Shown here one piece after another: positions 1 to 64,000 of a stretch of DNA of 64,000 nucleotides. The notes under the pieces were generated by a model. It ran no database searches. It saw only the letters and a program-made list of their open reading frames with translations, and was not told the DNA's origin. Source of the DNA: a bacterium (lineage in GTDB: Bacteria > Zhuqueibacterota > QNDG01 > JAGLOF01); NCBI GenBank assembly GCA_016934955.1, contig JAFGRY010000005.1, forward strand, positions 27,967 to 91,966, written 5' to 3'. Each line of letters starts with the position of its first letter. Positions within the stretch are counted from its first letter, which is position 1. Made by a program: the position numbers and the translations under genes.

Positions 1-1
1 T

Positions 2-829
2 CGGCACCGCCGCGCCCGCTGTGTCATCGTCATTCCCCCGTCGTTCGGAAAGGACGACCCCGGGAACCGTATCATTCAGCTCATCATCGACGCCAGCGAT
101 CCCAACGCGGCCAACTACATTCACACCTATCTCGGCACCATTACCGCGTCGTTCAACCGGCGTCATTCCGGCGGTATGCGTCTGCCCTTCAGGTTCGAGC
201 CCCGGCTGCTCTACAATCCGGATCTGAAATCATCGTTTTTCTTTGTGCCCGGCCTCGTGGCGGTCATTATCATGCTCTTCAGCGCGCTGCTGTCCAGCAT
301 CGCCATCGTGCGAGAAAAGGAGATGGGCACATTGGAACAGATTCTCGTCAGCCCCCTCACGCCCATGCAGCTTGTCATCGGCAAGCTCGTCCCCTATCTG
401 CTGCTGAGTCTCGCGGACAGCATCCTCGTGCTCATCGTCGCGCACGTCTGTTTCACGGTACCGATGCACGGTTCCGGCATCCTGCTCCTGGCAACGCTGA
501 TTATCTACGTGGTCTCGGGTCTCAGCTTCGGGCTGCTCATCTCCACCGTGACCCGTTCCCAGCAGATCGCCATGATGGCGACCATGGTGATCACCGTGCT
601 GCCCAGTTTTTTACTGAGCGGATTCATTTTTCCCGTACGGAGCATGCCGCTGCTCTTCCAGGGCATTTCCCAGATCATCCCCGCGACCCACTTCCTGATC
701 ATCATTCGGGGCATCATGCTGAAAGGCGCCGGCCTCGCGGAACTGATGCCCCAGCTGGGGGCTTTGACCCTCTTTTCCCTGGTGCTGATCAGCGTCAGTA
801 TCAGGAAATTTCACACCACGCTGGAGTAA
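2..829 (+). CDS. ABC-2 type transporter permease (YbhR/YbhS-like), 5' end outside window
   Basis: The frame of ORF 176..829 stays open back to the window edge. Its upstream translation (..VIVIPPSFGKDDPGNRIIQLIIDASDPN..) and the ORF itself (IVREKEMGTLEQILVSP) align colinearly with the complete 374-aa paralogue next door (AAVVIPPGFERDL..LIDGVDGNS; IVREKEIGTLEQLMVTP). There are several hydrophobic TM segments. Confidence 0.8.
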   Translation, partial: RHRRARCVIVIPPSFGKDDPGNRIIQLIIDASDPNAANYIHTYLGTITASFNRRHSGGMRLPFRFEPRLLYNPDLKSSFFFVPGLVAVIIMLFSALLSSIAIVREKEMGTLEQILVSPLTPMQLVIGKLVPYLLLSLADSILVLIVAHVCFTVPMHGSGILLLATLIIYVVSGLSFGLLISTVTRSQQIAMMATMVITVLPSFLLSGFIFPVRSMPLLFQGISQIIPATHFLIIIRGIMLKGAGLAELMPQLGALTLFSLVLISVSIRKFHTTLE

Positions 830-831
830 TT

Positions 832-1956
832 ATGTATCGCATCGGGTATCTCATTCAGAAAGAATTCAGACAGATCCTGAGGGAGAAAGCCTTTATCGGG
901 CTCATCTTCGGCATGCCCTTCATCCAGATCGTCATCCTGGGATTCGCGGTGAGCACCGACGTCAGACACGTGTCAATCGCCTTCCTGGACCGGGATCACT
1001 CCCGCTTCAGCAGAAAAATCGCGGACGCGTTCAGCGTCACCGAATCATTTACCGGCAGGGGCGCACTCACCTCAGAGCGGCAGGCGAAGGAGCTGATCGA
1101 CAGCGGCGTCATTCAGGCGGCGGTGGTCATTCCCCCCGGCTTTGAACGGGATCTGCTCAGCGGCCGGGAACCGGCGCTTCAGATGCTCATCGACGGTGTT
1201 GACGGCAATTCCGCGGGCATCGCTCTCGCCTACGCCTCACAGATTGTCGCCCGCCTGCAGCAGGAAGCGGCGGCGGAAGCCCGCGGCGGTCCCCCCTCCC
1301 CGGGTGCCGCGGCGCCGGTGACCCTGGCTCCGCGCATGTGGTACAACCCCGAACTTGAAAGCCGGTACAATATCGTTCCCGGCATTATCGGCATTCTCGT
1401 GACCATGATCACCGCTTTCCTCACCGGCATGGCCATTGTGAGAGAGAAGGAGATCGGCACCCTGGAGCAGCTGATGGTCACGCCGATAAAGAAACACGAG
1501 CTGATCCTGGGCAAGGTGATCCCCTTTGCCGTGGTGGGATTCATGCTGATGAACGTGGGGATAGCGGCCGCGGGACTGCTCTTCGGCCTCTGGATGGAGG
1601 GGAGTCTCTTCTCGCTCTATCTCATGTCGCTGCTCTTCATGCTCAGCACCCTGGGGCTGGGCATTTTCGCCTCGACCATGGCGAGAACGCAGCAGCAGGC
1701 GATGTTCGTCACCTGGTTTTTTTCCATCTTCGCCCTGCTGCTCTCCGGCTTCTTCATCCCCATAGAAAACATGCCGAAAATCATTCAGGCGGTCACCGTC
1801 ATCAATCCGCTGCGCTATTTCATGGTGGCGATTCGTGAGATCTATCTGAAAGGGACGCCGGTCCTCTACCTCTGGAAAGAGGCGCTGTTCATGCTGCTCT
1901 TCGGACTCACGGTCATTATCGCGGCGTCCCTGCGGTTCCGGAAACGGATAGCCTGA
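832..1956 (+). CDS. ABC-2 type transporter permease (YbhR/YbhS-like)
   Basis: 374 aa, starting 2 nt after the stop of the preceding paralogue. It has an N-terminal TM, a large extracytoplasmic loop, then IVREKEIGTLEQLMVTP and five C-terminal TM segments, as typical of ABC-2 membrane proteins. Confidence 0.85.
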   Translation: MYRIGYLIQKEFRQILREKAFIGLIFGMPFIQIVILGFAVSTDVRHVSIAFLDRDHSRFSRKIADAFSVTESFTGRGALTSERQAKELIDSGVIQAAVVIPPGFERDLLSGREPALQMLIDGVDGNSAGIALAYASQIVARLQQEAAAEARGGPPSPGAAAPVTLAPRMWYNPELESRYNIVPGIIGILVTMITAFLTGMAIVREKEIGTLEQLMVTPIKKHELILGKVIPFAVVGFMLMNVGIAAAGLLFGLWMEGSLFSLYLMSLLFMLSTLGLGIFASTMARTQQQAMFVTWFFSIFALLLSGFFIPIENMPKIIQAVTVINPLRYFMVAIREIYLKGTPVLYLWKEALFMLLFGLTVIIAASLRFRKRIA

Positions 1957-2048
1957 ATCAGGAATGACCGCAGCAGCGGCGCCTTTGCCGTTGTACGAAT
2001 GGTACCGGCTTCACGCCGGTTCGAGAAAGCGGGGCGGTTCCGGAAACG

Positions 2049-2909
2049 CTATCGGGGATCCTTTTGAAACACCCGTACCCAATCCACGGTCATTTCCTGG
2101 GGGAACACCGTTGTCTCGTCGGGCGATCCGGGCCAGTTGCCGCCCACCGCCACGTTCAGCAGCAGGTGGAACCGCTGGTCGAAGGGCGCGGGATACGGCC
2201 CGCCGGACGAGTACCACGAGGTGCGGTTGTAGTAGTTGATACCATCGATGTACCAGCGGATCGAAGTGGTGTCCCATTCGATGGAATAGGTATGAAAATC
2301 ATCGCTCAGGGGTTCGGGCCAGATGTACGAGCCGCCGCTCTGCGTATTTGCCGGATAGGCGCCGCCGTAGTGGATCGTTCCGTGCACTTTCGCCGGCTCA
2401 TGCCCGAGCAGTTCCATGATATCGATCTCGCCGCTTGCCGCCCAGCCGCCGTAGACCCAGTCGCTGGGAAGCATCCAGATTGCGGGCCAGAGACCCTGCC
2501 CTCTTGGCATTCTGGCCCTGATATCGAAACGGCCGTATGTCCAGTCGCCTTTGTAGCGGGTGCGCAGACGGGCCGATGTATACTCTCTCGTGCCCTCGGC
2601 CGCGGTGTAGACCTCACTGCGGGCGGTGATGATCAGGTATCCGTCCTCGACCCGGGAATTTTCAGGCCGGGCGGTGTAATACTGCAGTTCGTTGTTACCG
2701 CCGCCCTGAGCGTTCACCTCGTGTTCCCATTTTTCCGGATTGATAGATGAACCGGTAAACTCGTCGTTCCAGAAAAGACGGTACCCCGGGGGCGCTTCAA
2801 TCTCATTCTCGTCATTACGGCTGCTCACCCCGTCACGGCATCCCGCCAGCCACGCCGCCAGCACGGCGGTCACAATGAAGAATATTGACAGTGTGCGATT
2901 TTTCTTCAT
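2049..2909 (-). CDS. GH16 endo-beta-1,3-glucanase (laminarinase), lipoprotein
   Basis: 286 aa with lipoprotein signal MKKNRTLSIFFIVTAVLAAWLAGC. GH16 core includes the catalytic E-x-D-x-x-E motif (GEIDIMEL), plus WPAIWMLP and YTSARLRTRY. Confidence 0.9.
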   Translation of the reverse strand: MKKNRTLSIFFIVTAVLAAWLAGCRDGVSSRNDENEIEAPPGYRLFWNDEFTGSSINPEKWEHEVNAQGGGNNELQYYTARPENSRVEDGYLIITARSEVYTAAEGTREYTSARLRTRYKGDWTYGRFDIRARMPRGQGLWPAIWMLPSDWVYGGWAASGEIDIMELLGHEPAKVHGTIHYGGAYPANTQSGGSYIWPEPLSDDFHTYSIEWDTTSIRWYIDGINYYNRTSWYSSGGPYPAPFDQRFHLLLNVAVGGNWPGSPDETTVFPQEMTVDWVRVFQKDPR

Positions 2910-2924
2910 TCGTTTCCCTTCTGT

Positions 2925-4760
2925 TTATCTGATCAGGAGCATTTTCCCTCTGTCGCTCCAGCACGTCCCGTCACTCTCGATATCGAGATGGTAGATATAG
3001 ACCCCTGAAGGACCGGCAATATCCCAGCGGATCTCGTGACTGCCCGGCGGCTGCCTGACCGGATCGAGGGAGCCTACCCGCCGTCCCTGAATATCGTAGA
3101 CGGTGAGCCTCACCCGGCCCTCCCGCTGCATCTCATAGGGAATGACCGTGGATCCGTTGCACGGATTGGGATAATTCTGTCCCAGGCGGTAATCCCCTGA
3201 CCGGATCACTCCGGTTTCCCGCACCGCGGTGGACAGCTGCTCCACGATCACCCCTGAGATGACCGGCTGATCGATATCGGCGGCAAAGCGAATGTCAATG
3301 ACTCCGTCGGTGACCGCGATAGCATCCGCGCTGAAGCGATAGGCCTGCAACGCCCCGCCCGCTTCCCGGTACACATCCAGATTCTCCTGCGCCTTCTCTC
3401 CCTCGATATAGAGATCGAACACCCGGGTTCCCTCCCGCTCGTAATAGTACTCCGAGAACAGCAGCTCAAGGGCATAGACGCCGCGGGGAGCCCTGATGCG
3501 GTAGGCGGCCGGTCCCTGGCGCCAGTCGCTGAACATCGCCGTATCGCCGGCGCCGCCGACGGCATCATCGGTGTGGTAGGAGATGCCGTCCTCACATCCG
3601 TAATTCGTCTCATGGCTCCAGGCGGCATCGGTCAGCGCCCCCCCCTGCGACTGATCCGATCCGCAATTGATCCTGAGAGGGAACGAGATCTCCGGCCGCC
3701 TCACAATCATCGTATTCTGGCCGTGCATGCGGTTGACACACGCGCTTCTGTCCGTAATATTGAAACAGACAAGATTATAGGCGCGTTCCGGAACGATGCC
3801 GCTGACCCGCAGCCGCACTGTCTGTAGATCCGGCTGCAGCTCGGTATGGAGAATGGTCAGGCCCGGAATGGTATAATTGCCTGTTTCTTCCGCAGAGGTC
3901 TCTTCCACATCCTCGGAAAAACGGACGAGAACGCTGTCTCCGGCCATGGCGGCCCAGAGAACCGCGGGAGGATTGCGGTCCTCATGGCCGGTATAGGTGC
4001 CGCCGGTAAGGCAGAGGATCATCTTCCCGTCCGCGAACACGCAGTTCTCGGGAATGAAATCGACGTTGTTCCCGTTAAAGGTATGAGTCGCCTTCTGCCA
4101 GCGGATTTCATCGAACGAATCGAACTGATCGGTCCACTGCAGGGTAAAATCGCCGTTTGTGCCGCTGTCGCCCATACCGGGAGTGTAGGAATAATAGCTC
4201 ACATAGTCATACCAGGCAAAGAGGGGCAGTATTCGTTCGTCGAATTCTCCGGCCCATCCGGCGGCCGCCGGCTGCCAGATATTCATCATTATTTTCTGGG
4301 GATACTGCAGGGCGGCGATATGGTCTCCCGTCTGCCGGGCCGCCTCTTCCCCGTCGATGAACCAGGCGACATAATCGGGAGTCCACTCACATGCATATAC
4401 GTGATAATCGAGGCCGGGATCGAAATCGACATACTGATGGCGAACGTGGCTGCGCACGCCGGTTGCGATAGTGTTGAACTGAACATCATCCCGGTACCGG
4501 CCCATTATCTCGATATCGATCTCGTTCCAGGGAGTGTTCGGATAATCGTCGTTATAGGTAAAAAACGTCGATGTCTGCCCGCTGCCCCGGGAGGCCCTGT
4601 AGGACACTTCGAACCGGCCGTAAAGAAAGCTCTCCCGGGTGCGCAGTTCCGCGCCTTTGTATTCCCTGGCAAAGACGGGAGACAGGTGCGTGACCGCGGC
4701 AAGCAGGGCGAGCGTCATCAGTGCCGGCCGTGGTTTCACGGCATATCGTGTCAGAACCAT
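2925..4760 (-). CDS. GH16 beta-glucanase fused to a malectin-like carbohydrate-binding module and a T9SS C-terminal sorting domain
   Basis: 611 aa with a signal peptide. N-terminal GH16 carries an EIDIEIMG catalytic motif. The region RINCGSDQ..YRIRAPRGVYALELLFSEYYYEREGTRVFDLYIEGEK resembles malectin/CBM57-type modules. The C-terminus LGQNYPNPCNGSTVIPYEM..LTVYDIQGRRV..GVYIYHL is a type-A T9SS CTD. Confidence 0.85.
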   Translation of the reverse strand: MVLTRYAVKPRPALMTLALLAAVTHLSPVFAREYKGAELRTRESFLYGRFEVSYRASRGSGQTSTFFTYNDDYPNTPWNEIDIEIMGRYRDDVQFNTIATGVRSHVRHQYVDFDPGLDYHVYACEWTPDYVAWFIDGEEAARQTGDHIAALQYPQKIMMNIWQPAAAGWAGEFDERILPLFAWYDYVSYYSYTPGMGDSGTNGDFTLQWTDQFDSFDEIRWQKATHTFNGNNVDFIPENCVFADGKMILCLTGGTYTGHEDRNPPAVLWAAMAGDSVLVRFSEDVEETSAEETGNYTIPGLTILHTELQPDLQTVRLRVSGIVPERAYNLVCFNITDRSACVNRMHGQNTMIVRRPEISFPLRINCGSDQSQGGALTDAAWSHETNYGCEDGISYHTDDAVGGAGDTAMFSDWRQGPAAYRIRAPRGVYALELLFSEYYYEREGTRVFDLYIEGEKAQENLDVYREAGGALQAYRFSADAIAVTDGVIDIRFAADIDQPVISGVIVEQLSTAVRETGVIRSGDYRLGQNYPNPCNGSTVIPYEMQREGRVRLTVYDIQGRRVGSLDPVRQPPGSHEIRWDIAGPSGVYIYHLDIESDGTCWSDRGKMLLIR

Positions 4761-4772
4761 TGTGCCCCTCCC

Positions 4773-6107
4773 TTACCGATCCATTTTACGGCCGTAATCC
4801 AGTCTGTCATGGGTGGTGACGATGGGAAACGACGGCACCATTACCGGGAACGGGACATTCCGCTGCAGCATAAAACTGTCGATCCGGCTCAACGTGATCG
4901 CTTCAAACGCATCGGTATCGATCTCTATCCGGTCGCTGTACCGTTGCATGAGGGAGCGGATGTAGGGATCGAGATCATTCTCCAGGGTACTGAGCAGCGC
5001 CGATTCAAAGGCCTGCTTTTTTCCCCTTTCTTCCAGCCAGCGGTTCCGTTCATAGATGGCGAGAAGATTGTCCCGCCACATGCCAGCGTTCCGCTGCACC
5101 TCGGGAACCGTGTCATATCCCCGTTTGTAGGCTTCCGCGGTGATGTGCCTGTCACGGATCAGGTCGGCCACGGCCAGCTTGAACTCTTCGGCAAAATCCG
5201 CGTTCGACATCGACCGTTTCCGGAACACCAGCGGGTGGGACACCAGTTCATCCTGCAGCCTCCGCACCGTCCATATCTCACCATCGACGGAAAACAGGGG
5301 ATCATCGCTGATCCGTTCCAGAACCGCACCGCTCTCATCGAGAACGCCGGTATCGGCGTCCTTTCCCCAGAACCGCTGGTTGAACGCATCCCGCTTCTCC
5401 CCCGGCGTTTTCACATATTCGCCGGCAACGGCCGGTATCAACGCCCGGTAGGTCGCCTCCACAAACTCGAGACGCCTGCCTTTCATGAGTCTGGAGACAA
5501 ATGCCCGGTAGGCGCGTTCACCCTCGGTTCGACGCAGATATTTTTCAATATCCTGCCGCTGCCGCGCCTGCTCTTCCCCGGAGAGGTAGACCCGTTCCGT
5601 CCACCCGTTGATGAATATGAACGTATATCCGCTCTCATCTGCCACCGGTCCGATGACCTGATGTTTTGCCGGTGCGCCGCTGTAGAGCGCGTCGAGCACG
5701 CCTCCGCTTTCAACCTCGCTGAAGGTGACCCGGCGCTGCGGCAGGTCAGCGGAACCGGTCAGCCGCTCGAACGTCTGCCGAAAACTGCTGCTGTCCCGCA
5801 TGGCGCGGGCCGCGGCCTCGGCCTCGGCCCCGCCGGTGACGGTGAAGTAGGAGATGGTGTAATTTCTTCCGGCCAGCCGGTACCGTTCATCGATGTCAGA
5901 TTCAGCGACCCTGGCTTTCCGGTAGAAATCGTTGTAAAAGAGCCATTGCCGCATCGACTGCTCTTTTCTGCCCCTGAGATAGGCCTGGAAATAGGGGGTG
6001 CGGGCAAGCGCCGAGCTGTCCCCCGCTTCGACGGCCAGCAGCTTCTCGGCGATCAGTGAATTGAGGATGATCTTGCGGTGGATATAGTTGTCCCTTTTAC
6101 AATACAC
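4773..6107 (-). CDS. Hypothetical protein, possibly a SurA-N/PpiD-like periplasmic chaperone; true start probably upstream (to ~6299/6302)
   Basis: 444 aa from GTG at 6107. By eye the N-terminal part (..TISVNEFIRRAEYT.., IILNSLIAEKLL) resembles SurA N-terminal-type chaperone domains. No rotamase motif was recognised. The in-frame upstream sequence encodes a signal-peptide-like segment (see finding). Confidence 0.4.
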   Translation of the reverse strand: MYCKRDNYIHRKIILNSLIAEKLLAVEAGDSSALARTPYFQAYLRGRKEQSMRQWLFYNDFYRKARVAESDIDERYRLAGRNYTISYFTVTGGAEAEAAARAMRDSSSFRQTFERLTGSADLPQRRVTFSEVESGGVLDALYSGAPAKHQVIGPVADESGYTFIFINGWTERVYLSGEEQARQRQDIEKYLRRTEGERAYRAFVSRLMKGRRLEFVEATYRALIPAVAGEYVKTPGEKRDAFNQRFWGKDADTGVLDESGAVLERISDDPLFSVDGEIWTVRRLQDELVSHPLVFRKRSMSNADFAEEFKLAVADLIRDRHITAEAYKRGYDTVPEVQRNAGMWRDNLLAIYERNRWLEERGKKQAFESALLSTLENDLDPYIRSLMQRYSDRIEIDTDAFEAITLSRIDSFMLQRNVPFPVMVPSFPIVTTHDRLDYGRKMDR

Positions 6108-6328
6108 CGGTCTGATCGTATATTCCGCACGCCGGATGAATTCATTGACCGAAATCGTTCTGTCGCCGACGCGTGCCAGAATCTGCTCCGCCGCTTCCGG
6201 AGCCCGGTCTTTCCCGCATCTGCTCAGGCAGAGCGCCGTTAAAATTGATATGGACAGCAGGGCGAACCCGTGCTGTCCATACCGTCGTTTCCGAGTAATG
6301 ATATCTCTTCTCCGTGTCAGGTAATACC

Positions 6329-7390
6329 CTAGAACATCAGTCCTATGTTGTACGCGTGAATGCTGCCGAGGATCCCTATTTCCCGGTAGGAGTACTCGAC
6401 TTTCAGGCTTCTGCCCTGCATCATATGCATCACCACGCCGCCCCCGAATGAGAGACCGTATTCGGAATCGACCATAAAGAGCGCCTTGTAGCCGCCCCGC
6501 AGGAAGAACTGCCAGCCGTTCGGTGTCGTCAGCTGATACTGCCCCCCGAGATTGACGGACTCACTGTTGTTGTTGGGATGAACGGCATCCACCGCCAGGG
6601 TCAGCCGATGCTGCGAGGTGACGAACGGGTTCACCGACACGCCGACCCGGAAAAGAAGCGGAAGCTCCCATCCCTCCGTCTGAAACATGCCGGGGACATC
6701 CTGATAGTTGCCGCCCTCGTTCGGCAGGATATCGATGGGATTGAGCAGATTTTTCCCGGAATACTGCATTTTGGTGCCGAAATTGGATATGCTCATGCCG
6801 ATATTCATGCCGTCTCCCCTGTCGCCCGTGGGCGAGAAGAAGTGGGTCTGCACAATCACTCCCAGATCCACGGCAAACGCGTTGGCCGATGACTGCCATA
6901 TCTGGGAGGAAATATATTTTGCCGTGGCGCCGAAACTGAACCAGTTGGCCAGTTTGCGCGAGTAGGAAATGCCGAACGAGTAATCGGCGGCGTTGAACAG
7001 CTCCCCGGTCCCGTCCTGCATGTCCAGGGTGGTGACCTCATTACGGCCGTAATCCATCTGCACGAGACTGAGGGCGATCGTTCCCACGTTGCTCAACGGC
7101 ATGCCCGCGGCAAATGACACCGCATTGATATCGAGTATCCACGGCTGATAATTGAACTGAACCTCCCGCTGCTCCATATAGGCCAGACCGGCGGGATTCC
7201 AGTAGACCGCTGACAGGTCCGACGCCACGCTCACGTAGGCGTCTCCCATGGCCGTACCCGCGGAGCCGTAGCCGATTTCAAGAAAATTGGCGGCCGTGGT
7301 CCCCTGGCGATACGGTTCCTGCCCGAAACAGAGAACCGCTGTAAAAACAATGAGCAGTACGATCGCCGTTTTGTATGGTTGTATTCTCAT
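6329..7390 (-). CDS. PorV/PorQ-family (FadL-like) outer-membrane beta-barrel protein
   Basis: The likely start is M18 of the ORF (MRIQPYKTAIVLLIVFTAVLCFGQ signal). GTTAANFLEIGYGSAGTAMGDAYVSVASDLSAVYWNPAGLA matches the conserved PorV/PorQ N-terminal signature as I recall it. The sequence alternates in a beta-strand pattern and ends in a terminal aromatic (..NIGLMF). Confidence 0.7.
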   Translation of the reverse strand: MRIQPYKTAIVLLIVFTAVLCFGQEPYRQGTTAANFLEIGYGSAGTAMGDAYVSVASDLSAVYWNPAGLAYMEQREVQFNYQPWILDINAVSFAAGMPLSNVGTIALSLVQMDYGRNEVTTLDMQDGTGELFNAADYSFGISYSRKLANWFSFGATAKYISSQIWQSSANAFAVDLGVIVQTHFFSPTGDRGDGMNIGMSISNFGTKMQYSGKNLLNPIDILPNEGGNYQDVPGMFQTEGWELPLLFRVGVSVNPFVTSQHRLTLAVDAVHPNNNSESVNLGGQYQLTTPNGWQFFLRGGYKALFMVDSEYGLSFGGGVVMHMMQGRSLKVEYSYREIGILGSIHAYNIGLMF

Positions 7391-7437
7391 TTTTGTTGCC
7401 TCACCTATCTGTTGTCTGCCGATACGATGTGTTGGTA

Positions 7438-10400
7438 TCACTTGATGATCGCGAATTTGCCCATCTGTTCATCGCCGGTCTTCGCCTTGAGATGGTAAAG
7501 ATACATACCGGCTGCGACTTCCAGGCCTTCCTTGGTCAGTAAATCCCAATGCACAAGACCGTTGTCCGCATCATTGTTGACATCGATCTCATCGACCAGC
7601 ACACCGCTGACCGTAAAAATCCTGATGGTGCACTCGGCGGGGATATTGGTAAAGATGATGCGCCGCCGCTGATTGAGCCTCCAGTTGCCTACCGCGGGTT
7701 CCATGGCATTGGTGGCGACATAGGGATTGGGGACGACCTTCACTTTCTTGAGCGTTTCGGCCAGTTCCGCTTCATCAAGGGGCGGGGTCTCACTGACGGT
7801 GAAGAGCAGTGAATCACGGTCAAAGAAAGGACGGCGGAAGGTAACCGAGTACACATCGTTGGCCTCGGGGAAATCGGTGCTGCTCATAAAGTCGATGATG
7901 AACGCCGTTCCTGCCCAGCGGTCCTCGTCGTTCACCGGCCCCACGAGCACCCGGTCCCCGGCCATGGAGAATATACCGTCACCGTTCATGTCCTGGACCA
8001 CGAGGTCCATCACATCATACGAACCGTCGACGCCCGGGAACGATGTATTCACCACATAAAACGGGAAGGATTCCCCGGTGAGCAGTGCGTTTCGATTGAT
8101 CCGGGTTCCGTTTTCATCCCTCATCGTTTTTACGGTTACGACGCCGGTATAGGCGGTGTCGCTGTCGGTGAATCGTATTTCGTAATCCCATGGGAAGTAC
8201 TTCGATTCCTCGACGGTGGGAACGATGCGTATGGGAGCGTCTCCCACGAGCCACCCGGAGTGCTGGGAATCGTACACGGGCTCGGTAAGGGGCTGATAGA
8301 TGTTGAGCCGCATTCCTTCGAAAATATCGGTATGCAGCGTTACACCGCTGCGCAGATACGAGACACCGAGGGTATCATTGCGGATAATATTCTCGAAGGC
8401 ATATTTTTCCGGCGTTTCCTGATAGACCGGCCGGCCGCCGTCGGTAACATCATGCACGGCGAACCCGCTGGTGACGTACTGGAACCCCAGGGCATAGTCT
8501 TCCACGGTGCTCACCGTATCGATGCTGAACGTAACCCGGTACTGATGACCCGCTTTCAAATCTCCCTTGGCAAGGATCTCCGGCTCCACGGTTCCCGCGC
8601 CGAAGACAAGACCGTTGTCGTCACTGTCGACCTCTGGGCCTGTATATCCCGCGGCCTGCGGGTGAGGAACCACTATCTGCACGTTCGGCCCCACCGAACG
8701 CACGGCTTCGCTCTCGTCGAGATCGATGTAGATGCTGTTTTCGGACGGGGCAATACCCGGCCCGATATCCGGCGCGCCGTAGTCATAGGCCACCAGCGCA
8801 TAGTAATAGGTCCTGCCGTTCTGAACATCGTTATCGACGAAATAGTGGGTGATGCCGCTGTCGTCGCCGAGGTAGTACCCCACGCCGTTGACAAGACCGA
8901 AATCGGTGAAGCCGGTGATGCCGTCGATAAGATCGCACTGGAATATCGGTTTTTTCAGCATCGGCGTGCCGTAGCCGTCGGTAATCACTTCCGCATCCGA
9001 CATGCGCTTGTCGGTGGCGCGGTAGAGCTTGTATCCTTCGAAATCATTTTCATTCCTGAGGAAGGGATCCCGGGTCTTGGTGTCCGCCCGGTCATCCCAG
9101 CTGAGAATGACCTTGCCGTCCGCGGCGGTCGCCTGCAGGGTCGGCATTTCCGGCGGTTTCGCGAACCGGTAATCACTTTCATAGATAACCTGCACGATGC
9201 GCTTCGCCTCAAAGAGAGCGGGAGCGCTGTGCGCCTCGGAATTCAGGCCGGAAAGGGCATCATAGGAATGCACCTCCGCCATGGAGATCCGCTCGGTCCT
9301 TCCCTGGTAGAGCGAAAACGGACCGGAAGCGAAGGTCTCGATGAGATTCGAAATATTGCCCAGGTACTCGACCAGCGTGTCGCTTCCCAATATCTCCCAC
9401 ATCGATTTGTCACCCCGGAACCAGTGATACTCCGATGAGTGGCTGGGCACCGGAAAGAGCTGAAAACTGGTGAGACCGACCATGTCCGATTCGGACACAT
9501 CGGTTTCCGCGAAATCGGGTTCGCTGTCCCCTTCCCGGCGGTCGGGCATGTGGTTGCACTCACCTTCGTCAGGACCGGTATAATTGAGCTCGGCGGGGCC
9601 GACACCATCCAGGCCGACGTCGTCGCCGGCATCTTCCGTGATCTGATAGATGCCGTCGCCGTTCAGATCATCGCCGTCGTCCCAGTCCTGGTCTTCATCC
9701 GCGTCCCAGTGGACCCGCAGATCCTCCGCTTTGAGATTGTAAAAATCGAGAAAATTCGTCAGATTCGTGATGCCGTAGGTGGGATCGACTTCGGCCGTGG
9801 CATTGTTGTCACGCTGCTCATCGGTCAGGCCGTCCTCATCGTTATCCACACCGTCCTGGGAGATGCCGGGACTTTCCAGGTAGGCGAATCCCATGACGCC
9901 GGGGGAAAGGCCGCCCTGTCCGATGCCGTCCACATCCCAGGAGTAGGCCAGATCGATCTTTCGGTCAAAGTATCCGAGTTCATCGTCACGTTCGCCGCCG
10001 ATGCCGTTGTCCACCCAGTAGCCGAAGGCCACCTCAGGAATATCGTAGTCGGAAATGTTGGCGATGGTGTATTCCCAGAAAATGCAGTCCCGGGCCTGGG
10101 GATTGTTCCACTGAAATCCCCGCTGTTCCACCCGCAGCCCCAGGCCGCCCCAGGGCTGCCCGTACTGGATGGTCACGTCCGGCCGCTTGTCGCCGATACG
10201 CACGCCGGGCCGGGGGTAGTATTTGACTCGGTCTTCCGGCCCCAGGTATTCGAGGTCCTGGGCGTCATTGACGACGAAATAGGTTTCCAGATCGGCGCCG
10301 ACCTTGCCCCGCCCGAACCGGCCGTTCCACTCGCCGGGCCAGACAAGCTGATCGCCGGAGGCGGGCCAGCCCGCTGTCGGCCAGGAACTCGGGTGGTTGC

Positions 10401-10884
10401 TCATGGCGGGGTATTCACTGTTTTCATTAAAATATCCGAACACGGGATAAAAACCCCATTCGATGGTCCCGGTGGGATTCGTGTCCATCTCTTCCCGATA
10501 ACTGGTCTGCAGGTAGTAGAGCGTGTCCAGATCGGTCCTGCCCATGGCGGCCTGAATATCGGTCACGGGTATGGTATCGTTTTCGAGATAGACTCTGGCG
10601 CCCACGAGCAGGGCGATCCCGTCGAGCATACGCACGCCGTCGAGATTATTCGGCCAGCGGGACCACTGTGACCCCACGGCGCCGTTCACCCACTTCGCCA
10701 GCTCGGTTGTGTTTTGAAAATAGAGGTACACCCGGTTTCCGGTCATGTACCCTTCCCGCTCCGCGGCAATATCACCGGCCGGATCGTCGGGACCTTCGTA
10801 CAGCTTTCCCTGGCTCCACAGCGGACTCACACCGACGATAAGACAGAGCAGGGCTGCACTGAGAACTGTCATCACCTTTTTCAT
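7438..10884 (-). CDS. Large secreted protein of unknown function with acidic calcium-binding-type repeats and a T9SS C-terminal sorting domain
   Basis: The ORF runs to 10926; the likely start is MKKVMTVLSAALLCLIVGVSPLWSQG at 10884. It contains thrombospondin-type-3-like acidic loops (DGVDNDEDGLTDEQRDN; DADEDQDWDDGDDLNGDG). The CTD-like end reads VVPNPYVATN..CTIRIFTVSGVLVDEI..GMYLYHLKA..GKFAIIK. There is no SusD-like TPR lipoprotein character. Confidence 0.6.
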   Translation of the reverse strand: MKKVMTVLSAALLCLIVGVSPLWSQGKLYEGPDDPAGDIAAEREGYMTGNRVYLYFQNTTELAKWVNGAVGSQWSRWPNNLDGVRMLDGIALLVGARVYLENDTIPVTDIQAAMGRTDLDTLYYLQTSYREEMDTNPTGTIEWGFYPVFGYFNENSEYPAMSNHPSSWPTAGWPASGDQLVWPGEWNGRFGRGKVGADLETYFVVNDAQDLEYLGPEDRVKYYPRPGVRIGDKRPDVTIQYGQPWGGLGLRVEQRGFQWNNPQARDCIFWEYTIANISDYDIPEVAFGYWVDNGIGGERDDELGYFDRKIDLAYSWDVDGIGQGGLSPGVMGFAYLESPGISQDGVDNDEDGLTDEQRDNNATAEVDPTYGITNLTNFLDFYNLKAEDLRVHWDADEDQDWDDGDDLNGDGIYQITEDAGDDVGLDGVGPAELNYTGPDEGECNHMPDRREGDSEPDFAETDVSESDMVGLTSFQLFPVPSHSSEYHWFRGDKSMWEILGSDTLVEYLGNISNLIETFASGPFSLYQGRTERISMAEVHSYDALSGLNSEAHSAPALFEAKRIVQVIYESDYRFAKPPEMPTLQATAADGKVILSWDDRADTKTRDPFLRNENDFEGYKLYRATDKRMSDAEVITDGYGTPMLKKPIFQCDLIDGITGFTDFGLVNGVGYYLGDDSGITHYFVDNDVQNGRTYYYALVAYDYGAPDIGPGIAPSENSIYIDLDESEAVRSVGPNVQIVVPHPQAAGYTGPEVDSDDNGLVFGAGTVEPEILAKGDLKAGHQYRVTFSIDTVSTVEDYALGFQYVTSGFAVHDVTDGGRPVYQETPEKYAFENIIRNDTLGVSYLRSGVTLHTDIFEGMRLNIYQPLTEPVYDSQHSGWLVGDAPIRIVPTVEESKYFPWDYEIRFTDSDTAYTGVVTVKTMRDENGTRINRNALLTGESFPFYVVNTSFPGVDGSYDVMDLVVQDMNGDGIFSMAGDRVLVGPVNDEDRWAGTAFIIDFMSSTDFPEANDVYSVTFRRPFFDRDSLLFTVSETPPLDEAELAETLKKVKVVPNPYVATNAMEPAVGNWRLNQRRRIIFTNIPAECTIRIFTVSGVLVDEIDVNNDADNGLVHWDLLTKEGLEVAAGMYLYHLKAKTGDEQMGKFAIIK

Positions 10885-10974
10885 ACGAAACAACCTCATA
10901 TAGTAACGATTATTGTACACCATCATCCGGCGTCGGGCCGGCCATGATCCTGTTTTCTCTCCGGTCCCGGCGGC

Positions 10975-13662
10975 CTAAAACATCAGCTCCAGACCCGCCT
11001 TGATCAGCCGGGGAGACGCATACATGGACGGATTCTGAACAACATCCTCAAAGGTATTGAAATCGCTGTGATGAGCGGCGATATCCGTATCTCTGATGAT
11101 TGCCGTATACGCCCTGCCGGTTTCTGCATTTACCCACACCTCGTTCAGGGTGTCGAACAGATTGTAGACATTCAGCACCAGCTTCGCTTTGAACGGACCG
11201 GGTATGGGGATGTTGTAGTATCCCGCGAGGTCAACGCTGAAGCGTGAAGGGGCGGCCGCATTGTTCGGATAGAGGTTCACCCGCGAGAGCATGCTTTCAC
11301 TGACCGGGGACCAGGTGTAGGGAGATCCGCTGTTGTAATAGCCGGTCATGGTCGCGCCGTAGGCGGCGGTATTGTACCCGATCGTGAGGTTGAACGTATG
11401 CCGCTGATCCCAGCTCATGGGAATGAGGCGCGGGATCGGATCCATGCTGTTTCCGGCCCGGGTGAATGTCTGCAGGGGATTGTCCGCGTTTCCGCGGGTG
11501 TACTGCAGGGTGTAGTTTAAATAGGAGGAAAAGGAGCCCCGCACGAAATCGAATTTCAGCTCGAGCCCTTTCGCGTTGCCGTAATCTTTATTTGAATAGA
11601 GTCCGTATTCTATCTGGTTGAAGGTGGTGATCACCTTGGCGCTGAGCATATCGTAGATGTCGCGGTAATACAGGGCCACTTCCATACCCATGCCTTCCAT
11701 CAGCTGCTGCCAGAGCCCGATCTCGTACTGTATCGTTTTTTCCGGCTTGATCTGCGCGTTGCCCATGGTGGTGGCATAATCGGCGGGAGCGACCTGAAAC
11801 GCGTGGTTCTGATAGAGCGCGTACAGGGGCGGCATTTTCCGGAAATGTCCGTAGCTGAAACGCAGGAGCGCTGCTTCGCCGAGCTGGTAGGCGAGACCGA
11901 ACCGGGGGCTGAGCTGTATCTTCGCGTCCGCGTCGGGATACTCCGACATTTTCTCGGGATCGTCGGGGAAATCAAGCTGATTGGCCGGGTTGCGCCGCTG
12001 TGACGGATATACCGTTTTCGGGTTAAAGTACTCATAGCGGAGACCGACATTGATCACCATCTCGTCGAATTCCATTTTATCCTGTATATACGCGGCGAAC
12101 TCCACCGGTTTCACCCGGTAGACATCGGAATAGATCGATGAATCGGGCAGGATTGAGGGTACGTACAGTTCATTTTCCCACTGCGTGCCGTAGTAGTAGT
12201 TGCGAATCTGATGGTACTGATTGTCAAGGTCGTGCAAAATCAGATGGGCGCCGGTTTTTATGTTGTGCTGCTGGGTGATCTGCCAGCTGAAATCGAATTT
12301 TCCCGAATATTCGGTCTTTATGCGGATATCGTGATCCTTGTTCTGACCGCCGGTAAAAAACCCGGGACCGGTGTTCCGCAAAAACCGGTCATGCAGATAT
12401 CCTTCATCGAACGGATTTTCAAACAGGTAATACCCGTGATCATGCCGCATCGCCGATAATTTCAATTCATAAAACATCCGCTTCGTGAGCAGATGGTTGA
12501 TTTCCAGGGCGGCGATTCCCGACTCGCGATGGGTCGAGGACATGCCGTCGGGATTGTATTTGAACGCGTGATCATACCCGAACCAGTTGTCACGGTTGTA
12601 GGTTGCCAGCAGGGAGGTTCTGAATCCGTTAAAGGGCAGGGCGGTGATTTTTGTCATCACCGAAAGGTTTTTACTTTTGTTCATGGGCACATAGGCGCCG
12701 TCGCCCGTGTGCTCGGAATACCAGTCGGCCGGATCCACCGATTCGAAATTACTGTAGTCTCCGGGATTGAAACGGCGAAGGCCGTTGAGATGGTTCTTGT
12801 TGTCCTGATAACGGACATTGGCAAAGAACGAAAGCTTGTTGCCCAGGATGGGGCCGCTCATGCTCATTTTGTAGTCCTGATTTCTGGTCAGTTCCCCGTC
12901 GTCAAGACCAATGAAAATATCCTTGTTGGGAGTGAAATAGTTGCCCAGCTGTCCCGAGATCATGCCGTGGAATGTACTGCTTCCCCCCTTGGTCACCGCG
13001 TTGACGATACCGCTCATTGCCTGACCGTATTCGGCGTTGAACGTACCGGTGATCACTTCCAGATCGGCCACCGCCTCGGGTTCGAGGTCCACTGATTTAC
13101 CGGCGCCTCCGAATGATTCGGTTACCGGGATTCCGTCAATGAGATAGGCGACTTCCGTAAGGCGTCCTCCCCGGAAGTGTCCTTCCACCACACCCGCCTG
13201 CATACTGATCGCAGCCCCGATATTCTCGATGGGCATGACATCGATCTGTTCACTGGACACATTCCGGATCGAGCTGGTTTGATCTTTCTTCATAGACACC
13301 ACGCTGGCCTGCACAACCACGGGAGCCAGTTCCACCACGCTCTGGTTTAGCTCTATATCGTAATATGATGTCCGGTTTACGGAAACCCTGACATTTTCAA
13401 TCTGCTTGGTCTGGTAGCCCATGTAGAGCACCCGCAGTGTGTAGGTGCCCGGCGGCACGTTGAGGATGGTAAATTCCCCGTTCTTATCGGTAGCCGTTCC
13501 CCGTGACGTGCCCTCGATGACCACATTTGCATATTCCAGGGCCTTCCCGTTGGTGGCGTCGGTCACTTTGCCCTTGATTTTTCCGGTTGTCTGCGAGAAA
13601 AGCACTCCTGTCATGGAAAAACAAACCAACAGGAACGCGAAAATCGAGCCTTTCCCTTTCAT
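10975..13662 (-). CDS. TonB-dependent outer-membrane receptor with N-terminal CarboxypepD_reg-like domain
   Basis: The ORF runs to 13794; the likely start is MKGKGSIFAFLLVCFSMTGVLFSQ at 13662. A carboxypeptidase-regulatory-like fold is present (GKIKGKVTDATNGKALEYANVVIEGTSRGTATDKNGEFTILNVPPGTYTLRV). This is followed by a plug region, a long beta-barrel, and the terminal ..AGLELMF. Confidence 0.9.
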   Translation of the reverse strand: MKGKGSIFAFLLVCFSMTGVLFSQTTGKIKGKVTDATNGKALEYANVVIEGTSRGTATDKNGEFTILNVPPGTYTLRVLYMGYQTKQIENVRVSVNRTSYYDIELNQSVVELAPVVVQASVVSMKKDQTSSIRNVSSEQIDVMPIENIGAAISMQAGVVEGHFRGGRLTEVAYLIDGIPVTESFGGAGKSVDLEPEAVADLEVITGTFNAEYGQAMSGIVNAVTKGGSSTFHGMISGQLGNYFTPNKDIFIGLDDGELTRNQDYKMSMSGPILGNKLSFFANVRYQDNKNHLNGLRRFNPGDYSNFESVDPADWYSEHTGDGAYVPMNKSKNLSVMTKITALPFNGFRTSLLATYNRDNWFGYDHAFKYNPDGMSSTHRESGIAALEINHLLTKRMFYELKLSAMRHDHGYYLFENPFDEGYLHDRFLRNTGPGFFTGGQNKDHDIRIKTEYSGKFDFSWQITQQHNIKTGAHLILHDLDNQYHQIRNYYYGTQWENELYVPSILPDSSIYSDVYRVKPVEFAAYIQDKMEFDEMVINVGLRYEYFNPKTVYPSQRRNPANQLDFPDDPEKMSEYPDADAKIQLSPRFGLAYQLGEAALLRFSYGHFRKMPPLYALYQNHAFQVAPADYATTMGNAQIKPEKTIQYEIGLWQQLMEGMGMEVALYYRDIYDMLSAKVITTFNQIEYGLYSNKDYGNAKGLELKFDFVRGSFSSYLNYTLQYTRGNADNPLQTFTRAGNSMDPIPRLIPMSWDQRHTFNLTIGYNTAAYGATMTGYYNSGSPYTWSPVSESMLSRVNLYPNNAAAPSRFSVDLAGYYNIPIPGPFKAKLVLNVYNLFDTLNEVWVNAETGRAYTAIIRDTDIAAHHSDFNTFEDVVQNPSMYASPRLIKAGLELMF

Positions 13663-13802
13663 AATAATCCCTTTAACAATTAGATCACAAGGCAGAATAC
13701 ACACATGACCCAGTCGATCGATTCTGTCTCGAACAATTCCCGTACGCTTCGCAGGTGTCTGAGACGCTACGGGACTGATTTGTCTGCCCTTCACCGAGGA
13801 AG

Positions 13803-13836
13803 AGCGGTCCGCACGCTGGATACGGTGCGGACCGCT
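13803..13836 (-). terminator. Perfect 12-bp GC-rich stem-loop downstream of the 821-aa gene (terminator-like, no U tract)
   Basis: AGCGGTCCGCAC (13803-13814) and GTGCGGACCGCT (13825-13836) are exact reverse complements with a 10-nt loop. The structure sits 16 nt beyond the stop at 13852. Confidence 0.5.
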
Positions 13837-13851
13837 TTCCCGGGTACTGTC

Positions 13852-16302
13852 TTATTTCATCAGCATCATTTTTTTCATGAATGTGTGTGAATCCGTTTTC
13901 AGGCGATAGAAATAGATGCCCGACGCAAGACTGCTGCCGTCGAATTCCACACGGTACGAACCGGCGTTCCGAACCTCGTTGATCAGCGTCTCAACCTTGC
14001 GGCCCATGATGTCGAACACTTCCAGCTTCACATGGGTGCGAGCCGGCAGGCTGTACTCGATATGGGTTACCGGGTTGAACGGGTTGGGATAGTTCTGGGA
14101 CAGCATGAACACAGAGGGCTGGTCCGCGTATTTTTCCTCGACCGCGGTGACGCCGGCAGTGTCGCCGATCCAGGTGTAGAACCACTGCTCCACCGTTGAC
14201 CATTGAGTGTCCTCGGCGTTCGGTGAAAATCCCAGATTTCCTTCCCAGGTGCCGCCGTCGTTATCATGGAAATAGATATCCAGGGGCACTTTCATACCGC
14301 GCACGGGGTGGAAACGGGTATCTCCGGTCGCTACAACGGAATCAAGGGGAATCTTGACTTCGACGATATAGTCTGAACCGCCCAGGTCACTGAAATAGTA
14401 GTTGTCATCAGCAGGCGTCCAGAGCGCTCCCATATTGGCATAATCACGTACGAAATTGTTTTCATTCGCATACATGATGCAGTCAGGCTCCGTGCCGCGT
14501 CTGATAGACTGATGGGGACTGCCGGTCTGGTTGTAGAGACCGAGGAATATCTGGAACGCATCCTGATCCCACCAGTTGCCCGCGCCAAACGAGTAGGAGT
14601 CATCGATGACATCGGCGGCTACGTAGAGATTGTTGTCATCGATCGCCATATACACAGTGGCCGAGAGATCATCGGAATCGTCGACACTTTCCCACACGTT
14701 GTCGGTCTCGGGGGTGATGACAAAGGGCATGATGCCCGAAGCATCCCATTCACTGAGGTCGCCGTCCGCCGCAAAATTTGCCGGAACATTCAGAGAAATC
14801 GTCGGAATACCTTTGGCGGTGTTGGTGGTGCCGCCGGCGCTCGTGCCGAAATCACCGGTGTTGCCGCCTGCATCCGTGCAGGTCACCGCGTAGTAATAGG
14901 TCACATCAGTGTCGGCAAGCGGATAGACCAGCCAGTGGGTTGCCTGATAGGAGTCCTCCGACGTGAGGCCGGCGGCGATTTTGTCAACACCGCCGGCTGC
15001 AAGATCGGTGATCGGATTAAGGCTTGCGTACACAGCATAGGACGCTTCCGATTCACCCGGGACAGGAGTCCAGTAGACGAGGTTGTAATAGGGACCTGCA
15101 GAGGCGCCGACGCCTGTGGGCGCCAGGGGCGCGACAACATCGATGCTCGGATTACCGGTCCACAAATTGTCAAAATAGATATTCTTGCCGCCGACTCCAT
15201 TCCCTTCGGCCATCATTTGAAAGACGACCACATTGGAAGTGTCAAAGCTGGCAGATCCATCCTTGAACGAAAAATCAGCCAGGGCAATAGCGTAATCATG
15301 CCATGCGCCGTCATCTATGGGCGTCCAGTTGTATCCCACTTTGTCGACACCGTCTTCCATCTGAAAACGCAGACCGGGGGTGCCGTCATCGACTTTCGCG
15401 GTGAATTTCAGACTGTCCTGGGTCCAGACACTCGACATATTGTAGGCGGGATCGATGTTCCAACCGGCACCGGCCCAGCCGTCGCCGTGTGTATAGACAA
15501 GGGCGTTGGTGCCTGCTGTATACCCTTCATCATCCATGACCGCCAGGGCGGCGCCCCAGGTAAACCCTTCGAGACTCGAAGAAAGCGTCTTGCCGTTGAA
15601 GAAAATAAAGGGGACACTTCTGGCGCCGTAGAGCTTGATCTCATCGAATGAAATTTTCACGGAATCGGCCGGAAGATTATTGGAAGCGTCCCAGCCCGAT
15701 GTCACTACCGTGAGATTGAATCCGAGGATCTTGTTTCTGTCAAGCATTCTGTTATTATTGGGATTGTTCCAGCTGTCAGGAATCAATACAAAGCCCTCAT
15801 CATTGGGAAGTACCGAGCCGTCCGACTCTCTTTCCAGCAGGGGAATCCTGAGCTGCACCCAATCGGTTTCCGTATCGAGAATTGTCGCATTCTCATAGAT
15901 ATATTCTTCCTGGTCTGCGTCGGGAGTCGGTTTGTCGGCGATATGAATCCTGAAATACAGGTTTTCAGGCACGGTCCCGGCTTCGCGCACTTTGATCCAG
16001 ACACTGATCGAATCGTATGTGCTCCAATCCATGAGATTGTCTTCATCCACCCGATAATAGATCTGGGCATAACTGCCCCACTGATGATATTCTCCGACGA
16101 CGGCATCCATGTCCATTGATCCGATGCCTTCGACGAAATCGGTCGTGTTGTCCCTCAGGATAATCTTGCTGAGGCCTCCTTCGGTACCCAGATCATACAG
16201 ACTATCGGCCACAGAAGAATCGAACGTGTCGAGCACGAACTGTCCATAGGCGATAAAAGGGACCAGTATCAGGAAGATCCCGGTCAGTAATACTTTCTTC
16301 AT
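13852..16302 (-). CDS. Secreted putative glycan-binding protein (CBM-like modules, FN3, CBM9-like domain) with T9SS C-terminal sorting domain
   Basis: The ORF begins at TTG 16317; the better start is ATG 16302 (MKKVLLTGIFLILVPFIAYGQ), 8 nt after GAGGAGG. An FN3-like stretch is present (PLAPTGVGASAGPYYNLVYWTPVPGE..YYYAVTCTDAGGNTG). A CBM9/DOMON-like region follows (DGDLSEWDASGIMPF..ATVYMAIDDNNLYVAADVIDD..WDQDAFQIFLG). The type-A CTD reads SQNYPNPFNPVTHIEYSL..LEVFDIMGRKV..GIYFYRLK. Confidence 0.6.
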   Translation of the reverse strand: MKKVLLTGIFLILVPFIAYGQFVLDTFDSSVADSLYDLGTEGGLSKIILRDNTTDFVEGIGSMDMDAVVGEYHQWGSYAQIYYRVDEDNLMDWSTYDSISVWIKVREAGTVPENLYFRIHIADKPTPDADQEEYIYENATILDTETDWVQLRIPLLERESDGSVLPNDEGFVLIPDSWNNPNNNRMLDRNKILGFNLTVVTSGWDASNNLPADSVKISFDEIKLYGARSVPFIFFNGKTLSSSLEGFTWGAALAVMDDEGYTAGTNALVYTHGDGWAGAGWNIDPAYNMSSVWTQDSLKFTAKVDDGTPGLRFQMEDGVDKVGYNWTPIDDGAWHDYAIALADFSFKDGSASFDTSNVVVFQMMAEGNGVGGKNIYFDNLWTGNPSIDVVAPLAPTGVGASAGPYYNLVYWTPVPGESEASYAVYASLNPITDLAAGGVDKIAAGLTSEDSYQATHWLVYPLADTDVTYYYAVTCTDAGGNTGDFGTSAGGTTNTAKGIPTISLNVPANFAADGDLSEWDASGIMPFVITPETDNVWESVDDSDDLSATVYMAIDDNNLYVAADVIDDSYSFGAGNWWDQDAFQIFLGLYNQTGSPHQSIRRGTEPDCIMYANENNFVRDYANMGALWTPADDNYYFSDLGGSDYIVEVKIPLDSVVATGDTRFHPVRGMKVPLDIYFHDNDGGTWEGNLGFSPNAEDTQWSTVEQWFYTWIGDTAGVTAVEEKYADQPSVFMLSQNYPNPFNPVTHIEYSLPARTHVKLEVFDIMGRKVETLINEVRNAGSYRVEFDGSSLASGIYFYRLKTDSHTFMKKMMLMK

Positions 16303-16326
16303 AATTTTCCTCCTCAACAGTTAAAA

Positions 16327-16342
16327 TGCAGCATGTACCCCG
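16327..16342 (-). promoter_or_regulatory. Weak candidate sigma-54 (-24/-12) promoter upstream of the 821-aa gene
   Basis: The minus strand reads CGGGGTACATGCTGCA. The GG and GC doublets have the correct 10-nt spacing and a TGCA -12 element, but the -24 element (CGGGGT vs TGGCAC) is poor. It lies 24 nt upstream of ATG 16302. Confidence 0.2.
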
Positions 16343-16489
16343 GTCACCTGATATACCGCCATCCGGGTGACCCTGAAAAAAGTATCAAATGTGTTTTCTT
16401 CACCCCCTCTCAACAGATATGTATTGTATGTCAGCATTCCAGTTGTCATGATACGAAACATGTCGCGTCTTTTTCAGGCTGTGTGCCGG

Positions 16490-18100
16490 TTATGCATAAT
16501 AAATATATACACCCAGGACGATGCATATAAGCAAAGCGGACAGAACAACAATGAGCCCGTCTCCCTGGATCATTTTTTTGTATACCGGCAGGGCGTCTTT
16601 TCCTGCCGTCATGCTGTCACGGCTGCGTTCACTGCGCGGGCCTCTTCCCTCGAAGCTTGATACATAGAGCACCCCGATGCATATCAGGAAAAGAAGAAAA
16701 GCGAAATGCAGAAAATTGAGCGACATGACCGCTTCAAAGGGGGCCCAGAGCGCAACTCCTTTGCCTGACAGGAATTCCAGGGCCAGCCTGAGCCCTCCAA
16801 TGACAGTTCCAGTAATCAGGGCGGCGATTGCGGCCTTGTCGGTGCCCTTTTTCCGGATTATCCCCCAGAGAAACAGTGCCGCAACAGCAGGACCTGTGGA
16901 AGCCTGAATATTGAGCAGATACATGTAGCTATTTGTTTCGCGTACCTTTAAAAAAGGCACGGCAATAATAGAACAGATCACAAGTACCGTGGTTGCGAGA
17001 CGGCCCACCAGTACCAGTGCGTCATCGGACGCCCCTGTACGAATTGTACGATAATAATCCATAGTAAAAAGGGCAGAACTGCTGTTAAAAGCGCTGGCCA
17101 AAGCAGATATGAGCGCGGCAAGCAGACCGGCAATGACAACCCCCTTAATCCCCGCCGGGAGGAGATTCCCTGCAACCAGGAGCGGAAATACGCTGTCACT
17201 CAATTTTCCGTTTCCGTAAATAGCCAGGGCGATAACACCCGGTATGAGAAAAATGAACACCGAAAACAGTTTTAGGAATCCGGCAAACACCGCCCCTCTT
17301 CTTGCCTGCAGCGCATTCTTCGCTCCCAGCACTCGCTGAACGATATACTGATCCATACACCAATACCAGGCACCGAGCACGGGACCGCCCAGTACAATGC
17401 CGGTCCAGGGAAAATCAGGATCCGACATTGATTTGAAAAGATGAAAATGGCCTTCAGGCACTGCCGCCCGAAGTGCGGAAAATCCGCCGACGTTATGTAG
17501 TCCTGCAATTGTCAATACAGTCGCACCTATGATAAGCAGCGCCGCGTGCAGTATGTCCACTCTGATGATCGCATTCAACCCCCCGGCAGTGGCATATATG
17601 CCGGCAATAGCGACAATCAGCACGGCCGATGTGGCGGTATCCCAGCCCAGCGTTTCATGGAGAAGAACCCCCCCGGCCATTATTGTGATTGCAATTTTAA
17701 TGAACATGTAAGCAGCGAGCGAAAGCGCAGTCAGGTACAATCGGCTTTTTCTGCCGAACCGTCTCTCCAGAAACTCGGGAACAGTGAATAATCCCATTTT
17801 TATATATAATGGCGCGAAAAACCATCCAAGCAAGAGCACCATAAAACAGGCGATGAGTTCCAGGTTCCCCGCGGCGATCCCCAGGGCGGCTCCGGCTCCC
17901 GCAATGCCGATGAAATGCTCACTGGAAATGCTGACAGCGAATAACGACGATCCTGTTGCCAGCCAGCCTGCCTGCTTCCCGGCGAGAAAATAGTCAGCAG
18001 TCGACCTGCTGCGCCGTGAATAATAAAACCCCACTGTCAGCAGCAATCCGAAATAGACGATAATGATCCAGATATCGGATGCTGCAAGCGATGTGTACAT
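16490..18100 (-). CDS. Sodium:solute symporter family (SGLT-like sugar) transporter
   Basis: 536 aa and highly hydrophobic, with ~13-14 TM segments. The SSS-family N-terminus reads DYFLAGKQAGWLATGSSLFAVSISSEHFIGIAGAGAALGIAAGNLELIA. Confidence 0.9.
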   Translation of the reverse strand: MYTSLAASDIWIIIVYFGLLLTVGFYYSRRSRSTADYFLAGKQAGWLATGSSLFAVSISSEHFIGIAGAGAALGIAAGNLELIACFMVLLLGWFFAPLYIKMGLFTVPEFLERRFGRKSRLYLTALSLAAYMFIKIAITIMAGGVLLHETLGWDTATSAVLIVAIAGIYATAGGLNAIIRVDILHAALLIIGATVLTIAGLHNVGGFSALRAAVPEGHFHLFKSMSDPDFPWTGIVLGGPVLGAWYWCMDQYIVQRVLGAKNALQARRGAVFAGFLKLFSVFIFLIPGVIALAIYGNGKLSDSVFPLLVAGNLLPAGIKGVVIAGLLAALISALASAFNSSSALFTMDYYRTIRTGASDDALVLVGRLATTVLVICSIIAVPFLKVRETNSYMYLLNIQASTGPAVAALFLWGIIRKKGTDKAAIAALITGTVIGGLRLALEFLSGKGVALWAPFEAVMSLNFLHFAFLLFLICIGVLYVSSFEGRGPRSERSRDSMTAGKDALPVYKKMIQGDGLIVVLSALLICIVLGVYIYYA

Positions 18101-18139
18101 CGGTCACCCGGGAAGATAGGATATTAAAACAACATGAAA

Positions 18140-18155
18140 AGCAACAAGTATACCA
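18140..18155 (-). promoter_or_regulatory. Candidate sigma-54 (-24/-12) promoter of the SSS symporter
   Basis: The minus strand reads TGGTATACTTGTTGCT, against the consensus TGGCAC-N5-TTGCW. The GG and GC doublets are correctly spaced and the TTGCT -12 element is complete. It lies 39 nt upstream of ATG 18100. A sigma-54 enhancer-binding protein is encoded at 40589..42043. Confidence 0.5.
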
Positions 18156-18350
18156 CTATCCTGGATCATTGTAAATACGTTACTTATGCACCTTTTGGGC
18201 CTCGTATAAACCGGCGATCATTATCAAATCGAATATCCGTCATTATTAAAATAATAACAGCACGGTGTTCCGTATCGCAGCGCCCGCCCGGTTTTTCAGG
18301 AGCATATCTCTGCTGGATTCTCTTTTCCCCGCCGCGGGCCGGCGCCGCCG

Positions 18351-19808
18351 TCAGTACACCAGGGTCTGTATCGCGTGCGGCTGAATGGTGAACACCGCCT
18401 GCCGCTCCTCGACGGTCAGCATGTATCGTATCGCCTCATCGCTACGGTTCATCACCACCGTTGCCAGGCTGCCGTCGGTATTGAGAAATGATGTTGCCAG
18501 AAGGTGACTCCGGCTGGGAGCGGTGCTGACACGCCTGGCCCCCGGGCGAATGAATTTGGAAAAATGGCCGATATAGTAATACGCGAGGGTGTAGTGAAGC
18601 CTCCCGGCGGGCAGATCGGCATGCATGGGGGCGAAACAGTAGTTGCCCACATGGTTGGGACCGCCCCGCTCGTCGAGCAGGATGTTCCAGTCGGTCCACC
18701 CCACCGTCCCCCGGTTGAAATCGCTGATCATGGAACGGCCGTACCGTTCGGCGTTCTTCCAGGACTGATAATGACCCGGCGTGAAGCTCTCAGCGCACCC
18801 TTCGGTGAATATAAGTTGTTTGTCGGGAAACGCCTCCCAGACCGCCGTCAGGTTGTCGAACATCGGTTCCCCCCCGGCCCAGGTCTCATACCAGTGGAAC
18901 CCGATGCCCCAGACGTATTGTGCGGCTTCCGGATCAGACAGGATGGTATTGGCACGATGAACGATGAGATCCCTGTTGTGGTCCCAGACGATGATCTTCC
19001 TGTCCCCCAGCCCTTCCCGCTTCAGCGTCGGTCCCAGATAGTCCCGCAGGAAATCCCGCTCCTCTTCCGCCGTGTAGATACACGACTCCCATCGCTGCGT
19101 GGCCATGGGCTCGTTCTGCAGGGTCAGGCCCCACACCGGGATCCCTTCGTCCTCATAGGCACGAATGAATTTGACATAGTAATTCGCCCAGGGCTGATAC
19201 CATTCGGGCAGGAGCGAGCCGCCCTGCAGCATGCTGTTGTTGCTCTTCATGAAGGCCGGCGGGCTCCAGGGACTGGCGTAGAGAGTGAGGCTGCCGCCGG
19301 CGGTCTCCATGGCGCGCCTGATCATGGGAATCCGGTATTCTCTGTCATGAGCGATGCTGAAGGTCGTCAGGGCGCTGTCACCCTCTTCCACGTAGGTATA
19401 ACTGGCGCTGCTGAAATCACAGCTGTGAATCGGTACCCTCACCAGGGTGTAGCCGATGCCGTGTTCAGGATCGAAATAGGCCCGCAGCACCTCCTGCTGC
19501 TGTTCCGGGGAGAGGGCCGCGAAGACCTCCGCGGAGACGTCGGTTATCGCCCCCCCGATTCCCAGAAATGTCTGAAACTGTTTGCAGGGATTGACGAACA
19601 CGGCGATCTCATATTCGAACGGCTGCCGCGCCTGCGAAAACGGCTCCGGCCCGGAAAGGTGCAGCCGCTTCGCCGAGCCTGATTCGGTCGTATAGACGGC
19701 CACCCGGTCCCTTCCGGACGGCGACGGAGTATCATCCTCGACGCGGCACCCGGCGCCAAAAGCCGCCGCAAGCGCCAGACACATGCCTGCCATGCTATAT
19801 ACCTTCAC
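18351..19808 (-). CDS. GH30 glycoside hydrolase (glucosylceramidase-like; candidate beta-1,6-glucosidase), lipoprotein
   Basis: The ORF-track N-terminus (to 20075) overlaps the upstream AKR gene and is Arg/Gly-rich. Plausible starts are GTG 19808 (5 nt after AAGGAGG), ATG 19826 or ATG 19793, giving the lipoprotein signal ..MAGMCLALAAAFGAGC. GH30 strings include FLGIGGAITD, YASPWSPPAFMK and GLTLQNEP. Confidence 0.85.
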   Translation of the reverse strand: MKVYSMAGMCLALAAAFGAGCRVEDDTPSPSGRDRVAVYTTESGSAKRLHLSGPEPFSQARQPFEYEIAVFVNPCKQFQTFLGIGGAITDVSAEVFAALSPEQQQEVLRAYFDPEHGIGYTLVRVPIHSCDFSSASYTYVEEGDSALTTFSIAHDREYRIPMIRRAMETAGGSLTLYASPWSPPAFMKSNNSMLQGGSLLPEWYQPWANYYVKFIRAYEDEGIPVWGLTLQNEPMATQRWESCIYTAEEERDFLRDYLGPTLKREGLGDRKIIVWDHNRDLIVHRANTILSDPEAAQYVWGIGFHWYETWAGGEPMFDNLTAVWEAFPDKQLIFTEGCAESFTPGHYQSWKNAERYGRSMISDFNRGTVGWTDWNILLDERGGPNHVGNYCFAPMHADLPAGRLHYTLAYYYIGHFSKFIRPGARRVSTAPSRSHLLATSFLNTDGSLATVVMNRSDEAIRYMLTVEERQAVFTIQPHAIQTLVY

Positions 19809-19858
19809 CTGACCCTCCTTTTCCATCGGCCTTCCGCCGTCTCCGGCAGCGCCGGGAT

Positions 19859-20848
19859 TCACCGTATCAGTGATTCGATCTCCGCCATCTCTCCGGCCGT
19901 CAACGGCCCGAACTCCATGGCCGCTGCATTTTCGGTCACCTGCGCCACCGTCCTGAACCCGGGGATCGGAATCGTCTTCGGACTGCGGGCCCAGAGCCAG
20001 GCGAGGGCGCCCTGGGAAACGGTTCTGCCGTTGCCGGTGAGCACCGCCTTTACCGCATCCCGTTTCTCCAGCCATTCGGGATTCGGGGTGCCGTTCCTGA
20101 AATATTTCATCCAGTCCGGGGCCTTTTCGCCGCGGACATCATTCATGGCGGCCTTCGTGGCGGCGGTATACGTTCCGGTCAGCAGGCCCATGGCCAGCGG
20201 GCCCCTGTTGATGGCCGCCAGATCGTGCTCTTCACACACGGCGATCACATCCGGATTGTCATCGAGCACGTTCAGCTGCAGCTGAATCGCCGTACAGTGC
20301 TCCCCTTCGGCAAACACCCGGGCCCGGTCGGCGAAATCGGTGCTCCACCCGTAACTTCGTATTTTGCCTTCGGCAACCAGCATCTCCAGCGTCTCTCTCA
20401 CCGGCACCGCCTTATCCGCTGGATAGCCGTTGTCATGGAACTGGTAGAGATCGATATAATCGGTATCGAGGCGGCGCAGGGACGCATCACAGGCGGAGCG
20501 TATCCCTTCCGGAGTCACATCCGATCCCGTCACCTGCCTGGTTTCCTCATTGAAAACGGCGGTGAATTTCGTTGCGATAACGACATCGGACCTGCGGGTT
20601 CCAAGCGCTTTCCCCAGCACTTTTTCACTGTGGCCGGCACCGTAGACGTTGGCCGTATCGAAAAAGGTCACGCCCAGATCGAGGGCCGCGTGTATGGCCC
20701 GGACAGATTCTCTGTCATCCACTTCACCCCAGCCGTGGGGGGTTTCCCCCTCCCAGAAGGGGCCGCCGATGGCCCAGCAGCCAAGCCCCATGGCACTGAC
20801 CTCAATTCCCGATCTCCCCAAAAACCGTTTCATTCCATCCTCCTTCAC
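19859..20848 (-). CDS. Aldo/keto reductase family oxidoreductase
   Basis: 329 aa with AKR signatures: GRSGIEVSAMGLGCWAIGG, FFDTANVYGAGHSEKVLGKAL, DYIDLYQFH, SYGWS and IPIPGFRT. An internal ATG at 20833 (MKRFLGRSG) is an alternative start. Confidence 0.9.
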   Translation of the reverse strand: MKEDGMKRFLGRSGIEVSAMGLGCWAIGGPFWEGETPHGWGEVDDRESVRAIHAALDLGVTFFDTANVYGAGHSEKVLGKALGTRRSDVVIATKFTAVFNEETRQVTGSDVTPEGIRSACDASLRRLDTDYIDLYQFHDNGYPADKAVPVRETLEMLVAEGKIRSYGWSTDFADRARVFAEGEHCTAIQLQLNVLDDNPDVIAVCEEHDLAAINRGPLAMGLLTGTYTAATKAAMNDVRGEKAPDWMKYFRNGTPNPEWLEKRDAVKAVLTGNGRTVSQGALAWLWARSPKTIPIPGFRTVAQVTENAAAMEFGPLTAGEMAEIESLIR

Positions 20849-20855
20849 GCTTCTG

Positions 20856-21935
20856 TTATCGCTCCGGCATCAATTCAGGATACCGGTCGTACATCACTTG
20901 TTTCGCTTTCCGGTCGACGGTGAACAATCCCCAGTGTTTTTCCGCCCCCAGCGGGTTCAGATCGGGATTGCCGTCGGGTTTCCAGTCTTCATCGAACGCT
21001 TCAAAAAAGAACGCGGTAATATTCATCTCTGCGGCCCAGTCATAGAGCTCGCGGAAATAGCGGGCCTGTTTCTCCTCGCTCGCCCGCTCCCCGAACTCAT
21101 TGGCAATGGTAGCCCAGCCCGCTTCCCCGATGATCATGGGACTGTCCGGAATCGTCTTCCTGACCTCCTGAATGTTCTCGATGGTGAAAGAGAGGCCTTC
21201 ATCGATATCCTTTCCTTCCCAGAGCGGGTAGGTATGCACCATGATGAAGTCGACCACCTCGGCCAGCGGAGCCCCGTGGTCCCGCCACCAGGCGAAATTG
21301 TCGGCAACGGTAACCGGCTGCTCGATCGCCGCCTGCACCTGCCGCACATAGGCGACAACCGATTCCAGGGGCACCATGTGGTCGTTCCAGCTGACCAGCG
21401 CCTCGTTCCCGATGTTCACCGCAACCACGATATCGTTATACTCGTTGGCCAGCCTGATGGTGTTGTCGATCTGCCGTTCGTTTTTCCGCCGGTTGGCGTC
21501 CAGCGTTTCCTGCGGAATCGGTCCGCTCAGCCACCAGCACCCTTCGTGATTGCTGAATTCTGCGTCGAGCCAGGCTCCCAGCAGCACCTTCATCCTGATG
21601 CCGTGGTCCCTGATTACCTTCAGAACCATCTCGGAGTTTTCATTGGAATCGTAGAGCCTGATCAGATTGAACAGATCGTCTTTGCTCAGGATCCGCAGAT
21701 CTTCCAGAATTTCCGCTTCGGACGGATTGACGGCGCCGCTGCCGCGGTCGGGATGCTGGCCGTGCCTGAAACCGGAGTAGGCCACCGCCCGCACTTCACC
21801 GGCGAGCAGATGGCGCTTCTGCTGTTTGACGGCTCCGCTGATCGGGGTGTCGCTGGTGCACCCTGAAAACAGAAACAGGGCCAGGAACAGCATCGCTGCG
21901 GATAATCCGCAGGCGGGTATGCCGGTGGATTTCAT
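20856..21935 (-). CDS. GH17-like beta-1,3-glucanase/transglycosylase, lipoprotein
   Basis: 359 aa with lipobox LFLFSGC. The TIM-barrel pattern fits GH17: AVAYSGFRHGQ, acid/base candidate VNIGNEALV, nucleophile candidate IIGEAGWAT, and FEAFDEDWK..EKHWGLF. Confidence 0.75.
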   Translation of the reverse strand: MKSTGIPACGLSAAMLFLALFLFSGCTSDTPISGAVKQQKRHLLAGEVRAVAYSGFRHGQHPDRGSGAVNPSEAEILEDLRILSKDDLFNLIRLYDSNENSEMVLKVIRDHGIRMKVLLGAWLDAEFSNHEGCWWLSGPIPQETLDANRRKNERQIDNTIRLANEYNDIVVAVNIGNEALVSWNDHMVPLESVVAYVRQVQAAIEQPVTVADNFAWWRDHGAPLAEVVDFIMVHTYPLWEGKDIDEGLSFTIENIQEVRKTIPDSPMIIGEAGWATIANEFGERASEEKQARYFRELYDWAAEMNITAFFFEAFDEDWKPDGNPDLNPLGAEKHWGLFTVDRKAKQVMYDRYPELMPER

Positions 21936-23227
21936 GGGTCTCTCCTTCCTTGATGTGCTTTCACATAAAATGGAATGTTTGCGTGGGCGCCGCTGCCGCT
22001 GTTGTCATGCGCATACACGAACAGACGGTAGGGGCCCTCGCTTCGGGGGACGGTAAACGTGAGTGAAGCCGCCTGCGCGCTGATGCGCACCTCCTGCGCC
22101 GCCGGGGGCCGCATTTCCGCATCACCGCCCGTTCCCTTATCCGTGGTTTCATGCAGGATCTCCCACGCCAGCGTCAGCGTATCACCGTCCGGATCGCTGA
22201 CATCGGCGACGGCCCGGGCCTCTCTTCCCGGCTGCAGGACGATACTGTCCGCCGCCCGTTTCCCTTCCAGTTCCAGGGAAACGAGACGGGGCGCCCGGTT
22301 TTCAGGCCAGTTCCCCTTCCAGAGCCGGTGCATCACATCCACCGCTTCCGTCTTCTCCCCCTCCGGAAGAAACATGCTGTACCAGGTGGCGGTGCGTTCC
22401 TGCTTGGAGCCCCAGAGAAAGACATAGCTGCCGAGACAGAGCGGATCGTTTTCAATATAATCGTTGTATTCTCTCAGATAGAGATCCGCTTTCTCGCTGC
22501 TGGTGAACTCAATGGGTTCGTCCCAGGAGGTTCTTCCGACCTCCCAGTGTCCGAAGGTGCCCCACTCGCCCACTATGTAGGGGCCCTTCCACCCGTACTC
22601 CCGGATGACCCGGGGAAGCGCCGACAGGGCGGCGTAACAGTTAACGCCGAGAATATCGATGCTGGGGCACCTCTCCTGAATATAGGCGACCTCTTCTTTC
22701 TCGATGAACGCCGTCACGGTCATGGTTGGATGGCGTCCGTCAACCTCATGGATATAGCGGGCCACCTCTTCGACCGCGTTCCAGACCGCGGGGTTGGTGT
22801 AGTTGAGATCGAGCTCGTTGCCGATGCCCCAGACGAGCAGAGCGGGATGATCCTTGTAGGCGAGCACCGCTTTTTTGATCCGCTCGAACTGCCGGCGCAC
22901 CGTTTCGGGATCACTGTAATCGAATCCCTGCCGCTCCTGGTCGAGCCAGATGCCAGCGCAGACGGTAAGTCCCAGCGCCTCAGCCCGGGAGAATGCCTCT
23001 TCCCACTGATCGCTCCCCCAGGTCCTGACCGAATTACCGCCGTATTCGGCAAGGATATCGTAGTGGCCGGTTATTCCGGCGCCCTTAATATAGAAGGCCT
23101 CGCCGCCGCGGAACAGCCGGTATCCCGCTTCTGTATTGCGCACCTCCACCCGCACCGCATGATCCTGGCTGCTGGCGGCGGCCGCCGCCAGCGCGATCAG
23201 CAGTATCAGCGTCACTGTTCTTCTCAT
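21932..23227 (-). CDS. Clan GH-A glycoside hydrolase with C-terminal Ig-like domain (possibly GH158-like endo-beta-1,3-glucanase)
   Basis: The likely start is ATG 23227 after GGAGG (MRRTVTLILLIALAAAAASSQ). TIM-barrel motifs include LLVWGIGNELDL (acid/base) and IVGEWGTFG (nucleophile). A C-terminal ~110-aa beta-sandwich is present (..VADVSDPDGDTLTLAWEI..YRLFVYAHDNSG). The subfamily assignment is a guess from architecture. Confidence 0.6.
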   Translation of the reverse strand: MRRTVTLILLIALAAAAASSQDHAVRVEVRNTEAGYRLFRGGEAFYIKGAGITGHYDILAEYGGNSVRTWGSDQWEEAFSRAEALGLTVCAGIWLDQERQGFDYSDPETVRRQFERIKKAVLAYKDHPALLVWGIGNELDLNYTNPAVWNAVEEVARYIHEVDGRHPTMTVTAFIEKEEVAYIQERCPSIDILGVNCYAALSALPRVIREYGWKGPYIVGEWGTFGHWEVGRTSWDEPIEFTSSEKADLYLREYNDYIENDPLCLGSYVFLWGSKQERTATWYSMFLPEGEKTEAVDVMHRLWKGNWPENRAPRLVSLELEGKRAADSIVLQPGREARAVADVSDPDGDTLTLAWEILHETTDKGTGGDAEMRPPAAQEVRISAQAASLTFTVPRSEGPYRLFVYAHDNSGSGAHANIPFYVKAHQGRRDP

Positions 23228-23262
23228 ACCATCCTCCGCCTCTTCGACATGGGTCACATCGT

Positions 23263-25440
23263 TCAGTCCCTGAACTCGAATGTGCCGCACAGGCCTCCCG
23301 CGGAATCCCCGCCGATCCATACCTGGAACGTGCCGGGTTCGGTCACCTCTTCCAGGCGCGGATTGTGAAAGGAGAGATCGGCTGCGCTCAGGGTGAAGGT
23401 CACGGTCATCGATGCTCCGGGCTTCAGCCGGACCCGGGTGAATCCTTTCAACTCGCGTACCGGACGGACCACGCTCGCCACCAGGTCGCGGACGTAGAGC
23501 TGCGCCACCTCCTCCGCTTCAACGGACCCGGTATTGGTGACAAGCGCGGAGACGGTGAGGGCTCCCTCACTGCCGATCCCGTCCGCCGAAAGCTGCAGAT
23601 CGCTGTACTCGAAGGTCGTGTAGGAAAGACCGTATCCGAAAACGAACCGGGGCTCGTACCCGGCATCTATGTAATGGGACTCATTGCCCAGGGAATTCTG
23701 CACGGCCCGCACCGGAATGTCGTCGATATGGGTAAAGTGCTCTTTTACGGGAGGCCGGCCCGTATTCCGGTGACTGTAATAGATCGGCACCTGCCCCGCC
23801 ATTTTCGGGAATGTCACGGGCAGTTTTCCGGAAGGGCTCTCCCTGCCGAACAGCAGGTCGACGATCGCCGGTCCGCCCATGGTGCCGGGGTGGAACATGA
23901 AAAGAATGCTGTCCACCTGGTCCAGGACACCGTCGAGGATGAGCGGCCGGCCGGCCATGATTATCAGGACGAGCGGTGTTCCGCAGGAAGCGAGTTCATG
24001 AATCAGCTCCTCCTGGGCGCCGGGAAGCGAAAAGTCCGCCCGGCAGTGGGCCTCGCCGGTGATGATCGCCTCCTCTCCCATGAACAGCAGTACCGCATCG
24101 GATTCCCGCGCCAGCGCGACCGCCCTGCTGAAATCCGAACGATCGGTTGAGCGGGAGATCTCCAGCACCGGCAGGTAGTCGATCCGGATGGCATCGCCCG
24201 CATAGTCCCGCAGCGCCTGAAGCGGCGTCACCGTGTCATCGATATTTCTGTCGAATGTCCAGGTCCCCAGCTGTTCATGGGGATCGTCCGCCATGGGGCC
24301 GAACACCGCCAGCCGCGCGACCTCCGGAGCCAGGGGGAGCGCGCCCGTGCCGTTCTTGAGCAGGATGGCGCTCTGGAGCGCGGTTTTTCTGGCTGCGGCA
24401 AGATGTCCTGCGTTCAGCGGCGCCGGGAATTTCGCCGGATCGGTGTAGGGATCCTCAAAAAGACCCAGCCGGAATTTTACCCCAAGAATTCGGCGAACCG
24501 CGTCATCGATCAGTTCCGGCGCGAGCCTGCCCTCGCTCACCAGCGCCTCCAGATGCGTTTCATACACACGCGACGCCATCTCCATGTCCATGCCCGCCGT
24601 CATTGCTTTTTCAGCGGCCTCCCTGTCATCGGCGCAGTATCCGTGGATGATCATTTCCTGAATGGAATTATAGTCGCTGATCACGAATCCCGGGTATTGC
24701 CACTCTCCCTTCAGAACGGTGCGGAGCAGGAACGCATCGCCGGTGCAGGGAATGCCGTTCAGATCGTGAAATCCGCTCATGAACGAGGCCACGCCTTCAT
24801 CCACACATGCCTTGAAGGGCGCCAGATACACATCCCGCAACAGTGTCTCCGGAATGTGCGCGCTGTTGTAATCCCGCCCGCCCTCGGCCGCGCCGTACCC
24901 GGCGAAGTGTTTCGCGCAGGCGGCGATGGAACCGGGAGCGGCGAGATCCTCTCCCTGAAATCCCCGGACCATGGCCGCGCCCATCACCGAGGTCAGGCAG
25001 GTATCTTCGCCGAAGCTCTCGGCGATGCGGCCCCAGCGGGGATCTCTGGCGATGTCGACCATGGGCGCCAGTGTCCAGTTGACTCCTGTCGCCGCCGCTT
25101 CCAGGGCGGCGATGCGCGCGCCCTGCTCCACCAGTTCCGGATTCCAGGTGGCGGCCAGTCCCGGATTTATGGGGAACAGCGTTCTGAACCCGTGAATGAC
25201 ATCCCGGGCGATGAGGAGCGGGATGCCGAGACGGCTTTCCTCAACGGCGATTTTCTGGATTCTGTTGACCGTATCGGGATCCGCCTCATTGAGAACGGAC
25301 CCGACGCTGCCGCCGCGAATGCGGTCTTCATTGCCCTCCGCGCGGTCGCACTGCATCAGCTGCCCGATCTTTTCCCGCAGGGTCATCCGCCGCAGCAGCG
25401 ACTCCGCCCTGCTCTCACTGTCGTCTTTTTTGGTCATCAT
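23263..25440 (-). CDS. GH3 beta-glucosidase (BglX-like), no signal peptide (cytoplasmic)
   Basis: The likely start is MMTKKDDSESRAESLLRRMTLREKIGQLMQ at 25440. GH3 strings include GIPLLIARDVIHG, PRWGRIAESFGEDT, KHFAGYGA and GFVISDYNSI (nucleophile Asp region). A C-terminal FnIII-like domain is present. Confidence 0.9.
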   Translation of the reverse strand: MMTKKDDSESRAESLLRRMTLREKIGQLMQCDRAEGNEDRIRGGSVGSVLNEADPDTVNRIQKIAVEESRLGIPLLIARDVIHGFRTLFPINPGLAATWNPELVEQGARIAALEAAATGVNWTLAPMVDIARDPRWGRIAESFGEDTCLTSVMGAAMVRGFQGEDLAAPGSIAACAKHFAGYGAAEGGRDYNSAHIPETLLRDVYLAPFKACVDEGVASFMSGFHDLNGIPCTGDAFLLRTVLKGEWQYPGFVISDYNSIQEMIIHGYCADDREAAEKAMTAGMDMEMASRVYETHLEALVSEGRLAPELIDDAVRRILGVKFRLGLFEDPYTDPAKFPAPLNAGHLAAARKTALQSAILLKNGTGALPLAPEVARLAVFGPMADDPHEQLGTWTFDRNIDDTVTPLQALRDYAGDAIRIDYLPVLEISRSTDRSDFSRAVALARESDAVLLFMGEEAIITGEAHCRADFSLPGAQEELIHELASCGTPLVLIIMAGRPLILDGVLDQVDSILFMFHPGTMGGPAIVDLLFGRESPSGKLPVTFPKMAGQVPIYYSHRNTGRPPVKEHFTHIDDIPVRAVQNSLGNESHYIDAGYEPRFVFGYGLSYTTFEYSDLQLSADGIGSEGALTVSALVTNTGSVEAEEVAQLYVRDLVASVVRPVRELKGFTRVRLKPGASMTVTFTLSAADLSFHNPRLEEVTEPGTFQVWIGGDSAGGLCGTFEFRD

Positions 25441-25501
25441 CAGTAAATTCCCGTTCCTGCTGTTTTCACATACCTCTACCGTGCACGGCCGCGCCCGGCG
25501 C

Positions 25502-28500
25502 TCAGGACGACTTGCGGGGGAGCGGCCACCAGACATCGATTCTCCGGATCTCCTCGGTTCTCCGGAAGATCGACCCGCTCAATGAGGCGGCGAGTTCCGG
25601 GCCCGGCATGGATTCACGCCGGCCGTCCGAGCGGGTAATGGTGATGCTGCGGGCGTCCGCCCGATGGTAGACAACAGGCACCTGGACAACGGTAAAGGCC
25701 AGAGAGCCCGGCTCCAGGAGCAGCGACTGTTCGCTGCCCTCGACATCGATATAGGTGAAGGTCTCCTCCCGCGGGAGATACTCTTCGTCGCGCAGCAGGG
25801 AGGAGGAAAAACCGATCCGGCCTTCCCGGACCGTCACCCCCAGTTCGCCGAACCGCGAGAGGATGTCCTCCTTTACCTGGCCGGTCATCCCGGGCTGCTG
25901 GGCGCCGAGATGGGCGGGTGTGTGCGAATAGGGATCGGTGGGAAATGCACCGTACGCATCCGGAGATTTGGTAACGCCGATCCCCGTTCTGATCTCGTAG
26001 TAGCGGTCGCGCAGATCCTGCTGCACCGGTGCGGGTGCTCCCTCGCGGACGGCCCGGTAAAAGCATTCCTTGACCGCCAGAAGCAGCTTCGAGACCATGT
26101 GCCAGTAGACGGATCCCAGTCCTTCATACTTGAAAAAAGTTCCGGAACGCCCGGTAAACGACTGGTGATCGAACATCTCCTCGTACATAGTCACCAGCAG
26201 GGCCTTCTCCCGCTCGAAATCGAGGGCGGGATCATCGATGGCCACACCGGTCAGGGCCTCCCTGAGCATGGCCGCATTACGGAAGGAACCGTTGAAATGA
26301 AAGCCGCCTTCGCCGTCCCGGACCACGATGCGTTCATCCCCGGCAGCAGCGAGCGCCGGGATGAGGCGCGACCGTCCAACCGCCCCGGCGGGGATGGTGT
26401 TCTTCTCGACGAACCGGGGCAGCGTTTTGTCGGGATAGAGCAGATAGGCCGCCTGATCCTCCCGGTAGAGGCTGCTCGCCCGCAGCGCATCGAGCACCGC
26501 GACGCTCTCTTCCGGGGTAAGATATCCGGAACTGAGCACCGCGACCTGTCCCTCCAGCATCTCGGAGAGACGGCGGATGGACACGGCGCCTTCGGTCAGG
26601 GTTATCAGATTATAGGCGTGATACAGGCCGTCTTCTCTCCTGCTGGCGGCAATGGTGTGATCGACATACTCCAGCGCCTCCCGGCAGAGGTCCTGCAGCG
26701 ATCCGGGGCCGATCCCCCGTTTCCCGCCGGGGAACCCGCGGCTGTAGACCGCTTCACGGTAGACGCTCCCCGCTGTTCCCAGCATATCCATACACGCTCT
26801 CCGGTCGCCGTTCGACATACTCCCGGTGAGCAGGGAGCGGTTCTCGCCGAGAATGCGGACGATCGAGTCCAGGAAATCGGCGGCCGCGACGGAAACGGCC
26901 ACCGGCTCATCGAGCAGGGAAAAGAGCTCCCGGCAGAAGGAAAGGTGCCGTCTCAGGTAAAAGAGCGTCACCATCGAAACGCCGTATCCCACCAGCGCAT
27001 TATTGGCGTCGTTCCACTCCGGCCGCTGGGTGTTCATCCAGATCCCCGCCCCCGGAATGAAGTTGGAAAGTTTCACCAGCAGCGGTACCAGCAGCTTTTC
27101 CGTGAGAGTGACCAGGTAGAGGTCCTGCTCACCGGTGAGCACGCATTTCCCGTCGGAACCCAGAGCGGCCGTGCGCTGTTCGATCGTCTCTTCGAGATCC
27201 GCGTCGAAGGTGACGGTGTGGTGAGGATCGGCGCAGATCGCTTCGTAGGACGCGATACGATAGGGCACATTGGCATAGGTGAACATATCCCGGGCGAGCA
27301 GCGTCCGCAGGGCCCCGGGGTGGTAGTGACGTGAGAGTTCGAGCAGCTTGAGCAGATAGATGATCTGATGGTCACCCCAGTATCCTATATAGGACCAGGC
27401 GTCGTCCGGGTCGATAATCTCCCATTCAAACCCGTCCCGGCCGATCCGGTAGGGGTTGTATCCGTCGGGGGTGGAACCGTTGACGAACTTGGTGATCATC
27501 GCTTCGATATAGCCGGGAAAGGAGAGGGCCAGGGCTTCCCAGTTCTGAAAGATGTCCCGCCAGTTGCCCTCGTAATTGAGATTCCTGCCGCCGAACGCAT
27601 CCTTGATATCGATGGAAAAGCGGTTCCAGGGCCGGCTGGGATCACCGTGACGGCGGCTGAATGTCAGCGGCAGGTACTCATACCCGAGTTTTTCCAGGGC
27701 GGGATCGTTCCTTTCCCGGAGCGCTGCCAGCAGGGCCTCGTAATCCATTGCCGCCGGCAGGGACTGCAGATAGCCGCGGTGAGTGCCGGCTGTTCTCGAT
27801 GAGGCCTTTTCAGCGAAACGAATGAAATCGGCGGTTTCAATGTGGTACCCGCCGTCAAAAATGCCGCCCCGCATGACGTTGAAGAGCACGTTGGCAAAAT
27901 GCCGCGAGGTGCTCAGCCTGTCTGCGGTTTTTTGCAGACCGTCGGCGGCGGCAACGGTTCGCACCAGGTTTTCCGTCCCCGCCCTGACATCGGCTTCGAT
28001 GTCACCGGCCCGGTCAGCGGCCGACCTGAGATACGCTGCAAGATCGACCACGCCCGCGGTATCGATGGCGACATCGGCGGCGATGTACCAGACCCGTTCA
28101 GCGGCCGCCGGAACTTCGACGCGCGCGTGGATGAAATAGGCGCCCCGCACGCCCCGCACATCGGTTTCCCCGCTGACGGGGAGACCCCGGCGGAACCGGT
28201 CCAGCTGCCCTGACGAGAGCAGCACCGCATCCGGCTGCAGTCCCGCGGACCAGACAACCGTCGCCCGCATCGCTTCACTCGGCTCCGCTTTGTCTACGGG
28301 AATCGAGCTCAGCGAATAGATACCGATGCCGGTGTCTTCCAGAAGTTCGTTTTTCTTGTAAGCGTCCGCCAGGGTGCTGTATTCCATCTGGAACCGCTGG
28401 TTGATGCCGCAGGCGAGAATGTTCTGAATACCGTCGAGCACCGTCACGTTCGCGGCGGTGGTGGAGTGATTGAGCAGACGGGAGCGTTTGATGAACCCGA

Positions 28501-28987
28501 AGCGCTCGCTGTTCATCCAGGCGTAGCTGAACGTGAGACCGAGATCATGGTTGATCTCTTCAAAGAGCAGTTTGTTCCCCCTGATGTTCTTGTAGCAGTT
28601 GCGGACCGTCTCGTACACATCCGGACATCGCTTCGAAAACGGTTCCCAGAGATACCGCTTACCCCCGGCATGCACGATCACCAGGGTCGCGCTGCCGGTG
28701 ATCCCGGTACTGTCGAGAATTCTGTCATCGGTGTCATAGGGAAACAGCGCGGTATCCGCGTTCCTCCGCCCCGCGGAGAGCGCGCCGCTGGACCAGATGA
28801 ACATCCAGTGATCCGAGTCGCTGACGATGCTCATGAAAAAGGGATCCATGCGGTCGTAATGTGCTATCTTGTAGTATGTCTCTCCCTCGAGTTCGACATA
28901 CTCACCCGAGACGGTCCGGTCCCCGGGGCGCAGAAGCGCATCGCCGAGGAAGAGCGGATCGGCTGCTTCAGTGCGGCGGTCATGCAT
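25502..28987 (-). CDS. Large cytoplasmic protein; candidate GH94-clan (GH149/GH161-like) beta-1,3-glucan/oligosaccharide phosphorylase
   Basis: 1161 aa with no signal peptide. Its start overlaps the transporter stop by 8 nt. Two motifs occur in the same order as the GH94 active-site motifs I recall: NWRDIFQNWE (aa 475-484, cf. GFRDSNQD) and RPEWNDANNAL (aa 655-665, cf. RADWNDCLNL). The function is not established. Confidence 0.35.
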   Translation of the reverse strand: MHDRRTEAADPLFLGDALLRPGDRTVSGEYVELEGETYYKIAHYDRMDPFFMSIVSDSDHWMFIWSSGALSAGRRNADTALFPYDTDDRILDSTGITGSATLVIVHAGGKRYLWEPFSKRCPDVYETVRNCYKNIRGNKLLFEEINHDLGLTFSYAWMNSERFGFIKRSRLLNHSTTAANVTVLDGIQNILACGINQRFQMEYSTLADAYKKNELLEDTGIGIYSLSSIPVDKAEPSEAMRATVVWSAGLQPDAVLLSSGQLDRFRRGLPVSGETDVRGVRGAYFIHARVEVPAAAERVWYIAADVAIDTAGVVDLAAYLRSAADRAGDIEADVRAGTENLVRTVAAADGLQKTADRLSTSRHFANVLFNVMRGGIFDGGYHIETADFIRFAEKASSRTAGTHRGYLQSLPAAMDYEALLAALRERNDPALEKLGYEYLPLTFSRRHGDPSRPWNRFSIDIKDAFGGRNLNYEGNWRDIFQNWEALALSFPGYIEAMITKFVNGSTPDGYNPYRIGRDGFEWEIIDPDDAWSYIGYWGDHQIIYLLKLLELSRHYHPGALRTLLARDMFTYANVPYRIASYEAICADPHHTVTFDADLEETIEQRTAALGSDGKCVLTGEQDLYLVTLTEKLLVPLLVKLSNFIPGAGIWMNTQRPEWNDANNALVGYGVSMVTLFYLRRHLSFCRELFSLLDEPVAVSVAAADFLDSIVRILGENRSLLTGSMSNGDRRACMDMLGTAGSVYREAVYSRGFPGGKRGIGPGSLQDLCREALEYVDHTIAASRREDGLYHAYNLITLTEGAVSIRRLSEMLEGQVAVLSSGYLTPEESVAVLDALRASSLYREDQAAYLLYPDKTLPRFVEKNTIPAGAVGRSRLIPALAAAGDERIVVRDGEGGFHFNGSFRNAAMLREALTGVAIDDPALDFEREKALLVTMYEEMFDHQSFTGRSGTFFKYEGLGSVYWHMVSKLLLAVKECFYRAVREGAPAPVQQDLRDRYYEIRTGIGVTKSPDAYGAFPTDPYSHTPAHLGAQQPGMTGQVKEDILSRFGELGVTVREGRIGFSSSLLRDEEYLPREETFTYIDVEGSEQSLLLEPGSLAFTVVQVPVVYHRADARSITITRSDGRRESMPGPELAASLSGSIFRRTEEIRRIDVWWPLPRKSS

Positions 28988-31172
28988 CGCTTTTTCTCTT
29001 TGCCAGGTCTTGCTCTATCTTTTTCATGGTGGTATCATCGAGTTCATAAAAGAACGCGGCGATCACGGCGATCAGCGTTCCGGCAGCGGGAATAAAACTC
29101 ATCATCAGCCTGATACCGTGCAGCGCCCCGGCGGTCTGCTCCACATTCGGCTGGAAATGGAAGATCGAAAGCAGCCATCCGGCCAGGCCGCCGCCCAGGG
29201 CCATGCCGAATTTCTGGGCAAACGTGGCGGCCGAAAAGACAAGGCCCGTGGCCCGCCGCCTGTTCTTCCACTCGGAATAGTCGGCCGTGTCGGCATACAT
29301 CGCCCAGAGCAGCGGCGCCTGGGGAGCCATGACAAAGGAAATCAGAATGTGAAGAGCGAAGACCAGGGTTATCTGTTCCCTGGGCACGTAGTAGAAAAGC
29401 GCCGTCAGAACGGTGGTGAGTCCCATTACAATAATATAAAATTTCTTCTTCCCGAGACGACGGGACAAAAACTCCGTACAGGCGACACCGGCGATAACCG
29501 CGACAGTCCCCAGCACCATGAAGAGCGAAGCAAGGAGCTCGCTGCCGACATAGTACTTGAAGTAATACATGATCGCTCCCATCCGGATGATCACATAGCC
29601 AAGCGTGAAGATGCCCATGACCAGCAGTATCATCCAGGGCCGGTTACGGGAGAGATCTTTCAGGTCGTTTCTCAGTGAGGTTTGCTGATCCCGGGGCGGC
29701 TGTACCCGTTCCTTTGTCGTCCGGAAGGTAATGTAGAAGAGGATGCTGGCAAGGACCCCGAAGGCGATGAGGGTGAACTGGAACCCTCTGGCGACATCCA
29801 CCTTTTTCACCGAATAGGTAATCGCATCGCCGTCCAGATCCTTGAAGGTGCCGGAGAGATCGAGCGAATAGTCCCCGAATCCCTCATTCAGCACCAGGTT
29901 TTCGGGAGGATTGAAGAGCGCCGGCGCATTGTTACCGGCGGCGGTCACACTGACGTTCATCCCGGCAGTCGCGAACCCGCCATGCCCGTCGGCCGCGGTT
30001 ATCTCTATCCTGGAAATGCCGGATTCTCTGAACCGCAGCACCAGGTCACTTCCGGATATACGGGCCGACACCGCCGCCCCGTTCCCGGAAACGGCCGTAT
30101 AGTTCAGCGCATCCCCGTCCGTGTCGGTGAAGAGAGTGGCCAGGTCGATGGTTTCCGGTTCCGGCACGCGGGCTCGTTCCATATCGGCCGGCGGAGAGAC
30201 GACAACGGGCCGATGGTTTCCGGCGGCATTGACGTACACCGAAAAGGATTGATTCTTTTGCCCGTAGGTGTTGTCACGGGCACTGACCGTAACCCGTGAG
30301 CATCCGGGCCCCTTTTCCTTCAGCTCCAGCCGGCTTCCCGACAGTGCGGTCTCGATGACATCGGCGTCCGCGTTGTCCACGCTGTACGTCAGTGATTCAC
30401 TGTCACTGTCCGTGAAAACCGTATCCAGGTCGAGAACGACGGATGAGAATCCCTGCTCGAGCTGCAGATCCTCAAGGGGAGTGGTGACAACGGGCGGGAG
30501 TTCTCCTGTCCTGTTTATGTTGACGAGAAATTCGTTCGCCGCGGTGTTCGTACCATCATCGGCTTCGATAATGAATTTGGCCGTGCGGGTATCGACCTCC
30601 TGAATCGTCAGGACGGTGCCGGAAAGAGTGAACCCCTGATGCACGTTCCCGGTTGTGTTCACCAGCACCAGTGTGGCCCCCTGCACGATAAAGGCGCCCA
30701 CGAAGGCGAGGACGAACCGGTAGGTGGAGGCGCTGGTTCTCTGCATGGAATCCGGAGAGAGAACACCCATGAGCGCGGAATAGGGAATATTGATGGCCGT
30801 ATACGCCATCATCATCAGGATGTACGTGATATAGGCATAGACGATCTTGCCGCCGATATCGAGGTCGGGCGTCGTGAACATGAACACGCCGATGACCGCC
30901 ATGGGGATCATCATCCAGATGAGATAGGGACGGAATTTGCCCCATCTGGTATTCGTTCTGTCCGCGATGATTCCCATCATGGGATCATTGACCGCGTCCC
31001 AGAAGCGGGAAATCATGAAAAGGGTGCCGGCCACTGCCGCCGGAATACCGAACACATCCGTGTAAAAGAAAAGGAGAAAATTGATAAACATTTGAAAATA
31101 CAGATTGGAGGCGGTATCTCCAAGACCGTAGCCGATCTTCTCCTTCACCGAGAGTTTGTCACTCATGTCCAT
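28980..31172 (-). CDS. GPH-family (MelB/XylP-like) glycoside:cation symporter with a large inserted periplasmic repeat domain
   Basis: 730 aa. GPH signatures include GYGLGDTASNLYFQ, RFWDAVNDPMMGIIADRTNTRWGKFRPY and a central RTTKER loop. There are 12 hydrophobic segments, plus a ~290-aa hydrophilic insert between segments 5 and 6. Confidence 0.85.
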   Translation of the reverse strand: MDMSDKLSVKEKIGYGLGDTASNLYFQMFINFLLFFYTDVFGIPAAVAGTLFMISRFWDAVNDPMMGIIADRTNTRWGKFRPYLIWMMIPMAVIGVFMFTTPDLDIGGKIVYAYITYILMMMAYTAINIPYSALMGVLSPDSMQRTSASTYRFVLAFVGAFIVQGATLVLVNTTGNVHQGFTLSGTVLTIQEVDTRTAKFIIEADDGTNTAANEFLVNINRTGELPPVVTTPLEDLQLEQGFSSVVLDLDTVFTDSDSESLTYSVDNADADVIETALSGSRLELKEKGPGCSRVTVSARDNTYGQKNQSFSVYVNAAGNHRPVVVSPPADMERARVPEPETIDLATLFTDTDGDALNYTAVSGNGAAVSARISGSDLVLRFRESGISRIEITAADGHGGFATAGMNVSVTAAGNNAPALFNPPENLVLNEGFGDYSLDLSGTFKDLDGDAITYSVKKVDVARGFQFTLIAFGVLASILFYITFRTTKERVQPPRDQQTSLRNDLKDLSRNRPWMILLVMGIFTLGYVIIRMGAIMYYFKYYVGSELLASLFMVLGTVAVIAGVACTEFLSRRLGKKKFYIIVMGLTTVLTALFYYVPREQITLVFALHILISFVMAPQAPLLWAMYADTADYSEWKNRRRATGLVFSAATFAQKFGMALGGGLAGWLLSIFHFQPNVEQTAGALHGIRLMMSFIPAAGTLIAVIAAFFYELDDTTMKKIEQDLAKRKSDA
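29787..30659 (-). repeat. Tandem cadherin-like/He_PIG-type Ig repeats (half + 2 full + half) encoded inside the GPH symporter gene
   Basis: Full repeats cover aa 225-320 and aa 321-415. The recurring signatures are TDSDSESLTYSV, TDTDGDALNYTA and KDLDGDAITYSV. The flanking half-repeats (aa 181-224 and 416-459) align to the second and first halves respectively. Confidence 0.8.
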
Positions 31173-31264
31173 GGTCTCCTTAGAGTTACTGAATATCTCA
31201 CATCACCAGTTGTCTGTGCACTGTCCTCTTGCAATCCGCCGGCACGGCGTTCCCGCCGGACGTC

Positions 31265-33442
31265 CTATTCAGCGATCGTTATCGTCACCCGTTCCGGCAC
31301 AGCGTCGGACGCATTTCCCGCGTAGAGCGAGTAGGCCCCGGGTTCCAGGTTCCACCCCGGAATCGATTCGTCATACCAGGCGAGATCATTGGTGTCGATG
31401 GTCAGCGTCACTGTCCGCTTCTCTCCCGGCTCCAGATACGTTTTCCGGAACGCTTTCAGCTCCTTGACCGCCCGCTCCACCGGAGAACCGGGCTTGCCCG
31501 CGTAGACCTGAACCACTTCCGCTCCCGCCCTGTCACCGCTGTTGCGAACGCTGCAGGTGACGATTATCGTTTCTCCCGCGGCATAGGATGGCTTGTCGGT
31601 GCGCAGGTCGGATATGGTAAACGACGTATAGGACAATCCGTGCCCGAACGCGAAGAGCGGCGTGATCTTCCTGGTATCATACCAGCGGTAGCCCACGAAG
31701 ATGCCCTCCTGGTAAACCTGCCGGCCGTCTTTCCCCGGATAGGACCGCTCGCCGTAAACATGCGCCGGACTGTCTTCGAGGCGGGCGGGAAAGGTAAACG
31801 GCAGTTTTCCGGAAGGATTGACATCACCGCTGATCACATCGGCGAGGGCGCGGCCGGCTTCACTGCCGAGGTACCAGGCCTGCATCACTCCCCGCACCCG
31901 GGAGAGCCAGGGCATGGACACGGCGTTGCCGCTGATCAATACGACGCCGATGTTTTCGCTGGCGCCGGTCAGCTCCTTCAGGAGGTCATCCTGGCCGAAG
32001 GGAAGGGCCAGGTCCCGCCGGTCCCCCGCCTCGCAGTCCTGACGGTAATTCTTGTTCAGGCCGCCGATAAAGAGCACTACGTCCGCGGCGGCGGCAGCCT
32101 GGACGGCGGCCCGGCGCAGCGAATCGGCGTCAAGCGGCGACGGCAGCTCGCGGCCGTAGGCCGGCGGCCCCGAGGCATAGCCCGGGGCGTGGATGATGGT
32201 CGCGTTTCGGAATCGCTTCCGCACTCCTTCCAGAGGTGATATCTCATGCTTCGCTTTCAGTTCCGACGACCCGCCTCCCGCGGTCATGGAACGGGTCGCG
32301 TTCTCTCCGATAACGGCGATGGTCATCTTTCTTTCGGGATCGAGGGGGAAAAAACCGTTCTCGTTCTTCAGCAGGACGATGCCCTCACGGGCAACGTTCC
32401 TGGCGACCGAGAGATGTTCCTCGTTATTCATGCGCCCCAGCGGGCGACCGGGATTCATGGTAGTGCGCAGCATCAGCCGCAGAATACGGCGAACTTTCTC
32501 ATCCACCACCGATTCGGCGATGTCACCGCTCCTGATCATCTCCCGGAACGGTTTCGCCAGGTAGTAGTAATCGTAGGCATTTTTTGTCGATGCGGTCAGC
32601 CCGTCGGTACCGGTGCCCATTTCGATATCGAGGCCGTTAAGGGCCGCTTCTCTGGTGTCGTGCACGGCGCTCCAGTCGCTGATCACCACTCCGTCGAAAC
32701 GCCATTCCCGTTTAAGAATCCTGGTGAGCAGCAGATCGTTCTGGCTGCAGTACTGTCCGCGGAAGCGGTTGTAGGCGCTCATCATCGACCAGAGCCCCCC
32801 CTTCTGCACCGCGGCTTTATAGGCGGGCAGATAGATCTCGTGCAGGGCTCTGTCACTGAGATCAACGTCGATGAAAAAGCGCCACTGCTCCTGGTTATTG
32901 AGCGCGAAATGTTTCAGACAGGCGGCGACGCCGTTCCGCTGCACCCCCTCTATGTAGGGCACCACCATCATCGAGGCCAGGTGGGGATCCTCACCCATAT
33001 ACTCGAAATTACGGCCTGAAAGGGGCGTGCGGTAGATATTGATCCCGGGACCGAGCAGCACGTCTTTCTTCCGGTAACGGGCCTCTTCGCCCAGGGCGAA
33101 TCCGTATTCCCCGGAGAGCCCCGGATTGAACGTTGCGGCCAGGCAGGTCAGTGCGGGGAACGCCGTTATGGAATCACTGGTCCAGCCGGCGTAATTCCAG
33201 CTGTCCCAGCTGATCTCGGCCCTGACACCGTGGGGGCCGTCGGCCATCCACAGTTCCGGAATCCCGAGGCGGGGCACTCCCGGTGAACTGAATTTCGACT
33301 GGGCGTGACACATGGCCACCTTTTCCTCCAGGGTCATGAGCGCGAGGAGGCTGTCTATGGTCTGTTCCATGCGCGTTTCCTGTACCTGTGCCTGTGTGCC
33401 GACGGTACAGAACAGCAGTATGGCAATGATCCTGTTCTTCAT
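31265..33442 (-). CDS. GH3 beta-glucosidase, secreted/periplasmic
   Basis: The likely start is MKNRIIAILLFCTVGTQAQ at 33442. GH3 strings include LTLEEKVAMCHAQS, GPHGVR, KHFALNNQE and GVVISDWSAV. A C-terminal FnIII-like domain is present. Confidence 0.9.
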   Translation of the reverse strand: MKNRIIAILLFCTVGTQAQVQETRMEQTIDSLLALMTLEEKVAMCHAQSKFSSPGVPRLGIPELWMADGPHGVRAEISWDSWNYAGWTSDSITAFPALTCLAATFNPGLSGEYGFALGEEARYRKKDVLLGPGINIYRTPLSGRNFEYMGEDPHLASMMVVPYIEGVQRNGVAACLKHFALNNQEQWRFFIDVDLSDRALHEIYLPAYKAAVQKGGLWSMMSAYNRFRGQYCSQNDLLLTRILKREWRFDGVVISDWSAVHDTREAALNGLDIEMGTGTDGLTASTKNAYDYYYLAKPFREMIRSGDIAESVVDEKVRRILRLMLRTTMNPGRPLGRMNNEEHLSVARNVAREGIVLLKNENGFFPLDPERKMTIAVIGENATRSMTAGGGSSELKAKHEISPLEGVRKRFRNATIIHAPGYASGPPAYGRELPSPLDADSLRRAAVQAAAAADVVLFIGGLNKNYRQDCEAGDRRDLALPFGQDDLLKELTGASENIGVVLISGNAVSMPWLSRVRGVMQAWYLGSEAGRALADVISGDVNPSGKLPFTFPARLEDSPAHVYGERSYPGKDGRQVYQEGIFVGYRWYDTRKITPLFAFGHGLSYTSFTISDLRTDKPSYAAGETIIVTCSVRNSGDRAGAEVVQVYAGKPGSPVERAVKELKAFRKTYLEPGEKRTVTLTIDTNDLAWYDESIPGWNLEPGAYSLYAGNASDAVPERVTITIAE

Positions 33443-33515
33443 TTTCGCTGTTTCTCCACTCACGGACGCGAACCCCGCGGTCCGCCCGTATAATATAATT
33501 ATTCAGCTCCGCCGG

Positions 33516-36500
33516 TCAATGCATGACGGCGCATTTCTTTACCGTTCTCGTGCGCCGGCCGCCGGTTTCAGCCTGGAAGACGACCAGGTACAATCCACTG
33601 CCTACTTTACGTCCCTCCGTATCGTCGCCGTCCCATCGATGCAGATACTCCCCTGCTCCCCGGTTGCCGTTCCAGATGCTCCGGACGGTCCTGCCGATGC
33701 TGTTGAGAACAGTAATCCGGACGCGGGCGGAAGCTGAAAGACGATACGAGAGCCAGGTTGCCTCTCCTGATGCCCCCGGTACCGCCGGATTGGGGAACGG
33801 CTCATCCACCGACATCAGCGGTAATTCACTCTCACTCTCTCCATTCCCGGGTTCATCCCCCACACCGCGGGCCTCGAGACCGAACCAGACAGTCCTGCCG
33901 GCCGTCTGATCGATCTCTATTTCAAAGAAATCCCCGTTCCCTTTTTCATAGAGATAGCCGGTGCCGGCACCATTCCCGCGCTCATCCAGGGGATAGACGA
34001 GCAGCGTATCCGCGCTGATGCCGAGACGCAGCCTGCACGACTCGGGTTTCATTGTCACGGGTTCGGATCCCCACCGGTCATGCACCGTCCCTGTTCCATC
34101 CCATATCATACCGTGATTCTGGGCCCTGCTCGAGAGGGTCAGCAAAGAAAACGGCGCCGATGCGAGGGGATCGCCGGAGAGAGAGAGCCAGGTGAGCGTG
34201 AAGAAACCGCTGGCTTCCTGTATCTGCATGATCCCCGCCTCTCCCCCTGAGAAAGAGTCGAGATAGCCGGCAGCCGCGATGAACGCCGGGGAGACAGCGG
34301 TAAAGACACCCGCTCCGGGATCCCAGTTAAGCTGACCCGTATCTGATGTCCAGGGCGGCCCGGCAGGCGATAGCGCGGACATGCCGCCGGAAGCGGCCTC
34401 CGCGGCTGTAAACGATGCGTTCCGGACCGCGTGTTCCAGGGCCAGCTGCCGGGGAAATGTCTCCGGCCCTGTCCAGGACATGGCATCGTGTTTGGGCAGG
34501 AGCAGAATATCGTCTTCCGTATACCGCAGCTCGATCGTTTCGACCGCGGTCGTGATGAGTCCGTTACGGAAGGCGGCGGCGCAGGACGGCATCAGGGACA
34601 TCATGGCCGGATTGCGCTGAATATCAAAAAATCCTTCGATCAGATCCGCTTCCCAGGAACCGTTATCTCCCGCATAGTCGAACATTAAAAGACCGTCGAG
34701 ATCGTGAAACGACCCGTAGGCGGCAAGGAACAGCGGGCCTTCCGTCTGAAAACGGTTGGGGAAAGCATGATTGTATTCACTGATGATGAACGGCTTGTCC
34801 GTGCTTCCCACTCCTCCCATCAGGAGAGGAATAGTGCCCCCCTGGAAAGATGTGACCATCGGCTCATTGGCGATCAGCCAGTCCGTGGGCGACCAGGGGG
34901 CGTCGGGAAAAGAGGGGTGGTCCCAGTACCCGTGATTGTCGATAATGTCACATATCGACTGCACCACGAGATCCGCCGGCCCCACATTCCAGTTCGTGCC
35001 GATAATCGGCACCTTCACACCGAGATCATTCTTCAGGTAGTCGTACATATCGGCGAAAAAATCATTCTGCAACGCCAGATAAAACATGCTCATATCGCGC
35101 ACCCGGCCGTCGCTGTACACAAGGGCGTCACTGTAATCGATTCTCTTAATATTCTCCGATGCAAACGATTCGTCATCACCCAGGCCCCTGATGCTACTTG
35201 TCCGCAGCGAAATGAGATCGAACCAGAAAGTGCCGATGCTGCCGCCAAGCTGAAAACTGAGCCGGACATCCCCCGTGTTGGTTTCGGGAGCCTTGAAACT
35301 GAATGTATAGGCCTGCCACTGATCAAAAACATCGAAGCTGAATGTCCCGTACATGGTCCAGGGAGCGGTCTCCTTCATGAGGCTGACCGCCGGTGATTTG
35401 GGGCCGTCGCTTCGCGCGAGGAAGGACAGTGTGTACACACTGTCCTGTTCCAGAGAGAGTCCGGCCTGTTTCCACTGCACGTGCCAGGATGTTCCGTTGG
35501 CTGCCTGCACACTCAATTTCGCCGACACGGTCCCTTCCCCGGGATCGGCGGCGTCGACCGCCATGACGGCTGCGGCGCCTTCATGCTCTTCCAGCTGCCA
35601 CCGCCTGAGATTTGGATTGTTTTCAAAACTGCCGCGATAGACGAGTTCCTCTCCCTCTCCCGCGGATACTGCAGACCGCCAGGCGGTCCGCAGCGAATCG
35701 GTCGAGGGATAGCGGGCCGTCAAATACTCTCTCCAGAGGATGTCCAGCATCAGATCATGCCGGTCGATCAGGTCACCACCCTCACGCTGCGGTTTCAAAG
35801 CATCATCCCGCCACATGCGATAGAGTGAATTTTCATTGACGATCTCCACCATGGCCATGACCGGATCGTCGACCAGGGCGGTACCCGTATACGGGGAGAT
35901 GCCCGTCAGCAGAGCGGCCGCATACTCTTTCTGCAGGGCAATCAACTGCGGATCAAAAAGGGTTACCCCTTTACCGTAATTGAGAATATCTTCAGCATCG
36001 GCCACTCCGTCTGTTTCACTGAATGTGCGGCTCACATGTAGATTGATATTCGCATAAACGCCGTTCCTCCGCAGCTGATACAGCAGGTAGCGCACCCTGT
36101 CGAGCATTTCCGGATCGAGCTGCCGTGTTCCGTTTCCGGGTGCGAAAATATGGTCTCCCCAGGGATTGTCCATATGATGAAACCGGACAAGATTGAATCC
36201 CATTTTTCGCATGCGGCCTGCGATAGAGGCTGCGTCATCTTTTTGCGGGAAACAGGCTCCGGCCGAGAGATTGGTGCCGAAAAACCTGATCCGCTCCCCG
36301 GAACGCCGGAAATGGCCAAGGGGACCGATACTGATGGCATCCTCATCGCTGAGGAACCGCTGTTCAAATGAAGGCAAGAAATCACCGGGAATCGTATCCC
36401 GGGGCGGCAGGTAAAACCTGAATCCGCCGCTGAAATTCTGGGCCGAAAGGGGAGCCGTTATCACCTGCAGCAGAAAAAGACAGCGCAGCACCTGCCGCAT

Positions 36501-36536
36501 ACGCACCGGTGTTAGCCTTTCGGACAGCTTATTCAT
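33516..36536 (-). CDS. Clan GH-A (GH5-like) glycoside hydrolase with inserted CBM4/9-like module and T9SS C-terminal sorting domain
   Basis: 1006 aa with a signal peptide. The TIM-barrel start reads IRFFGTNLS..MGFNLVRFHHMDNPWG. Candidate catalytic residues are VEIVNENS (acid/base) and PFIISEYNH (nucleophile). A CBM-like insert is present (GSFENNPNLRRWQLEEHEGAAA..WHVQWKQAGLSLEQDSVYTLSFLARS). The CTD reads PFPNPAV..RITVLNSIGRTV..GLYLVVFQ. Confidence 0.6.
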   Translation of the reverse strand: MNKLSERLTPVRMRQVLRCLFLLQVITAPLSAQNFSGGFRFYLPPRDTIPGDFLPSFEQRFLSDEDAISIGPLGHFRRSGERIRFFGTNLSAGACFPQKDDAASIAGRMRKMGFNLVRFHHMDNPWGDHIFAPGNGTRQLDPEMLDRVRYLLYQLRRNGVYANINLHVSRTFSETDGVADAEDILNYGKGVTLFDPQLIALQKEYAAALLTGISPYTGTALVDDPVMAMVEIVNENSLYRMWRDDALKPQREGGDLIDRHDLMLDILWREYLTARYPSTDSLRTAWRSAVSAGEGEELVYRGSFENNPNLRRWQLEEHEGAAAVMAVDAADPGEGTVSAKLSVQAANGTSWHVQWKQAGLSLEQDSVYTLSFLARSDGPKSPAVSLMKETAPWTMYGTFSFDVFDQWQAYTFSFKAPETNTGDVRLSFQLGGSIGTFWFDLISLRTSSIRGLGDDESFASENIKRIDYSDALVYSDGRVRDMSMFYLALQNDFFADMYDYLKNDLGVKVPIIGTNWNVGPADLVVQSICDIIDNHGYWDHPSFPDAPWSPTDWLIANEPMVTSFQGGTIPLLMGGVGSTDKPFIISEYNHAFPNRFQTEGPLFLAAYGSFHDLDGLLMFDYAGDNGSWEADLIEGFFDIQRNPAMMSLMPSCAAAFRNGLITTAVETIELRYTEDDILLLPKHDAMSWTGPETFPRQLALEHAVRNASFTAAEAASGGMSALSPAGPPWTSDTGQLNWDPGAGVFTAVSPAFIAAAGYLDSFSGGEAGIMQIQEASGFFTLTWLSLSGDPLASAPFSLLTLSSRAQNHGMIWDGTGTVHDRWGSEPVTMKPESCRLRLGISADTLLVYPLDERGNGAGTGYLYEKGNGDFFEIEIDQTAGRTVWFGLEARGVGDEPGNGESESELPLMSVDEPFPNPAVPGASGEATWLSYRLSASARVRITVLNSIGRTVRSIWNGNRGAGEYLHRWDGDDTEGRKVGSGLYLVVFQAETGGRRTRTVKKCAVMH

Positions 36537-38361
36537 ACGTCAATCCGAAGCCATACGGAAAGAGCGGATTGTAGACGCCGTCTCCCTCATTCACGGGTAT
36601 CTGGGCCATATTCAGCGGCCATGAGTGAGAAAGGGTGCCCGTGGGCGCGACATCCCCGAACAGCACATCCGCAACGCCTCTTCCCTCGGTTCCCGGCAGC
36701 CAGGCGGCGATCAGCCCGTCACAGTCGTCGAGTATCTCCTCCAGAATCATCGGCCGTCCCGAGACGAGAACCGCCACCACCGGCACGCCGGCCTGTTTGA
36801 GCCGTTTGACCGTGGTTACATCCGCATCGCTCAGAGAAAGATCCGCCCTGTCCCCTGCTCCCTCGGCATAGGGATCCTCTCCGATCACAGCAACGGCGAT
36901 GTCGCTTCCCGCCGCTCCGCTTCCGTCCGGGCTGTAGGTGACCACGGTTCCGGCCGGAGCACGCTGAGCGATGCCGCGGTAAATCGTCGTGCCGATGGTA
37001 ATAGGACCGCGACCGCCCTGCCAGCTGATCGTCCAGCCGCCGCACTGGGCGCCGATGTCATCCGCGTTCCGGCCCGCCACATGAATTCTTGTCTCCGAGC
37101 CGGTAAACGGCAGCCTCCCGCCGTCGTTTTTCAGCAGGACCAGTGACTGCCGCACGCAGCGACGGGCCACCTCCCGGTGAGCCGCGGATCCGATATGCAT
37201 AATCTCCGTACGGTCCGCAAAAGGCGCTTCAAACAGGCCGAAACGGAATTTGATCCTGAGAATTCTGCTCACCGCGTCATCGATCCGCTCCATGGGAACC
37301 CGTCCCTGATCGACCAGCGTGTCGAGGGCGGTGATGAACTCTCTGTATCGTGTGGGCACCATCACCATATCGATGCCGGCGTTGATCGCCTGTTCCACAT
37401 CTTCCTCGTACCCGCCGGAAAGCTGGTCGATGCCGGCCCAGTCGGAAACGACGAAACCGTCGAATCCGAGTTCGCCTTTCAGCACATCGGTGAGCAGGTA
37501 ACGGCTGCCGTGCATTTTCACCCCGTTCCAGCTGCTGTAGGAGGCCATGACCGTTCCCGCTCCCGCCCTCACCGCCGCCTCGTACCCGGGCAGGTGGATC
37601 GCACGCAATTCAGCCTCGCTGACCACGGTATTGCCCTGGTCGTCCCCGCCCAGGGTGCCGCCGTCGCCGAGAAAATGTTTCGGGCAGGCGACGATCCGGC
37701 CGGGCTCACCGGGAATCACTCCCTGGAGTCCCTCAACCGCGGCCGCGGCCATCATCTCCGCCAGCTCGGGAGTCTCACCGAAGCCCTCGTAAGTGCGGCC
37801 CCAGCGTTCATCTCTGACAACCGCGATGCAGGGGGAGAACGTCCAGTGAATGCCGGTTCCCGACACCTCGGCGGCGGTGACCTCAGCCGCTTCCCGCACG
37901 AGGTCCGGATCGCGGGTGCATCCCATTCCGATGTTATGGGGAAATATCACGGCTCCGTACACATTGTTGTGGCCGTGCACGGCGTCGATCCCGTATATGA
38001 GAGGGATGGCCAGTCGTGTCTGCAGCGCCTGCTGCTGAAATCCATCGGTCATGTCTGCCCAGGCGCTTGCGTTGTTGGCGCCCGGGCTCGACCCGCCGCC
38101 GCTGAGCACCGATCCCAGAAACAGGGTGCGAATATCGCTGACCTGATAGAGGGCGCCCCGTTCAGCCTGGGTCATCTGACCGATCTTCTCCTGCAGCGTC
38201 ATCCGGGAAAGCAGGTCAGCAACCCGCTCCTCCACACCGGCGGCCGGATTCATATAATCGGTTCTGCCGTCCCGGGGGCCGGTCGCGTTATTGTCGAAAA
38301 TGCATGCCGGAATGAACAGCAAGCCAAGCAGCAGCGCACATAAAAGCAGCGTTCTCATCAC
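36529..38361 (-). CDS. GH3 exo-beta-glucanase/beta-glucosidase (plant ExoI-like), lipoprotein
   Basis: 610 aa with signal/lipobox LLFIPAC. GH3 strings include MTLQEKIGQMTQ, IPLIYGIDAVHGHNN, ERWGRTYEGFGE, KHFLGDGGT and GFVVSDWAGI. Its stop overlaps the next gene start by 8 nt. Confidence 0.9.
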   Translation of the reverse strand: MMRTLLLCALLLGLLFIPACIFDNNATGPRDGRTDYMNPAAGVEERVADLLSRMTLQEKIGQMTQAERGALYQVSDIRTLFLGSVLSGGGSSPGANNASAWADMTDGFQQQALQTRLAIPLIYGIDAVHGHNNVYGAVIFPHNIGMGCTRDPDLVREAAEVTAAEVSGTGIHWTFSPCIAVVRDERWGRTYEGFGETPELAEMMAAAAVEGLQGVIPGEPGRIVACPKHFLGDGGTLGGDDQGNTVVSEAELRAIHLPGYEAAVRAGAGTVMASYSSWNGVKMHGSRYLLTDVLKGELGFDGFVVSDWAGIDQLSGGYEEDVEQAINAGIDMVMVPTRYREFITALDTLVDQGRVPMERIDDAVSRILRIKFRFGLFEAPFADRTEIMHIGSAAHREVARRCVRQSLVLLKNDGGRLPFTGSETRIHVAGRNADDIGAQCGGWTISWQGGRGPITIGTTIYRGIAQRAPAGTVVTYSPDGSGAAGSDIAVAVIGEDPYAEGAGDRADLSLSDADVTTVKRLKQAGVPVVAVLVSGRPMILEEILDDCDGLIAAWLPGTEGRGVADVLFGDVAPTGTLSHSWPLNMAQIPVNEGDGVYNPLFPYGFGLTYE

Positions 38362-38370
38362 AGGCAGAAA

Positions 38371-40377
38371 TCACTCCACACAGGTCATCGTAAAAGCCGC
38401 GGACTTTCCGCCGCTCTCAAGCCGCGACACATACACACCGGACGCCACCGGCCTGCGCTCCATGTCAGTCCCATCCCACTGGAACACGGTGATGCCGGTG
38501 CCGCCGGCCTCCGCCGGTGAGAGGTCCTTGACCAGACCGCCGGTGACACTGTAAATTTTCAGCGTGAACTCAGCCGGTTCTCTGACGATCACCGGGATGC
38601 GTACCGTTCGCTGAAAGGGGTTGGGATAGGGACGGCCCAGGGATATATTGTCGTTGAGCTCGGAGAACGGCGCTTTCCCTTTTCCGCTTTCCAGAACTGA
38701 AAATCGCAGATAGTTGATATTGAACCCGCCCTGGATGATCTGGAGGGTCAGCTGACGGGTGCCGGAGACCAGCGACGCGGAGCCGAGCGTCACCGTTCGC
38801 CAGGTCTGGAATCCGCCGCTGGCGGGGATGGAGACCACTCCGGAGATATCCTCACCGTCAAGCAGCAGACGGCACTCCCCTCCCCCCTGTGCCGCCGCGG
38901 TCCTGATCTCCACTGCATATTCGCCGGTCACCGCTATCTGCACGGTGTAGGTCAGCCACTCACCGTCCTCGGTCCACCCCACATTGTAACCCGTCCCCCC
39001 GGCGTCTGCACACACTTCCAGGTCCACACCGTCGTTGCGATACGTCCAGCCCCGGTTCCACACACCGCCCCCCGGACCACCGGTGTTCTGATAATCAGCG
39101 TCGGAATAGGCCACACCGTTGCTCCCGAAATCGTAATCTTCCGCGGGGATGACACCCGGAATGATGTGGGCCCTGAACGGGGAAGAATCGGAATCGAAGG
39201 AATCACTGAACAGCGCTTCGAGCACGCCGGGACGATCCTGACAATTATCCAGCTCGAGGGCCTCGGTCAGGTCGGACAAACCGGCCACCGCCATCTCCTG
39301 CGTCGGTCTGCCGCCCTGCCCCTGCCAGTAAGCGAGAATCCGCTGGTAGCCCGCCGGAATCACCGCCGACAGGGGACTGGTGAGGGTCGATACTTTCTTG
39401 TGGGTCCACCAGCACCAGCCGATGCCGTTCTCTTCCAGCAGATCCACACAGTCGCTGAACCAGGTATTGGAATTCTCACCGGACTCGCCCATCCAGAGCG
39501 GCACCGTATACGCCGTGCTGAGATCAAGATAGTCCTGAATGCTCGCCTTGCTGTTCCGGTTCCAGTACTTGTGAAAGCTGAGGACCATATTGTCGTCAAG
39601 CAGAGGGAAAAGCCCGGTAAAATCGGTGGCGTACCAGTTCCCCTCAATGAAGACGATATGGTTGGTGTCGACTTCCCGGATCGCCGCGGTGATATCCATG
39701 TACAGTTTTCGCAGGTAATACGCAGAAACTCCCGAGGGCAGGACCGGTTCGTTGATCAGATCATAGCCGCCGATCCACGGTTCATCGCTGTAACGGTCGG
39801 CGATGATTTTCCAGAGGGCAATGGTGCGCTGCTTATTCGCCTCATCGGTCCAGAGGCGCGCCTCGATACCGTCGGAATCACTGATGTTATCCTTGTTCTG
39901 TCCGCCGGGAGCACAGTGCAGGTCGAGAATGAGATAGAGCTCCGACCGCTCGCACCATGCAAGCAGCCGGTCTATAATTTCGAACCCTTCCTCGAGAATG
40001 ACATCAGGCTGAGCCTCCGGCGAGAGAAGCCGGTAATTGAAGGGAATACGGATCGAGTTGAACCCCCAGGCCGCAATGCGCTGGATATCGGCCTCGGTCA
40101 CGTACGCATCCCGGTATCGTTCCCAGAACAGCCGCGCCTCCTCTGTTCCAACCAGTGCCTCGACCTTCGATTCAATATCCGAGGGCGAACCGAATCCGGG
40201 TATGTGCAGCTGATAGCCTTCAGGGACAAGCCAGCCGCCGAGTCCCATACCTCTCAGCAGCACGGGTTGTCCCATGCCGTCGACAATCTCCTTTCCGCTC
40301 ACGGAAAGATATTGGCTGTACCCGGGTGAATTGAAAATAAGAAGAATAACGGAGAAGAGCACTACTCTCTTCTTCAT
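38371..40377 (-). CDS. GH5 beta-glucanase with CBM6 and T9SS C-terminal sorting domain
   Basis: 668 aa with a signal peptide. GH5 motifs include NSIRIPFNY, LDLHCAPGGQN, GYDLINEP (acid/base) and WMGESGE (nucleophile). The CBM6 reads IPAEDYDF..GYNVGWTEDGEWLTYTV..GGFQTWRTV. The CTD reads PYPNPFQRTVRIP..LKIYSVTGGLV..GVYVSRL. Confidence 0.85.
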   Translation of the reverse strand: MKKRVVLFSVILLIFNSPGYSQYLSVSGKEIVDGMGQPVLLRGMGLGGWLVPEGYQLHIPGFGSPSDIESKVEALVGTEEARLFWERYRDAYVTEADIQRIAAWGFNSIRIPFNYRLLSPEAQPDVILEEGFEIIDRLLAWCERSELYLILDLHCAPGGQNKDNISDSDGIEARLWTDEANKQRTIALWKIIADRYSDEPWIGGYDLINEPVLPSGVSAYYLRKLYMDITAAIREVDTNHIVFIEGNWYATDFTGLFPLLDDNMVLSFHKYWNRNSKASIQDYLDLSTAYTVPLWMGESGENSNTWFSDCVDLLEENGIGWCWWTHKKVSTLTSPLSAVIPAGYQRILAYWQGQGGRPTQEMAVAGLSDLTEALELDNCQDRPGVLEALFSDSFDSDSSPFRAHIIPGVIPAEDYDFGSNGVAYSDADYQNTGGPGGGVWNRGWTYRNDGVDLEVCADAGGTGYNVGWTEDGEWLTYTVQIAVTGEYAVEIRTAAAQGGGECRLLLDGEDISGVVSIPASGGFQTWRTVTLGSASLVSGTRQLTLQIIQGGFNINYLRFSVLESGKGKAPFSELNDNISLGRPYPNPFQRTVRIPVIVREPAEFTLKIYSVTGGLVKDLSPAEAGGTGITVFQWDGTDMERRPVASGVYVSRLESGGKSAAFTMTCVE

Positions 40378-40552
40378 ACGACCGCCTTAATGAATATTCG
40401 CTGTTTAAATAATGATACAGTCTCAAGAATCAAGCCAGATCTCGAGACTTTTCACAACTTCCGGTATATCATAAAGATAGGAGGAATAGGCAGGAAGGGA
40501 CAGAGCACCATTCGTTATTAAATTGATAATGCCGTTATCAAAACAAGAACAG

Positions 40553-40565
40553 CCGCGGGACGCGG
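40553..40565 (-). terminator. Weak terminator-like hairpin after the response-regulator gene
   Basis: On the minus strand CCGCG-TCC-CGCGG is followed by CTGTTCTTGTTTTG, about 25 nt beyond the stop at 40589. The stem is only 5 bp. Confidence 0.25.
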
Positions 40566-40588
40566 GGCCGAACGCAGAAGGACACCGG

Positions 40589-42043
40589 TTATTTCAACCC
40601 GAGTTCTTTGCACATTCTGTAGTAATTGGGAGGAGCGAGTCCGAGCAGGCGGGCGGCTTCAGCATCGGACTGAACCCTGTTTCGCACATGCAGGAAATAC
40701 TGGCGCCGAAAACCCCGTTCCATATCACGCAGAGGGGCCAGCGCATTGTCGGGAATCTTGAACGAGATATCCTCTTGCTCCTCCCTTGAACCGGAGACAA
40801 TGCCGAGCGCGCTGTTCACGTCATCGAGGGTAATCGTGCCTTCACTTATAATGAGCAGCCGCTGCACCACGTTCTGCAGTTCCCGGACATTGCCGGGCCA
40901 GGCATAGCCAAGCAGCGCCCGCCTTGCATCAGGAGTCATTGTGGAAGCGCTGCGGTCAAGGGTGAGCGAATAGAAGGAGAGAAAATGTTCTATGAGAAGG
41001 CCGATATCACCCTCCCGGCCCCGCAGCGGAGGGGCGTGAAGGGAAACGACGTTGAGCCGGTAGTAGAGATCCTCCCGGAATCGCTTTTCCTTTATCTCCT
41101 TTTTCAGATCCTTGTTTGTAGCGGCAATGATCCGGACATCGACCTTTATTCTCTTTTTCCTGCCTATTTTGTCTATCTCTCCCTCCTGAAGCACTCGCAG
41201 CAGCGTGGACTGCACGGACATGGGCAGCTCGGAAATTTCATCGAGAAAAAGGGTCCCCTTGTCCGCCAATTCGAAAAATCCGGGTTTCTCCTTTCCCGCA
41301 CCGGTGAAAGATCCCTTTTCAAACCCGAACAGCTCGCTTTCTATCAGGTTGCCCGGCAGACTGCCGCAGTTTACCGCCAGAAAGGTCTCGAAGCGCCGGT
41401 CGCTCTGATAATGGATATTACTGGCTATCAGCTCTTTCCCGGTCCCCGATTCACCGCTCACCAGCACGTTCATGGAATGAAGGGCGTACTTTGCAATACT
41501 GGAACGCAGCTTTCTCATACTATCCGATTCTCCGATGATTCTCTTCTGCTCCAGAATGTCGTTCACCGACTGCTCGAGTTTGCTGTGCGCCTGCCGCTGT
41601 CGCTTTTCCAGCTGCCGCTTGTCGTACGCGTTGACGATACTGAGAACAAAGTCGGTTGGCTGGTAAATGAGGTTTTCAATATCGCCGGGATATTTGGTAC
41701 AGTACCACATGGCACCGGCGTCGAGGAGCCGGTTGGCAAAATCATAATCGGTCACATTGATGGTCATCTTGGTGACAACGATAATCTGAAGGGTGGCGTC
41801 GATTTCCCGGATCTTTCGAATAAGGCTTTCACCCCGCAGGCCGCCGGCGATTTGAAAATCCATAATGATCACATCATAGAAATCCGGCCTGGCTTCAATA
41901 AGATCGATGGCACCCATACCGTCAGCGACGATATCCTTGATATGGATGCGTTCACTGAAGGGTTCGAGGGTTTTGTGTATACGCTGAACGTCGAACGCTT
42001 CATCTTCTATGAGGAGAACGTGAATGGGTTTTTGATGCGCCAT
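40589..42043 (-). CDS. Sigma-54-dependent response regulator (NtrC-type enhancer-binding protein: REC + AAA+ + HTH)
   Basis: The likely start is MAHQKPIHVLLIEDE at 42043; the longer ORF-track N-terminus overlaps the kinase gene. REC domain has the acceptor Asp in VIIMDFQ. The AAA+ domain has Walker A GESGTGKE, a GAFTGA-type loop (FEKGSFTGAG), and RFREDLYYRLNV. A C-terminal Fis-type HTH is present (AARLLGLAPPNYYRMCKELG). Confidence 0.9.
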   Translation of the reverse strand: MAHQKPIHVLLIEDEAFDVQRIHKTLEPFSERIHIKDIVADGMGAIDLIEARPDFYDVIIMDFQIAGGLRGESLIRKIREIDATLQIIVVTKMTINVTDYDFANRLLDAGAMWYCTKYPGDIENLIYQPTDFVLSIVNAYDKRQLEKRQRQAHSKLEQSVNDILEQKRIIGESDSMRKLRSSIAKYALHSMNVLVSGESGTGKELIASNIHYQSDRRFETFLAVNCGSLPGNLIESELFGFEKGSFTGAGKEKPGFFELADKGTLFLDEISELPMSVQSTLLRVLQEGEIDKIGRKKRIKVDVRIIAATNKDLKKEIKEKRFREDLYYRLNVVSLHAPPLRGREGDIGLLIEHFLSFYSLTLDRSASTMTPDARRALLGYAWPGNVRELQNVVQRLLIISEGTITLDDVNSALGIVSGSREEQEDISFKIPDNALAPLRDMERGFRRQYFLHVRNRVQSDAEAARLLGLAPPNYYRMCKELGLK

Positions 42044-42059
42044 TGGGTGCCCGGTCCTT

Positions 42060-43526
42060 TCAGGAATGGGTGATGGTAATCGTGAAAACAGCCCCGCCGC
42101 CGTCCCGGTTGCCGGCTTCGATATCCCAGCCGCACCGCTCCTTGGCCAGCTCATAGGCAATATAGCAGCCGTACCCGTTGTTGTGGTGATCCTTTTTGGT
42201 GGATACGTGCTCGTTAAACAGCATCTGCACTCCCTGCTCATTACGATCGAGCAGATGACCGGCGATCCCGGTACCGTTATCTTCGATCACGAGTCTGCTT
42301 TTCCTCTGCTCCTTGTCGTGCCGGGTGGTCACGGTAATGGTGACCCTGTCCCGGCCGCTGTGATCGATACAGTTCTGGATCAGCGGCTCCAGAATTTCCC
42401 AGACTACGAACTCATTCACCTGCACCGCAGGCAGGTCACTGTCAAAATCAAGGGTGAATGTGAGATGGTCCGAAGCCCGGGTTGTGCGCTTAAAAAGCTT
42501 CTCGACCATAAATGTGACCACTTCGTTCAAATTCGTTGAAAACAGCTGGCTTCGTATTGTCTGCACTGGCGGATCGAACCATTTCATATCATAGATAACC
42601 CGGGAAATGAAATTCGCGTATTTCATCACCTGGTATTTGACGCTGTCGAGATTGTCGGTTGACAGCTCGCGCAGATCCTCTTTGATAAATCCCATGACCT
42701 TTTCGGCCTTGTGATGCGTATGATAGATCCTCTTCGTAAAGAGCGCTTCCTTCTCCTCCTTGATTTTACTCTCCCGGGCGTCGTAGAGGAGGCGCTGGGC
42801 CTCATCCCGTTCGCTGACCGTATAGGAACTGATGTAGAACATGCCCAGAAATCCAAAAAGGATGAGCGCGATGAAAATAATATTGGTTTGATTATAACTG
42901 TTCAATATTTCATTGGTGACAAAGCCAAAGGCCGGATTTGCCCGCAGATAAAACACGCCGCTGTACTCCCCCCGCAGCACAAAGGGAACGAAAACATGGA
43001 ACCTCTGGCTTCCTTCGGTGATCGTCACGATCTGTTCCGTCTTTCGTATCGACTCACGCTCTTCACGATATCTCGCCACGGCCATGCGGTGGCTGTCCGA
43101 CGCCGGTACCGGGACACCGCCGGTAAGGTAATCGAGAAGCCGTGTCCCGTCATCGATGGGAACAATGCGGTCCCTGCTTTCCAGAAGCAGCACCGCTTCC
43201 TCAACGTGCGGCTGCAGCAGCTGCTGGCTGAGAACGATATTGAAGGCCTGAATCACCTGCCGCTTTTCATCGTCGTTCAAATCGGCACCCGCCGTTACTT
43301 CCATCAGCAGTTCCAGGGAGGTCGCAGACATATTCGCCAGGCTGTTGATATAGTCCCGCTGATACCCTTCTCTCGTCTCGAGAAGAAACCGCTGAAGAGA
43401 AATCTTGTGAATGTAGGTGATCATCATCTGTGACAGCACCAGCACGACGAAAACGATGAGCAGATGCCGCAGCTCGAAATGATGCTTTTTAATCTGATCG
43501 ATGATGTGCTTTTGCTTTTTCTTCAT
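42060..43526 (-). CDS. Sensor histidine kinase with extracytoplasmic sensor domain
   Basis: 488 aa. Two TM segments (LLIVFVVLVLSQMMITYI; IIFIALILFGFLGMFYISSY) flank a ~170-aa loop. The C-terminal HATPase_c has N box EILEPLIQNCIDHS, G1 IEDNGTGI and G2 GYGCYIA. The His region is atypical (RIYHTHHKAEKV). Confidence 0.8.
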   Translation of the reverse strand: MKKKQKHIIDQIKKHHFELRHLLIVFVVLVLSQMMITYIHKISLQRFLLETREGYQRDYINSLANMSATSLELLMEVTAGADLNDDEKRQVIQAFNIVLSQQLLQPHVEEAVLLLESRDRIVPIDDGTRLLDYLTGGVPVPASDSHRMAVARYREERESIRKTEQIVTITEGSQRFHVFVPFVLRGEYSGVFYLRANPAFGFVTNEILNSYNQTNIIFIALILFGFLGMFYISSYTVSERDEAQRLLYDARESKIKEEKEALFTKRIYHTHHKAEKVMGFIKEDLRELSTDNLDSVKYQVMKYANFISRVIYDMKWFDPPVQTIRSQLFSTNLNEVVTFMVEKLFKRTTRASDHLTFTLDFDSDLPAVQVNEFVVWEILEPLIQNCIDHSGRDRVTITVTTRHDKEQRKSRLVIEDNGTGIAGHLLDRNEQGVQMLFNEHVSTKKDHHNNGYGCYIAYELAKERCGWDIEAGNRDGGGAVFTITITHS

Positions 43527-43542
43527 GCAGCACCCCGCTCCT

Positions 43543-44898
43543 CTACGGGTGGAGAAGCGACGAATTGGTGTTGATCGCGTATTGAATCGCTTTCAGGGCC
43601 TCATCAACGGATATCTTTCCGTCGATGGCGGCCGAGAGATTGTAGGAGAACACGTCGGAGATGCGCGTGTAATTTTCCAGGGTGGGCCGGTAGACACCGC
43701 TGTTCAGTAACTCGGCAAAGGTCTGGAGGCCCGTGTGCCCGGCCATGTATGCCGAATCGGCGTAGACCCTGCTGCTGGCGGGGAGATACCCGCCTTCATC
43801 GTAGAGCAGCTTCTGATTGTCCTCCTGAAGGGCGAATCGAATAAAGGCCAGCGCCTCCTCTTTTTTCTCGGAATACTTCGAGATCATCAAATTCCATCCG
43901 CCGAACACGAACGATTTCGGAGACCCGGCAAAATGAGGAAGGGGCGCAATGCGCAGATACCGCATCTTTTCCGAATCCTCCATTATCGTATTATACTGGG
44001 TGAGGAACCCGGGCCACCCCCGGACGAATACGGCGTCATGCCGCAGCGCGTACTGGTACCCGGTATACTCATCGAATTTAAGTACGTCCCTGGGGGTCAT
44101 GCCGTATGTCTGCACCATATCGACCAGCATCTGGATGGACCGGCGTACCTGGGGAAACTGTACGCTCACCGAGTCTTCAAAGAAGACCCTGTCGGCGATC
44201 GGTGCGATCCCTTCAAAAAAACTGCAGGTGAGCCCTTCAAAATGGTCGGCGGGGAAAATATAGAACGGGTTATTGTGCCCCCGCTGTTTGAGCCGTGCGT
44301 TCAACGTGATGAACTCTTTCCAGGTAAGTGAATGTTCAATTCCGGCAATCACCTTCTCGGCGTCGGGGAGTGTCCGGATAATGTCTTCCCGATAATACAT
44401 GATGCTGATATCGGTATACAATGGGATCGCATAGAACTGCTGCTGGTAATAGCAGGACTGGGTGACGTGTTCAATGAGCTCGCTGCGTTCCTGGAGGGTA
44501 AAATAGTCATCCAGCGGCTGAGACCAGCGGGAAAAACGGGGCACCCAGATGACATCTACGGCAAACAGATCGATGCGGTTGGATTTGCTGCGAAGCGACC
44601 GGGCCAGCAGCTCTTTGCGGTCATTGGTGCTGAACTTGCTGAAGGGAAGATTGATCGGCACCACTTCGATTCGGCCGGCGTACAATGCATTGAACCGGTC
44701 GATGATCCGCTGATGAGCCTCGGAAATATTATCCACATAGTACACTTTTACAGCCGGATCATTGTCGGACGTATATTCGGTGTAAGGGACCACCAGAAAA
44801 AACACGATAATCACGGCGGTGATGAAGAGGGACAGCACTAAAAACACGGATCTGCTGAGATTCTTGCGCACTGAATCCACACGATCTCCTCGTTGCAT
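43543..44898 (-). CDS. Membrane-anchored extracellular solute-binding protein (family 1, sugar-binding type), no cognate ABC permease/ATPase nearby
   Basis: 451 aa with an N-terminal TM anchor (VFLVLSLFITAVIIVFFLVV). It has the length and pattern of ABC sugar SBPs (DLFAVDVIWVPRF, FVFGGWNLMISKYSEKKEEALAFIRF). It sits 16 nt upstream of the kinase gene. Confidence 0.7.
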   Translation of the reverse strand: MQRGDRVDSVRKNLSRSVFLVLSLFITAVIIVFFLVVPYTEYTSDNDPAVKVYYVDNISEAHQRIIDRFNALYAGRIEVVPINLPFSKFSTNDRKELLARSLRSKSNRIDLFAVDVIWVPRFSRWSQPLDDYFTLQERSELIEHVTQSCYYQQQFYAIPLYTDISIMYYREDIIRTLPDAEKVIAGIEHSLTWKEFITLNARLKQRGHNNPFYIFPADHFEGLTCSFFEGIAPIADRVFFEDSVSVQFPQVRRSIQMLVDMVQTYGMTPRDVLKFDEYTGYQYALRHDAVFVRGWPGFLTQYNTIMEDSEKMRYLRIAPLPHFAGSPKSFVFGGWNLMISKYSEKKEEALAFIRFALQEDNQKLLYDEGGYLPASSRVYADSAYMAGHTGLQTFAELLNSGVYRPTLENYTRISDVFSYNLSAAIDGKISVDEALKAIQYAINTNSSLLHP

Positions 44899-45064
44899 GT
44901 AAGCGGGGACATGGGCCGCATCTCACGCGCGTAAACGCACCACGGCACGTGATTCCCTGACAAAAAAGGGCGGACAGGCCACCTGTTCAGGCAAAGTACT
45001 AAATCGAAGGGAAATTCGCAAGAATAATGACAAAACGGTCACGGGCGGCGGGTGCGGGACGCGT

Positions 45065-45778
45065 TCACCGGCGGAGTCCGGCGCCGTGTCCGAGCAGCGA
45101 TGAAACGGTGACGAACCGGTACCCCCGGGCACGCAGACCGGCGATCACCCGCGGCAGCGCTTTGCGGGACGCCGCGCCCCCCGGATACATGACATGAAGG
45201 AGAATGATCGCTCCCGGTTTCGCCTCTTCGAGAATCCGGGCCGTCAGTTCGGAGGCGCTGCCGGCAATCCCGGGACGCGATTCGGGCTCGATGGACCACA
45301 TGACCGTGGTTCTGCCGGTGCGCGCCAGGATCCAGGGGAGGATAAAGAGCTTCTTGCCGAAAGGAGGACGGAACAGAATCGGTCCGGTCTGTCCGGCGTT
45401 TCTGATCGCCCGGTCGGTCCTTTCGATCTCTTCACGTATTCGGGAAGGACTTTTCAGGATCAGCCTGGAATGGGAGTAGGAATGGTTGCCCAGTTCATGT
45501 CCAGCCTGAACAATCATCGCGGCCAGGTCAGAATGTTCGTCCGCCTCTTGGCCGGTGACAAAGAATGTGGCCTCGACATCCCCCTGCCGCAGCAGGGCGA
45601 GCACCGTATCCGTATAGGCCCGGGAAGGTCCGTCATCGAAGGTGAGAGCGATGAGCGAATCGGCTGTTTGCACGAACGCAACGATCTTTCCGAACAACTG
45701 ATGGTTCCGGGATTTGTGGTACGGCCAGAGCAGGGCCGCAAGACCGAGCAGCACTACCGGGACGACGATCTTTTTCAT
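45065..45778 (-). CDS. Polysaccharide deacetylase (CE4, NodB homology domain)
   Basis: 237 aa with a signal/anchor. NodB motifs include LTFDDGP, HELGNHSYSH, FRPPFG and IILLHV. Confidence 0.85.
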   Translation of the reverse strand: MKKIVVPVVLLGLAALLWPYHKSRNHQLFGKIVAFVQTADSLIALTFDDGPSRAYTDTVLALLRQGDVEATFFVTGQEADEHSDLAAMIVQAGHELGNHSYSHSRLILKSPSRIREEIERTDRAIRNAGQTGPILFRPPFGKKLFILPWILARTGRTTVMWSIEPESRPGIAGSASELTARILEEAKPGAIILLHVMYPGGAASRKALPRVIAGLRARGYRFVTVSSLLGHGAGLRR

Positions 45779-45889
45779 ACGATATCAGGTCTCATCAGCA
45801 CAAAAAGGATCCTTACGATCAGGAAACAGGACCGGATCATTATACGTGTGTATACGGTATCGGTTCCAGGAGGCACGGAATATCAGCGG

Positions 45890-46231
45890 TTATTCCCTGA
45901 AACTCGCCACCGCTTCGTCCACTGTATCGAAGCACTCGAATATCGTGATCAGTTTCGTGATCATCAGCAGGCTGTTCACTTTTTCCGAGGCGCCGCAGAT
46001 CTTGAATACCCCGCCGCTGTTCTTGGAGGATGTGAGGCATGCCATGAGCATGCCCAGACCTTTGCTGTTCACCCATTTCACGTGGGAAAGATCGGCGACG
46101 ATTTTTTTAGTCTTTTCTTCCAGCAGCTCCTTGACTTTCATATGGCAGCTGTCAGTTTCACTGCCTCCCATGAGATTGCCTTTGACGGTGAGAACCGCCA
46201 CATCATCGACCATTTTTACTTTTGCGTTCAT
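45890..46231 (-). CDS. STAS-domain anti-sigma-factor antagonist (RsbV/SpoIIAA-like)
   Basis: 113 aa with the typical STAS layout. The conserved phospho-acceptor region reads DLSHVKWVNSKGLGMLM. Confidence 0.85.
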   Translation of the reverse strand: MNAKVKMVDDVAVLTVKGNLMGGSETDSCHMKVKELLEEKTKKIVADLSHVKWVNSKGLGMLMACLTSSKNSGGVFKICGASEKVNSLLMITKLITIFECFDTVDEAVASFRE

Positions 46232-46262
46232 AGCGCACCTCCATATATTCCGAAAAGGGATG

Positions 46263-47561
46263 TTACATTCTCTTTATCACCATTAATGTGATATCATCGA
46301 ACTGTTCCTGCGTACCGGCGAAAAGGCCTATCTCTTTTATCACCTCGTCGACAATGTCATCCGCCTTTTTCACCCGCAGGCGCTTTGCCAGGTTCCAGAG
46401 CCTCTCTTCTCCATACTCCTCCTGCAGTTCATTTATCGCTTCCGTCACTCCGTCTGAATAGACAACCAGTACTTCCCCCGGCGCGAGCGTACAGGTATCT
46501 TCCGGATAGTCGAATTGTTCCAGCATGCTCAGGACAATACCGGCGGTACACAATTCCGTGTGCTCACCGTTTCCGCGGACGATAAAGGGCCGGTTGTGTC
46601 CGGCGTTAGCATACACGATGGAGTGTTCGTTCACATCGAGTATTCCATAGAACAGAGTTGCGAATTTGTTTGCCTCAGTATTTCGATACAGCAGCCGGTT
46701 GGAATGGTTGAGACATTCGCAGGGACATTGCACCAACAGCGCCTCCGTGCGGATAGTCGCCTGCAGATTGGACATCAGCAGGGCCGCCGGGATTCCCTTG
46801 CCGCAGACATCAGCGACACAGAAAGCGAGCCGGTGCTCATCGATGGAAATAAAATCGAAGTAGTCGCCGCCTACCGCTTTTGCCGGATAGCTCACCCCGG
46901 CGATGTCGTATCCGTTTATGGACGGAGCCGCTTTCGGCAGAAGGCGGGTCTGAATTTCAGCCGCCAGCCGATGCTCTTCCTGTATACGGGTAAGCATCTG
47001 CTCCTGTTCCAACAGACGGGCGTTTTCAATAACCTGCGCCGATTGAGCCGCGATAATGGACAGCAGCCGCTGATCTTCTTCGGAAAATCCCTCATCCCCT
47101 TTCTTGTTGAAACATGAAATCAGCCCCATCATCTTGCCCTTTTTAAACAGGGGAACGCACAGCAGCGATTTTACCTGGACACCGTCCCGCGGCATCGCCT
47201 GAAATCGTTCATCGGTCTGCAAATCGTTGACAAGGAGCGGTTGCCGGTGTTTCAGCATCCACCCGGTCAGCTGGGTGTCGAGCCGATAGGGGGCTGCAAC
47301 CCTGCTCTGATCCGCTTCCCTGATCATGGTCTGAAAGGGATTGTCCGATGCCTCCTCCCTCAGAATCATCACCGCCGCCTGTTCAACATGAAAATGCTTT
47401 ATACATTTTTTAATTATCAGCGTTTCGATGGTGCCCAGTTCCATTGTTGAAGAGATAGTCGTCGAAATTTCGTTGAGTATCGACAGTTCTTCCACTGCAC
47501 GTTTCAGACGGAGATTTTCCTGTTTTATCGAATCTTTGCTGTCAGGGGTATCGGCGCTCAT
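46263..47561 (-). CDS. GAF-domain PP2C/SpoIIE-family serine phosphatase (RsbU-like)
   Basis: The likely start is MSADTPDSK at 47561; the longer ORF-track N-terminus overlaps the PrsW gene. A GAF-like region (ILNEISTTISSTMELG..LLCVPLFKKGKMMGLI) precedes PP2C motifs (AVGGDYFDF, VADVCGKGIPAALLMS, ANAGHN, YSDGVTEA, FDDITLMV). Confidence 0.85.
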   Translation of the reverse strand: MSADTPDSKDSIKQENLRLKRAVEELSILNEISTTISSTMELGTIETLIIKKCIKHFHVEQAAVMILREEASDNPFQTMIREADQSRVAAPYRLDTQLTGWMLKHRQPLLVNDLQTDERFQAMPRDGVQVKSLLCVPLFKKGKMMGLISCFNKKGDEGFSEEDQRLLSIIAAQSAQVIENARLLEQEQMLTRIQEEHRLAAEIQTRLLPKAAPSINGYDIAGVSYPAKAVGGDYFDFISIDEHRLAFCVADVCGKGIPAALLMSNLQATIRTEALLVQCPCECLNHSNRLLYRNTEANKFATLFYGILDVNEHSIVYANAGHNRPFIVRGNGEHTELCTAGIVLSMLEQFDYPEDTCTLAPGEVLVVYSDGVTEAINELQEEYGEERLWNLAKRLRVKKADDIVDEVIKEIGLFAGTQEQFDDITLMVIKRM

Positions 47562-47614
47562 ATACACTCCGGTGATTGGGGTACGGTACCACATATAATC
47601 GCACAGGGGTTCCC

Positions 47615-48622
47615 TCATGCTTTTTTGACAAGATATATTTGCCACAAATCCCTGGTACTGGTATGAATCAGCGGGGCCAGCGCGATTTTGCCCGTTTTCC
47701 CGATAGCTTTCTCCAGGTATGCAAGTTCCTCCAGCTTCTTTTCCACTTCGACATCTCTGGCAATGCCGAACCCGGCACCCTGGGCAAGCAGAATTCCCTT
47801 GGCCCGGACAGCCAGCTCGAGATGAATCCTGAGGTAACAAAGCATATCCGCGAGGACCAAGCCCGTAAACCGTTCTCCCAGCGAATGAAGATACACTCCG
47901 ATATTCGTATCGGAAACACTTCCTTTGGTGATAATCTCCAGCGCGGTTACATCTGAATCCAATCCCTGTTCCAGCCACGCCCTCAGCAACACTTCACTTC
48001 TGGTGAATACCAAAATAAAGGCCAGCGGCATTAGAACGAGCTGAATGACGGTGATAAGCCTGGGATCAAGAATAAGATGATTGAAAAACGAATGAATAAT
48101 AATCGCTCCGGCCAGTCCCGGCAGAAAATGGTACAGCTGCACTCGTCCGCTTCTATCAGAAATGCTCTTTGCAGATATTGCCATGAGAGCTACCGTACCT
48201 CCATGCATCACCGCAGTGCCGAAACCGCGAATAATCCAGAGGAACATGCCTCCGGAGGGCAGATTGATAAGATATTCACTATTTTCAATCACCGCAAAAC
48301 CAGCCCCAACGGCAAAGCCGTAAATAGCGGCATCGACCATGAAACCAATCTTGTCATTTTTCAGTAAATAATACAGACAGCTTCCTTTTACCAGCTCTTC
48401 CAGAACAGGCGCGATCACCTGAGTATATACGGAGATAGGGATTCCGAATGTATTCAGGCTCCAGCTGGTAATGACATAGCAGGTGATTCCCGCGCCGCAT
48501 CCTGTAAGAACGAAGAACAGTACAGATCTCACCCGAACCAGCTTGTAACTGTCCAGGACAACGAGTGTCACCAGAAAAAACAGAACCGGGATCAGGCTTA
48601 TCCCCGCATCGGCGATTCCCAT
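47615..48622 (-). CDS. PrsW-family intramembrane metalloprotease with C-terminal cytoplasmic extension
   Basis: 335 aa with ~7 TM segments. PrsW-type motifs include PVLEELVKGS, FAVGAGFAVIENSEY, GFGTAVMHGG and IIHSFFNH. Its start codon overlaps the upstream stop by 1 nt (TAATG). Confidence 0.7.
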   Translation of the reverse strand: MGIADAGISLIPVLFFLVTLVVLDSYKLVRVRSVLFFVLTGCGAGITCYVITSWSLNTFGIPISVYTQVIAPVLEELVKGSCLYYLLKNDKIGFMVDAAIYGFAVGAGFAVIENSEYLINLPSGGMFLWIIRGFGTAVMHGGTVALMAISAKSISDRSGRVQLYHFLPGLAGAIIIHSFFNHLILDPRLITVIQLVLMPLAFILVFTRSEVLLRAWLEQGLDSDVTALEIITKGSVSDTNIGVYLHSLGERFTGLVLADMLCYLRIHLELAVRAKGILLAQGAGFGIARDVEVEKKLEELAYLEKAIGKTGKIALAPLIHTSTRDLWQIYLVKKA

Positions 48623-51570
48623 TATAATAATCTCAGTGAAACCATCACTTCTTTTGACGCATGTCGATCTTCAGCAAAAGCCCATGCATATCCGAGAGAA
48701 AGTGTGGACCGGAGTAATGAAAATGTCACCAGCCTCATATCCATCTGGCCACCCACACTCACATATCTTCCTGAAACAGCCTTGCTGTCAACATTGGTGA
48801 CCAGGACGGTGGAGAACAAGGCGAATCGGGCCCAACGGGCATAGAAACTTGGAGTACCCCATCGTTCGAACCGAACCGGCGGAAATGTCCATTCCACGGT
48901 GGTTTTCGCATAATTCGTCCCAGCAATAGCATTCAGTTCACATCCGGGGAAACTGTAATAACTGCGGTACCGTTGTATTCGCCGGTAATCCACCCAGTTA
49001 TTACCGAATCCACCGAAATAAAAGTTGGCGAAGGGCTCTCGCCTTTTCCCAATGGAATAGCCTGCTGAATTTCGAATCCAGATTGAAGAGTGATGCCAGG
49101 GCAGTAAAAAACCGACATCATGATTGAAATAAAAACGGGGGTACATGGTTCCGTTCACATAATTCAAGCTGGAGGCGATTTTCCAGGCGACCCCCTGCTC
49201 ATTGTTCACCGCGCCAAGAGAATTGAGCAGATTGGTATAATCCAGGCTGGCGCTGGCGCTCAGCAATTTATCATACGAGGCGTTGACATTCTGATAGTCG
49301 GGAAGCTTTTCAAGTCCCCCGTACCCCGCGGTCTGAAGGGAATACTGCAGTCTTCGCGGATTATCGTATATCAGATAATTGGAGTAGGCGATCCCCAGAG
49401 AATACCCTTTCCGGCTTGTCTTGGTCGGCCCGAACAGATCATAAAAATCGGTCCCGTTATATGTCCCGAAAACATTCACATTCCAGTGCTGGTAATCAAA
49501 ATTGGCATGCAGCCGCTCATCCTCGGGCAGCAGCCGGTTCGGCGTGTACAGTGCGGAAACATGCAGGGCATCGATGCCGCCCAGCGGATCCATCAGATCT
49601 ATCCGCATCCCATAGGCGGGAAATTCCTTGTATCCTTCCACCACCGGATAAATTGACGCCAATCTCAGACTCCCGAGACTTTTATATGCTCCAGCCGACA
49701 CGGCAAGGGTATCGAGACTGATCCTTTCAGGATTCGGAGGCTCCAGCGTCCAGGTCGTCAGTACAGGATGTTCGCGGAGGACTCTGTTCCCCAAGAGCGT
49801 GATCGAATCCACTTGACAGAGAGTATGTGGAATCAGCACGGGAGTGAATCCTTTCCCTGAATAGCGAAATACGAGCAGTGTATCAGGTGATATGACAAGG
49901 GGACGGAAAAAACCGGTCTCGCTGTTGCTGACGGGATAGGTCATTTTCTCCGCGAAATCATATCGGTATACATTGGAAACGCCGGTGTAGTACGAAGTGC
50001 CGTAAAGATATCTTCCATCAGGTGAAAAGACAAAATTCAAGGGTGAATTGCCCTCGAATTCCTCCAGCACCTCATAGTCCCGCTCGCCCCGCAGCAGATT
50101 TCGCATGTCGAACTTCACCAGACGCTGGTCTCCGTTGATTTCCGCCAGTGAGCCGCTCACCATGGTACCGTCGGGTGAAATATCAATATCGTACACATCC
50201 TTTCCATACGGCAGGGCAAGAATTTCCTGAAAGGAATCGTAGGGAGGCGGTATCCGCACCAGCGTTGAGTAGCCGTCGTGGTGACGCACACCCCAGATCG
50301 ATTCATCCGCTCCGTTCAGGGCCAGGTCCCCGATTCTCGCCTTTTTCATCAGCACCCTGCATTTGCCGGTGGACAGATCCACTGCATTGAGGCCTCGCCA
50401 CTGGGCGCTGTTGTGAGTAGTAAAATAGATCTCATCCGTGGACGAATTATAGACAAGTGATGTAACATAGTACAGACCGGGCGATGCCACATTGCAGATT
50501 TTATGGATACGGCCGGACTCCAGATCGATAGCGGCGATCTGAGAAATCTGCCCGGGATAATCGATCCCCATATATATTCTGTTCCTCTTTCTGTCCAGAC
50601 AGGCGTTGGAGACCGAGCCCAGCGGCTGCCGGCTGATGTTCCGGTACGGAGTCACCGGTTGTTGCCGGATAAATGCCAGGTTCTGCCGCTGCCATTCATG
50701 TTCCCATTGCACCCATTTTCGCCATTCTTCATCGAGACTGACGCTATATACGTTACTGAACTGCCGGGTAAAGTACCGCTTGCTGTCCCCGGTACGGTTG
50801 TACCACTTCAGGAGCTTATCGATTCCGTATCTATAGGCAAGATAACTGATGAATCGGGTTCCATACAAATATGAATTGATACCCATCTGAAAATCTATCG
50901 TTGTTCCTTCGGACTCGAGACCGACAACATCGTAAAAATGACTGGAGTCTCTGACCATTGACCGGAACACCATCTCATCATAGCCGTTCTGGGCTCTGCC
51001 AATTCCGCCGGACATCCAGGTCTCCATGAATACGGCAATGCCCTCATGATACCAGCGGGGTGAATACCAGCGGGGAGTGGTGAGATAACTGTACCACATG
51101 GACAGCGGATTTTCAGCCGTTGGATTCACTTTGCCGCTGAACAGCTTTCTAAATAAACGATCGGATGCCGCAGCTTTATCTGTAGCCAGGACATGCACCA
51201 GTTCATGATTCATTACCCAGTTCATGCGTTCATTCGCCGGGGACACCTCATACACATAATCATAAGGTTCGAGACCGATGTTGAGAAAATTCCAGGGGAT
51301 CGTATTGGTACCACCCGATCCATAATCATTGAAATCCTGCAGCAGTATCGTAACTTCTTCTGAAGGAGTATAATCAAACAGACGACGGTGGAATGAAAGC
51401 GAATTTTCAAAGCAACGGGCAATATGCGGAATGAATACTTCATGATTTTTGTCGTAATATATAAGGCGGAGGTTTTTTGTTCTCAACGAATAAAGCGGCA
51501 CCTGTGACCGGGCGCCGTTGTACATCAAAAGCAGCGAAAGCAGAATCATTACCCGGGGGAAACGGATCAT
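48622..51570 (-). CDS. Secreted fusion protein: Peptidase_MA-type zinc metallopeptidase + PD40/TolB-like beta-propeller + Omp85-like C-terminal beta-barrel
   Basis: The likely start is MIRFPRVMILLSLLLMYNGARSQ at 51570. A HELVH motif is followed ~50 aa later by WYHEGIAVFMETW. PD40-like strings are present (FSPDGRYLYGTSYYTGVSNVYRYD; ISPDGTMVSGS). The C-terminal ~350 aa are beta-strand-like, with FYFGGFGNNWVDYRRIQRY..AGTNYAKTTVEWTFP. Confidence 0.55.
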   Translation of the reverse strand: MIRFPRVMILLSLLLMYNGARSQVPLYSLRTKNLRLIYYDKNHEVFIPHIARCFENSLSFHRRLFDYTPSEEVTILLQDFNDYGSGGTNTIPWNFLNIGLEPYDYVYEVSPANERMNWVMNHELVHVLATDKAAASDRLFRKLFSGKVNPTAENPLSMWYSYLTTPRWYSPRWYHEGIAVFMETWMSGGIGRAQNGYDEMVFRSMVRDSSHFYDVVGLESEGTTIDFQMGINSYLYGTRFISYLAYRYGIDKLLKWYNRTGDSKRYFTRQFSNVYSVSLDEEWRKWVQWEHEWQRQNLAFIRQQPVTPYRNISRQPLGSVSNACLDRKRNRIYMGIDYPGQISQIAAIDLESGRIHKICNVASPGLYYVTSLVYNSSTDEIYFTTHNSAQWRGLNAVDLSTGKCRVLMKKARIGDLALNGADESIWGVRHHDGYSTLVRIPPPYDSFQEILALPYGKDVYDIDISPDGTMVSGSLAEINGDQRLVKFDMRNLLRGERDYEVLEEFEGNSPLNFVFSPDGRYLYGTSYYTGVSNVYRYDFAEKMTYPVSNSETGFFRPLVISPDTLLVFRYSGKGFTPVLIPHTLCQVDSITLLGNRVLREHPVLTTWTLEPPNPERISLDTLAVSAGAYKSLGSLRLASIYPVVEGYKEFPAYGMRIDLMDPLGGIDALHVSALYTPNRLLPEDERLHANFDYQHWNVNVFGTYNGTDFYDLFGPTKTSRKGYSLGIAYSNYLIYDNPRRLQYSLQTAGYGGLEKLPDYQNVNASYDKLLSASASLDYTNLLNSLGAVNNEQGVAWKIASSLNYVNGTMYPRFYFNHDVGFLLPWHHSSIWIRNSAGYSIGKRREPFANFYFGGFGNNWVDYRRIQRYRSYYSFPGCELNAIAGTNYAKTTVEWTFPPVRFERWGTPSFYARWARFALFSTVLVTNVDSKAVSGRYVSVGGQMDMRLVTFSLLRSTLSLGYAWAFAEDRHASKEVMVSLRLL

Positions 51571-51740
51571 CGTACATTTCCCCCTCTCTTTATCTATCGT
51601 GCGGAGAGCAGCCATATTTATCTCCCATTGGTGAGATACATGCGCAATCCGATTCTTTCAGTCTGATGAATGCACGAAAAGAACGTGGCCCGTTCCTTGA
51701 CAAAATAGATATATTCTTCCTGCCATGTGGAGATAGCACT

Positions 51741-51772
51741 CCGCGGAGGGGATGCAGTACTCCCCTCCGCGG
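51741..51772 (-). terminator. Perfect 12-bp GC-rich stem-loop downstream of the repeat-protein gene (terminator-like, no U tract)
   Basis: CCGCGGAGGGGA (51741-51752) and TCCCCTCCGCGG (51761-51772) are exact reverse complements with an 8-nt loop. The structure sits ~45 nt beyond the stop at 51818. Confidence 0.5.
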
Positions 51773-51817
51773 TTGCATCTTACGTCGTTTTGATGCATGT
51801 GTGCGACAAATACACTG

Positions 51818-53962
51818 CTATTGTATCGAACGGTCAGGATTCGTGGATCTCATCCGGTCCAGTGTCTCGGCTCTCTCAACGGGTTGCATTCTCGCCAGGG
51901 CGTCCGTCCGCTCGGGAATTGCCATCATTCCCAGCGTTTCAACACGAACAGGAAGGGACAGTCTGTCGAGGGTGAACGCCCGAATACCCGGAGCCATCTT
52001 CTCGAGGGAAAGCGCCCGTTCCGACAGCGGCAGTCGCTCCAGCACCAGCGCCCGGTCCGCTATGGCGAGTTTTTCCAGGGCCTCCACTCGTTTCTCAAGC
52101 GCCATCTGTCCCAGCACATCGGCTCTCTCAGGAAACGCCATTTTCTCAAGCGAAAAAACCCTGTTATTAATCGACATTTTCTCGAGCTCGCCGGCACGTT
52201 GTGGAAGCGATAATTTTGCCAGATCTTCATGGAATGCCGCTATACTGGCCATTTTCTCGAGAGTCTCTGTTCTAACTGCCGGAGCGAGCTTATCCAGCGT
52301 TTCTTCACGGAACATCTGAGCCATGCGGTCCAGCGTCTGAGCTCTTTTCTCAAGAGTCAGTTTCTCGAGTGAAGGAATACGATCTGAGATTGCCAGCTTT
52401 TCAAGCACGCCTGCACACTGAGCGACCGGCAGCCTTTCCAGTGTTTCGATCCGTAATTCCGGAGCCATTCTCTCAAGAGCTTCAAACCTTTCTTCTGACG
52501 CCATCTTTTCTAGAGAGAGGGCACGGTCCGGGAGCGATAGTCGGCTCAATGATTCGACCCGGATGGGAATCGACATCTTTTCCAGACTGAGATACCGCAC
52601 CGGCAGAGAGAGTTTCTCGAGCGATTCCACTCTCTTCGGCAATGAGAGTTTTTCCAGTGATTCCACTCTCGAGGCATCACTCATTCTCTCAAGGGCTTCG
52701 CTCCGCTCCACACTCTTCATCCTCTCCAGAGCGGGGATTCTTTGATCCAGTGCCAGTTTTTCCAGAGACAGCGCCCGTTCCCTCACTGCCATTTGCTGCA
52801 ATATATCGGTCCGGCTCTCAAGCGACATTCTTCCCAGACATTCAGCGCGAGGCTCCAACGCCATTCTTTCCAGGGTGGCCGTCTGCACCGGAAGGCTGAG
52901 TTTTTCAAGAGACGAAAGACGAACAGGAAGCGCGAGTCTCTCAAAGGTCAACGCCCGATCGGGCAGACTGAGCTTTTCCAGGGAACTGAAACGCTCTGCA
53001 TCAGCCATTTTTTCCAGAAACATGGTTCTTTGTGTGATCGCCATCCGTTCCAGACATTCATTTCTCAGCGGCAGTGACATCTTATCGAGCGTTGCAGCCC
53101 CGTCAGGCAGAGACAGTTTTTCCAGGGCATAGGTCCGTTCGATCGGTGCCAGTTTTTCCAGGGTCGCCGCTCTTTCTTCAGGAGCCAGTTTTTCCAGACT
53201 CGTCTGATCGGCTTCCAGCCGCTTCATTCTTTCCAGAGTCTCGGTTTTTATCGCCGGGGCCAGTCTCTCCAACGATTCAGCCTGTATGGCCTTTGCCATG
53301 CAATCCAGTGTCAGTGCCCGTTCGGTCGGTGCCATCTTCTGCAAAACGTCCATCCGGTCAGCAGGTGCCATCATTTCCAGGGTTTCCGTACGCCTGGAAA
53401 CGGCCATCTGTTCCAAGTACGGCGAGAGCGGACGAGCGATGCTCATCTTCTCGAGAGTGGACAGCCGTTCTTCCAGGGCCATTTTTTCCAGGGTGAGCAC
53501 CTGATCGGGAAGAGCCAGTTTCTGCAGGATATCAATTCTTTCCGGAAGCGCCAGTTTTTCAAGTGTAAGGGCTCTCTCGACAGGCACCATCCGGGCAAGA
53601 GCCTCATCCCGCTGCGGTACAGCCATTTTCATGAGAACCGCGGCACGATCCTGACTGGACATGCGCCCCAGCTCCTCGGCCCGCTCGGGGGCTGCCATCT
53701 TTTCCAGAGACTCCGCATACTCTTTCAGTGATACGATCTGCGTCGTCTCATCGGTGTGAATGCTTTTGATCACAACGTCAGCGTCGGTAATCTGTTCAGC
53801 ACGAAATTTTTCTGCTTTTTTTGCGCCACCGATGGTACCGCTGACTTCAAGTGACTTGGGCCATGGATAAATCGCCGCTAAATACACCACAACAATAATG
53901 GCCACGACTGACACACCGACAATCAGTCCCCACTGCCGTTTGTTTCTTTCATTCTTACTCAT
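51818..53962 (-). CDS. Membrane-anchored periplasmic protein composed of ~50 tandem 12-residue repeats (unknown family)
   Basis: 714 aa. The start is preceded by GGAAGGAGGAACACC. A basic N-terminus and one TM (WGLIVGVSVVAIIVVVYLAAIY) come first. An uninterrupted LEK[LM]xxPxRxxx array then runs to the C-terminus. Confidence 0.7.
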   Translation of the reverse strand: MSKNERNKRQWGLIVGVSVVAIIVVVYLAAIYPWPKSLEVSGTIGGAKKAEKFRAEQITDADVVIKSIHTDETTQIVSLKEYAESLEKMAAPERAEELGRMSSQDRAAVLMKMAVPQRDEALARMVPVERALTLEKLALPERIDILQKLALPDQVLTLEKMALEERLSTLEKMSIARPLSPYLEQMAVSRRTETLEMMAPADRMDVLQKMAPTERALTLDCMAKAIQAESLERLAPAIKTETLERMKRLEADQTSLEKLAPEERAATLEKLAPIERTYALEKLSLPDGAATLDKMSLPLRNECLERMAITQRTMFLEKMADAERFSSLEKLSLPDRALTFERLALPVRLSSLEKLSLPVQTATLERMALEPRAECLGRMSLESRTDILQQMAVRERALSLEKLALDQRIPALERMKSVERSEALERMSDASRVESLEKLSLPKRVESLEKLSLPVRYLSLEKMSIPIRVESLSRLSLPDRALSLEKMASEERFEALERMAPELRIETLERLPVAQCAGVLEKLAISDRIPSLEKLTLEKRAQTLDRMAQMFREETLDKLAPAVRTETLEKMASIAAFHEDLAKLSLPQRAGELEKMSINNRVFSLEKMAFPERADVLGQMALEKRVEALEKLAIADRALVLERLPLSERALSLEKMAPGIRAFTLDRLSLPVRVETLGMMAIPERTDALARMQPVERAETLDRMRSTNPDRSIQ
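51863..53707 (-). repeat. Degenerate 36-nt (12-codon) in-frame tandem repeat array, ~50 copies
   Basis: Example units are LEKLSLPDRALT, FERLALPVRLSS, LEKLSLPVQTAT, LERMALEPRAEC and LGRMSLESRTDI. On the plus strand this appears as recurring ttttccag / tttctcgag strings. Many shadow ORFs are open in all plus-strand frames. Confidence 0.9.
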
Positions 53963-54067
53963 GGTGTTCCTCCTTCCCGTTTATAATACGATGGTGCACA
54001 TTCTCGTAACACTAACAATACAGCTTCACCGCGAATATGTTGTTACCGATTCCAATTGTTTCAGGCG

Positions 54068-54859
54068 TTAGTGTAGATCATCGAGCGATATCGTCTTCGA
54101 GATGATTACATCCCCCCCTTTCTGTATGTCAAGACGTATTTCCTGCCTGGAGAACGACATTCCTTTAAAAAGAATGAGGCACCTGTACCTGCCGAACGCG
54201 CTAAAAGCTGTGCGATCGACGGTTTTCACAAACGAAAGTCCGGCAGTATCGGGTGACGACACTCCGAAAAAATTGATCGCCTGCGGATTATAGGAAAAGG
54301 TAAGTGTCATCGGTGATGCAGCATCTATATCTACCGTGAACCCGATAATAGTATCGTGAATGCTTGCATCTATGGCCCCGGTAATCCGGTCTTCGTTCAG
54401 TGTCTGAGAAAACAGCGGCTTGAATCCTCCCGATCCATGCAGGCCCACGGTACCCAGAAAATCGTCAGTGACCGGCGCATACTGATCCTCAGCGATCGGC
54501 GCGATAAGTATCAGCATGACTCCGACCGCAACTCCAGCCGTGAACGTAACCACCCGAGCGGGTGAAAAGAGCCGGCTGAATCCGTTGACGGCAGTTTTCT
54601 TACCCGAGGCGGTCGATCGCGCTGCATAGCGGTTGGTATCAATGGAGTTCATGATGGTTTTTATCAAATTGTCGGAAGGATCGGGAGTCGACATCCGGGA
54701 GAGGGTACGGGAGATGGTAAGCTGATGAGTATATTCCCTTTTAGCCTCGGAGTGTCCGGCTGTATAGGAGTCGAGCCATTTTTTCTCGTGGTCCGAAAGG
54801 CCTTGCTCAATCTCCTTTGCCAGCAGTTTTTTAAACCGTCTCTTCGACATATTCTGCAT
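54068..54859 (-). CDS. Putative single-pass membrane anti-sigma factor
   Basis: 263 aa. Its start overlaps the ECF sigma gene end by 20-29 nt (ATG 54859 or 54850). It has a helical N-terminal ~90 aa, one TM (VVTFTAGVAVGVMLILIAPIA), and a ~140-aa extracytoplasmic domain. No zinc HxxxCxxC motif is present. The call rests mainly on position and topology. Confidence 0.5.
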   Translation of the reverse strand: MQNMSKRRFKKLLAKEIEQGLSDHEKKWLDSYTAGHSEAKREYTHQLTISRTLSRMSTPDPSDNLIKTIMNSIDTNRYAARSTASGKKTAVNGFSRLFSPARVVTFTAGVAVGVMLILIAPIAEDQYAPVTDDFLGTVGLHGSGGFKPLFSQTLNEDRITGAIDASIHDTIIGFTVDIDAASPMTLTFSYNPQAINFFGVSSPDTAGLSFVKTVDRTAFSAFGRYRCLILFKGMSFSRQEIRLDIQKGGDVIISKTISLDDLH

Positions 54860-55403
54860 ACCCCTTTTCTATACAGTATTTCCTGATCACTTGCCGGGCC
54901 GAGAAAAGGCGGGACTTCACTCTCTTCTCCGGGATATCCATGATATAAGCAATATCCGCATAGGGCAGTTCGATAAAATATTTCAGGACAATCACTGCTC
55001 TGTATATAGTATCCAGAGAATCTATTGCCGCATGGAGAATGCGGTCACGTTCCCAGGTTTCCACCATCTCGGCGGGCGACCGCCCGGATCCCGCCTGTTC
55101 ATGCTCCAGTGTTCCTGTTTTACAGTTTCGTTCTGCAAAGTTCAGTGCTTCATTGACTGCGATACGGTAGATCCAACTGAAAAACTTATATGTCTGCTTG
55201 TATCGACCGAGATTCTCATACACTTTCAGAAAGACCGACTGGGCAATATCCTCGGCATCATTATAATTATGAACAATCCCGAAGACCAGTTTAAATACCT
55301 GTCGCTGGTACCGTTCAACCAGTATCCTGAACGTTTCCGTGTCACCCTGTAGACAGCGCCGGACACATTCTCTATCAGTCAGTTCTGTCATAAATACAGG
55401 CAC
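54831..55403 (-). CDS. ECF-type (group 4) RNA polymerase sigma-70 family factor
   Basis: 190 aa. Region 2 reads FRILVERYQRQVFKLVFGIVHNYNDAEDIAQSVFLKVYENL..WIYRIAVNEALN. Region 4 reads RAVIVLKYFIELPYADIAYIMDIPEKRVKSRLFSAR. There is no region 3. Confidence 0.9.
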   Translation of the reverse strand: MPVFMTELTDRECVRRCLQGDTETFRILVERYQRQVFKLVFGIVHNYNDAEDIAQSVFLKVYENLGRYKQTYKFFSWIYRIAVNEALNFAERNCKTGTLEHEQAGSGRSPAEMVETWERDRILHAAIDSLDTIYRAVIVLKYFIELPYADIAYIMDIPEKRVKSRLFSARQVIRKYCIEKGYAEYVEETV

Positions 55404-55428
55404 CTTGAAAAAAAGTTGGTCATCGGTG

Positions 55429-55716
55429 TTACCGGTCAGCTATTGAAAAAATCAAGTCGAATCCGGCATAATGGAAAATATCCCGGATATGGTCAGTGAG
55501 ATTGATCAGTTTCAATTCACTGCCGCTTTCCTTGAGCCGTTTCTGGGTTGCCAGCAGCACCCCCAATCCACTGCTGGAGATATATTCCAGCGTGGCAAAA
55601 TCGACGGTTGCGGTTTCCGATACCCGGTCGAACATCTCCAGTGCATACGCTTCCCTGCTGGCGTCAAACCGACCCTCCAGAATCAGCAGATCCTTTTCAA
55701 TGGTGATCTGAAACAT
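55429..55716 (-). CDS. STAS-domain anti-sigma-factor antagonist (RsbV/SpoIIAA-like)
   Basis: 95 aa. The conserved region VDFATLEYISSSGLGVLL contains the phospho-acceptor Ser. It overlaps the upstream kinase gene by 20 nt. Confidence 0.85.
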   Translation of the reverse strand: MFQITIEKDLLILEGRFDASREAYALEMFDRVSETATVDFATLEYISSSGLGVLLATQKRLKESGSELKLINLTDHIRDIFHYAGFDLIFSIADR

Positions 55717-56131
55717 AGGTATTCTCCAGATTTTTTCTCAGGGTGATTATGCTGCGCCTGTTCTCATAGTGGTAATCAACCTCATCCATCAGTTTATGGA
55801 TCAGGGGGATGCCGAGCCCTCCTACTCTCCTCTCCTCTATTTTCTTTTTGAAGTTATATGGCTCGCGCATACGGATATCGAAACGGTCCACATCAGTATC
55901 GATGAGGGTGATCACCAGGACATCCTTATCGCGCACAAGTGATATCGATACCGGATTGTGATTGTTCTTCACATATTTTACCGAGTTGGTAAAGAGTTCC
56001 TCCACTGCAAGATTGACGGCGAACACCGTCCTGGCATCCAGTTCGGCGGTGTGCGCAAATGCATCGATCAGAAGGTTGATATGTTCGAGCGATTCCATGG
56101 TGCGGGGGAACGATGCTGAGACTGATGCCAT
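55697..56131 (-). CDS. Anti-sigma regulatory factor, RsbW/SpoIIAB-like serine protein kinase (HATPase_c_2)
   Basis: 144 aa. The N box reads AVEELFTNSVKYV and the G2-like region GGLGIPLIHKLMDEVDY. Size and layout are typical of partner-switching kinases. Confidence 0.8.
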   Translation of the reverse strand: MASVSASFPRTMESLEHINLLIDAFAHTAELDARTVFAVNLAVEELFTNSVKYVKNNHNPVSISLVRDKDVLVITLIDTDVDRFDIRMREPYNFKKKIEERRVGGLGIPLIHKLMDEVDYHYENRRSIITLRKNLENTYVSDHH

Positions 56132-56791
56132 AGGGACTCCCTGATTCCAGATCTCTTCCGTGTCCGGCAGTAAAATCCCCGGAAGAAAGACATGAACCCC
56201 ATCTCAATATCCACAGCAATGAGGTGGACGGGACGAGATCACGAACACACGTCCTGTCCGGAAACGTGCAGCATACCAGATACATCGTACACCGATCGAT
56301 GCGATTCTGAAAGAGAACCGATACCGGCACAATAACGAGAAACAGGTACAGGGCCAATAAATCGTACACACCGCGGAAGCGAATGAATATGGATATGAAT
56401 ATCAACGATGCATGAACCGCAATCAGCTGCAGTGTTCGATGAATGATACCACTGTATTACCCCGAATGTCCCTTTCCGAAGGATACAGACATCCCGAGGC
56501 AAACAAGATCAACGGCCGTCAGGGCGCAGAACACAGGATGTGTATAGTTGTAATAGGGAAAATATATGTTAAGATACACATTTTTTTATCAAAATCAAAA
56601 TGGTAATATTATTCTATCCGATCTGCATATCCGCCATACAAGGGGGTTTTTCCCACTCCTTTAAGCATGCTGCAGGGGATACTTTTTCTTCATGAGCACC
56701 TGCAGGCGGAGCAGTCCGGACCGGGATTCCTGTTGCCGCTGCAGCGGGGATGAACTCGCCGGTAACGGTCATCTCTGCGACGTCTCATGTC

Positions 56792-59128
56792 TCAATGTTT
56801 TGCGGGAAAATTCATTTTTTGTATCAATTCCTGAAAGCGCGGTTCATCACGCAGCAGATCCCATTTGGGATCGACATTGAGATACACCAGATCCTGCATC
56901 CGCTCCTCCCAGGCAACCTCCAGCCAGTCCAGGGCCCGCTCGGTATCCTCGGCATATGCATAGTAGGCGGCAATGGACAGCGAGTGAGCACGGTTGGAAC
57001 GGGCCTCCAGGGCCTGTGCCACCCGGCGCATGGCTTCCCGGTACCCGCCTTCGCGGTACCCCTGATTGAGGGCGTTGAGAAGATCATCAGAGCCCTTTAT
57101 CTCATATACATTTCGTCTTACGGCAAGCGCTTCGGTGTCATTCCCTCTGAATTGATAGCATTGCGCCAGGTTGCCGAGAGCATCGGTAAAATCGGACTGA
57201 AGTGCGATACTCTCTTTATACTGCTCGATGGCTAGATCATAGCGGCGGGAACGCTTGTATACCTGCCCCAGATAGGCCTGATGCATGGCATTCATCGGAT
57301 CCAGCTGAATGCCTGCTTTCATCTGGGCCTCAGCCTCTTCAAACCGTCCCATTCCGGTCAGGAACAGCCCGTAAAAGATCCGCGCCTGGGCATAATTCGC
57401 ATTAAGCGTCAATGCCTTTTTAAACTCCTCTTCAGCCTTCTCCCAGTCAAATAAATACCAGGTGGCAAACCCCGCCATGCCGTAATGGCCCTCAGCTAGT
57501 GTGCTGTCCAGCTCAAGACAACTTTCCACAGCTGCCTTCCAGTTCGGCATAATCTGCCTGGGAAGCATTCCAAAATATGTCATCGCAGCCCAATACATCG
57601 CAATACCGTGATATGCCGGAGCATAATCCGGATCCTTTTGCAGGGCCAGCTCAAAATATCCCCGTGACAATTCAAGATCCTGTCTGGAGAATTTATTCCA
57701 GTGGAACCGGCCTTTCAGCAAGGCTTCATAAGCATCAGGATCAACCTCCCTTGATCTGGTGAGGCGTTGTTTTTCTTTCTCCGTAACGGTAACGGTGGTA
57801 TTGTGAGCAATCTCCAGTGCCAGCTCGCTGTACAGGTTCAGAACATCACACCTGGCCCGCCTGTAGGTATCTCCCCAGATATTTCGCTCCACCGGGAGCG
57901 CATCGATCAACTGAAGCCGGATGCGGACGGTGTCACCGGCTTCGTAGACCGTGCCCTCCACCAGGGCATCCACTTTCAGCTCCCGGGCGATCTCGGGCAG
58001 AGATTTTACGGTGGTCTTGTACCCCATAATCGATGTCCGTGAGATGATCCGTTTGAATCCCTGAATCTGACCCAGCTGGCCGATCAGCTCATCGGTTACA
58101 CCGTCCGCAAAAAATTCCTTGTCCGGATCACCGGTCATGTTTTTCAGCGGCAGCACCGCAATGGATTCAATCGCATCGGCCCGGCCAGTGCATAGATGAA
58201 TCCCTGACACAGAGAGAATAACAGCAAGCACGGTGAAACTCGTATAGAGGATGACTCTTTTTCTTCTCCGCAGTTTCGCCTTCCTCAGCCGGGACTGAAT
58301 ATCGTCCGGCATGATCCCGGCGTTGATCGACTGCAGATCCTCCAGCAGCTTTTGCATTGTCTGGTAGCGTGCATCAGGACTTTTTTCCAGCGCTTTGCAG
58401 ACCAGCTGCTCCAGCGATTCGGGAATATCCGGATTGACCCGGGAGACCGCTTTCGGCTCTTCATTCAATATTGAATACATCACCGCCTGCTCGTAATCGC
58501 CCCTGAAGGGCCGCTCGCCGGTGAACATCTCGTAGAGGATGACGCCCAGGGCCCAGATGTCCGTGCGATGATCCACCTCCGTGCCCTGCATCTGCTCCGG
58601 CGACATGTAGCCGATGGTGCCCAGGGTCGTGCCCGCCCTGGTCAGCAGGCTGCGGTCGGACAGCTTGGCCAGGCCGAAATCGACGATCTTGACCGTGCCG
58701 TCCCCGGTGATGAGGATATTGGCCGGCTTGATGTCGCGGTGCACGATGCCTTTGGTGTGGGCCTTATCCAACCCCCTGGCGATCTGGACGGCGATCTCCA
58801 TCGCATCCTCAACCGGCAGCGGGCCCCGGCTTATTCTATCCTTTAAGGACTCGCCCTCATAACAGGCCATGGCAATATAGAGCTGACCGTCCTCGCTCTC
58901 ATTGATCTCATAAACGGTGCAGATATTGGGATGATCCAGGGCCGAGGCTGCCTTCGCTTCGTGAATGAAGCGCTGCTTGTCCTCCGGGGATTGGCTCAGA
59001 TGGGGCGGCAGAAACTTGAGGGCCACGAAACGGTCCAGTTTAATGTCAATTGCTTTGTAGACCGTGCCCATCCCGCCGCGGCCTAGTTCTTCGATGATTT
59101 TGTAATGAGATATGGTTTTGCCGATCAT
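56792..59128 (-). CDS. Ser/Thr protein kinase with TM segment, TolB-N-like extracytoplasmic domain and TPR repeats (paralogue 1)
   Basis: The likely start is [26 protein letters not shown] at 59128; the ORF-track extension overlaps the upstream gene. Kinase motifs include [17 protein letters not shown] and [13 protein letters not shown] segment ([16 protein letters not shown]) is followed by [22 protein letters not shown] and then TPR-like repeats. Confidence 0.9.
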
Positions 59129-59237
59129 ACGCCATTTCTCACGAAGGCCTTGCGGGATATCGCGTCCCGATACTTCTGGAAAGTACCGCCGCTGGCGTGA
59201 TTTCCCAGGATCGTGTGAAGGTGAACCGCCATGCCTG

Positions 59238-61949
59238 TCACGGTGCGCCCCTCCCTGTGCCGCCGACATGACCCGGCTGTGTCCCGGATCTGTCCGCAGC
59301 CGGGGCGGATTCACTGATTTTCCCGGTCTCTGCCGGCGCGTTTGTATCGCTCTGCACACCGCCCCTGGCCAGCAACGCCTGGAACTTCGGATGATTTCTG
59401 AGAGGGTCATACAGCGGATCAAGCCGCAGGATCTGTGCGGTGATCACTTTAGGAACCTCCGGTGAGAGAAGAAAGTCCAGCTTTTCCAGGGCATCTTCAT
59501 ATCTGCCGACCATCACATACACCTGAGTCAGGGCAATCAGCGGATACATCCCTCGCAATGCGTCAGCAGAAAGCGGAAGAAGGTCTACAGCCCGCTCAGC
59601 TTCCCGTACGGCCTCGTCCGGCTGGCCAAGACCGGCATAGGCAATTCCCAATGCGCTGTAAAGCCGGTCATCGTCCGGATTTTTATTGATTTGTGACAGG
59701 AGGAACGACCGGGCGGAATCGAATGAAGCAACCGATTTCTCTTTGTCATCCAGCAACCGGTAAATCAGCCCCCGGAGTAAAAATACCGGAGTGATGGAAT
59801 ACTGGTACTCATAGGAATTTTCGGCAACCCGGTCCAGACGTTCGAGGGCCGCAGTGTATGTGCGTTCATACATATCCAGCCAGGCCAGATGCGCCCACGG
59901 CTTTATATCGGACTGAATACGATCGAGATCGTTACGGCTTTCTTTTGTATCTCCGGATCGGAGCAAATCGATATCCGCCTTCCGGATGTAGGGCCACACC
60001 GGTTCGGAAGAGAGCGCAATATAGCGATCGAAATACGTCTCGGCTTCAGAAAACCTGCCAAGCCAGGATAACGTTACGCCGATCTCATAAAGTGTGTTCA
60101 GATTTTTCGGATCGAGTTCAAAGCCCTTTTTCTGCTTCTCCAGTGCCTGCGCGAATTTCCCCTGCCTTCTCCAGATATAGGCCACAGCCGTCAGAATTCG
60201 ACTGCTGTTCGGTAACCGCTTTTCAGCAATGGCAAATGATCTCAGTGCTTGCGGGTAATTCCGGAATCCGAAATAATAATAAATACCCAGCACATAGTAG
60301 GCTTCGGGCATATCACTTTGCAGAGCGAATGCCCGGTCCAGGGCCGCCTTTGCCGCGGATAGCCGCTCCTGGGACCGGTCGAATCCAAACCAGTAGTATC
60401 TCAAATGTGCTGTAGAAAGAGAGAGATAGGCAAGTACAAAAGTAGAATCCAGCTCGACTGCGCGTTGACACAACTCGATCCGTTTTTCCATTCCGGAGCG
60501 TTCATAGATTGAAACTGAGAGACACTGCAGATAGGCCTGGTATGCATCCAGATTCTTTGTCGGGATCATGGCCAGGCTCAGTCTCTCTGTTTCATTCAGA
60601 ACGATATCCAGCGATTTCACGACCTGGGTGGCAATATCCGTTTGTATGGCAAAGATATCCTCCATCGTCCGATCCATGTTACCGGCCCAAAGCTGTACAT
60701 CATCCGTCACCTGAATAAGCTTGGGTGTGATCCGGATCCGGCCCAGGTTACCGGATTTCACCCAGCGTATCGTTCCCTCGAGTACATAGTCAACACCCAG
60801 TTCTTTGGCGATGACGGGAAGGGGCTTCGATGACTTTTTATAGTGTTCGGCACTGGTCCGGGAGATGACGCCGAGATTGCGGACCGAGCTCAGGCGCGAC
60901 GTGATTTCTTCAGTGAGTCCATCGGCAAAATACTCATCCTCCGCCGGCCCCAGGTTCTCAAACGGGAGAACGGCGATCATTTTCAATCGGTGCGTCTCTT
61001 CCTTCCCGGGCTGGAACAGGAAATATCCGAGTAAAACCAGTACAATCAGAACCGCGGGGACTCCATATCGCAGAAGCCTCCGTCTGTTTTGTTCGTGTTT
61101 CGCGTCGTGCCGTCCGGGTAATCCCTCCGGGAGAGTGCCGGTCTGGAGAGCGATCAAATCATCGAGGAAATCCGCCATGGTGGCATAGCGGGTATCAGGT
61201 TCCTTTTCCAGTGCCCTGCACACGATCCCCTCAAGAAAAGGAGGAAGATCCGGACGCAGATCAGCCATGACTCCGGGTTCCTCGTTGAGAATCGAGTAGA
61301 TCACCGCCTGCTCGTAATCCCCCTTGAAGGGCCGCTCTCCAGTGAGCATCTCAAAGAGGATGACTCCCAGGGCCCAAATGTCCGTCCTCTGATCGACCGC
61401 GTCTCCCCGTGCCTGCTCAGGCGACATATAGGCGACCGTTCCCAGGGTGGTCCCCTCTTTGGTCAGGAGGCTGCGGTCGGCCAGCTTGGCCAGGCCGAAG
61501 TCGACGATCTTGGCGGTCCCGTCCTCGGTGATGAGGATATTGGCCGGCTTGACATCCCGGTGCACAATGCCCTTGGCGTGAGCTTTGTCCAGCCCCCGGG
61601 CGATCTGAACGGCGATGTCCATGGCATCTTTCACGGGCAGAGGGCCCCTGCTGATTCTATCCTTAAGGGACTCACCCTCGTAGCAGGCCATAGCGATGTA
61701 GAGCTGTCCCTCTTCGCTCTCGTTGATCTCGTGGATGGTGCAGATGTTGGGATGGTCAAGGGCCGAGGTGGCCCTGGCTTCGTGAATAAATCGCTTTTTA
61801 TCCTCGGCGGATTGACTGAGATGGGCGGGCAGGAATTTCAGGGCCACAAAGCGGTCGAGCCTGGTATCCTGCGCCCTGTAGACCGTGCCCATGCCGCCGC
61901 TACCAATCATTTCGAGGATCTTATAATGAGATATTTCTTTCCCTATCAT
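59238..61949 (-). CDS. Ser/Thr protein kinase with TM segment, TolB-N-like domain and long TPR region (paralogue 2)
   Basis: 903 aa. The kinase domain is visibly highly similar to paralogue 1 (HRDVKPANILI, DFGLAK, GTVAYMSPEQ). A TM segment (VPAVLIVLVLLGYFLF) is followed by IAVLPFENLGP..FADGLTEEI and many TPR-like repeats. The tail is low-complexity. Confidence 0.9.
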   Translation of the reverse strand: MIGKEISHYKILEMIGSGGMGTVYRAQDTRLDRFVALKFLPAHLSQSAEDKKRFIHEARATSALDHPNICTIHEINESEEGQLYIAMACYEGESLKDRISRGPLPVKDAMDIAVQIARGLDKAHAKGIVHRDVKPANILITEDGTAKIVDFGLAKLADRSLLTKEGTTLGTVAYMSPEQARGDAVDQRTDIWALGVILFEMLTGERPFKGDYEQAVIYSILNEEPGVMADLRPDLPPFLEGIVCRALEKEPDTRYATMADFLDDLIALQTGTLPEGLPGRHDAKHEQNRRRLLRYGVPAVLIVLVLLGYFLFQPGKEETHRLKMIAVLPFENLGPAEDEYFADGLTEEITSRLSSVRNLGVISRTSAEHYKKSSKPLPVIAKELGVDYVLEGTIRWVKSGNLGRIRITPKLIQVTDDVQLWAGNMDRTMEDIFAIQTDIATQVVKSLDIVLNETERLSLAMIPTKNLDAYQAYLQCLSVSIYERSGMEKRIELCQRAVELDSTFVLAYLSLSTAHLRYYWFGFDRSQERLSAAKAALDRAFALQSDMPEAYYVLGIYYYFGFRNYPQALRSFAIAEKRLPNSSRILTAVAYIWRRQGKFAQALEKQKKGFELDPKNLNTLYEIGVTLSWLGRFSEAETYFDRYIALSSEPVWPYIRKADIDLLRSGDTKESRNDLDRIQSDIKPWAHLAWLDMYERTYTAALERLDRVAENSYEYQYSITPVFLLRGLIYRLLDDKEKSVASFDSARSFLLSQINKNPDDDRLYSALGIAYAGLGQPDEAVREAERAVDLLPLSADALRGMYPLIALTQVYVMVGRYEDALEKLDFLLSPEVPKVITAQILRLDPLYDPLRNHPKFQALLARGGVQSDTNAPAETGKISESAPAADRSGTQPGHVGGTGRGAP

Positions 61950-62113
61950 TGGTGAAGAACCTCAATAGTTCGTAAGGAATATATGGTTTTTCATAGCAAA
62001 AAGTCATTGCGGCCGAGTCCGTTTAAAACACTTTTATTTACCCCCGTAATGATGGCCGAAGTTACCATCCATGTGTCACTTACCGCATTTACAACCGGCA
62101 TCTTGATTTCATG

Positions 62114-64000
62114 TTATTTTACCTTATCCTCCGGAAGGCCGATACGTCTTAAAAGATCATGATATCGCGGATCAGAGCTGAGGGAGTTGAAATGCAACTT
62201 GAGATACGGCATGCTCCGATTGTGTTCACGACAGGCGCGTTCGAGCCACTCGAAGACCCGGTCCTGTTCCCCTGCATGAAGGTACAGGTTGGCAAGATGA
62301 AAACTGGACACGCCTCCCGGTTTCCCATAGCGCCATGCCAGAGTATCTGCGAGCCGCTTTTTCGCACCGGTGAAACCGTTTTCCCTGTAGCCCCGGTTGA
62401 TTGCCTCGAGGAGTTCGGGATCGCCGGCACACCGTTCCCGTTCAGCTTCGAGGTGCTCGTCATATCGGCCGGTGGCAAAGAGTGCAGTAAGAAGGGCGAC
62501 TCTGGCGACCGGTGTATTGGGCTGCATGCTGAGAATATCGCGGGCCACGGCAATGGCCTCGTCATAGCGGCGAACATAATCGAGATCCAGGGCGTAGAAA
62601 CTCAGGATTTTGATGTTGAACGGATCGAGCTCAAGAGCCCTTTTGATCATCTCCATTGCCTCATCCTTGCGGTCCTGATGCATCAGCAATTGAGAATATG
62701 ACGACAGGGCATCCGCGTGGCTCGGATCGAGCTCCAATACCCGCTTCCATGTCCGTTCTGCGGCTTCCCAGTCCCACTCCTCCCAGGTCAGGATTCCGGC
62801 AAGGGCTCGGTGGGCTTCGACTTCCGTGTTGTCCAGCGCCAGTGCCTTGAGGGCCGCCGACCTGGCCTTCGGTGAAGCCTCCTGAGCCGTTGCCCACTGC
62901 ATTTGCTGACGGCCTCCCCAGATCCGGGACAGACAGGCCCAGGCTGCGGCATAGTTCGGATCCTTCTCAAGGGCCAGGTTGATGTATCGCTCAGCGGCAT
63001 CGTAACTTTCCCTGGTTACCTGTTCCCGATAATGGACTGCTTTGAGATAGGCCTCATAGGCCTCAGGATCAACATCAAGGGCCCTGTCCAGTCGCTTCTG
63101 TACATCGGGCAGGAGATGGATTGCCAGAGACCCGGCAACTTTCCGGGCTACCTCATTCTGCAATGCCAGAATGCTCGACATCTCCGATTCATAGGTTTCG
63201 GACCAGAGTTGGGTCTGATCCCGGACTTGTATGAGCTCTGCGGTAATATGAACAGTACTCGCTTCCCTGAAGGAACTGCCCTCCAGGATGTAATTCACTC
63301 CCAGTTCCCTGCCGACCTGATCGATGGGCGTGTCAGATCCTTTATAGCGGATGATAGACATGCGGGCGATAACTCTTAGACGGGCAGGATGGAGACGTCC
63401 GAGCTGACTGATCATCTCCTGTGTCAGACCGTCGTTGAGGTAGTCCTGCCCGGGATCACCGCTCAGATTCACAAAGGGCAGTACTGCAAGTTTGATCATT
63501 GGTGCATGCCATTTGCCGCTGCCTAAAATCCGATTCCTCAATCCGGTTGCGTTTAAACCAAAAAGAATGAGGATCATGATCAGGATGGCGGGTAAAAGTA
63601 TGCTTTTATTCAATCTGAATCTTTTTCGCTTGATCCGACTCCCGGCCAGCAAGGGTTTCAGCCCTTCGGCCACGGCATTCAGATCACCGGTCAGTGCTTC
63701 CATAGTCTGGTAACGGTCGTCCTTCTCTTTGACCAGAGCCTGCTCGATGATTGGTTCCAGTTCAGCAGGCATCCCGGATTCGTGCTTACCCACCGGTTCG
63801 GGAGTTTCATTCAGAATCGAGTAGATCACCGCCTGCTCATAATCGCCTTTGAAGGGCCGTTCTCCGGTCAGCATCTCGTACAGGATGACACCCAGAGCCC
63901 AGATATCCGTCCGCTGATCGACCGCATCTCCTCTGGTCTGTTCCGGCGACATGTAGGCAGCCGTGCCCAGGGTGGTCCCTTCCTTTGTCATCAGGCTCCG
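62114..64000 (-). CDS. Ser/Thr protein kinase with TPR sensor (paralogue 3), N-terminus beyond window end
   Basis: The frame is open to position 64000. The sequence starts inside the kinase activation segment (..TKEGTTLGTAAYMSPEQ). A TM segment (ILLPAILIMILILFGL) is followed by LAVLPFVNLSGD..LNDGLTQEMI and TPR-like repeats. Confidence 0.9.
   Translation of the reverse strand, partial: RSLMTKEGTTLGTAAYMSPEQTRGDAVDQRTDIWALGVILYEMLTGERPFKGDYEQAVIYSILNETPEPVGKHESGMPAELEPIIEQALVKEKDDRYQTMEALTGDLNAVAEGLKPLLAGSRIKRKRFRLNKSILLPAILIMILILFGLNATGLRNRILGSGKWHAPMIKLAVLPFVNLSGDPGQDYLNDGLTQEMISQLGRLHPARLRVIARMSIIRYKGSDTPIDQVGRELGVNYILEGSSFREASTVHITAELIQVRDQTQLWSETYESEMSSILALQNEVARKVAGSLAIHLLPDVQKRLDRALDVDPEAYEAYLKAVHYREQVTRESYDAAERYINLALEKDPNYAAAWACLSRIWGGRQQMQWATAQEASPKARSAALKALALDNTEVEAHRALAGILTWEEWDWEAAERTWKRVLELDPSHADALSSYSQLLMHQDRKDEAMEMIKRALELDPFNIKILSFYALDLDYVRRYDEAIAVARDILSMQPNTPVARVALLTALFATGRYDEHLEAERERCAGDPELLEAINRGYRENGFTGAKKRLADTLAWRYGKPGGVSSFHLANLYLHAGEQDRVFEWLERACREHNRSMPYLKLHFNSLSSDPRYHDLLRRIGLPEDKVK

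Follow-up and report, generated by a model that had tools for sequence, protein, structure and literature searches.

We describe a gene cluster that joins a proteolytic switch of the SigW/RsiW/PrsW type to an RsbW/STAS/PP2C partner switch and also encodes two envelope proteins without annotation. With little change, it is found across the FCB group, as a widespread module of this superphylum. In the representative analyzed here, the cluster occupies 45890-56131 of the window, by which we mean the whole stretch of 64,000 nucleotides that was analyzed; its nine genes are all read from the minus strand, and some of them overlap.

We propose that this module places one SigW/RpoE-like ECF sigma factor under a proteolytic core and promoter feedback, with the partner switch as a second gate. 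We give this proposal about an even chance of being correct; its core is inferred from homology and synteny, and no interaction data are available. If the RsbW-like protein does gate the sigma factor, the regulon would need an envelope signal and a cytoplasmic signal together.

An earlier note on this DNA had suggested an undescribed signaling system. As far as this could be checked, we found no description of it: relatives of the outer-membrane protein g06, where sources name them, are called "hypothetical" or carry merely a generic domain label, and the ECF re-classification paper makes no mention, in its main text, of an RsbW, STAS or PrsW context.

Organization and conservation of the cluster

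Features are as follows, with domain assignments from Pfam searches.

55697-56131, minus: RsbW-like protein, 144 aa, candidate serine kinase or second anti-sigma factor; HATPase_c_2, 1.6e-20
55429-55716, minus: STAS1, anti-sigma-antagonist type, 95 aa; STAS_2, 3.6e-11; 20-nt overlap with the RsbW-like gene
55392-55420, minus: P1, predicted ECF-dependent promoter, ACCAACTTTT-N13-TGTATTT, match found in the window; abuts the ATG of the sigma factor gene
54831-55391, minus: ECF (group 4) sigma factor, 186 aa, SigW/RpoE/AlgU-like; Sigma70_r2 and Sigma70_r4_2 only
54068-54859, minus: single-pass class I anti-sigma factor, 260/263 aa; no Pfam match; one transmembrane segment (TM) at 104-122
54017-54042, minus: P2, predicted second, weaker copy of the ECF-type promoter, upstream of REP; match in the window
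51818-53962, minus: REP, N-in membrane-anchored periplasmic repeat protein; N-terminal TM at 13-31
51741-51772, minus: GC-rich stem-loop between REP and g06; perfect 12-bp stem, 8-nt loop, no U tract
48622-51615, minus: g06, outer-membrane protein, 982/997 aa; predicted signal peptide, M1-like gluzincin domain, TolB-like beta-propeller and beta-barrel of ~16 strands
47615-48622, minus: PrsW-family intramembrane protease, 335 aa; PrsW-protease, 2.8e-18, 66.6 bits (cut-off 23.5)
46263-47618, minus: GAF-PP2C (SpoIIE-type) serine phosphatase, 451 aa; SpoIIE, 2.8e-50; GAF_2, 1.2e-17
45890-46231, minus: STAS2, second STAS protein, accessory, 113 aa; STAS, 1.3e-12

All ten items that the earlier note had listed, a hairpin among them, are present on the minus strand at these coordinates. 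The gene overlaps it named are real, namely the 20 nt shared by the RsbW-like and STAS1 genes, the TAATG joining g06 and PrsW, and an overlap of the sigma and anti-sigma factor genes that amounts to 20 or 29 nt, depending on the choice of ATG. An ATGA overlap between the PrsW and PP2C genes was absent from its list. Judged from the sequence, these overlaps suggest translational coupling. The phosphatase start was set at 47618; an upstream GTG, giving a 571-aa open reading frame (ORF), was considered and rejected. A polysaccharide deacetylase gene at 45065-45778 lies outside the conserved set.

The genes, which had been proposed to form one set, are indeed kept as a neighborhood. All seven sigma factor homologues examined (67% to 44% identity) reside in the same cluster, and the arrangement is also recovered from the g06 side, in a sample of 80 metagenomic loci found through g06. 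PrsW comes after g06 in 50 of 55 loci. Upstream counts use the 29 loci with enough flanking sequence: the ECF sigma factor and REP are each present in 27, STAS1 in 26, always as the immediate upstream neighbor of the ECF gene, and an RsbW domain in 23. Two of the six loci that lack the RsbW domain still have STAS1 (L071 and L084). Because gene order is kept in independent loci, chance is excluded. The core comprises STAS1, the ECF sigma factor, the anti-sigma factor, REP, g06 and PrsW, plus RsbW in ~80% of loci, and PP2C and STAS2 are accessory and mobile in position. Named relatives belong to KSB1, Latescibacteria, Bacteroidota, Chlorobi, Ignavibacteria and Gemmatimonadota.

The sigma factor and its proposed proteolytic control

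The sigma factor scores 91 bits against the NCBIfam sigma70-ECF model (cut-off 42.9), and its closest solved relatives are AlgU, RpoE and SigW. A Pfam scan of window ORFs of at least 200 aa yielded no further sigma factor gene, in agreement with the earlier remark that no group-3 sigma factor is in view. The 263-aa protein, previously only a candidate anti-sigma factor, does carry an anti-sigma domain: its N-terminus, used as a profile, finds the anti-sigma domain of RsiW as solved with SigW (5WUQ chain C, E = 4.6e-7) and, more weakly, RskA (0.003). This RsiW-like domain is without zinc ligands; the C-terminal domain is periplasmic, and a GT[IML][GA] motif comes after the TM. The catalytic motifs of PrsW (EExxK, GFxxEN, MHG and HxxxN) are intact, and the protease carries an extra conserved cytoplasmic C-terminal domain of ~130 aa.

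By homology and synteny, the anti-sigma factor would hold the sigma factor at the inner membrane until regulated proteolysis, begun by the co-encoded PrsW, released it. In B. subtilis, site-1 cleavage of RsiW is carried out by PrsW and "other unidentified proteases", and RasP and Clp act after them (PMC4105308). In the present module, g06 may aid release, and a site-2 protease and Clp encoded elsewhere would complete it.

Promoters, REP and g06

The freed sigma factor is predicted to transcribe its own gene and that of the anti-sigma factor as a unit. The P1-type motif (ACCAACTTTT-N13-TGTAnTT) stands directly before the start codon of the ECF gene in 42 of 48 loci, with an invariant CAAC-to-GTA spacing of 17 nt; the reverse strand gave 0 loci, and shuffled sequences averaged 1.8 and never exceeded 6. 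Strict matches number 76 in ~1 Mb of locus DNA, and 61 of these stand before an ECF or REP gene. The "-10" element of P1 ends just 3 nt 5' of the ATG, and therefore the transcription start and promoter geometry are unresolved. The motif also occurs upstream of REP (28 of 51 loci), which would put REP under the same feedback, and only rarely before g06 (3 of 82 loci).

Between REP and g06 lies the stem-loop, which has a predicted energy of -33.9 kcal/mol in the window (z = -6.8 relative to shuffled sequences). A strong stem-loop is found at this point in 47 of 53 loci, with a mean of -29.5 kcal/mol as against -17.7 for shuffled sequences, and is conserved in position, not in sequence. It presumably separates expression of REP from that of g06 and PrsW.

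REP carries a 12-residue helical repeat in ~53 copies (identity 0.36 at lag 12). Its orthologues keep only the TM and a conserved juxtamembrane motif, GTIGGxxKAxKFRxEQIxDxDV; their repeats are unrelated, with a period of 7, 9, 12 or 16. Since the membrane anchor and juxtamembrane motif are common to REP and the anti-sigma factor, the most likely point of action of REP is that same step of proteolysis, where it might be a co-substrate, decoy or shield. Fusions of the anti-sigma domain to REP occur in L028, L033 and probably L041. The ECF-type promoter implies that REP belongs, in part at least, to the output or feedback side and is not just an input.

The architecture of g06 is predicted from a confident AF2 model (pLDDT 82, pTM 0.80) together with fold matches: the N-terminal domain matches M1 aminopeptidases at 1.5e-6 and the propeller matches TolB at ~1e-8. 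The Pfam family Omp85_2 reaches only a sub-threshold score. There are more than 6259 homologues, and within the family the HExxH motif and the glutamate of WYxEG are invariant.

Genes for a sigma factor's own targets are common within ECF operons. REP and g06 could accordingly be the main products of the regulon, namely a protective periplasmic repeat protein and an envelope-repair or quality-control peptidase, with the periplasmic domain of the anti-sigma factor and PrsW alone sensing the signal. We regard this as somewhat unlikely. The frequent promoter at REP fits it, as do two loci in which REP-g06 pairs occur without the sigma module (L013 and L014). However, g06 mostly lacks such a promoter and is set apart from REP by the stem-loop, its gene overlaps that of PrsW in a manner suggesting translational coupling, and the REP fusions put REP at the regulatory step. 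Whether g06 and REP are sensors or mere regulon products is not settled.

The partner-switch genes

SpoIIAB and RsbW are the closest solved relatives of the RsbW-like protein. Its family keeps the N-box E..N and the G2 GGLG motif, and the G1 DxGxG motif is mostly D-x-D/N-V. Because the ATP-binding glycines of G1 are replaced in this protein and most of its relatives, kinase activity is uncertain. An invariant YISSAGLG motif is present in the STAS1 family, and we take its serine to be at the position of Ser58 of SpoIIAA. The phosphatase has intact catalytic motifs (GGDxxD, DVxGKG, NAGH, SDG and DDxT), differs in position from locus to locus and, in L062, forms a single protein with an RsbW-like domain. 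In other loci STAS2, which retains the serine of NS-x-G-x-G, can flank the cluster on one side or the other.

We infer as the second gate a cytoplasmic partner switch in which the RsbW-like protein works with two STAS proteins, STAS1 (with its phosphorylatable serine) and STAS2, and with the GAF-PP2C phosphatase. In the simplest reading, dephosphorylated STAS1 would titrate the RsbW-like protein, which would otherwise be bound to the ECF sigma factor, either alone or in complex with the anti-sigma domain. The physical link to the sigma factor is an inference, and the target of the RsbW-like protein has not been shown.

Several observations bear on this inference. SpoIIAB and RsbW have been reported to contact sigma region 3 in published complexes, and ECF factors are without region 3. 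RsbW-like proteins have never been described as ECF binders (PMC7406223). The RsbW-like and STAS1 genes lie just upstream of the sigma-dependent promoter and therefore would not rise with sigma, as a stoichiometric anti-sigma factor usually does. The absence of the RsbW domain from 6 of 29 loci also counts against a gate on sigma. A weak hint of a link is that RsbW-like and ECF distances co-vary beyond the phylogeny based on g06 and PrsW (partial Mantel r = 0.42, p = 2e-4). Raw mirror-tree correlations (0.64 for RsbW-ECF, 0.41 for ECF and anti-sigma factor) are within or near the 0.5-0.6 negative-control range of the cited mirror-tree study.

Alternatively, the partner-switch genes could form a separate pathway, merely co-located and co-regulated with the ECF module, whose target is another sigma factor or a non-sigma protein encoded elsewhere. 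The position of RsbW-STAS1 outside the sigma-dependent transcription unit, the shifting positions of PP2C and STAS2, the loci without RsbW and the lack of known ECF binding by RsbW-like proteins are all in keeping with it, and there is a precedent in the Bordetella btr locus, where BtrU, BtrV and BtrW adjoin the ECF gene btrS and control secretion rather than BtrS activity (PMC8256260). Nevertheless, RsbW-STAS1-ECF order and adjacency persist while sigma identity falls from 67% to 44%, and in several phyla, which is hard to explain without shared function, and no second sigma gene was found among the window ORFs scanned. We consider a separate pathway quite unlikely.

It is also conceivable, and in our estimation unlikely, that the partner switch acts on the proteolytic machinery or the anti-sigma factor instead of on sigma. 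One way would be for unphosphorylated STAS1, or else the RsbW-like protein, to bind the C-terminal domain of PrsW or the cytoplasmic domain of the anti-sigma factor and thereby license or block site-1 cleavage from inside. No other role has been assigned to this PrsW domain, which ends PrsW-sized proteins of ~335 aa in all near-full-length matches listed (the best 150 of 484). STAS1 is linked more tightly than RsbW (26 versus 23 of 29 loci) and remains in two loci without it, and STAS proteins are the output of the non-canonical switches SypA, RbaV and BtrV (PMC8256260). RsbW and PrsW distances also co-vary (partial r = 0.56), but this statistic is weak evidence, and neither a fusion nor other direct evidence was found. 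Moreover, we know of no precedent for control of an intramembrane protease by a STAS or RsbW protein.

Comparison with known systems

Like RpoE-RseA-RseB-DegS and FecA-FecR-FecI, the proposed pathway would run from an outer-membrane or periplasmic event through a single-pass anti-sigma factor to proteolytic release of an ECF factor. Its components are unrelated to DegS, RseB, TonB-dependent transducers and FecR, and the peptidase/TolB-like/barrel fusion of g06 has no known counterpart in proteobacterial envelope-spanning ECF pathways. Control of an ECF factor by a phosphorylation-dependent partner switch is known from EcfG-NepR-PhyR of Alphaproteobacteria (PMC7826278). Unlike the present cluster, that system relies on a response regulator that mimics a sigma factor, together with a small anti-sigma factor, and involves no STAS, HATPase_c_2 or PP2C proteins and no proteolysis.

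With the SigB (RsbV-RsbW-RsbU/P) and SigF (SpoIIAA-SpoIIAB-SpoIIE) systems, the cluster shares a HATPase_c_2 anti-sigma factor/kinase, a STAS protein with a conserved serine and a SpoIIE-type PP2C beside a sigma gene. However, the neighboring sigma factor belongs to group 4, not group 3, and hence has no region 3; the genes run kinase-STAS-sigma instead of STAS-kinase-sigma; the G1 box is degenerate; and there is a separate membrane anti-sigma factor.

In Bordetella, the anti-sigma factor BtrA is a secreted protein. The btr locus (ECF factor BtrS with BtrU, BtrV and BtrW) is likewise a Gram-negative clustering of an ECF gene with PP2C, STAS and RsbW-like genes (PMC8256260). Its partner switch governs type III secretion, unlike what we propose here, and the locus has no PrsW, membrane anti-sigma factor, outer-membrane protein or repeat protein.

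The SigW-RsiW-PrsW-RasP system of B. subtilis likewise has a SigW/RpoE-type ECF factor, a single-pass anti-sigma factor, whose N-terminus is matched here, and a PrsW-family protease, whose catalytic motifs are intact in the present cluster, and its sigma and anti-sigma genes likewise lie behind a common promoter of autoregulatory type. The SigW-system promoter is TGAAAC..CGTA, whereas the motif here is CCAAC..GTA, and the present anti-sigma factor, unlike RsiW, is without zinc ligands. A further difference from the SigW system is that PrsW, with its extra 130-aa cytoplasmic domain, is encoded in the cluster itself. The host here is also diderm, and its cluster adds a repeat protein, a peptidase/propeller/barrel protein of the outer membrane and a set of partner-switch genes.

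Organization of the gene cluster

Nine tightly packed genes run along the minus strand from position 56131 to position 45890. ORF listing, Pfam and NCBIfam scans, and the gene calls for an identical public contig (Logan SRR13394437) agree on their identities. In the following list, STAS1 and STAS2 are the two STAS proteins, REP is a membrane-anchored periplasmic repeat protein, and g06 is the outer-membrane protein of the cluster.

Genes of the cluster in order from position 56131, with product length, strand and domain content
RsbW-like protein, 144 aa, minus strand, HATPase_c_2
STAS1, 95 aa, minus strand, STAS
ECF sigma factor, 186 aa, minus strand, regions 2 and 4 only
Single-pass protein (putative anti-sigma factor), 260/263 aa, minus strand, no Pfam match
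REP, 714 aa, minus strand, N-terminal transmembrane helix and 12-residue repeats
g06, 982/997 aa, minus strand, sub-threshold Pfam matches only
PrsW-family protease, 335 aa, minus strand, PrsW-protease
GAF-SpoIIE (PP2C) phosphatase, 451 aa, minus strand, GAF and SpoIIE
STAS2, 113 aa, minus strand, STAS

The gene overlaps claimed in the earlier note are all real: 20 nt between the RsbW-like and STAS1 genes, 20 to 29 nt between the sigma and anti-sigma genes, and a TAATG at the junction of the g06 and PrsW genes. To these we add an ATGA overlap between the PrsW and PP2C genes. The hairpin that the same note placed after REP is likewise genuine, with a perfect 12-bp stem (51741 to 51772; -33.9 kcal/mol, z = -6.8), and a strong stem-loop between REP and g06 is preserved as structure, not as sequence, in 47 of 53 related loci. 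The window has no other sigma factor among the ORFs of at least 200 aa that were scanned. A polysaccharide deacetylase gene was not counted with the cluster, since relatives lack it. PADLOC models of known anti-phage defence systems gave no meaningful match for any of the nine proteins.

Elsewhere in the window, positions 2049 to 44898 hold a beta-glucan or polysaccharide utilisation region, with two GH16, three GH3, one GH30 and one GH5-CBM6 protein, a TonB-dependent receptor, PorV-like and T9SS-tail proteins, and SSF and MFS transporters. Positions 40589 to 44898 encode a sigma-54 two-component system together with a solute-binding protein, and two ORFs of about 1160 aa (7438 to 10926 and 25502 to 28987) have no Pfam match.

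Conservation and distribution

The interpretation in the earlier note would have failed if the gene set were not kept as a neighbourhood in relatives. Surveys from the sigma side and from the g06 side both found that it is kept. All seven sigma homologues examined (67% down to 44% identity) have an RsbW-like gene and STAS1 upstream and, downstream, genes for a protein of about 255 aa, a protein of variable length, a protein of about 900 to 1000 aa, and then PrsW. Orthology was confirmed by tblastn.

A metagenome scan with the g06 alignment found more than 537 relatives and returned 80 loci, for whose annotation we used HMMs made from the first six clusters. PrsW follows g06 in 50 of the 55 loci with enough downstream sequence. 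Where at least 5.5 kb is available upstream of g06 (29 loci), an ECF sigma factor is present in 27, REP in 27, STAS1 in 26, the anti-sigma factor in 25 and an RsbW domain in 23. Genes for PP2C, STAS2 and Ser/Thr kinases are frequent near the cluster, and their placement varies between loci. Named organisms with g06 relatives belong to KSB1 (the closest, at 63% identity), Latescibacteria, Bacteroidota, Chlorobiaceae, Ignavibacteriales and Gemmatimonadota.

Several of the numbered comparison loci depart from the common arrangement. L013 (5020 to 8894) and L014 (9300 to 12970) have REP-g06 pairs without an ECF gene upstream, PrsW downstream or the promoter motif before REP; their genomes may also hold the full cluster, which would make these pairs second copies. 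PrsW is followed by two M16 peptidase genes in L091 (16434 to 19302) and L092 (17586 to 20416), both with a phosphofructokinase gene upstream. L071 and L084 lack the RsbW-like gene and have, upstream of STAS1, an ORF of some 215 aa (5637 to 6290 and 5769 to 6410, respectively) that we interpret as a two-TM membrane protein.

A putative autoregulatory promoter

In 42 of 48 loci, the gap between STAS1 and the ECF gene is taken up by a two-part motif, ACCAACTTTT-N13-TGTAnTT, whose CAAC-to-GTA spacing is an invariant 17 nt. The motif occurs on the reverse strand in none of the loci, and in shuffled sequences in 1.8 loci on average and 6 at most. A second copy lies upstream of REP in 28 of 51 loci, and about 1 Mb of locus DNA contains 76 strict matches, 61 of them before ECF or REP. 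An "AAC" -35 element is a usual feature of ECF promoters, and for this reason we read the motif as a putative autoregulatory ECF promoter. The start site is unresolved: the ATG follows the motif after 3 nt in 28 cases, which implies a near-absent leader. The RsbW-like and STAS1 genes are outside the transcription unit behind the motif.

A promoter of the SigW/RpoE type (G[AG]AAC-N14-18-CGT) upstream of the cluster genes was dropped as a candidate, since only 1 to 4 loci per set match it; the one GGAAC..CGT match that precedes g06 in the window lacks conservation. Upstream of the RsbW-like gene, the comparison of loci yielded no conserved motif. In the window, this gene is separated from the nearest kinase gene by a non-coding gap of 660 bp (56132 to 56791) with an AT-rich centre.

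A fourth ECF-type promoter match (6323 to 6350, minus strand) precedes, by about 215 nt, an ORF of 444 aa without Pfam match (4773 to 6107, minus strand). This ORF adjoins a PorV-like gene and may be an additional regulon member. The promoter pattern also matches inside the g06 coding region, both in the window (49000 to 49027, minus strand) and in L016, L068, L071, L076, L079, L082 and L084. The matches in these related loci are nearly identical to one another and seem to mark a conserved coding stretch, so they are probably false positives; the window match differs from them in sequence.

The sigma factor and its predicted anti-sigma factor

The 186-aa sigma factor matches only Sigma70_r2 and Sigma70_r4_2 in Pfam, and scores 91 bits with NCBIfam TIGR02937 against a cut-off of 42.9. 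Judged by sequence, it is an ECF (group 4) sigma factor. The NCBIfam equivalog models for SigW, RpoE and others all remain below cut-off, and its closest solved relatives are AlgU, RpoE and SigW. A 190-aa product with a GTG start had no exact look-up match; the called gene is the 186-aa form with an ATG start.

The protein encoded directly after the sigma factor has a single transmembrane helix (residues 104 to 122). An 85-residue N-terminal profile built from 16 loci matches RsiW (5WUQ chain C, E = 4.6e-7, residues 5 to 77), the domain that was crystallised together with SigW; against RskA, the profile gave 0.003. Absence of an anti-sigma fold in this protein was a further outcome that the earlier note held would refute it, and its hedged interpretation survives on this count as on that of neighbourhood conservation. 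We assign the protein, on its profile match, to the class I (RsiW-like) anti-sigma factors. The HxxxCxxC zinc motif is absent from the family: the matching positions read Y-L-x-x-N-P-E-A, so the zinc ligands have been replaced. A homologue search with the anti-sigma factor returned only the protein itself.

PrsW and the outer-membrane protein g06

The PrsW protein scores 66.6 bits with the Pfam PrsW-protease model (cut-off 23.5), and the motifs EExxK, FxxxEN, H and HxxxN are conserved in 67 relatives. These features place it in the PrsW intramembrane protease family, as a predicted member that is not the B. subtilis PrsW equivalog (NCBIfam NF033739, 21.8 bits against a cut-off of 225). It carries an extra conserved cytoplasmic C-terminal domain of 130 aa. 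No other domain context was found for this domain; among the matches listed, the near-full-length ones are all PrsW-sized proteins.

The g06 model, for which alignments were taken from database homologues, has three domains (pLDDT 82, pTM 0.80). The N-terminal domain has an invariant HExxH and an invariant glutamate in WYxEG. Modelled alone, with moderate confidence (pLDDT 67.7), its fold matches IRAP, ERAP, F3 and PepN (1.5e-6), and its Pfam matches to M1 and MA_2 are sub-threshold. M1 peptidases proper have GxMEN and an HExxH-18-E spacing. Because the spacing in g06 is 49 residues and GxMEN is missing, we consider the domain to be related to MA-clan peptidases without being a member of M1 proper. 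The middle domain forms a propeller with a match to TolB (about 1e-8, TMt about 0.5), with PD40 repeats sub-threshold only; the TolB N-terminal domain is absent. The C-terminus forms a barrel of about 16 strands in the model (625 to 980), with Omp85_2 at 19.4 bits, under the cut-off of 23.1. There are no POTRA domains; the propeller and the peptidase domain precede the barrel instead. The signal peptide and the barrel imply that g06 is anchored in the outer membrane, and by analogy with Omp85 topology its peptidase and propeller probably face the periplasm.

Homologues of g06 number more than 6259, and where the sources give them any name it is "hypothetical" or a generic domain label only. 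The locus defines a large protein family, whose more than 6000 homologues join an M1-like peptidase and a TolB-like propeller to an outer-membrane barrel. This family lacks any meaningful annotation and is clearly linked to signalling.

REP, a rapidly diverging protein related to part of the anti-sigma factor

Across loci, REP conserves only its transmembrane helix and the motif GTIGGxxKAxKFRxEQIxDxDV; the repeats are unrelated between loci, with a period of 7, 9, 12 or 16. In the window, REP matches Pfam MgtE_N at 96 bits (cut-off 25.9) in 7 stretches. Homology to MgtE_N was set aside, because orthologous REP proteins carry unrelated repeats and REP is predicted to face the periplasm, and the match most likely reflects a similar pattern of short-helix repeats, not common descent.

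A connection to the anti-sigma factor comes from natural fusions: L028, L033 and probably L041 encode a single protein made up of the anti-sigma domain, a transmembrane helix, the GTIGG motif and REP-type repeats, and these loci have no separate REP gene. A GT[IML][GA] motif also follows the transmembrane helix of the anti-sigma factor. The fusions and the common motif indicate that REP is related to the anti-sigma factor in its membrane and periplasmic portion. REP is therefore expected to work at the same step.

The predicted partner-switching proteins

The RsbW-like protein scores 73.8 bits with Pfam HATPase_c_2 (cut-off 27.4), aligns with SpoIIAB and RsbW, and belongs to a family that keeps the N-box E..N and the G2 sequence GGLG. 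It is far under the cut-off of the equivalog models (40.6 versus 145), and the G1 box DxGxG is degenerate: this stretch is DTDVD in the window protein, and D or N takes the place of the glycine in most relatives; a few retain G. Both STAS proteins match Pfam STAS. The STAS1 motif YISSAGLG is invariant, and its serine occupies the position of SpoIIAA Ser58; STAS2 retains NSxGxG. The phosphatase is predicted to be of the SpoIIE/RsbU-type PP2C family, with a SpoIIE score of 171 bits (cut-off 25) and the motifs GGDxxD, DVxGKG, NAGH, SDG and DDxT. In L062, the GAF-PP2C protein is fused to an RsbW-like domain, a fusion that joins phosphatase, kinase-like protein and STAS1 in one module.

Directly upstream of the cluster, the window has three Ser/Thr kinase-TPR genes in tandem (56792 to 63991, minus strand), and similar kinases flank it in L004, L010, L025, L039, L057 and L062.

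That the RsbW-like protein contacts the ECF sigma factor is an inference without binding data, and we regard it as doubtful. RsbW and SpoIIAB complexes engage region 3 of their sigma factors, which ECF factors lack. Further points against contact are the degenerate G1 box, the position of the RsbW-like gene outside the sigma-induced transcription unit, and the absence of an RsbW domain from 6 of 29 loci. Co-variation of RsbW with ECF is formally significant in a partial Mantel test (r = 0.42, p = 2e-4); it is only a weak hint in favour, because the raw mirror-tree correlations are on a level with those published for negative controls (PMC7406223). RsbW homologues even serve specialists as negative controls for ECF binding.

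Proposed mechanism

In the scheme that we propose, the sigma factor would be held by the RsiW-like anti-sigma factor, whose degradation would be started by PrsW, possibly with help from g06. In B. subtilis, PrsW starts anti-sigma degradation together with "other unidentified proteases" (PMC4105308). The freed sigma factor would raise expression of itself, the anti-sigma factor and REP, and REP would then modulate the proteolytic step. The partner switch would add a cytoplasmic input; most simply, the RsbW-like protein would sequester the sigma factor unless dephosphorylated STAS1 removes it. Gene identities, gene order, the promoter motif and the fusions are observed and the rest is inferred, and we give this combination of proteolytic release, feedback and partner switch about an even chance of being correct.

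In a bolder version, the ECF sigma factor would have a true second anti-sigma factor in the RsbW-like protein. The sigma factor would then sit behind a two-key AND gate, one key being envelope proteolysis of the anti-sigma factor by PrsW and the outer-membrane peptidase and the other the cytoplasmic STAS/PP2C switch, with sigma-induced REP as a decoy substrate that resets the protease, and the whole would be a major unrecognised stress pathway. We consider this version unlikely. If true, it would provide the first anti-sigma factor of the HATPase_c_2 type acting on a group 4 sigma factor, in a stress pathway common to KSB1, Latescibacteria, Bacteroidota, Chlorobi, Ignavibacteria and Gemmatimonadota. 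Binding of the RsbW-like protein to the ECF factor would in itself bring the largest sigma group within reach of a classic family of anti-sigma factors, and would provide a natural two-input gate for synthetic biology to use.

The scheme of proteolytic release, feedback and a partner switch offers handles for further work: a predicted promoter that can be tested, a fast-evolving REP that is sometimes fused to the anti-sigma factor, and natural fusions that tell which parts cooperate.

Comparison with known systems

ECF sigma factors and partner-switching modules are two main paradigms of bacterial signalling, and are treated as separate. Here both are locked together in one gene order across much of the FCB superphylum, in which few regulatory systems have been studied. 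Our literature search found no published description of an ECF factor linked to RsbW, STAS or PrsW, or of the CCAAC motif. The main text of the ECF re-classification paper describes no context with RsbW, STAS or PrsW; an entry in its supplementary catalogue is not excluded. In Bordetella btr, the known case of an ECF gene beside PP2C, STAS and RsbW-like genes, the switch controls secretion, not the sigma factor (PMC8256260).

Each part of the cluster is of a known kind. New, as far as can be told, are the way the parts are combined, the g06 family, REP and the promoter. The core of the cluster would work like SigW-RsiW-PrsW, and its accessory set resembles the partner switches of SigB and SigF.

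Follow-up and report, generated by a model that had tools for sequence, protein, structure and literature searches.

The gene at 48622..51570 in the window (the whole 64,000-nucleotide stretch of DNA that was analyzed) encodes a secreted protein, here named PEP, in which a peptidase, a beta-propeller and an Omp85-type barrel are joined in one chain. The position of PEP, in hundreds of species, beside a PrsW-type intramembrane protease and a membrane-anchored rod/anti-sigma protein points to an undescribed envelope signaling device, and we consider it probable that PEP is an outer-membrane, periplasm-facing protease in the two-membrane regulated proteolysis of the rod/anti-sigma protein. The fusion type itself was already catalogued in 2014; its PrsW/rod/sigma context appears to be undescribed.

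Domain architecture of PEP

48622..51570, minus strand: PEP gene, 982 aa, secreted, with peptidase, propeller and Omp85-type barrel; stop codon 48622-48624 (ORF, translation and model)
51502..51570, minus strand: signal peptide, residues 1-23, MIRFPRVMILLSLLLMYNGARS followed by Q, read from the sequence
50635..51501, minus strand: divergent Peptidase_MA_2-type gluzincin domain, residues 24-312; HELVH at 51193-51207, Glu176 at 51043-51045
49816..50634, minus strand: six-bladed TolB/PD40-type beta-propeller, residues 313-585 (model, Foldseek and family profile)
49666..49815, minus strand: linker with two short helices, residues 586-635 (model secondary structure)
48625..49665, minus strand: Omp85-type 16-strand barrel, residues 636-982, with an L6-like loop at residues 840-885 (48916-49053)

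PEP lay within an open reading frame spanning 48622-51615 on the minus strand. Its start at 51570 (MIRFPRVMILLSLLL..ARS/Q, the slash marking the cleavage site) had a GGGGG ribosome-binding site 8-10 nt on its 5' side, and a protein identical to the 982-aa product was on record (P0005). The signal peptide proposed by the initial annotation was present, as judged by eye: an n-region with R was followed by an 11-residue hydrophobic core and an A-R-S site, and the family consensus at this site retained ..AQ/xYSL. In the AlphaFold2 model of full-length PEP (pLDDT 84.4, pTM 0.83), residues 4-21 of this region formed a lone helix.

The motifs on which the initial annotation had based a Peptidase_MA_2 gluzincin were both found, HELVH at residues 122-126 and WYHEGIAVFMETW at residues 173-185, 50 residues past the second His, with a conserved insert of ~32 residues in the active-site region between HELVH and Glu176. 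Comparison of the N-terminal domain with 29 true PF13485 proteins by hhalign gave a probability of 98.8% (E=7.5e-17) and brought the HExxH motifs and the Glu helices into alignment, and phmmer gave a weak match to the Glu helix of the M1 aminopeptidase IRAP (E=0.019). PF13485 itself was not matched in a Pfam search with PEP alone, and it was touched by 3 of 31 relatives, each below cut-off. H122, E123, H126 and E176 were invariant across 52 homologues (54-72% identity) and remained conserved at 90% or above among 31 sequences that reached 18-49% identity. Retention of HExxH and the Glu ligand in both close and distant homologues argues for catalysis by PEP, and the domain looks like an active zinc gluzincin, of Peptidase_MA_2 type.

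The two PD40-like blades noted earlier were located at residues 464-488 and 513-536, and the model contained 24 strands, corresponding to six blades, across residues 318-581. Their likeness to TolB was confirmed by structure, as TolB gave the best Foldseek matches (E=8e-9), and by a diverse family profile searched against PDB sequences (TolB at E=8e-9); Pfam PD40 reached E=0.002 and 18.3 bits, below the 20.9 bits required. Residues 313-585 thus resemble the six-bladed PD40 propeller of TolB in the Tol-Pal system, but PEP is without the TolB N-terminal domain, lies outside a tol-pal operon and carries its propeller internally in an outer-membrane protein. No POTRA domain was found in PEP, either by Pfam search or in the secondary structure of the model.

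The Omp85-like barrel, which the initial annotation had trusted least, held up. In the model, residues 636-981 formed 16 long strands, and strands 11 and 12 were joined by a 46-residue loop that holds FYFGGFGNNWVDYRRIQRY. When the C-terminal domain was modeled alone, the top 50 PDB matches from Foldseek were all BamA, TamA, FhaC or Toc75 (E=7e-7 to 2e-4), with moderate TM-scores of 0.42-0.51. Profile comparison by hhalign linked the PEP barrel to the barrels of its paralogues (probability 99.5%, E=1e-22) and the latter to BamA (98.5%, E=1.6e-15), while direct comparison of the PEP barrel with BamA gave only 66% probability (E=6e-5). Because the bridging paralogues pass Pfam PF01103, the PEP barrel is tied to Omp85 by sequence. 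In the Pfam search of PEP alone, PF01103 was not matched, and Omp85_2 on residues 826-894 (E=0.0026) reached 17.6 of the 23.1 bits required; the canonical L6 tip motif VRG[FY] was not literally present, and the C-terminus (..SLRLL) ended in a non-aromatic residue. A plain hmmscan of PEP, the check put forward in the initial annotation, would therefore look negative, since the single protein lies under every Pfam gathering score, and HMM support for the peptidase and barrel came instead from profile-profile comparison. All three domain assignments were supported by these analyses.

The extracellular loop L6 of Omp85 proteins follows an odd-numbered strand. The 46-residue loop of PEP also follows an odd-numbered strand, which would put the N-terminal domains in the periplasm. 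In PrsW-PEP fusions, an internal signal-like helix with an AxA/Q site joins the PEP N-terminus to the inner membrane, and some relatives carry an N-terminal AMIN-like extension (weak match). Homology and gene context suggested that the peptidase and propeller face the periplasm; the Omp85 protein PlpD likewise has its enzyme domain there (PMC11116518).

Family spread and related Omp85 proteins

Full-length PEP homologues formed more than 6000 clusters at 90% identity, and at the 50% level 2658 clusters kept the complete architecture, with identities as low as 28%; conservation on this scale indicated that the architecture is not due to chance. A fusion unique to this contig, a concern of the initial annotation, was refuted by homologues retaining all three parts in at least 591 species genomes. 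Three-part paralogues in the genome and phylum passed PF13485, PF07676 and PF01103, but were only 18-24% identical to PEP, which alone is PrsW-linked. By sequence, PEP belongs to a separate, more divergent clade relative to these WD40-like Omp85 paralogues.

The "WD40-like Omp85" subfamily was catalogued by Heinz and Lithgow (2014, Front Microbiol 5:370; PMC4104836), whose Table S3 gives for each member Phyre2 matches to M1-type aminopeptidases, TolB (2w8b, 2ivz) and a BamA or TamA barrel. The subfamily was read at that time as a BamA-BamB-like fusion, with PrsW and sigma factors unmentioned (PMC4104836), and with its function unknown it was still called uncharacterized in 2024 (PMC11116518). 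PEP shares with it the three parts in identical order and the absence of POTRA, and differs in falling under the PF01103 and PF13485 cut-offs, in its active-site insert and in its linkage to PrsW. A similar fusion of an N-terminal enzyme domain to an Omp85 barrel is found in PlpD, a patatin-like protein of Pseudomonas aeruginosa that is neither insertase nor translocase (PMC11116518). Unlike PEP, PlpD has POTRA and lipase domains and forms homodimers, and it has no known link to PrsW or a sigma factor.

Gene neighborhood of PEP

45890-46231, minus strand: second STAS gene (Pfam)
46263-47561, minus strand: GAF-PP2C (SpoIIE-type) phosphatase (Pfam); a possible other start, at 47618, would overlap the stop of PrsW
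47615..48622, minus strand: PrsW-family intramembrane protease of 335 aa, extended at its C-terminus by ~130 residues (PF13367, E=2.8e-18, 66.6 bits)
51818..53962, minus strand: membrane-anchored rod protein, 714 aa, with an N-terminal transmembrane helix, juxtamembrane GTIGGAKKAEKFRAEQITDADV (53774-53839) and then MgtE_N-type short helical repeats
54068..54859, minus strand: putative anti-sigma factor, single-pass membrane protein, 263 aa, overlapping the end of the sigma gene; degenerate GTVG motif after the transmembrane helix
54831..55403, minus strand: ECF sigma factor (Sigma70_r2, Sigma70_r4_2)
55429-55716, minus strand: STAS anti-anti-sigma gene (Pfam)
55697-56131, minus strand: RsbW-like HATPase_c_2 kinase gene (Pfam)

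The TAATG overlap reported between PEP and PrsW was read in the sequence, the last A of the PEP TAA stop (48622) being the A of the PrsW ATG. Loci were examined for the closest PEP relatives (80 loci, 47-70% identity), the context of distant members being sampled in the phylum set only. Of 76 loci, 71 had PrsW directly downstream of PEP and on its strand, and the remaining 5 had it at another place in the locus; in a 31-genome phylum sample, PrsW was on the same contig in all 11 genomes with PEP, and paralogues 21-24% identical to PEP had no such link to PrsW. Three protein clusters (1328-1365 aa, 51-81% mutual identity) carried PrsW and PEP in one polypeptide, as real ORFs in independent assemblies, and at these loci the sigma gene was absent and the membrane-anchored partner was kept. 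The link between the two proteases was thus much stronger than could be known when their adjacency was first noticed.

The rod protein matched MgtE_N (E=2e-27) and is a candidate substrate or sensor. By a motif model, 68 of 88 loci, close to all of those with room, encoded an anchored GTIG-motif protein on the same strand as PEP, mostly ending just before PEP. Its conserved juxtamembrane motif was GTIG...KY..Q, taken as GT[IV]G..K[KY]..Q; rod lengths and repeat types varied widely (frames 232-1140 aa), and an anti-sigma-like N-domain was present on the protein in about 18-20 of the 68 loci. The 263-aa protein had no Pfam match, anti-sigma domain included, and matched by BLASTP (E=2e-10) a one-chain relative combining this N-domain, a transmembrane helix, a GTIG motif and repeats. 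Gene position and homology to such fused forms suggested that it is a putative anti-sigma factor.

Among 52 loci with room upstream of PEP, an ECF sigma gene was found in 48, STAS in 46 and RsbW in 43. The GAF-PP2C phosphatase, at 432 aa, had the length of its homologue in locus L001. In the window, as in most genomes, the unit of rod, PEP and PrsW genes sat inside an ECF sigma/anti-sigma operon that includes an RsbW/STAS/PP2C partner switch; its occurrence without a nearby sigma gene (L002, L155-L157) indicated that sigma release is not the sole output. Site-2 proteases (M50) were present in the genome.

Proposed mechanism and alternatives

In the mechanism that we propose, a 16-strand BamA-type barrel, of the POTRA-less WD40-like Omp85 kind, would hold the propeller and gluzincin on the periplasmic side. 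PEP would act within a conserved three-gene unit together with the inner-membrane-anchored GT[IV]G-motif rod protein, which in some lineages would itself bear the anti-sigma domain, and the PrsW-type intramembrane protease. The propeller would bind the rod/anti-sigma ectodomain from the outer-membrane end and PEP would cut or trim it, PrsW would cleave at the membrane-proximal motif, and the remaining stub would pass to a site-2 protease, freeing the sigma factor. The analysis established the domain architecture, the conserved catalytic residues and the linkage and fusion of the genes; homology and gene context suggest the periplasmic orientation, which protein is the substrate, the succession of cleavages and the release of sigma.

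The precedent from Bacillus subtilis is a stepwise cleavage of the anti-sigma factor RsiW: PrsW is responsible for the site-1 cut, the product is trimmed by other peptidases, and RasP cuts next. The window resembles this sigma-W/RsiW/PrsW/RasP pathway in its PrsW-family protease, ECF sigma factor and single-pass membrane anti-sigma-like protein; extracytoplasmic peptidases are likewise needed besides PrsW in B. subtilis, and a site-2 protease is likewise present in the genome here. By comparison with B. subtilis, there are two membranes, the extra peptidase is predicted to be a dedicated enzyme anchored in the outer membrane and is encoded beside or fused to PrsW, PrsW is longer at its C-terminus, the presumed substrate combines a conserved juxtamembrane GTIG motif with a repeat rod, and the RsbW/STAS/PP2C set is added. 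In the sigma-E pathway of Escherichia coli (DegS/RseA/RseP), the periplasmic protease DegS responds to the condition of the outer membrane and initiates the stepwise cleavage of the membrane anti-sigma factor RseA. That pathway is alike in outline to the one proposed for PEP, but it is built from unrelated proteins: DegS, a serine protease with a PDZ domain, is anchored in the inner membrane, and neither an Omp85 barrel nor PrsW takes part.

PEP and PrsW could instead be outputs, that is, general envelope quality-control proteases in the regulon of the neighboring ECF sigma factor, their adjacency reflecting co-regulation and not a common substrate. Periplasmic proteolytic quality control was raised by Heinz and Lithgow for the separate "Metallo" Omp85 subfamily, not the WD40-like one (PMC4104836). 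PEP, PrsW and the sigma factor do lie in one co-directional cluster, with a hairpin and a gap of ~250 nt between PEP and the upstream genes, but a conserved ECF-type promoter was not found upstream of PEP (4 of 80 loci, compared with 16 of 339 control windows). The fused loci lose the sigma gene yet keep the membrane-anchored partner, the transmembrane-GTIG/PEP/PrsW trio persists without a sigma gene in L002, and the precedent for PrsW is a specific site-1 cut rather than bulk quality control, making this explanation unlikely.

Even less probable, in our assessment, is a transporter role, with the barrel exporting or inserting a partner in a two-partner-like manner. PrsW would free the rod from the inner membrane, the barrel would convey it to the surface and the peptidase would mature it; or the N-terminal domains of PEP itself would leave through the barrel in the manner of type V secretion. 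Every Omp85 protein characterized before PlpD assembles or translocates proteins (PMC11116518), the rod gene adjoins PEP as TpsA adjoins TpsB, and FhaC was among the structural matches of the barrel. However, PEP has no POTRA, on which TpsB and type Vd proteins depend to handle their substrates, the PrsW fusions and AMIN-like extensions keep its N-terminus inside the cell envelope, and the PlpD enzyme domain, formerly thought to be exported, is periplasmic (PMC11116518). In many lineages the rod forms the ectodomain of a protein resembling anti-sigma factors, which fits signaling, not secretion. We consider it very doubtful that the main role of PEP is one of structural tethering or assembly, as a "BamA-BamB fusion" that docks the inner-membrane rod and bridges the envelope, with the peptidase domain as a binding module. 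The BamA-BamB analogy was speculated on by Heinz and Lithgow (PMC4104836), TolB, which the propeller resembles, is a protein-binding platform linking membranes, and rod-like repeat proteins could span the periplasm. The wide variation of the rod would be odd for a fixed bridge, however, the HExxH and Glu ligand are conserved as described above, and the constant partner of PEP is a protease, PrsW.

PEP and its relatives

Every motif that the initial annotation had quoted for PEP, the 982-aa peptidase-propeller-barrel protein, was present at its place in the translation, and the stop codon of the gene overlapped the start of the next gene (TAATG), as had been described.

Features of the PEP gene and its product
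48622-51615, minus strand: open reading frame of PEP, start taken at 51570
PEP residues 122-126: HELVH
PEP residues 173-185: WYHEGIAVFMETW
PEP residues 464-488 and 513-536: two PD40-like blades
PEP residues 850-868: FYFGGFGNNWVDYRRIQRY

The start at 51570 was preceded by a GGGGG ribosome-binding site and yielded a product of 982 aa identical to a recorded protein (P0005), whose residues 1-23, judged by eye, resemble a Sec signal peptide with the site A-R-S|Q. The domain search proposed in the initial annotation returned signals for PEP, but none above cut-off; against Pfam and NCBIfam, only sub-threshold matches were obtained (PD40, E=0.002; Omp85_2, E=0.0026; Peptidase_M1, E=0.13). These scores did not indicate absence of the domains, as profile-profile and structure comparisons resolved them.

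A word-indexed search in which 8000 candidates were kept found at least 6259 related proteins at E<=0.001, and the PEP clade comprised more than 6000 clusters at 90% identity. The 120 best relatives were all ~945-1024 aa long, with 95-100% query coverage, and were mostly named "hypothetical". HMMER, run exhaustively on representatives at 50% identity, gave 2658 related clusters, with the full-length architecture retained down to 28% identity, and at least 591 loci with a PEP relative were found in species-representative genomes. The initial annotation had named a fusion unique to this contig as grounds for refutation; the family is instead very large and its architecture conserved, and the PEP fusion is therefore no assembly artefact. 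Judged from record titles, whose reliability is variable for uncultured genomes, the carriers included Bacteroidota (Balneolales, Gracilimonas), Ignavibacteria/Chlorobi, KSB1, Latescibacterota, Calditrichota, Fibrobacterota, Zixibacteria, Eisenbacteria, Gemmatimonadota and Acidobacteriota. The clade has no curated protein family model in Pfam or NCBIfam, and its members carry the source names "hypothetical" or "PD40 domain-containing". Two relatives of 1211-1226 aa (P0154 and P0159) had an N-terminal extension of ~250 residues after the signal peptide, in one of them with a weak AMIN-domain match (E=0.002, below cut-off).

The architecture has been catalogued before. Heinz and Lithgow defined a "WD40-like" Omp85 subfamily in 2014, in which every member matched TolB, an M1-type "aminopeptidase" and a BamA/TamA barrel (Table S3, PMC4104836); the subfamily was then read as a BamA-BamB-like fusion and, like the noNterm subfamily, was without POTRA domains (PMC4104836). 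PEP shares with these members the aminopeptidase-like domain, followed by the TolB-like propeller and then the barrel (Table S3, PMC4104836). As the subfamily was still described in 2024 as not characterised (PMC11116518), the three-part fusion is a known, unstudied kind. PEP is a divergent clade of WD40-like Omp85, with kinship gauged by proxy, through same-phylum proteins carrying PF13485, PF07676 and PF01103.

The source genome itself encoded at least two further paralogues of the peptidase-propeller-barrel type (979 and 1046 aa), of which the one on contig C21 passed both PF13485 and PF01103.

Paralogues of PEP in the source genome (G000)
G000:C29:192461-195400 (= L006:1303-4242)
G000:C21:~48000-51300 (L088)

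Several such proteins of ~1000 aa occurred per genome in the phylum, none of them adjoining PrsW. A 991-aa neighbour in one related locus (L002), suspected of being another paralogue, was rejected as unrelated, its sequence being unlike that of PEP.

Three domains of PEP

The initial annotation had read PEP as a Peptidase_MA_2 gluzincin joined to a TolB/PD40 propeller and an Omp85-like barrel, and all three assignments were borne out by the comparisons below.

PF13485 (Peptidase_MA_2) gave no Pfam match in PEP, and none at E<=1 when the whole genome was searched, and was matched by 3 of 31 PEP relatives, all below cut-off. A family alignment of PEP residues 24-312 was compared with 29 true Peptidase_MA_2 proteins from same-phylum genomes, and hhalign joined the two with a probability of 98.8% (E=7.5e-17, 218 columns), setting HExxH on HExxH and PRWYHEGIA of PEP on PRWFxEGlA of the PF13485 proteins. 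In the structure model, HELVH lay on helix 115-131 and E176, at the position of the third zinc ligand, lay in PRWYHEGIAVFME on helix 172-186; both were invariant in 52 homologues. H122, E123, H126 and E176 were present in 52/52 homologues and showed conservation of 90% or more in a set of 31 sequences with 18-49% identity. The spacing between HExxH and the glutamate was 50 residues, as ~32 additional residues (ATDKA...GKV.P..E.P.S) were inserted between the active-site helices; this insert was almost invariant in the 52 homologues. On profile evidence, the N-terminal domain is a homologous but divergent relative of Peptidase_MA_2 (clan MA gluzincin) that falls below the Pfam cut-off, and its zinc-dependent peptidase activity is predicted.

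The AlphaFold2 model of PEP (pLDDT 84.4, pTM 0.83) showed a propeller of 24 strands, forming six blades over residues 318-581. TolB structures were the best Foldseek matches of the whole model (E=8e-9), and TolB sequences were matched by a diverse PEP family profile, also at E=8e-9. Searched against PDB sequences, PEP family profiles returned TolB-type matches only, with no peptidase and no barrel. As the whole-model Foldseek result was dominated by the propeller, and thus said nothing on the peptidase domain or the barrel, a separate model of the C-terminal domain was needed.

This model (residues 586-982, pLDDT 85.0) was compared with the PDB by Foldseek, and the top 50 matches were Omp85-superfamily chains only (E=7e-7 to 2e-4, TM-scores 0.42-0.51), comprising BamA of Bacteroides, E. 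coli, Salmonella, Neisseria, Deinococcus, Porphyromonas and Flavobacterium as well as TamA, FhaC and Toc75. The full-length model had 16 long strands at residues 636-981, and the domain-only model had one extra short strand after a PP kink at 897-898; the models put the barrel at 16 +/- 1 strands. Strands 11 and 12 were joined by a 46-residue loop that occupied, in the model, the position of Omp85 loop L6 and carried a nearly invariant FYFGGFGNNxVD...RYR...FPG (52 homologues). Direct hhalign comparison of the PEP barrel with BamA barrels was weak (66%, E=6e-5), placing FYFGG of PEP opposite FFAGG of BamA loop L6 and RYR opposite VRGF. The literal form of the canonical tip motif VRG[FY] was absent from PEP, the chain ended in ..SLRLL and not in an aromatic residue, and PF01103 (Omp85) gave no match in PEP, where PF19143 (Omp85_2) alone did (E=0.0026, 17.6 bits vs a 23.1-bit cut-off). 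Same-phylum paralogues of ~1000 aa matched PEP residues ~25-584 at E=7e-16 to 1e-9, and these same open reading frames passed PF13485 and PF01103. In hhalign comparisons, the barrels of these paralogues scored 99.5% (E=1e-22) against the PEP barrel and 98.5% (E=1.6e-15) against BamA. The sequence link between the PEP barrel and Omp85 is transitive, and firm through the paralogues. No POTRA domain was matched by Pfam in PEP, and the model showed a 50-residue linker with two short helices from propeller to barrel.

PrsW, the sigma operon and a membrane-anchored partner

Nine co-directional genes in the window encoded, in order, an RsbW-like kinase, a STAS protein, an ECF sigma factor, a 263-aa membrane protein, the MgtE_N-repeat rod, PEP, PrsW, a GAF-PP2C phosphatase and a second STAS protein. 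Gene context was counted across 84 related loci, with loci having sufficient room as denominators. PrsW, which the initial annotation had proposed looking for beside homologues, lay directly downstream of PEP on the same strand in 71/76 loci, and the remaining 5 had it at another position in the locus. Upstream of PEP were an ECF sigma factor (48/52 loci), STAS (46/52) and RsbW (43/52). In a phylum sample of 31 genomes, 11 had a PEP orthologue and all 11 had PrsW on the same contig, directly downstream in 9, whereas the PEP paralogues were not linked to PrsW and other PrsW paralogues lay elsewhere. A search of the literature on PrsW with Omp85, beta-propeller, ECF or STAS found no description of a PEP-PrsW system, and this gene context (PrsW, sigma operon and anchored partner) appears to be the new part.

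PrsW of the window matched PF13367 at 66.6 bits. A second PrsW paralogue in the source genome (G000:C3:16287-16859) scored 110 bits against Pfam, above the PEP-linked PrsW (68 bits), and the PEP-linked clade carried an additional domain of ~130 residues at its C-terminus.

The protein encoded directly upstream of PEP had an N-terminal transmembrane helix, with a conserved motif ~10-15 residues beyond it.

Juxtamembrane motif in the window
53774-53839, minus strand: motif of the rod, GTIGGAKKAEKFRAEQITDADV

In loci L001-L086, upstream of PEP genes, the general form was G[TA]IG..[KQ]K[YA]..[EQ]Q[IM].D.DV. With a motif model, the protein was found on the PEP strand in 68/88 loci, nearly all those with enough upstream DNA for it, and mostly ended just before PEP. 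The motif was followed by short helical repeats whose unit of 9 to 12 residues differed between lineages. In ~18-20 loci the chain started with an anti-sigma-like helical domain (..ELIxxEIDGxxSPEES..), and the 263-aa protein of the window was homologous to a chain of this kind (E=2e-10). The gene of this single-pass protein overlapped the end of the ECF sigma gene, and a degenerate GTVG followed its transmembrane helix. Pfam anti-sigma models gave no match in the 263-aa protein nor in the fused forms; from its gene position and its homology to those forms, the protein is a putative membrane anti-sigma factor. Its periplasmic domain of ~140 residues (gene at 54068-54859, minus strand) looked beta-rich by eye and was without a family match, and its place was taken by a repeat rod in related genomes.

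Orientation and possible function

The extracellular loop L6 of Omp85 proteins comes after an odd-numbered strand. As the long loop of PEP likewise follows an odd-numbered strand, we infer that its N-terminal domains lie in the periplasm. In PlpD, another Omp85 protein, a periplasmic location of the enzyme domain has been demonstrated (PMC11116518). PrsW and PEP were fused into one chain in three protein clusters of 1328-1365 aa, which shared 51-81% identity. In these chains PrsW came first, with a C-terminal cytoplasmic extension, and was followed by an internal signal-like helix with an SKA|Q or ASA|Q site and then by PEP; these were real open reading frames in independent assemblies.

Open reading frames of PrsW-PEP fusions
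L155:8001-12098
L156:4839-8936
L157:4588-8574

No sigma genes lay near the fusions, and the gene upstream still encoded a membrane-anchored protein whose helix was followed by G-D-I-G-K-A-K-x-Y-[RK], at a distance of 10 nt in L155 and L156 and ~230 nt in L157. As the anchored partner was kept where the sigma genes were gone, the minimal unit is the anchored motif protein, PEP and PrsW. The neighbours of the fusion loci suggested anaerobic Bacteroidales-like genomes.

In the sigma-W system of B. subtilis, RsiW receives its site-1 cut from PrsW and is trimmed by further peptidases before RasP completes the process. Parts of this type (PrsW, an ECF sigma factor and M50 site-2 proteases) were present in the source genome. 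By analogy, we consider it fairly probable as an overall picture, with less confidence in each step, that PEP and PrsW carry out proteolysis of an anchored rod or anti-sigma protein. PEP would be an outer membrane-anchored protease that faces the periplasm and binds and cuts or trims the ectodomain of the rod or anti-sigma protein; PrsW would make its cut close to the membrane, in or beside the conserved motif, a candidate site for its recognition or cleavage; one of the site-2 proteases of the genome would then free the sigma factor, and the RsbW, STAS and PP2C set would add cytoplasmic control.

Some evidence argued for caution on this mechanism: the unit of anchored partner, PEP and PrsW was also found without a sigma gene in some genomes, and no conserved ECF-type promoter preceded PEP in 80 loci. 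An ECF-type match, GGAAC-N15-CGT, 127 nt upstream of PEP, was attributed to chance, such matches occurring in 4/80 loci vs 16/339 control windows. The rivals are that PEP belongs to proteases of quality-control output, that it is a two-partner-like exporter or that it is a structural tether. Type V secretion (Vb TpsB or Vd PlpD-like) is argued against by the lack of POTRA in PEP, by Pfam and in the model, and the N-terminal PrsW fusions argue against export.

Omp85 proteins are central to outer-membrane biology; to our knowledge, every well-studied member inserts or translocates proteins, and we know of hardly any exploration of the enzyme-bearing subfamilies. We put forward as a tentative and rather doubtful reading that the PEP barrel is neither insertase nor translocase and would serve as the outer-membrane end of an envelope-spanning signalling device that releases an ECF sigma factor. 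The rod anchored in the inner membrane, or the anti-sigma ectodomain itself, would reach the Omp85-anchored propeller and protease; a disturbed outer membrane or periplasmic gap would let PEP cut the rod, and this cut would license PrsW to cut at the GT[IV]G..K[KY]..Q motif, releasing the ECF sigma factor. If true, FCB-group bacteria, Acidobacteriota and Gemmatimonadota would have a counterpart of DegS/RseA assembled from unrelated components. The near-obligate pairing of PEP with PrsW and with the anchored motif protein provides a concrete, bench-testable hypothesis that bears on how non-Proteobacteria report envelope state to an ECF sigma factor and would offer a first function for PrsW in two-membrane bacteria, with the PrsW-PEP fusions and the juxtamembrane motif as direct handles for biochemistry.

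Further details of the cluster were observed. An ATGA overlap between the PrsW stop and a PP2C start at 47618 is probably not real, as the closest homologue, of 432 aa, favours 47561, which lies 53 nt beyond the PrsW stop. A perfect hairpin with a 12-bp stem (CCGCGGAGGGGA...TCCCCTCCGCGG, 51741-51772) lay in the ~250-nt gap between rod and PEP, with no T tract on the coding strand, and may separate two transcription units. Ser/Thr kinase-TPR genes lay beside the PEP cluster, three in tandem in the window (56792-63991, minus strand), and in two of three related loci that were examined at the level of single genes (L001:436-3192; L002:14650-17643); their association with the sigma, PEP and PrsW cluster may be recurrent.

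Follow-up and report, generated by a model that had tools for sequence, protein, structure and literature searches.

The window, by which we mean the whole 64,000-nt stretch of DNA that was analysed, contains an open reading frame on the minus strand (51818-53962) for a 714-aa protein that starts MSKNERNKRQ. The gene, its parts and its neighbours are listed below from high to low window coordinates.

55697-56131, minus strand: RsbW-like kinase
55429-55716, minus strand: STAS anti-sigma antagonist
54831-55403, minus strand: ECF sigma factor with Sigma70_r2 and r4_2 domains
54068-54859, minus strand: RsiW-like single-pass anti-sigma factor, 263 aa, the upstream neighbour, with a beta-rich outer domain of its own
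53933-53962, minus strand: basic, cytoplasmic N-terminal stub of the 714-aa protein, residues 1-10 (MSKNERNKRQ; four K/R, one E)
53864-53932, minus strand: single transmembrane (TM) helix, a signal anchor, residues 11-33, assigned by hydropathy and by homology to the TM helix of fused anti-sigma factors
53771-53848, minus strand: conserved juxtamembrane motif EVSGTIGGAKKAEKFRAEQITDADVV, residues 39-64 (family consensus GTIGG.KKYRSEQI.D.DV)
53708-53770, minus strand: non-repetitive linker between motif and array, residues 65-85
51821-53707, minus strand: array of 52 MgtE_N-type units, residues 86-714, each a 10-residue helix and a 2-residue turn
52601-52670, minus strand: adjacent unit pair LEKLSLPKRVES / LEKLSLPVRYLS, 85% identical in DNA
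48622-51615, minus strand: 997-aa secreted protein with an invariant HExxH, strictly co-conserved, the downstream neighbour
47615-48622, minus strand: PrsW-family intramembrane protease
46263-47618, minus strand: GAF-SpoIIE (PP2C) phosphatase, a partner-switching input (start as in the 451-aa gene call on L001)

The sigma factor passes the ECF superfamily model only, with SigW among the best sub-threshold models, and the PrsW match is likewise at family level only (Pfam, 66.6 bits; NCBIfam equivalog, 21.8 bits against a cut-off of 225). The 997-aa HExxH protein belongs to no named family; it has a weak Omp85-like C-terminus, and PDB searches with the single sequence and with a profile gave beta-propeller hints only. 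A promoter and terminator scan returned counts at chance level and was uninformative on transcription units. PADLOC found no defence-system match, its one MTase_II match being without a qualifying stretch.

The initial annotation had described a single TM segment directly after MSKNERNKRQ, and this holds. Residues 11-33 are the lone hydrophobic segment of the protein, with four K/R ahead of it; the top 19-residue Kyte-Doolittle window scores 3.05 at residue 13, and there is no second hydrophobic segment. Because the TM helix starts at residue 11, no room is left for the N-terminal cytoplasmic sigma-binding (anti-sigma) domain found in RsiW-type class I anti-sigma factors. Within the juxtamembrane motif, G42, G45, Q57 and D62 are invariant in an alignment of 47 sequences.

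Residues 86-714 form 52 consecutive units of 12 residues, including three 13-mers, in agreement with the earlier estimate of about 50. Residue identity is 0.355 at lag 12, whereas lags other than multiples of 12 give 0.02-0.12. The unit is strongly patterned: M or L occupies position 4 in all 52 units, L position 1 in 51, K or R position 3 in 46, A or S position 5 in 44, R position 9 in 42 and E position 2 in 34, followed by T or S at position 12 (31 of 52), E or D at position 8 (24), A at position 10 (19) and P at position 7 (17). D, E, K and R make up 33% of the array, with a net charge that is roughly neutral. The 36-nt period reported for the DNA was reproduced as well (lag-36 identity 0.478 against a background of ~0.22). 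The accompanying claim that all three opposite-strand frames are open was not, as these frames contain 15, 10 and 15 stops and have longest open stretches of 217, 166 and 152 codons. The opposite strand is merely stop-poor (40 stops, compared to 57 +/- 5 in codon-order shuffles). The 85% DNA identity between LEKLSLPKRVES and LEKLSLPVRYLS marks one recent unit duplication.

The array had been assigned to no nameable family and thought only faintly reminiscent of MgtE-N/FliG motifs, whose units were taken to be longer than an unusually short 12-residue period. All three statements need revision. Pfam MgtE_N (PF03448) matches the array in 12 stretches (E=2.2e-27, 96 bits against a curated gathering cut-off of 25.9), and MgtE N-domains are themselves built of 12-residue helix-turn units. 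Although a PDB search with the single protein sequence gave no match, a profile of the array searched against all PDB sequences retrieved MgtE N-domains only (2.9e-9 to 1.2e-5), then FliG. The match is clear in family and fold, and the unit is not new. The transporter model TIGR00400 reached 31.4 bits against a cut-off of 232.75, matching at N-domain positions alone, and LED_rpt matched weakly (19 bits against a cut-off of 59). DUF3106 (PF11304) is absent from the matches of the 714-aa protein at E<=10. Among its homologues, P0002, P0003 and P0016 reach 20-22 bits with that family, below its cut-off of 24.3, and L021 reaches 45.6 bits.

AlphaFold was run on alignments of array segments taken from exhaustive-search matches, from which spurious low-complexity segments (TTTEDLTTT, YRYCVPVTVTAL and LRR-like segments) had been filtered. 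A 9-unit model (pLDDT 97.0) superposed in Foldseek on the MgtE N-domains 8gps, 8gpv, 2zy9, 5x9h and 2yvx with TM 0.73-0.79 and RMSD 1.5-2.4 A over 93-100 columns. A 26-unit model (pLDDT 93.2) consists of 26 consecutive 10-residue helices, in line with the helical rod proposed from the sequence. The longer model found no global match in the PDB and none at E<=1e-3, its best global TM being ~0.25; generic solenoids alone were returned, so that by Foldseek the MgtE relation is visible only with a domain-sized (9-unit) piece. The best global matches, HEAT, ARM and Pumilio, are elongated superhelical helix stacks like the model, but build each 34-42-residue repeat from two or three helices and fit poorly (TM 0.22-0.28, RMSD 14-18 A), so the geometry differs. 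On these predictions, it is largely established that 52 helix-turn units of the MgtE-N type form one unbroken alpha-solenoid, which makes up the extracytoplasmic part. A rough estimate from packing and volume puts the rod at 12-17 nm, and it may span the periplasm, as the initial annotation had suggested.

The same unit (e.g., LLASMSxEERAKL) occurs in arrays of ~30-45 copies in giant eukaryote-like proteins (such as P0014, P0011 and P0005), and in an exhaustive search arrays of this type aligned to 450-600 residues of ours at 24-28% identity. Unlike the 714-aa protein, these uncharacterised arrays are embedded in multi-domain proteins and have no TM anchor, GTIGG motif or sigma context, and they probably expanded independently.

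The repeats themselves are a poor handle for homologues: a word-indexed search with the full-length protein produced 8000 candidates, none at E<=1e-5, as repeat words saturate the index. The same search with a profile of the anchor gave just 18 short unnamed fragments. Scanning genomes for the anchor with an 8-sequence alignment recovered 30 genome loci, all in Ignavibacteria/Bacteroidota MAGs, and 10 further loci came from unlabelled metagenome contigs. In total, 107 distinct proteins bear the motif GTIGG.KKYRSEQI.D.DV, which defines a family without a name in Pfam, NCBIfam or the source records. We define the family by a TM helix with GT[IV]G..[KR]..[x]Q[IM].D.DV no more than ~10 residues behind it and a tandem-repeat tail after that, and by a gene placed between the ECF sigma/anti-sigma genes and those for the HExxH protein and PrsW. 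The 714-aa protein and its gene fit this pattern in both respects, and its tail is the longest of the 107. While the anchor is constant, the tails are hypervariable between lineages, with periods of 8, 9, 12, 16, 27 and 45 residues and lengths from ~100 to 644 residues. Within one lineage the length is near-constant (430-435 aa in L034 and L037-L039). A repetitive tail is kept in all full-length members, implying that the tail matters in its own right.

About one third of the loci encode a fusion in which an RsiW-like sigma-binding domain precedes the anchor and repeat tail. This order (N-terminal domain, TM, motif, tail) is shown by 10 or more genome loci and by 10 or more database proteins, and a profile of the N-terminal domain best matches RsiW (5wuq, E=6.5e-8). 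The split architecture of the window, with a separate anti-sigma factor and repeat protein, recurs in at least 10 loci. Several features connect the two forms. The TM helix of the 714-aa protein is homologous to that of the fused anti-sigma factors, and TM helix and motif together are 44-55% identical to fused forms such as P0024. The 263-aa anti-sigma factor matches a fused form over the latter's N-terminal domain (E=7e-5) and carries a reduced juxtamembrane motif, DDFLGTVG; the separate anti-sigma factors hold a reduced copy, D-[LI]-x-G-T-[IML]. It is largely established that, its missing sigma-binding domain apart, the 714-aa protein is paralogous to an RsiW-like anti-sigma factor in its TM and outer part.

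The fused forms also bear on topology. They place the TM, motif and tail after a cytoplasmic RsiW-like domain, and since this puts the tail behind the sigma-binding domain across one TM, the array lies outside the cytoplasm. The positive-inside rule agrees, and the extracytoplasmic location that had been proposed on that rule is upheld. That the protein is a single-pass inner-membrane protein with its N-terminus in and its C-terminus out is largely demonstrated; because the host is a diderm, we infer that the array faces a periplasm.

Gene order was conserved across the 40 loci found by way of the anchor (30 from genomes, 10 from metagenomes). Wherever the contig reaches, it reads RsbW-like kinase, STAS protein, ECF sigma factor, RsiW-like anti-sigma factor, repeat gene, ~1000-aa HExxH protein and PrsW, and the last two are adjacent in every locus that extends far enough. 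The linkage of homologues to sigma/anti-sigma genes is therefore one of strict synteny, reinforced by gene fusion. The initial annotation had read a sensor or scaffold role from the position of the gene after the sigma/anti-sigma pair. The synteny and the fusions sustain the functional link; the specific mechanism, be it gate, sensor or spacer for PrsW, we infer.

The cluster resembles the RsiW/PrsW/sigma-W system of Bacillus subtilis in bringing together an ECF sigma factor, a single-pass anti-sigma factor and a PrsW-family protease. Like RsiW, the 714-aa protein has a single TM pass, an extracytoplasmic C-terminal part and a gene that adjoins an ECF sigma gene, and in the fused homologues an RsiW-like protein has the repeat tail as its outer domain. 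Unlike RsiW, the 714-aa protein has no sigma-binding domain. The one alignment that was inspected pairs the cysteines of RsiW with consensus residues other than cysteine. In the sigma-W literature searched we found no description of a repeat tail, a GTIGG motif, a co-encoded ~1000-aa HExxH protein or an RsbW/STAS/SpoIIE set, and we know of none for sigma-W. What sets off the site-1 cleavage of an anti-sigma factor by a PrsW-type protease is as yet poorly understood, the sigma-W system included. Alkaline, salt, antimicrobial and phage stress lead to the destruction of RsiW by PrsW, RasP and ClpXP, acting in that order (PMC5358783).

The fusion to an RsiW-like sigma-binding domain ties the array to PrsW-type proteolytic control of a sigma factor. 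We favor, with moderate confidence, the hypothesis that the ECF sigma factor is switched by PrsW-dependent regulated proteolysis and that the 714-aa protein serves this switch as its outward-facing gate or sensor module. The juxtamembrane motif would be the probable recognition element for PrsW or for the co-encoded HExxH protein, and the charged rod projecting from the membrane would shield this site. The rod would then be lost or destabilized, and the site exposed, under envelope stress or once the HExxH protease trims it. Alternatively, the rod protein and the anti-sigma factor may be rival substrates of the protease, which would set an activation threshold. In genomes of the fused type one polypeptide would do both jobs, and in the present genome two paralogues would share them. 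As the cluster also has a complete RsbW/STAS/SpoIIE partner-switching set, proteolysis may not be the main route by which the sigma factor is controlled.

A different possibility is that the rod is a passive structural spacer or tether that links the inner membrane with either the peptidoglycan or the ~1000-aa protein, taken to be associated with the outer membrane. It would then fix a distance or position and have no role in sensing or in the proteolytic control of the sigma factor. Free variation of tail sequence, period and length among lineages over an unchanged anchor would be expected of a spacer, and the periods of 8-45 residues are as compatible with a loosely constrained spacer as with a specific sensor. 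The near-constant 430-435 aa within one lineage would suit a ruler, the protein with the weak Omp85-like C-terminus is always encoded by the next gene, and the periplasmic MgtE_N-type proteins FlgY, FlbB and MotE are structural scaffolds (PMC13023049). However, a range of ~100 to 644 residues is too wide for a fixed envelope distance, and genomes that carry the tail within the anti-sigma factor itself are hard to square with a purely structural role. We consider a passive spacer unlikely.

Less likely again is a decoy, that is, an anti-sigma factor stripped of its sigma-binding domain, whose sole effect is to keep PrsW or the HExxH protease occupied and so spare the genuine anti-sigma factor. 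The absence of that domain, the TM helix and motif held in common with the fused anti-sigma factors, the reduced motif on the neighboring anti-sigma factor and the recurrence of the split architecture would all be consistent with titration. A folded rod of 52 units would be needless for this purpose, and full-length members would not be expected to keep a repetitive tail throughout. The decoy also overlaps with the gate or sensor explanation and is not strictly exclusive of it.

The MgtE_N match in sequence and fold raises the prospect of a cytoplasmic divalent-cation sensor like the MgtE N-domain, with the opposite topology and the array inside the cell. The MgtE N-domain (PF03448; 8gps, 2yvx/2zy9) indeed has the same family and fold, with one short helix per ~12 residues. 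It comprises ~8-10 such helices, is cytoplasmic, and is joined to CBS and channel domains in a layout of N-domain, CBS pair and five-helix channel, whereas the 714-aa protein has 52 helices, neither a CBS domain nor an MgtE channel domain, and a single N-terminal TM helix. Its array sits on that one TM, would be periplasmic, and is encoded in a sigma/anti-sigma/PrsW cluster. The basic N-terminal stub favors N-in, and the sigma-binding domain of the fused homologues must be cytoplasmic, so that a single TM puts the tail outside. A cytoplasmic cation sensor is thus highly improbable.

MgtE_N-type domains are known outside the cytoplasm from the flagellar proteins FlgY, FlbB and MotE (COG3334), which are anchored by an N-terminal TM or signal peptide (PMC13023049), and about two thirds of FlgY homologues share with the 714-aa protein an N-terminal TM followed by a periplasmic MgtE_N-type domain (PMC13023049). 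These E-ring proteins have a coiled-coil stalk and a small head in 172-264 aa and genes that adjoin fliJ/fliK (PMC13023049). The 714-aa protein has 52 helices, an array many times longer, and no long coiled-coil helix leading to a small head, and flagellar genes are absent from the window cluster and from all 40 loci, so a role in scaffolding the flagellar motor is scarcely credible.

Repetitive genes are commonly misassembled, and the stop-poor opposite strand might suggest a spurious reading frame. An artefact of either kind is nevertheless very improbable, since the 714 codons of the coding frame run on without an internal stop (10-38 in the other five frames), the units are on average just 48% identical in DNA (maximum 72%), the longest exact internal repeat is 16 nt, the fold is confidently predicted, the 40 loci have orthologous genes in the same slot, and a separate Logan contig, from run SRR13394437 and possibly the same sample as the window, carries the identical gene with 16.9 kb of identical flank. 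The concern that the repeat number had been inflated in assembly is accordingly unlikely to be justified.

The unit belongs to the known MgtE_N family; the 52-unit anchored rod in a sigma/PrsW cluster is undescribed in the literature searched. Our searches found no description of long MgtE_N arrays, the GTIGG anchor or the sigma/anti-sigma/HExxH/PrsW cluster, and Ignavibacteria and MgtE are both absent from the main text of the ECF reclassification paper. On the predictions, a stack of MgtE N-domain helix-turn units can grow about five-fold and still form a confidently predicted rod, one without a solved global analogue; this matters for repeat-protein structure and design. The rod would be a second setting, after the flagellar E-ring, for this normally cytoplasmic fold outside the cytoplasm. 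Because the anchor family and the ~1000-aa HExxH protein are both without names or family models, the annotation of Ignavibacteria genomes would gain two definable families.

More tentatively, and with considerable doubt, the GTIGG-anchored repeat tails may represent a previously unrecognised class of anti-sigma sensor domain, in which fast-evolving, periplasm-crossing solenoid rods reach an outer-membrane-associated HExxH protease and have their integrity or length read by PrsW-dependent proteolysis. If so, the cluster would be a trans-envelope sensor of mechanical or chemical integrity, and the 52-helix rod would be the most extreme form of that sensor and the first case in which it is split into two proteins. 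The cluster offers a natural series of outer domains, varied in repeat type and number over a constant anchor and protease pair, in fused and split form, and thus a ready-made test set for whether such a domain acts as a shield, a ruler or a ligand sensor.

The position, length and N-terminus of the repeat-protein gene agree with the initial annotation:

51818-53962, minus strand, repeat protein ORF, 714 aa, N-terminus MSKNERNKRQ

Its sole hydrophobic segment spans residues 11-33, with four K/R residues ahead of it, as expected for the single TM helix that had been proposed. From residue 86 to the C-terminus, we parsed 52 units (previously estimated at about 50), each of 12 residues except for three 13-mers. 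Self-identity of the array is 0.355 at lag 12, 0.25-0.33 at multiples of 12 and 0.02-0.12 at other lags, and the unit profile reads L1 (51/52), E2, K/R3, M/L4 (52/52), A/S5, x, P7, E/D8, R9 (42/52), A10, x, T/S12. The resulting rod is 33% charged, with a net charge near neutral. The 36-nt period described for the DNA was recovered (lag-36 identity 0.478 vs ~0.22). The opposite-strand frames, described as open, are not: they contain 15, 10 and 15 stops, slightly fewer (40) than in codon-shuffled controls (57 ± 5).

The units, which the initial annotation could not assign to a family, belong to Pfam MgtE_N (PF03448; E=2.2e-27; score 96 bits, cut-off 25.9; 12 stretches). MgtE joins this N-domain to CBS and channel domains, whereas neither was found after the array (TIGR00400, 31 bits against a cut-off of 232.75). 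When all PDB sequences were searched with a profile of the array and filtered array segments from database matches (A5), MgtE N-domains ranked first (8gps, 2.9e-9; 2yvy, 1.4e-8; 2yvx; 8gpv; 2oux), followed by FliG alone (2e-3 to 0.09). AlphaFold2 with A5 modeled residues 256-567 (pLDDT 93.2, pTM 0.78) as 26 consecutive helices, nearly all of 10 residues with 2-residue turns between them, such that one helix equals one unit. A 9-unit piece (residues 256-363; pLDDT 97.0, pTM 0.87) matches solved MgtE N-domains with TM 0.73-0.79 and RMSD 1.5-2.4 Å over 93-100 columns, with FliG ranking below. For the 26-unit rod, the search of PDB structures returned no match at E≤1e-3 and no global counterpart; the best matches were Pumilio, PP2A-A and importin (TM ~0.25, RMSD >14 Å). 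Given the MgtE_N matches and the lack of a global PDB counterpart, the unit and its local fold are already known, and the five-fold extension into a single rod, as modeled, has no solved analogue. We estimate a rod length of 12-17 nm from residue volume and helix packing only.

The exhaustive search also returned giant eukaryote-looking proteins (P0005, P0011, P0014, P0009) with 30-45-unit MgtE_N-type 12-mer arrays, such as the roughly 40 copies of LLASMSxEERAKL in P0014. These arrays are uncharacterised, lack a membrane anchor and sigma context, and probably expanded independently; the long-array architecture is therefore recurrent.

That the array size is an assembly artefact, a concern raised in the initial annotation, is unlikely because the units share 48% mean DNA identity (72% maximum), the longest exact repeat is 16 nt, and only one neighboring pair, the only tandem DNA repeat TRF detects within the gene, looks recently duplicated:

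52601-52670, adjacent 36-nt unit pair, 85% identity

This pair is a sign of unit duplication still going on in an otherwise old, diverged array. A Logan contig of run SRR13394437, possibly the source of the window itself, carries the same gene, identical in sequence along with 16.9 kb of flank. Together with the diverged units and the confident fold model, this excludes an artefactual gene for practical purposes.

Full-length homology to the repeat protein is almost absent: a word-indexed search yielded no homologues, and an exhaustive HMMER search gave 154 proteins at E≤1e-3 and 0 at E≤1e-30. What is conserved is the anchor, a TM helix followed by GTIGG.KKYRSEQI.D.DV, with G42, G45, Q57 and D62 invariant in 47 sequences. 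Scanning GTDB species genomes for the motif yielded 30 loci, every one of them in a MAG of Ignavibacteria, 'Chlorobiaceae' or Bacteroidota. When metagenomes were scanned with the N-terminus of the repeat protein itself, 10 further loci were recovered at 32-48% identity, with no close relative among the matches. The closest anchor relative, L033, has the same 3-residue motif insertion as the window.

The tails of 107 distinct motif-bearing proteins are all repetitive, with differing units and periods (8, 9, 12/24/36, 13, 15, 16, 26-27, 34-35, 40 and 44-45 residues). The 12-mer tails themselves vary by genome (ADVQRLADIART, APVDMQASLLKS, MDANQKATLITD, LDAAARLxAYxx); among those tested, the MgtE_N cut-off is exceeded by L012, L015, L018 and L021 and narrowly missed by L003 and L037. 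Other helical repeats occur as well, for example the STI1/HOP DP-like tail of L023. As L033, with the nearest anchor, carries a 9-mer tail unlike the window's 12-mer, tails are replaced and not just resized. Orthologous slot genes with other repeats on the anchor are:

L033:883-1596, 9-mer ANREFAALL
L035:2641-4248, 27-mer
L017:9998-11329, 16-mer KYVPAENQKYVLEAAM
L008:9701-10870, 8-mers

Within-array identity in these genes of up to 0.83 indicates recent tail expansion and replacement. One lineage is nearly constant in length (430-435 aa in L034 and L037-L039). The window's tail is the longest of the 107, at 644 residues past the motif (runner-up 465). The tails are hypervariable compared to the neighboring ~1000-aa protein, which has 65% mean column identity across 18 orthologues.

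As far as contigs extend, gene order is identical in every genome and metagenome locus: RsbW-like kinase, STAS, ECF sigma, anti-sigma factor, anchor-bearing gene, ~1000-aa protein and PrsW. The proposed linkage to the sigma/anti-sigma pair thus holds across about 40 loci. Genes in and around the cluster include:

48622-51615, minus strand, HExxH protein, 997 aa, secreted, strictly co-conserved
56792-59422 and 59238-61949, minus strand, large Ser/Thr protein kinases with TPR tails, also in L007, L009, L016, L017, L019, L020 and L023

The ~1000-aa proteins of the loci match the window's at E=0, and H137-E138-x-x-H141 is invariant in the 18 orthologues. Weak PD40, Omp85_2 and Peptidase_M1 matches were obtained, and no Pfam/NCBIfam family or solved relative in a PDB search; the protein probably represents an uncharacterised envelope metalloprotease family. 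Ser/Thr kinases frequently flank the cluster, and their recurrence suggests additional regulatory input. In the window, a GAF-SpoIIE phosphatase and a second STAS gene come after the cluster. At 47615-56131 and in L002-L041, an ECF sigma lies beside both PrsW with an RsiW-type anti-sigma factor in the membrane and a complete cytoplasmic partner-switching set (RsbW-like kinase, two STAS proteins and GAF-SpoIIE phosphatase), an arrangement conserved in about 40 loci; two control systems on one ECF sigma would be unusual.

The slot between the ECF sigma and the ~1000-aa protein holds one of two architectures. In the split form (the window plus 10 or more loci), a ~260-aa anti-sigma factor precedes an anchor protein with its TM helix near the N-terminus. 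In the fused form (10 or more loci in genomes and 10 or more proteins in databases), a single protein carries a ~100-aa N-terminal domain, then the anchor's TM helix, motif and repeat tail. In L006, L026 and L029, calls of standalone type place the motif at residues 69-76 and are apparently fused forms cut short at the start. At L004:9116-11101, the mechanical 661-aa call extends across the sigma gene in a different frame; the true start almost certainly lies near 9700 and gives a ~460-aa anti-sigma factor of the fused type. An N-terminal domain profile built from both forms matched B. subtilis RsiW best in the PDB (5wuq, E=6.5e-8, 69 residues), with RskA second, and the window's anti-sigma factor aligns to one fused form (E=7e-5). 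Separate anti-sigma factors carry the motif in reduced form, D-[LI]-x-G-T-[IML], 10-15 residues past the TM helix (DDFLGTVG in the window). The RsiW-like domain, fused forms and reduced motif make the cluster a sigma-W/RsiW/PrsW-type module, in which the repeat protein is a paralogue of the anti-sigma factor's membrane and outer part, without the sigma-binding domain.

The array is predicted, with good support, to be extracytoplasmic, as the initial annotation proposed, because the N-terminal stub is basic and because the sigma-binding domain of fused forms, one TM helix before the array, must be cytoplasmic. In B. subtilis, RsiW is degraded by PrsW, RasP and ClpXP, in that order, upon alkaline, salt, antimicrobial or phage stress (PMC5358783). 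By analogy, and with moderate support, the repeat protein may participate in PrsW-type regulated proteolysis of the anti-sigma factor. The juxtamembrane motif, the best-conserved element and common to both paralogues, is the natural candidate for the recognition site of PrsW or the HExxH protein. The rod might shield this site until destabilised or trimmed; alternatively, the rod-bearing protein might act as a competitor that sets the activation threshold. A purely structural tether to the outer-membrane-associated protein is a less likely alternative, and a pure decoy, a narrower form of the proteolysis model, is less probable still. A flagellar E-ring role fails on gene context and architecture, and an MgtE-like cytoplasmic sensor on domain content and topology.

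Both the MgtE_N unit and the ECF sigma/RsiW-like anti-sigma/PrsW signaling logic are already known. No family model, source name or paper turned up for the GTIGG anchor family, a fast-evolving tandem-repeat solenoid as anti-sigma outer domain, the split into two proteins, the HExxH protein with its strict linkage or the 52-helix MgtE-N-type rod. The finding would be of greater interest were the rod shown to do the sensing in a trans-envelope device.
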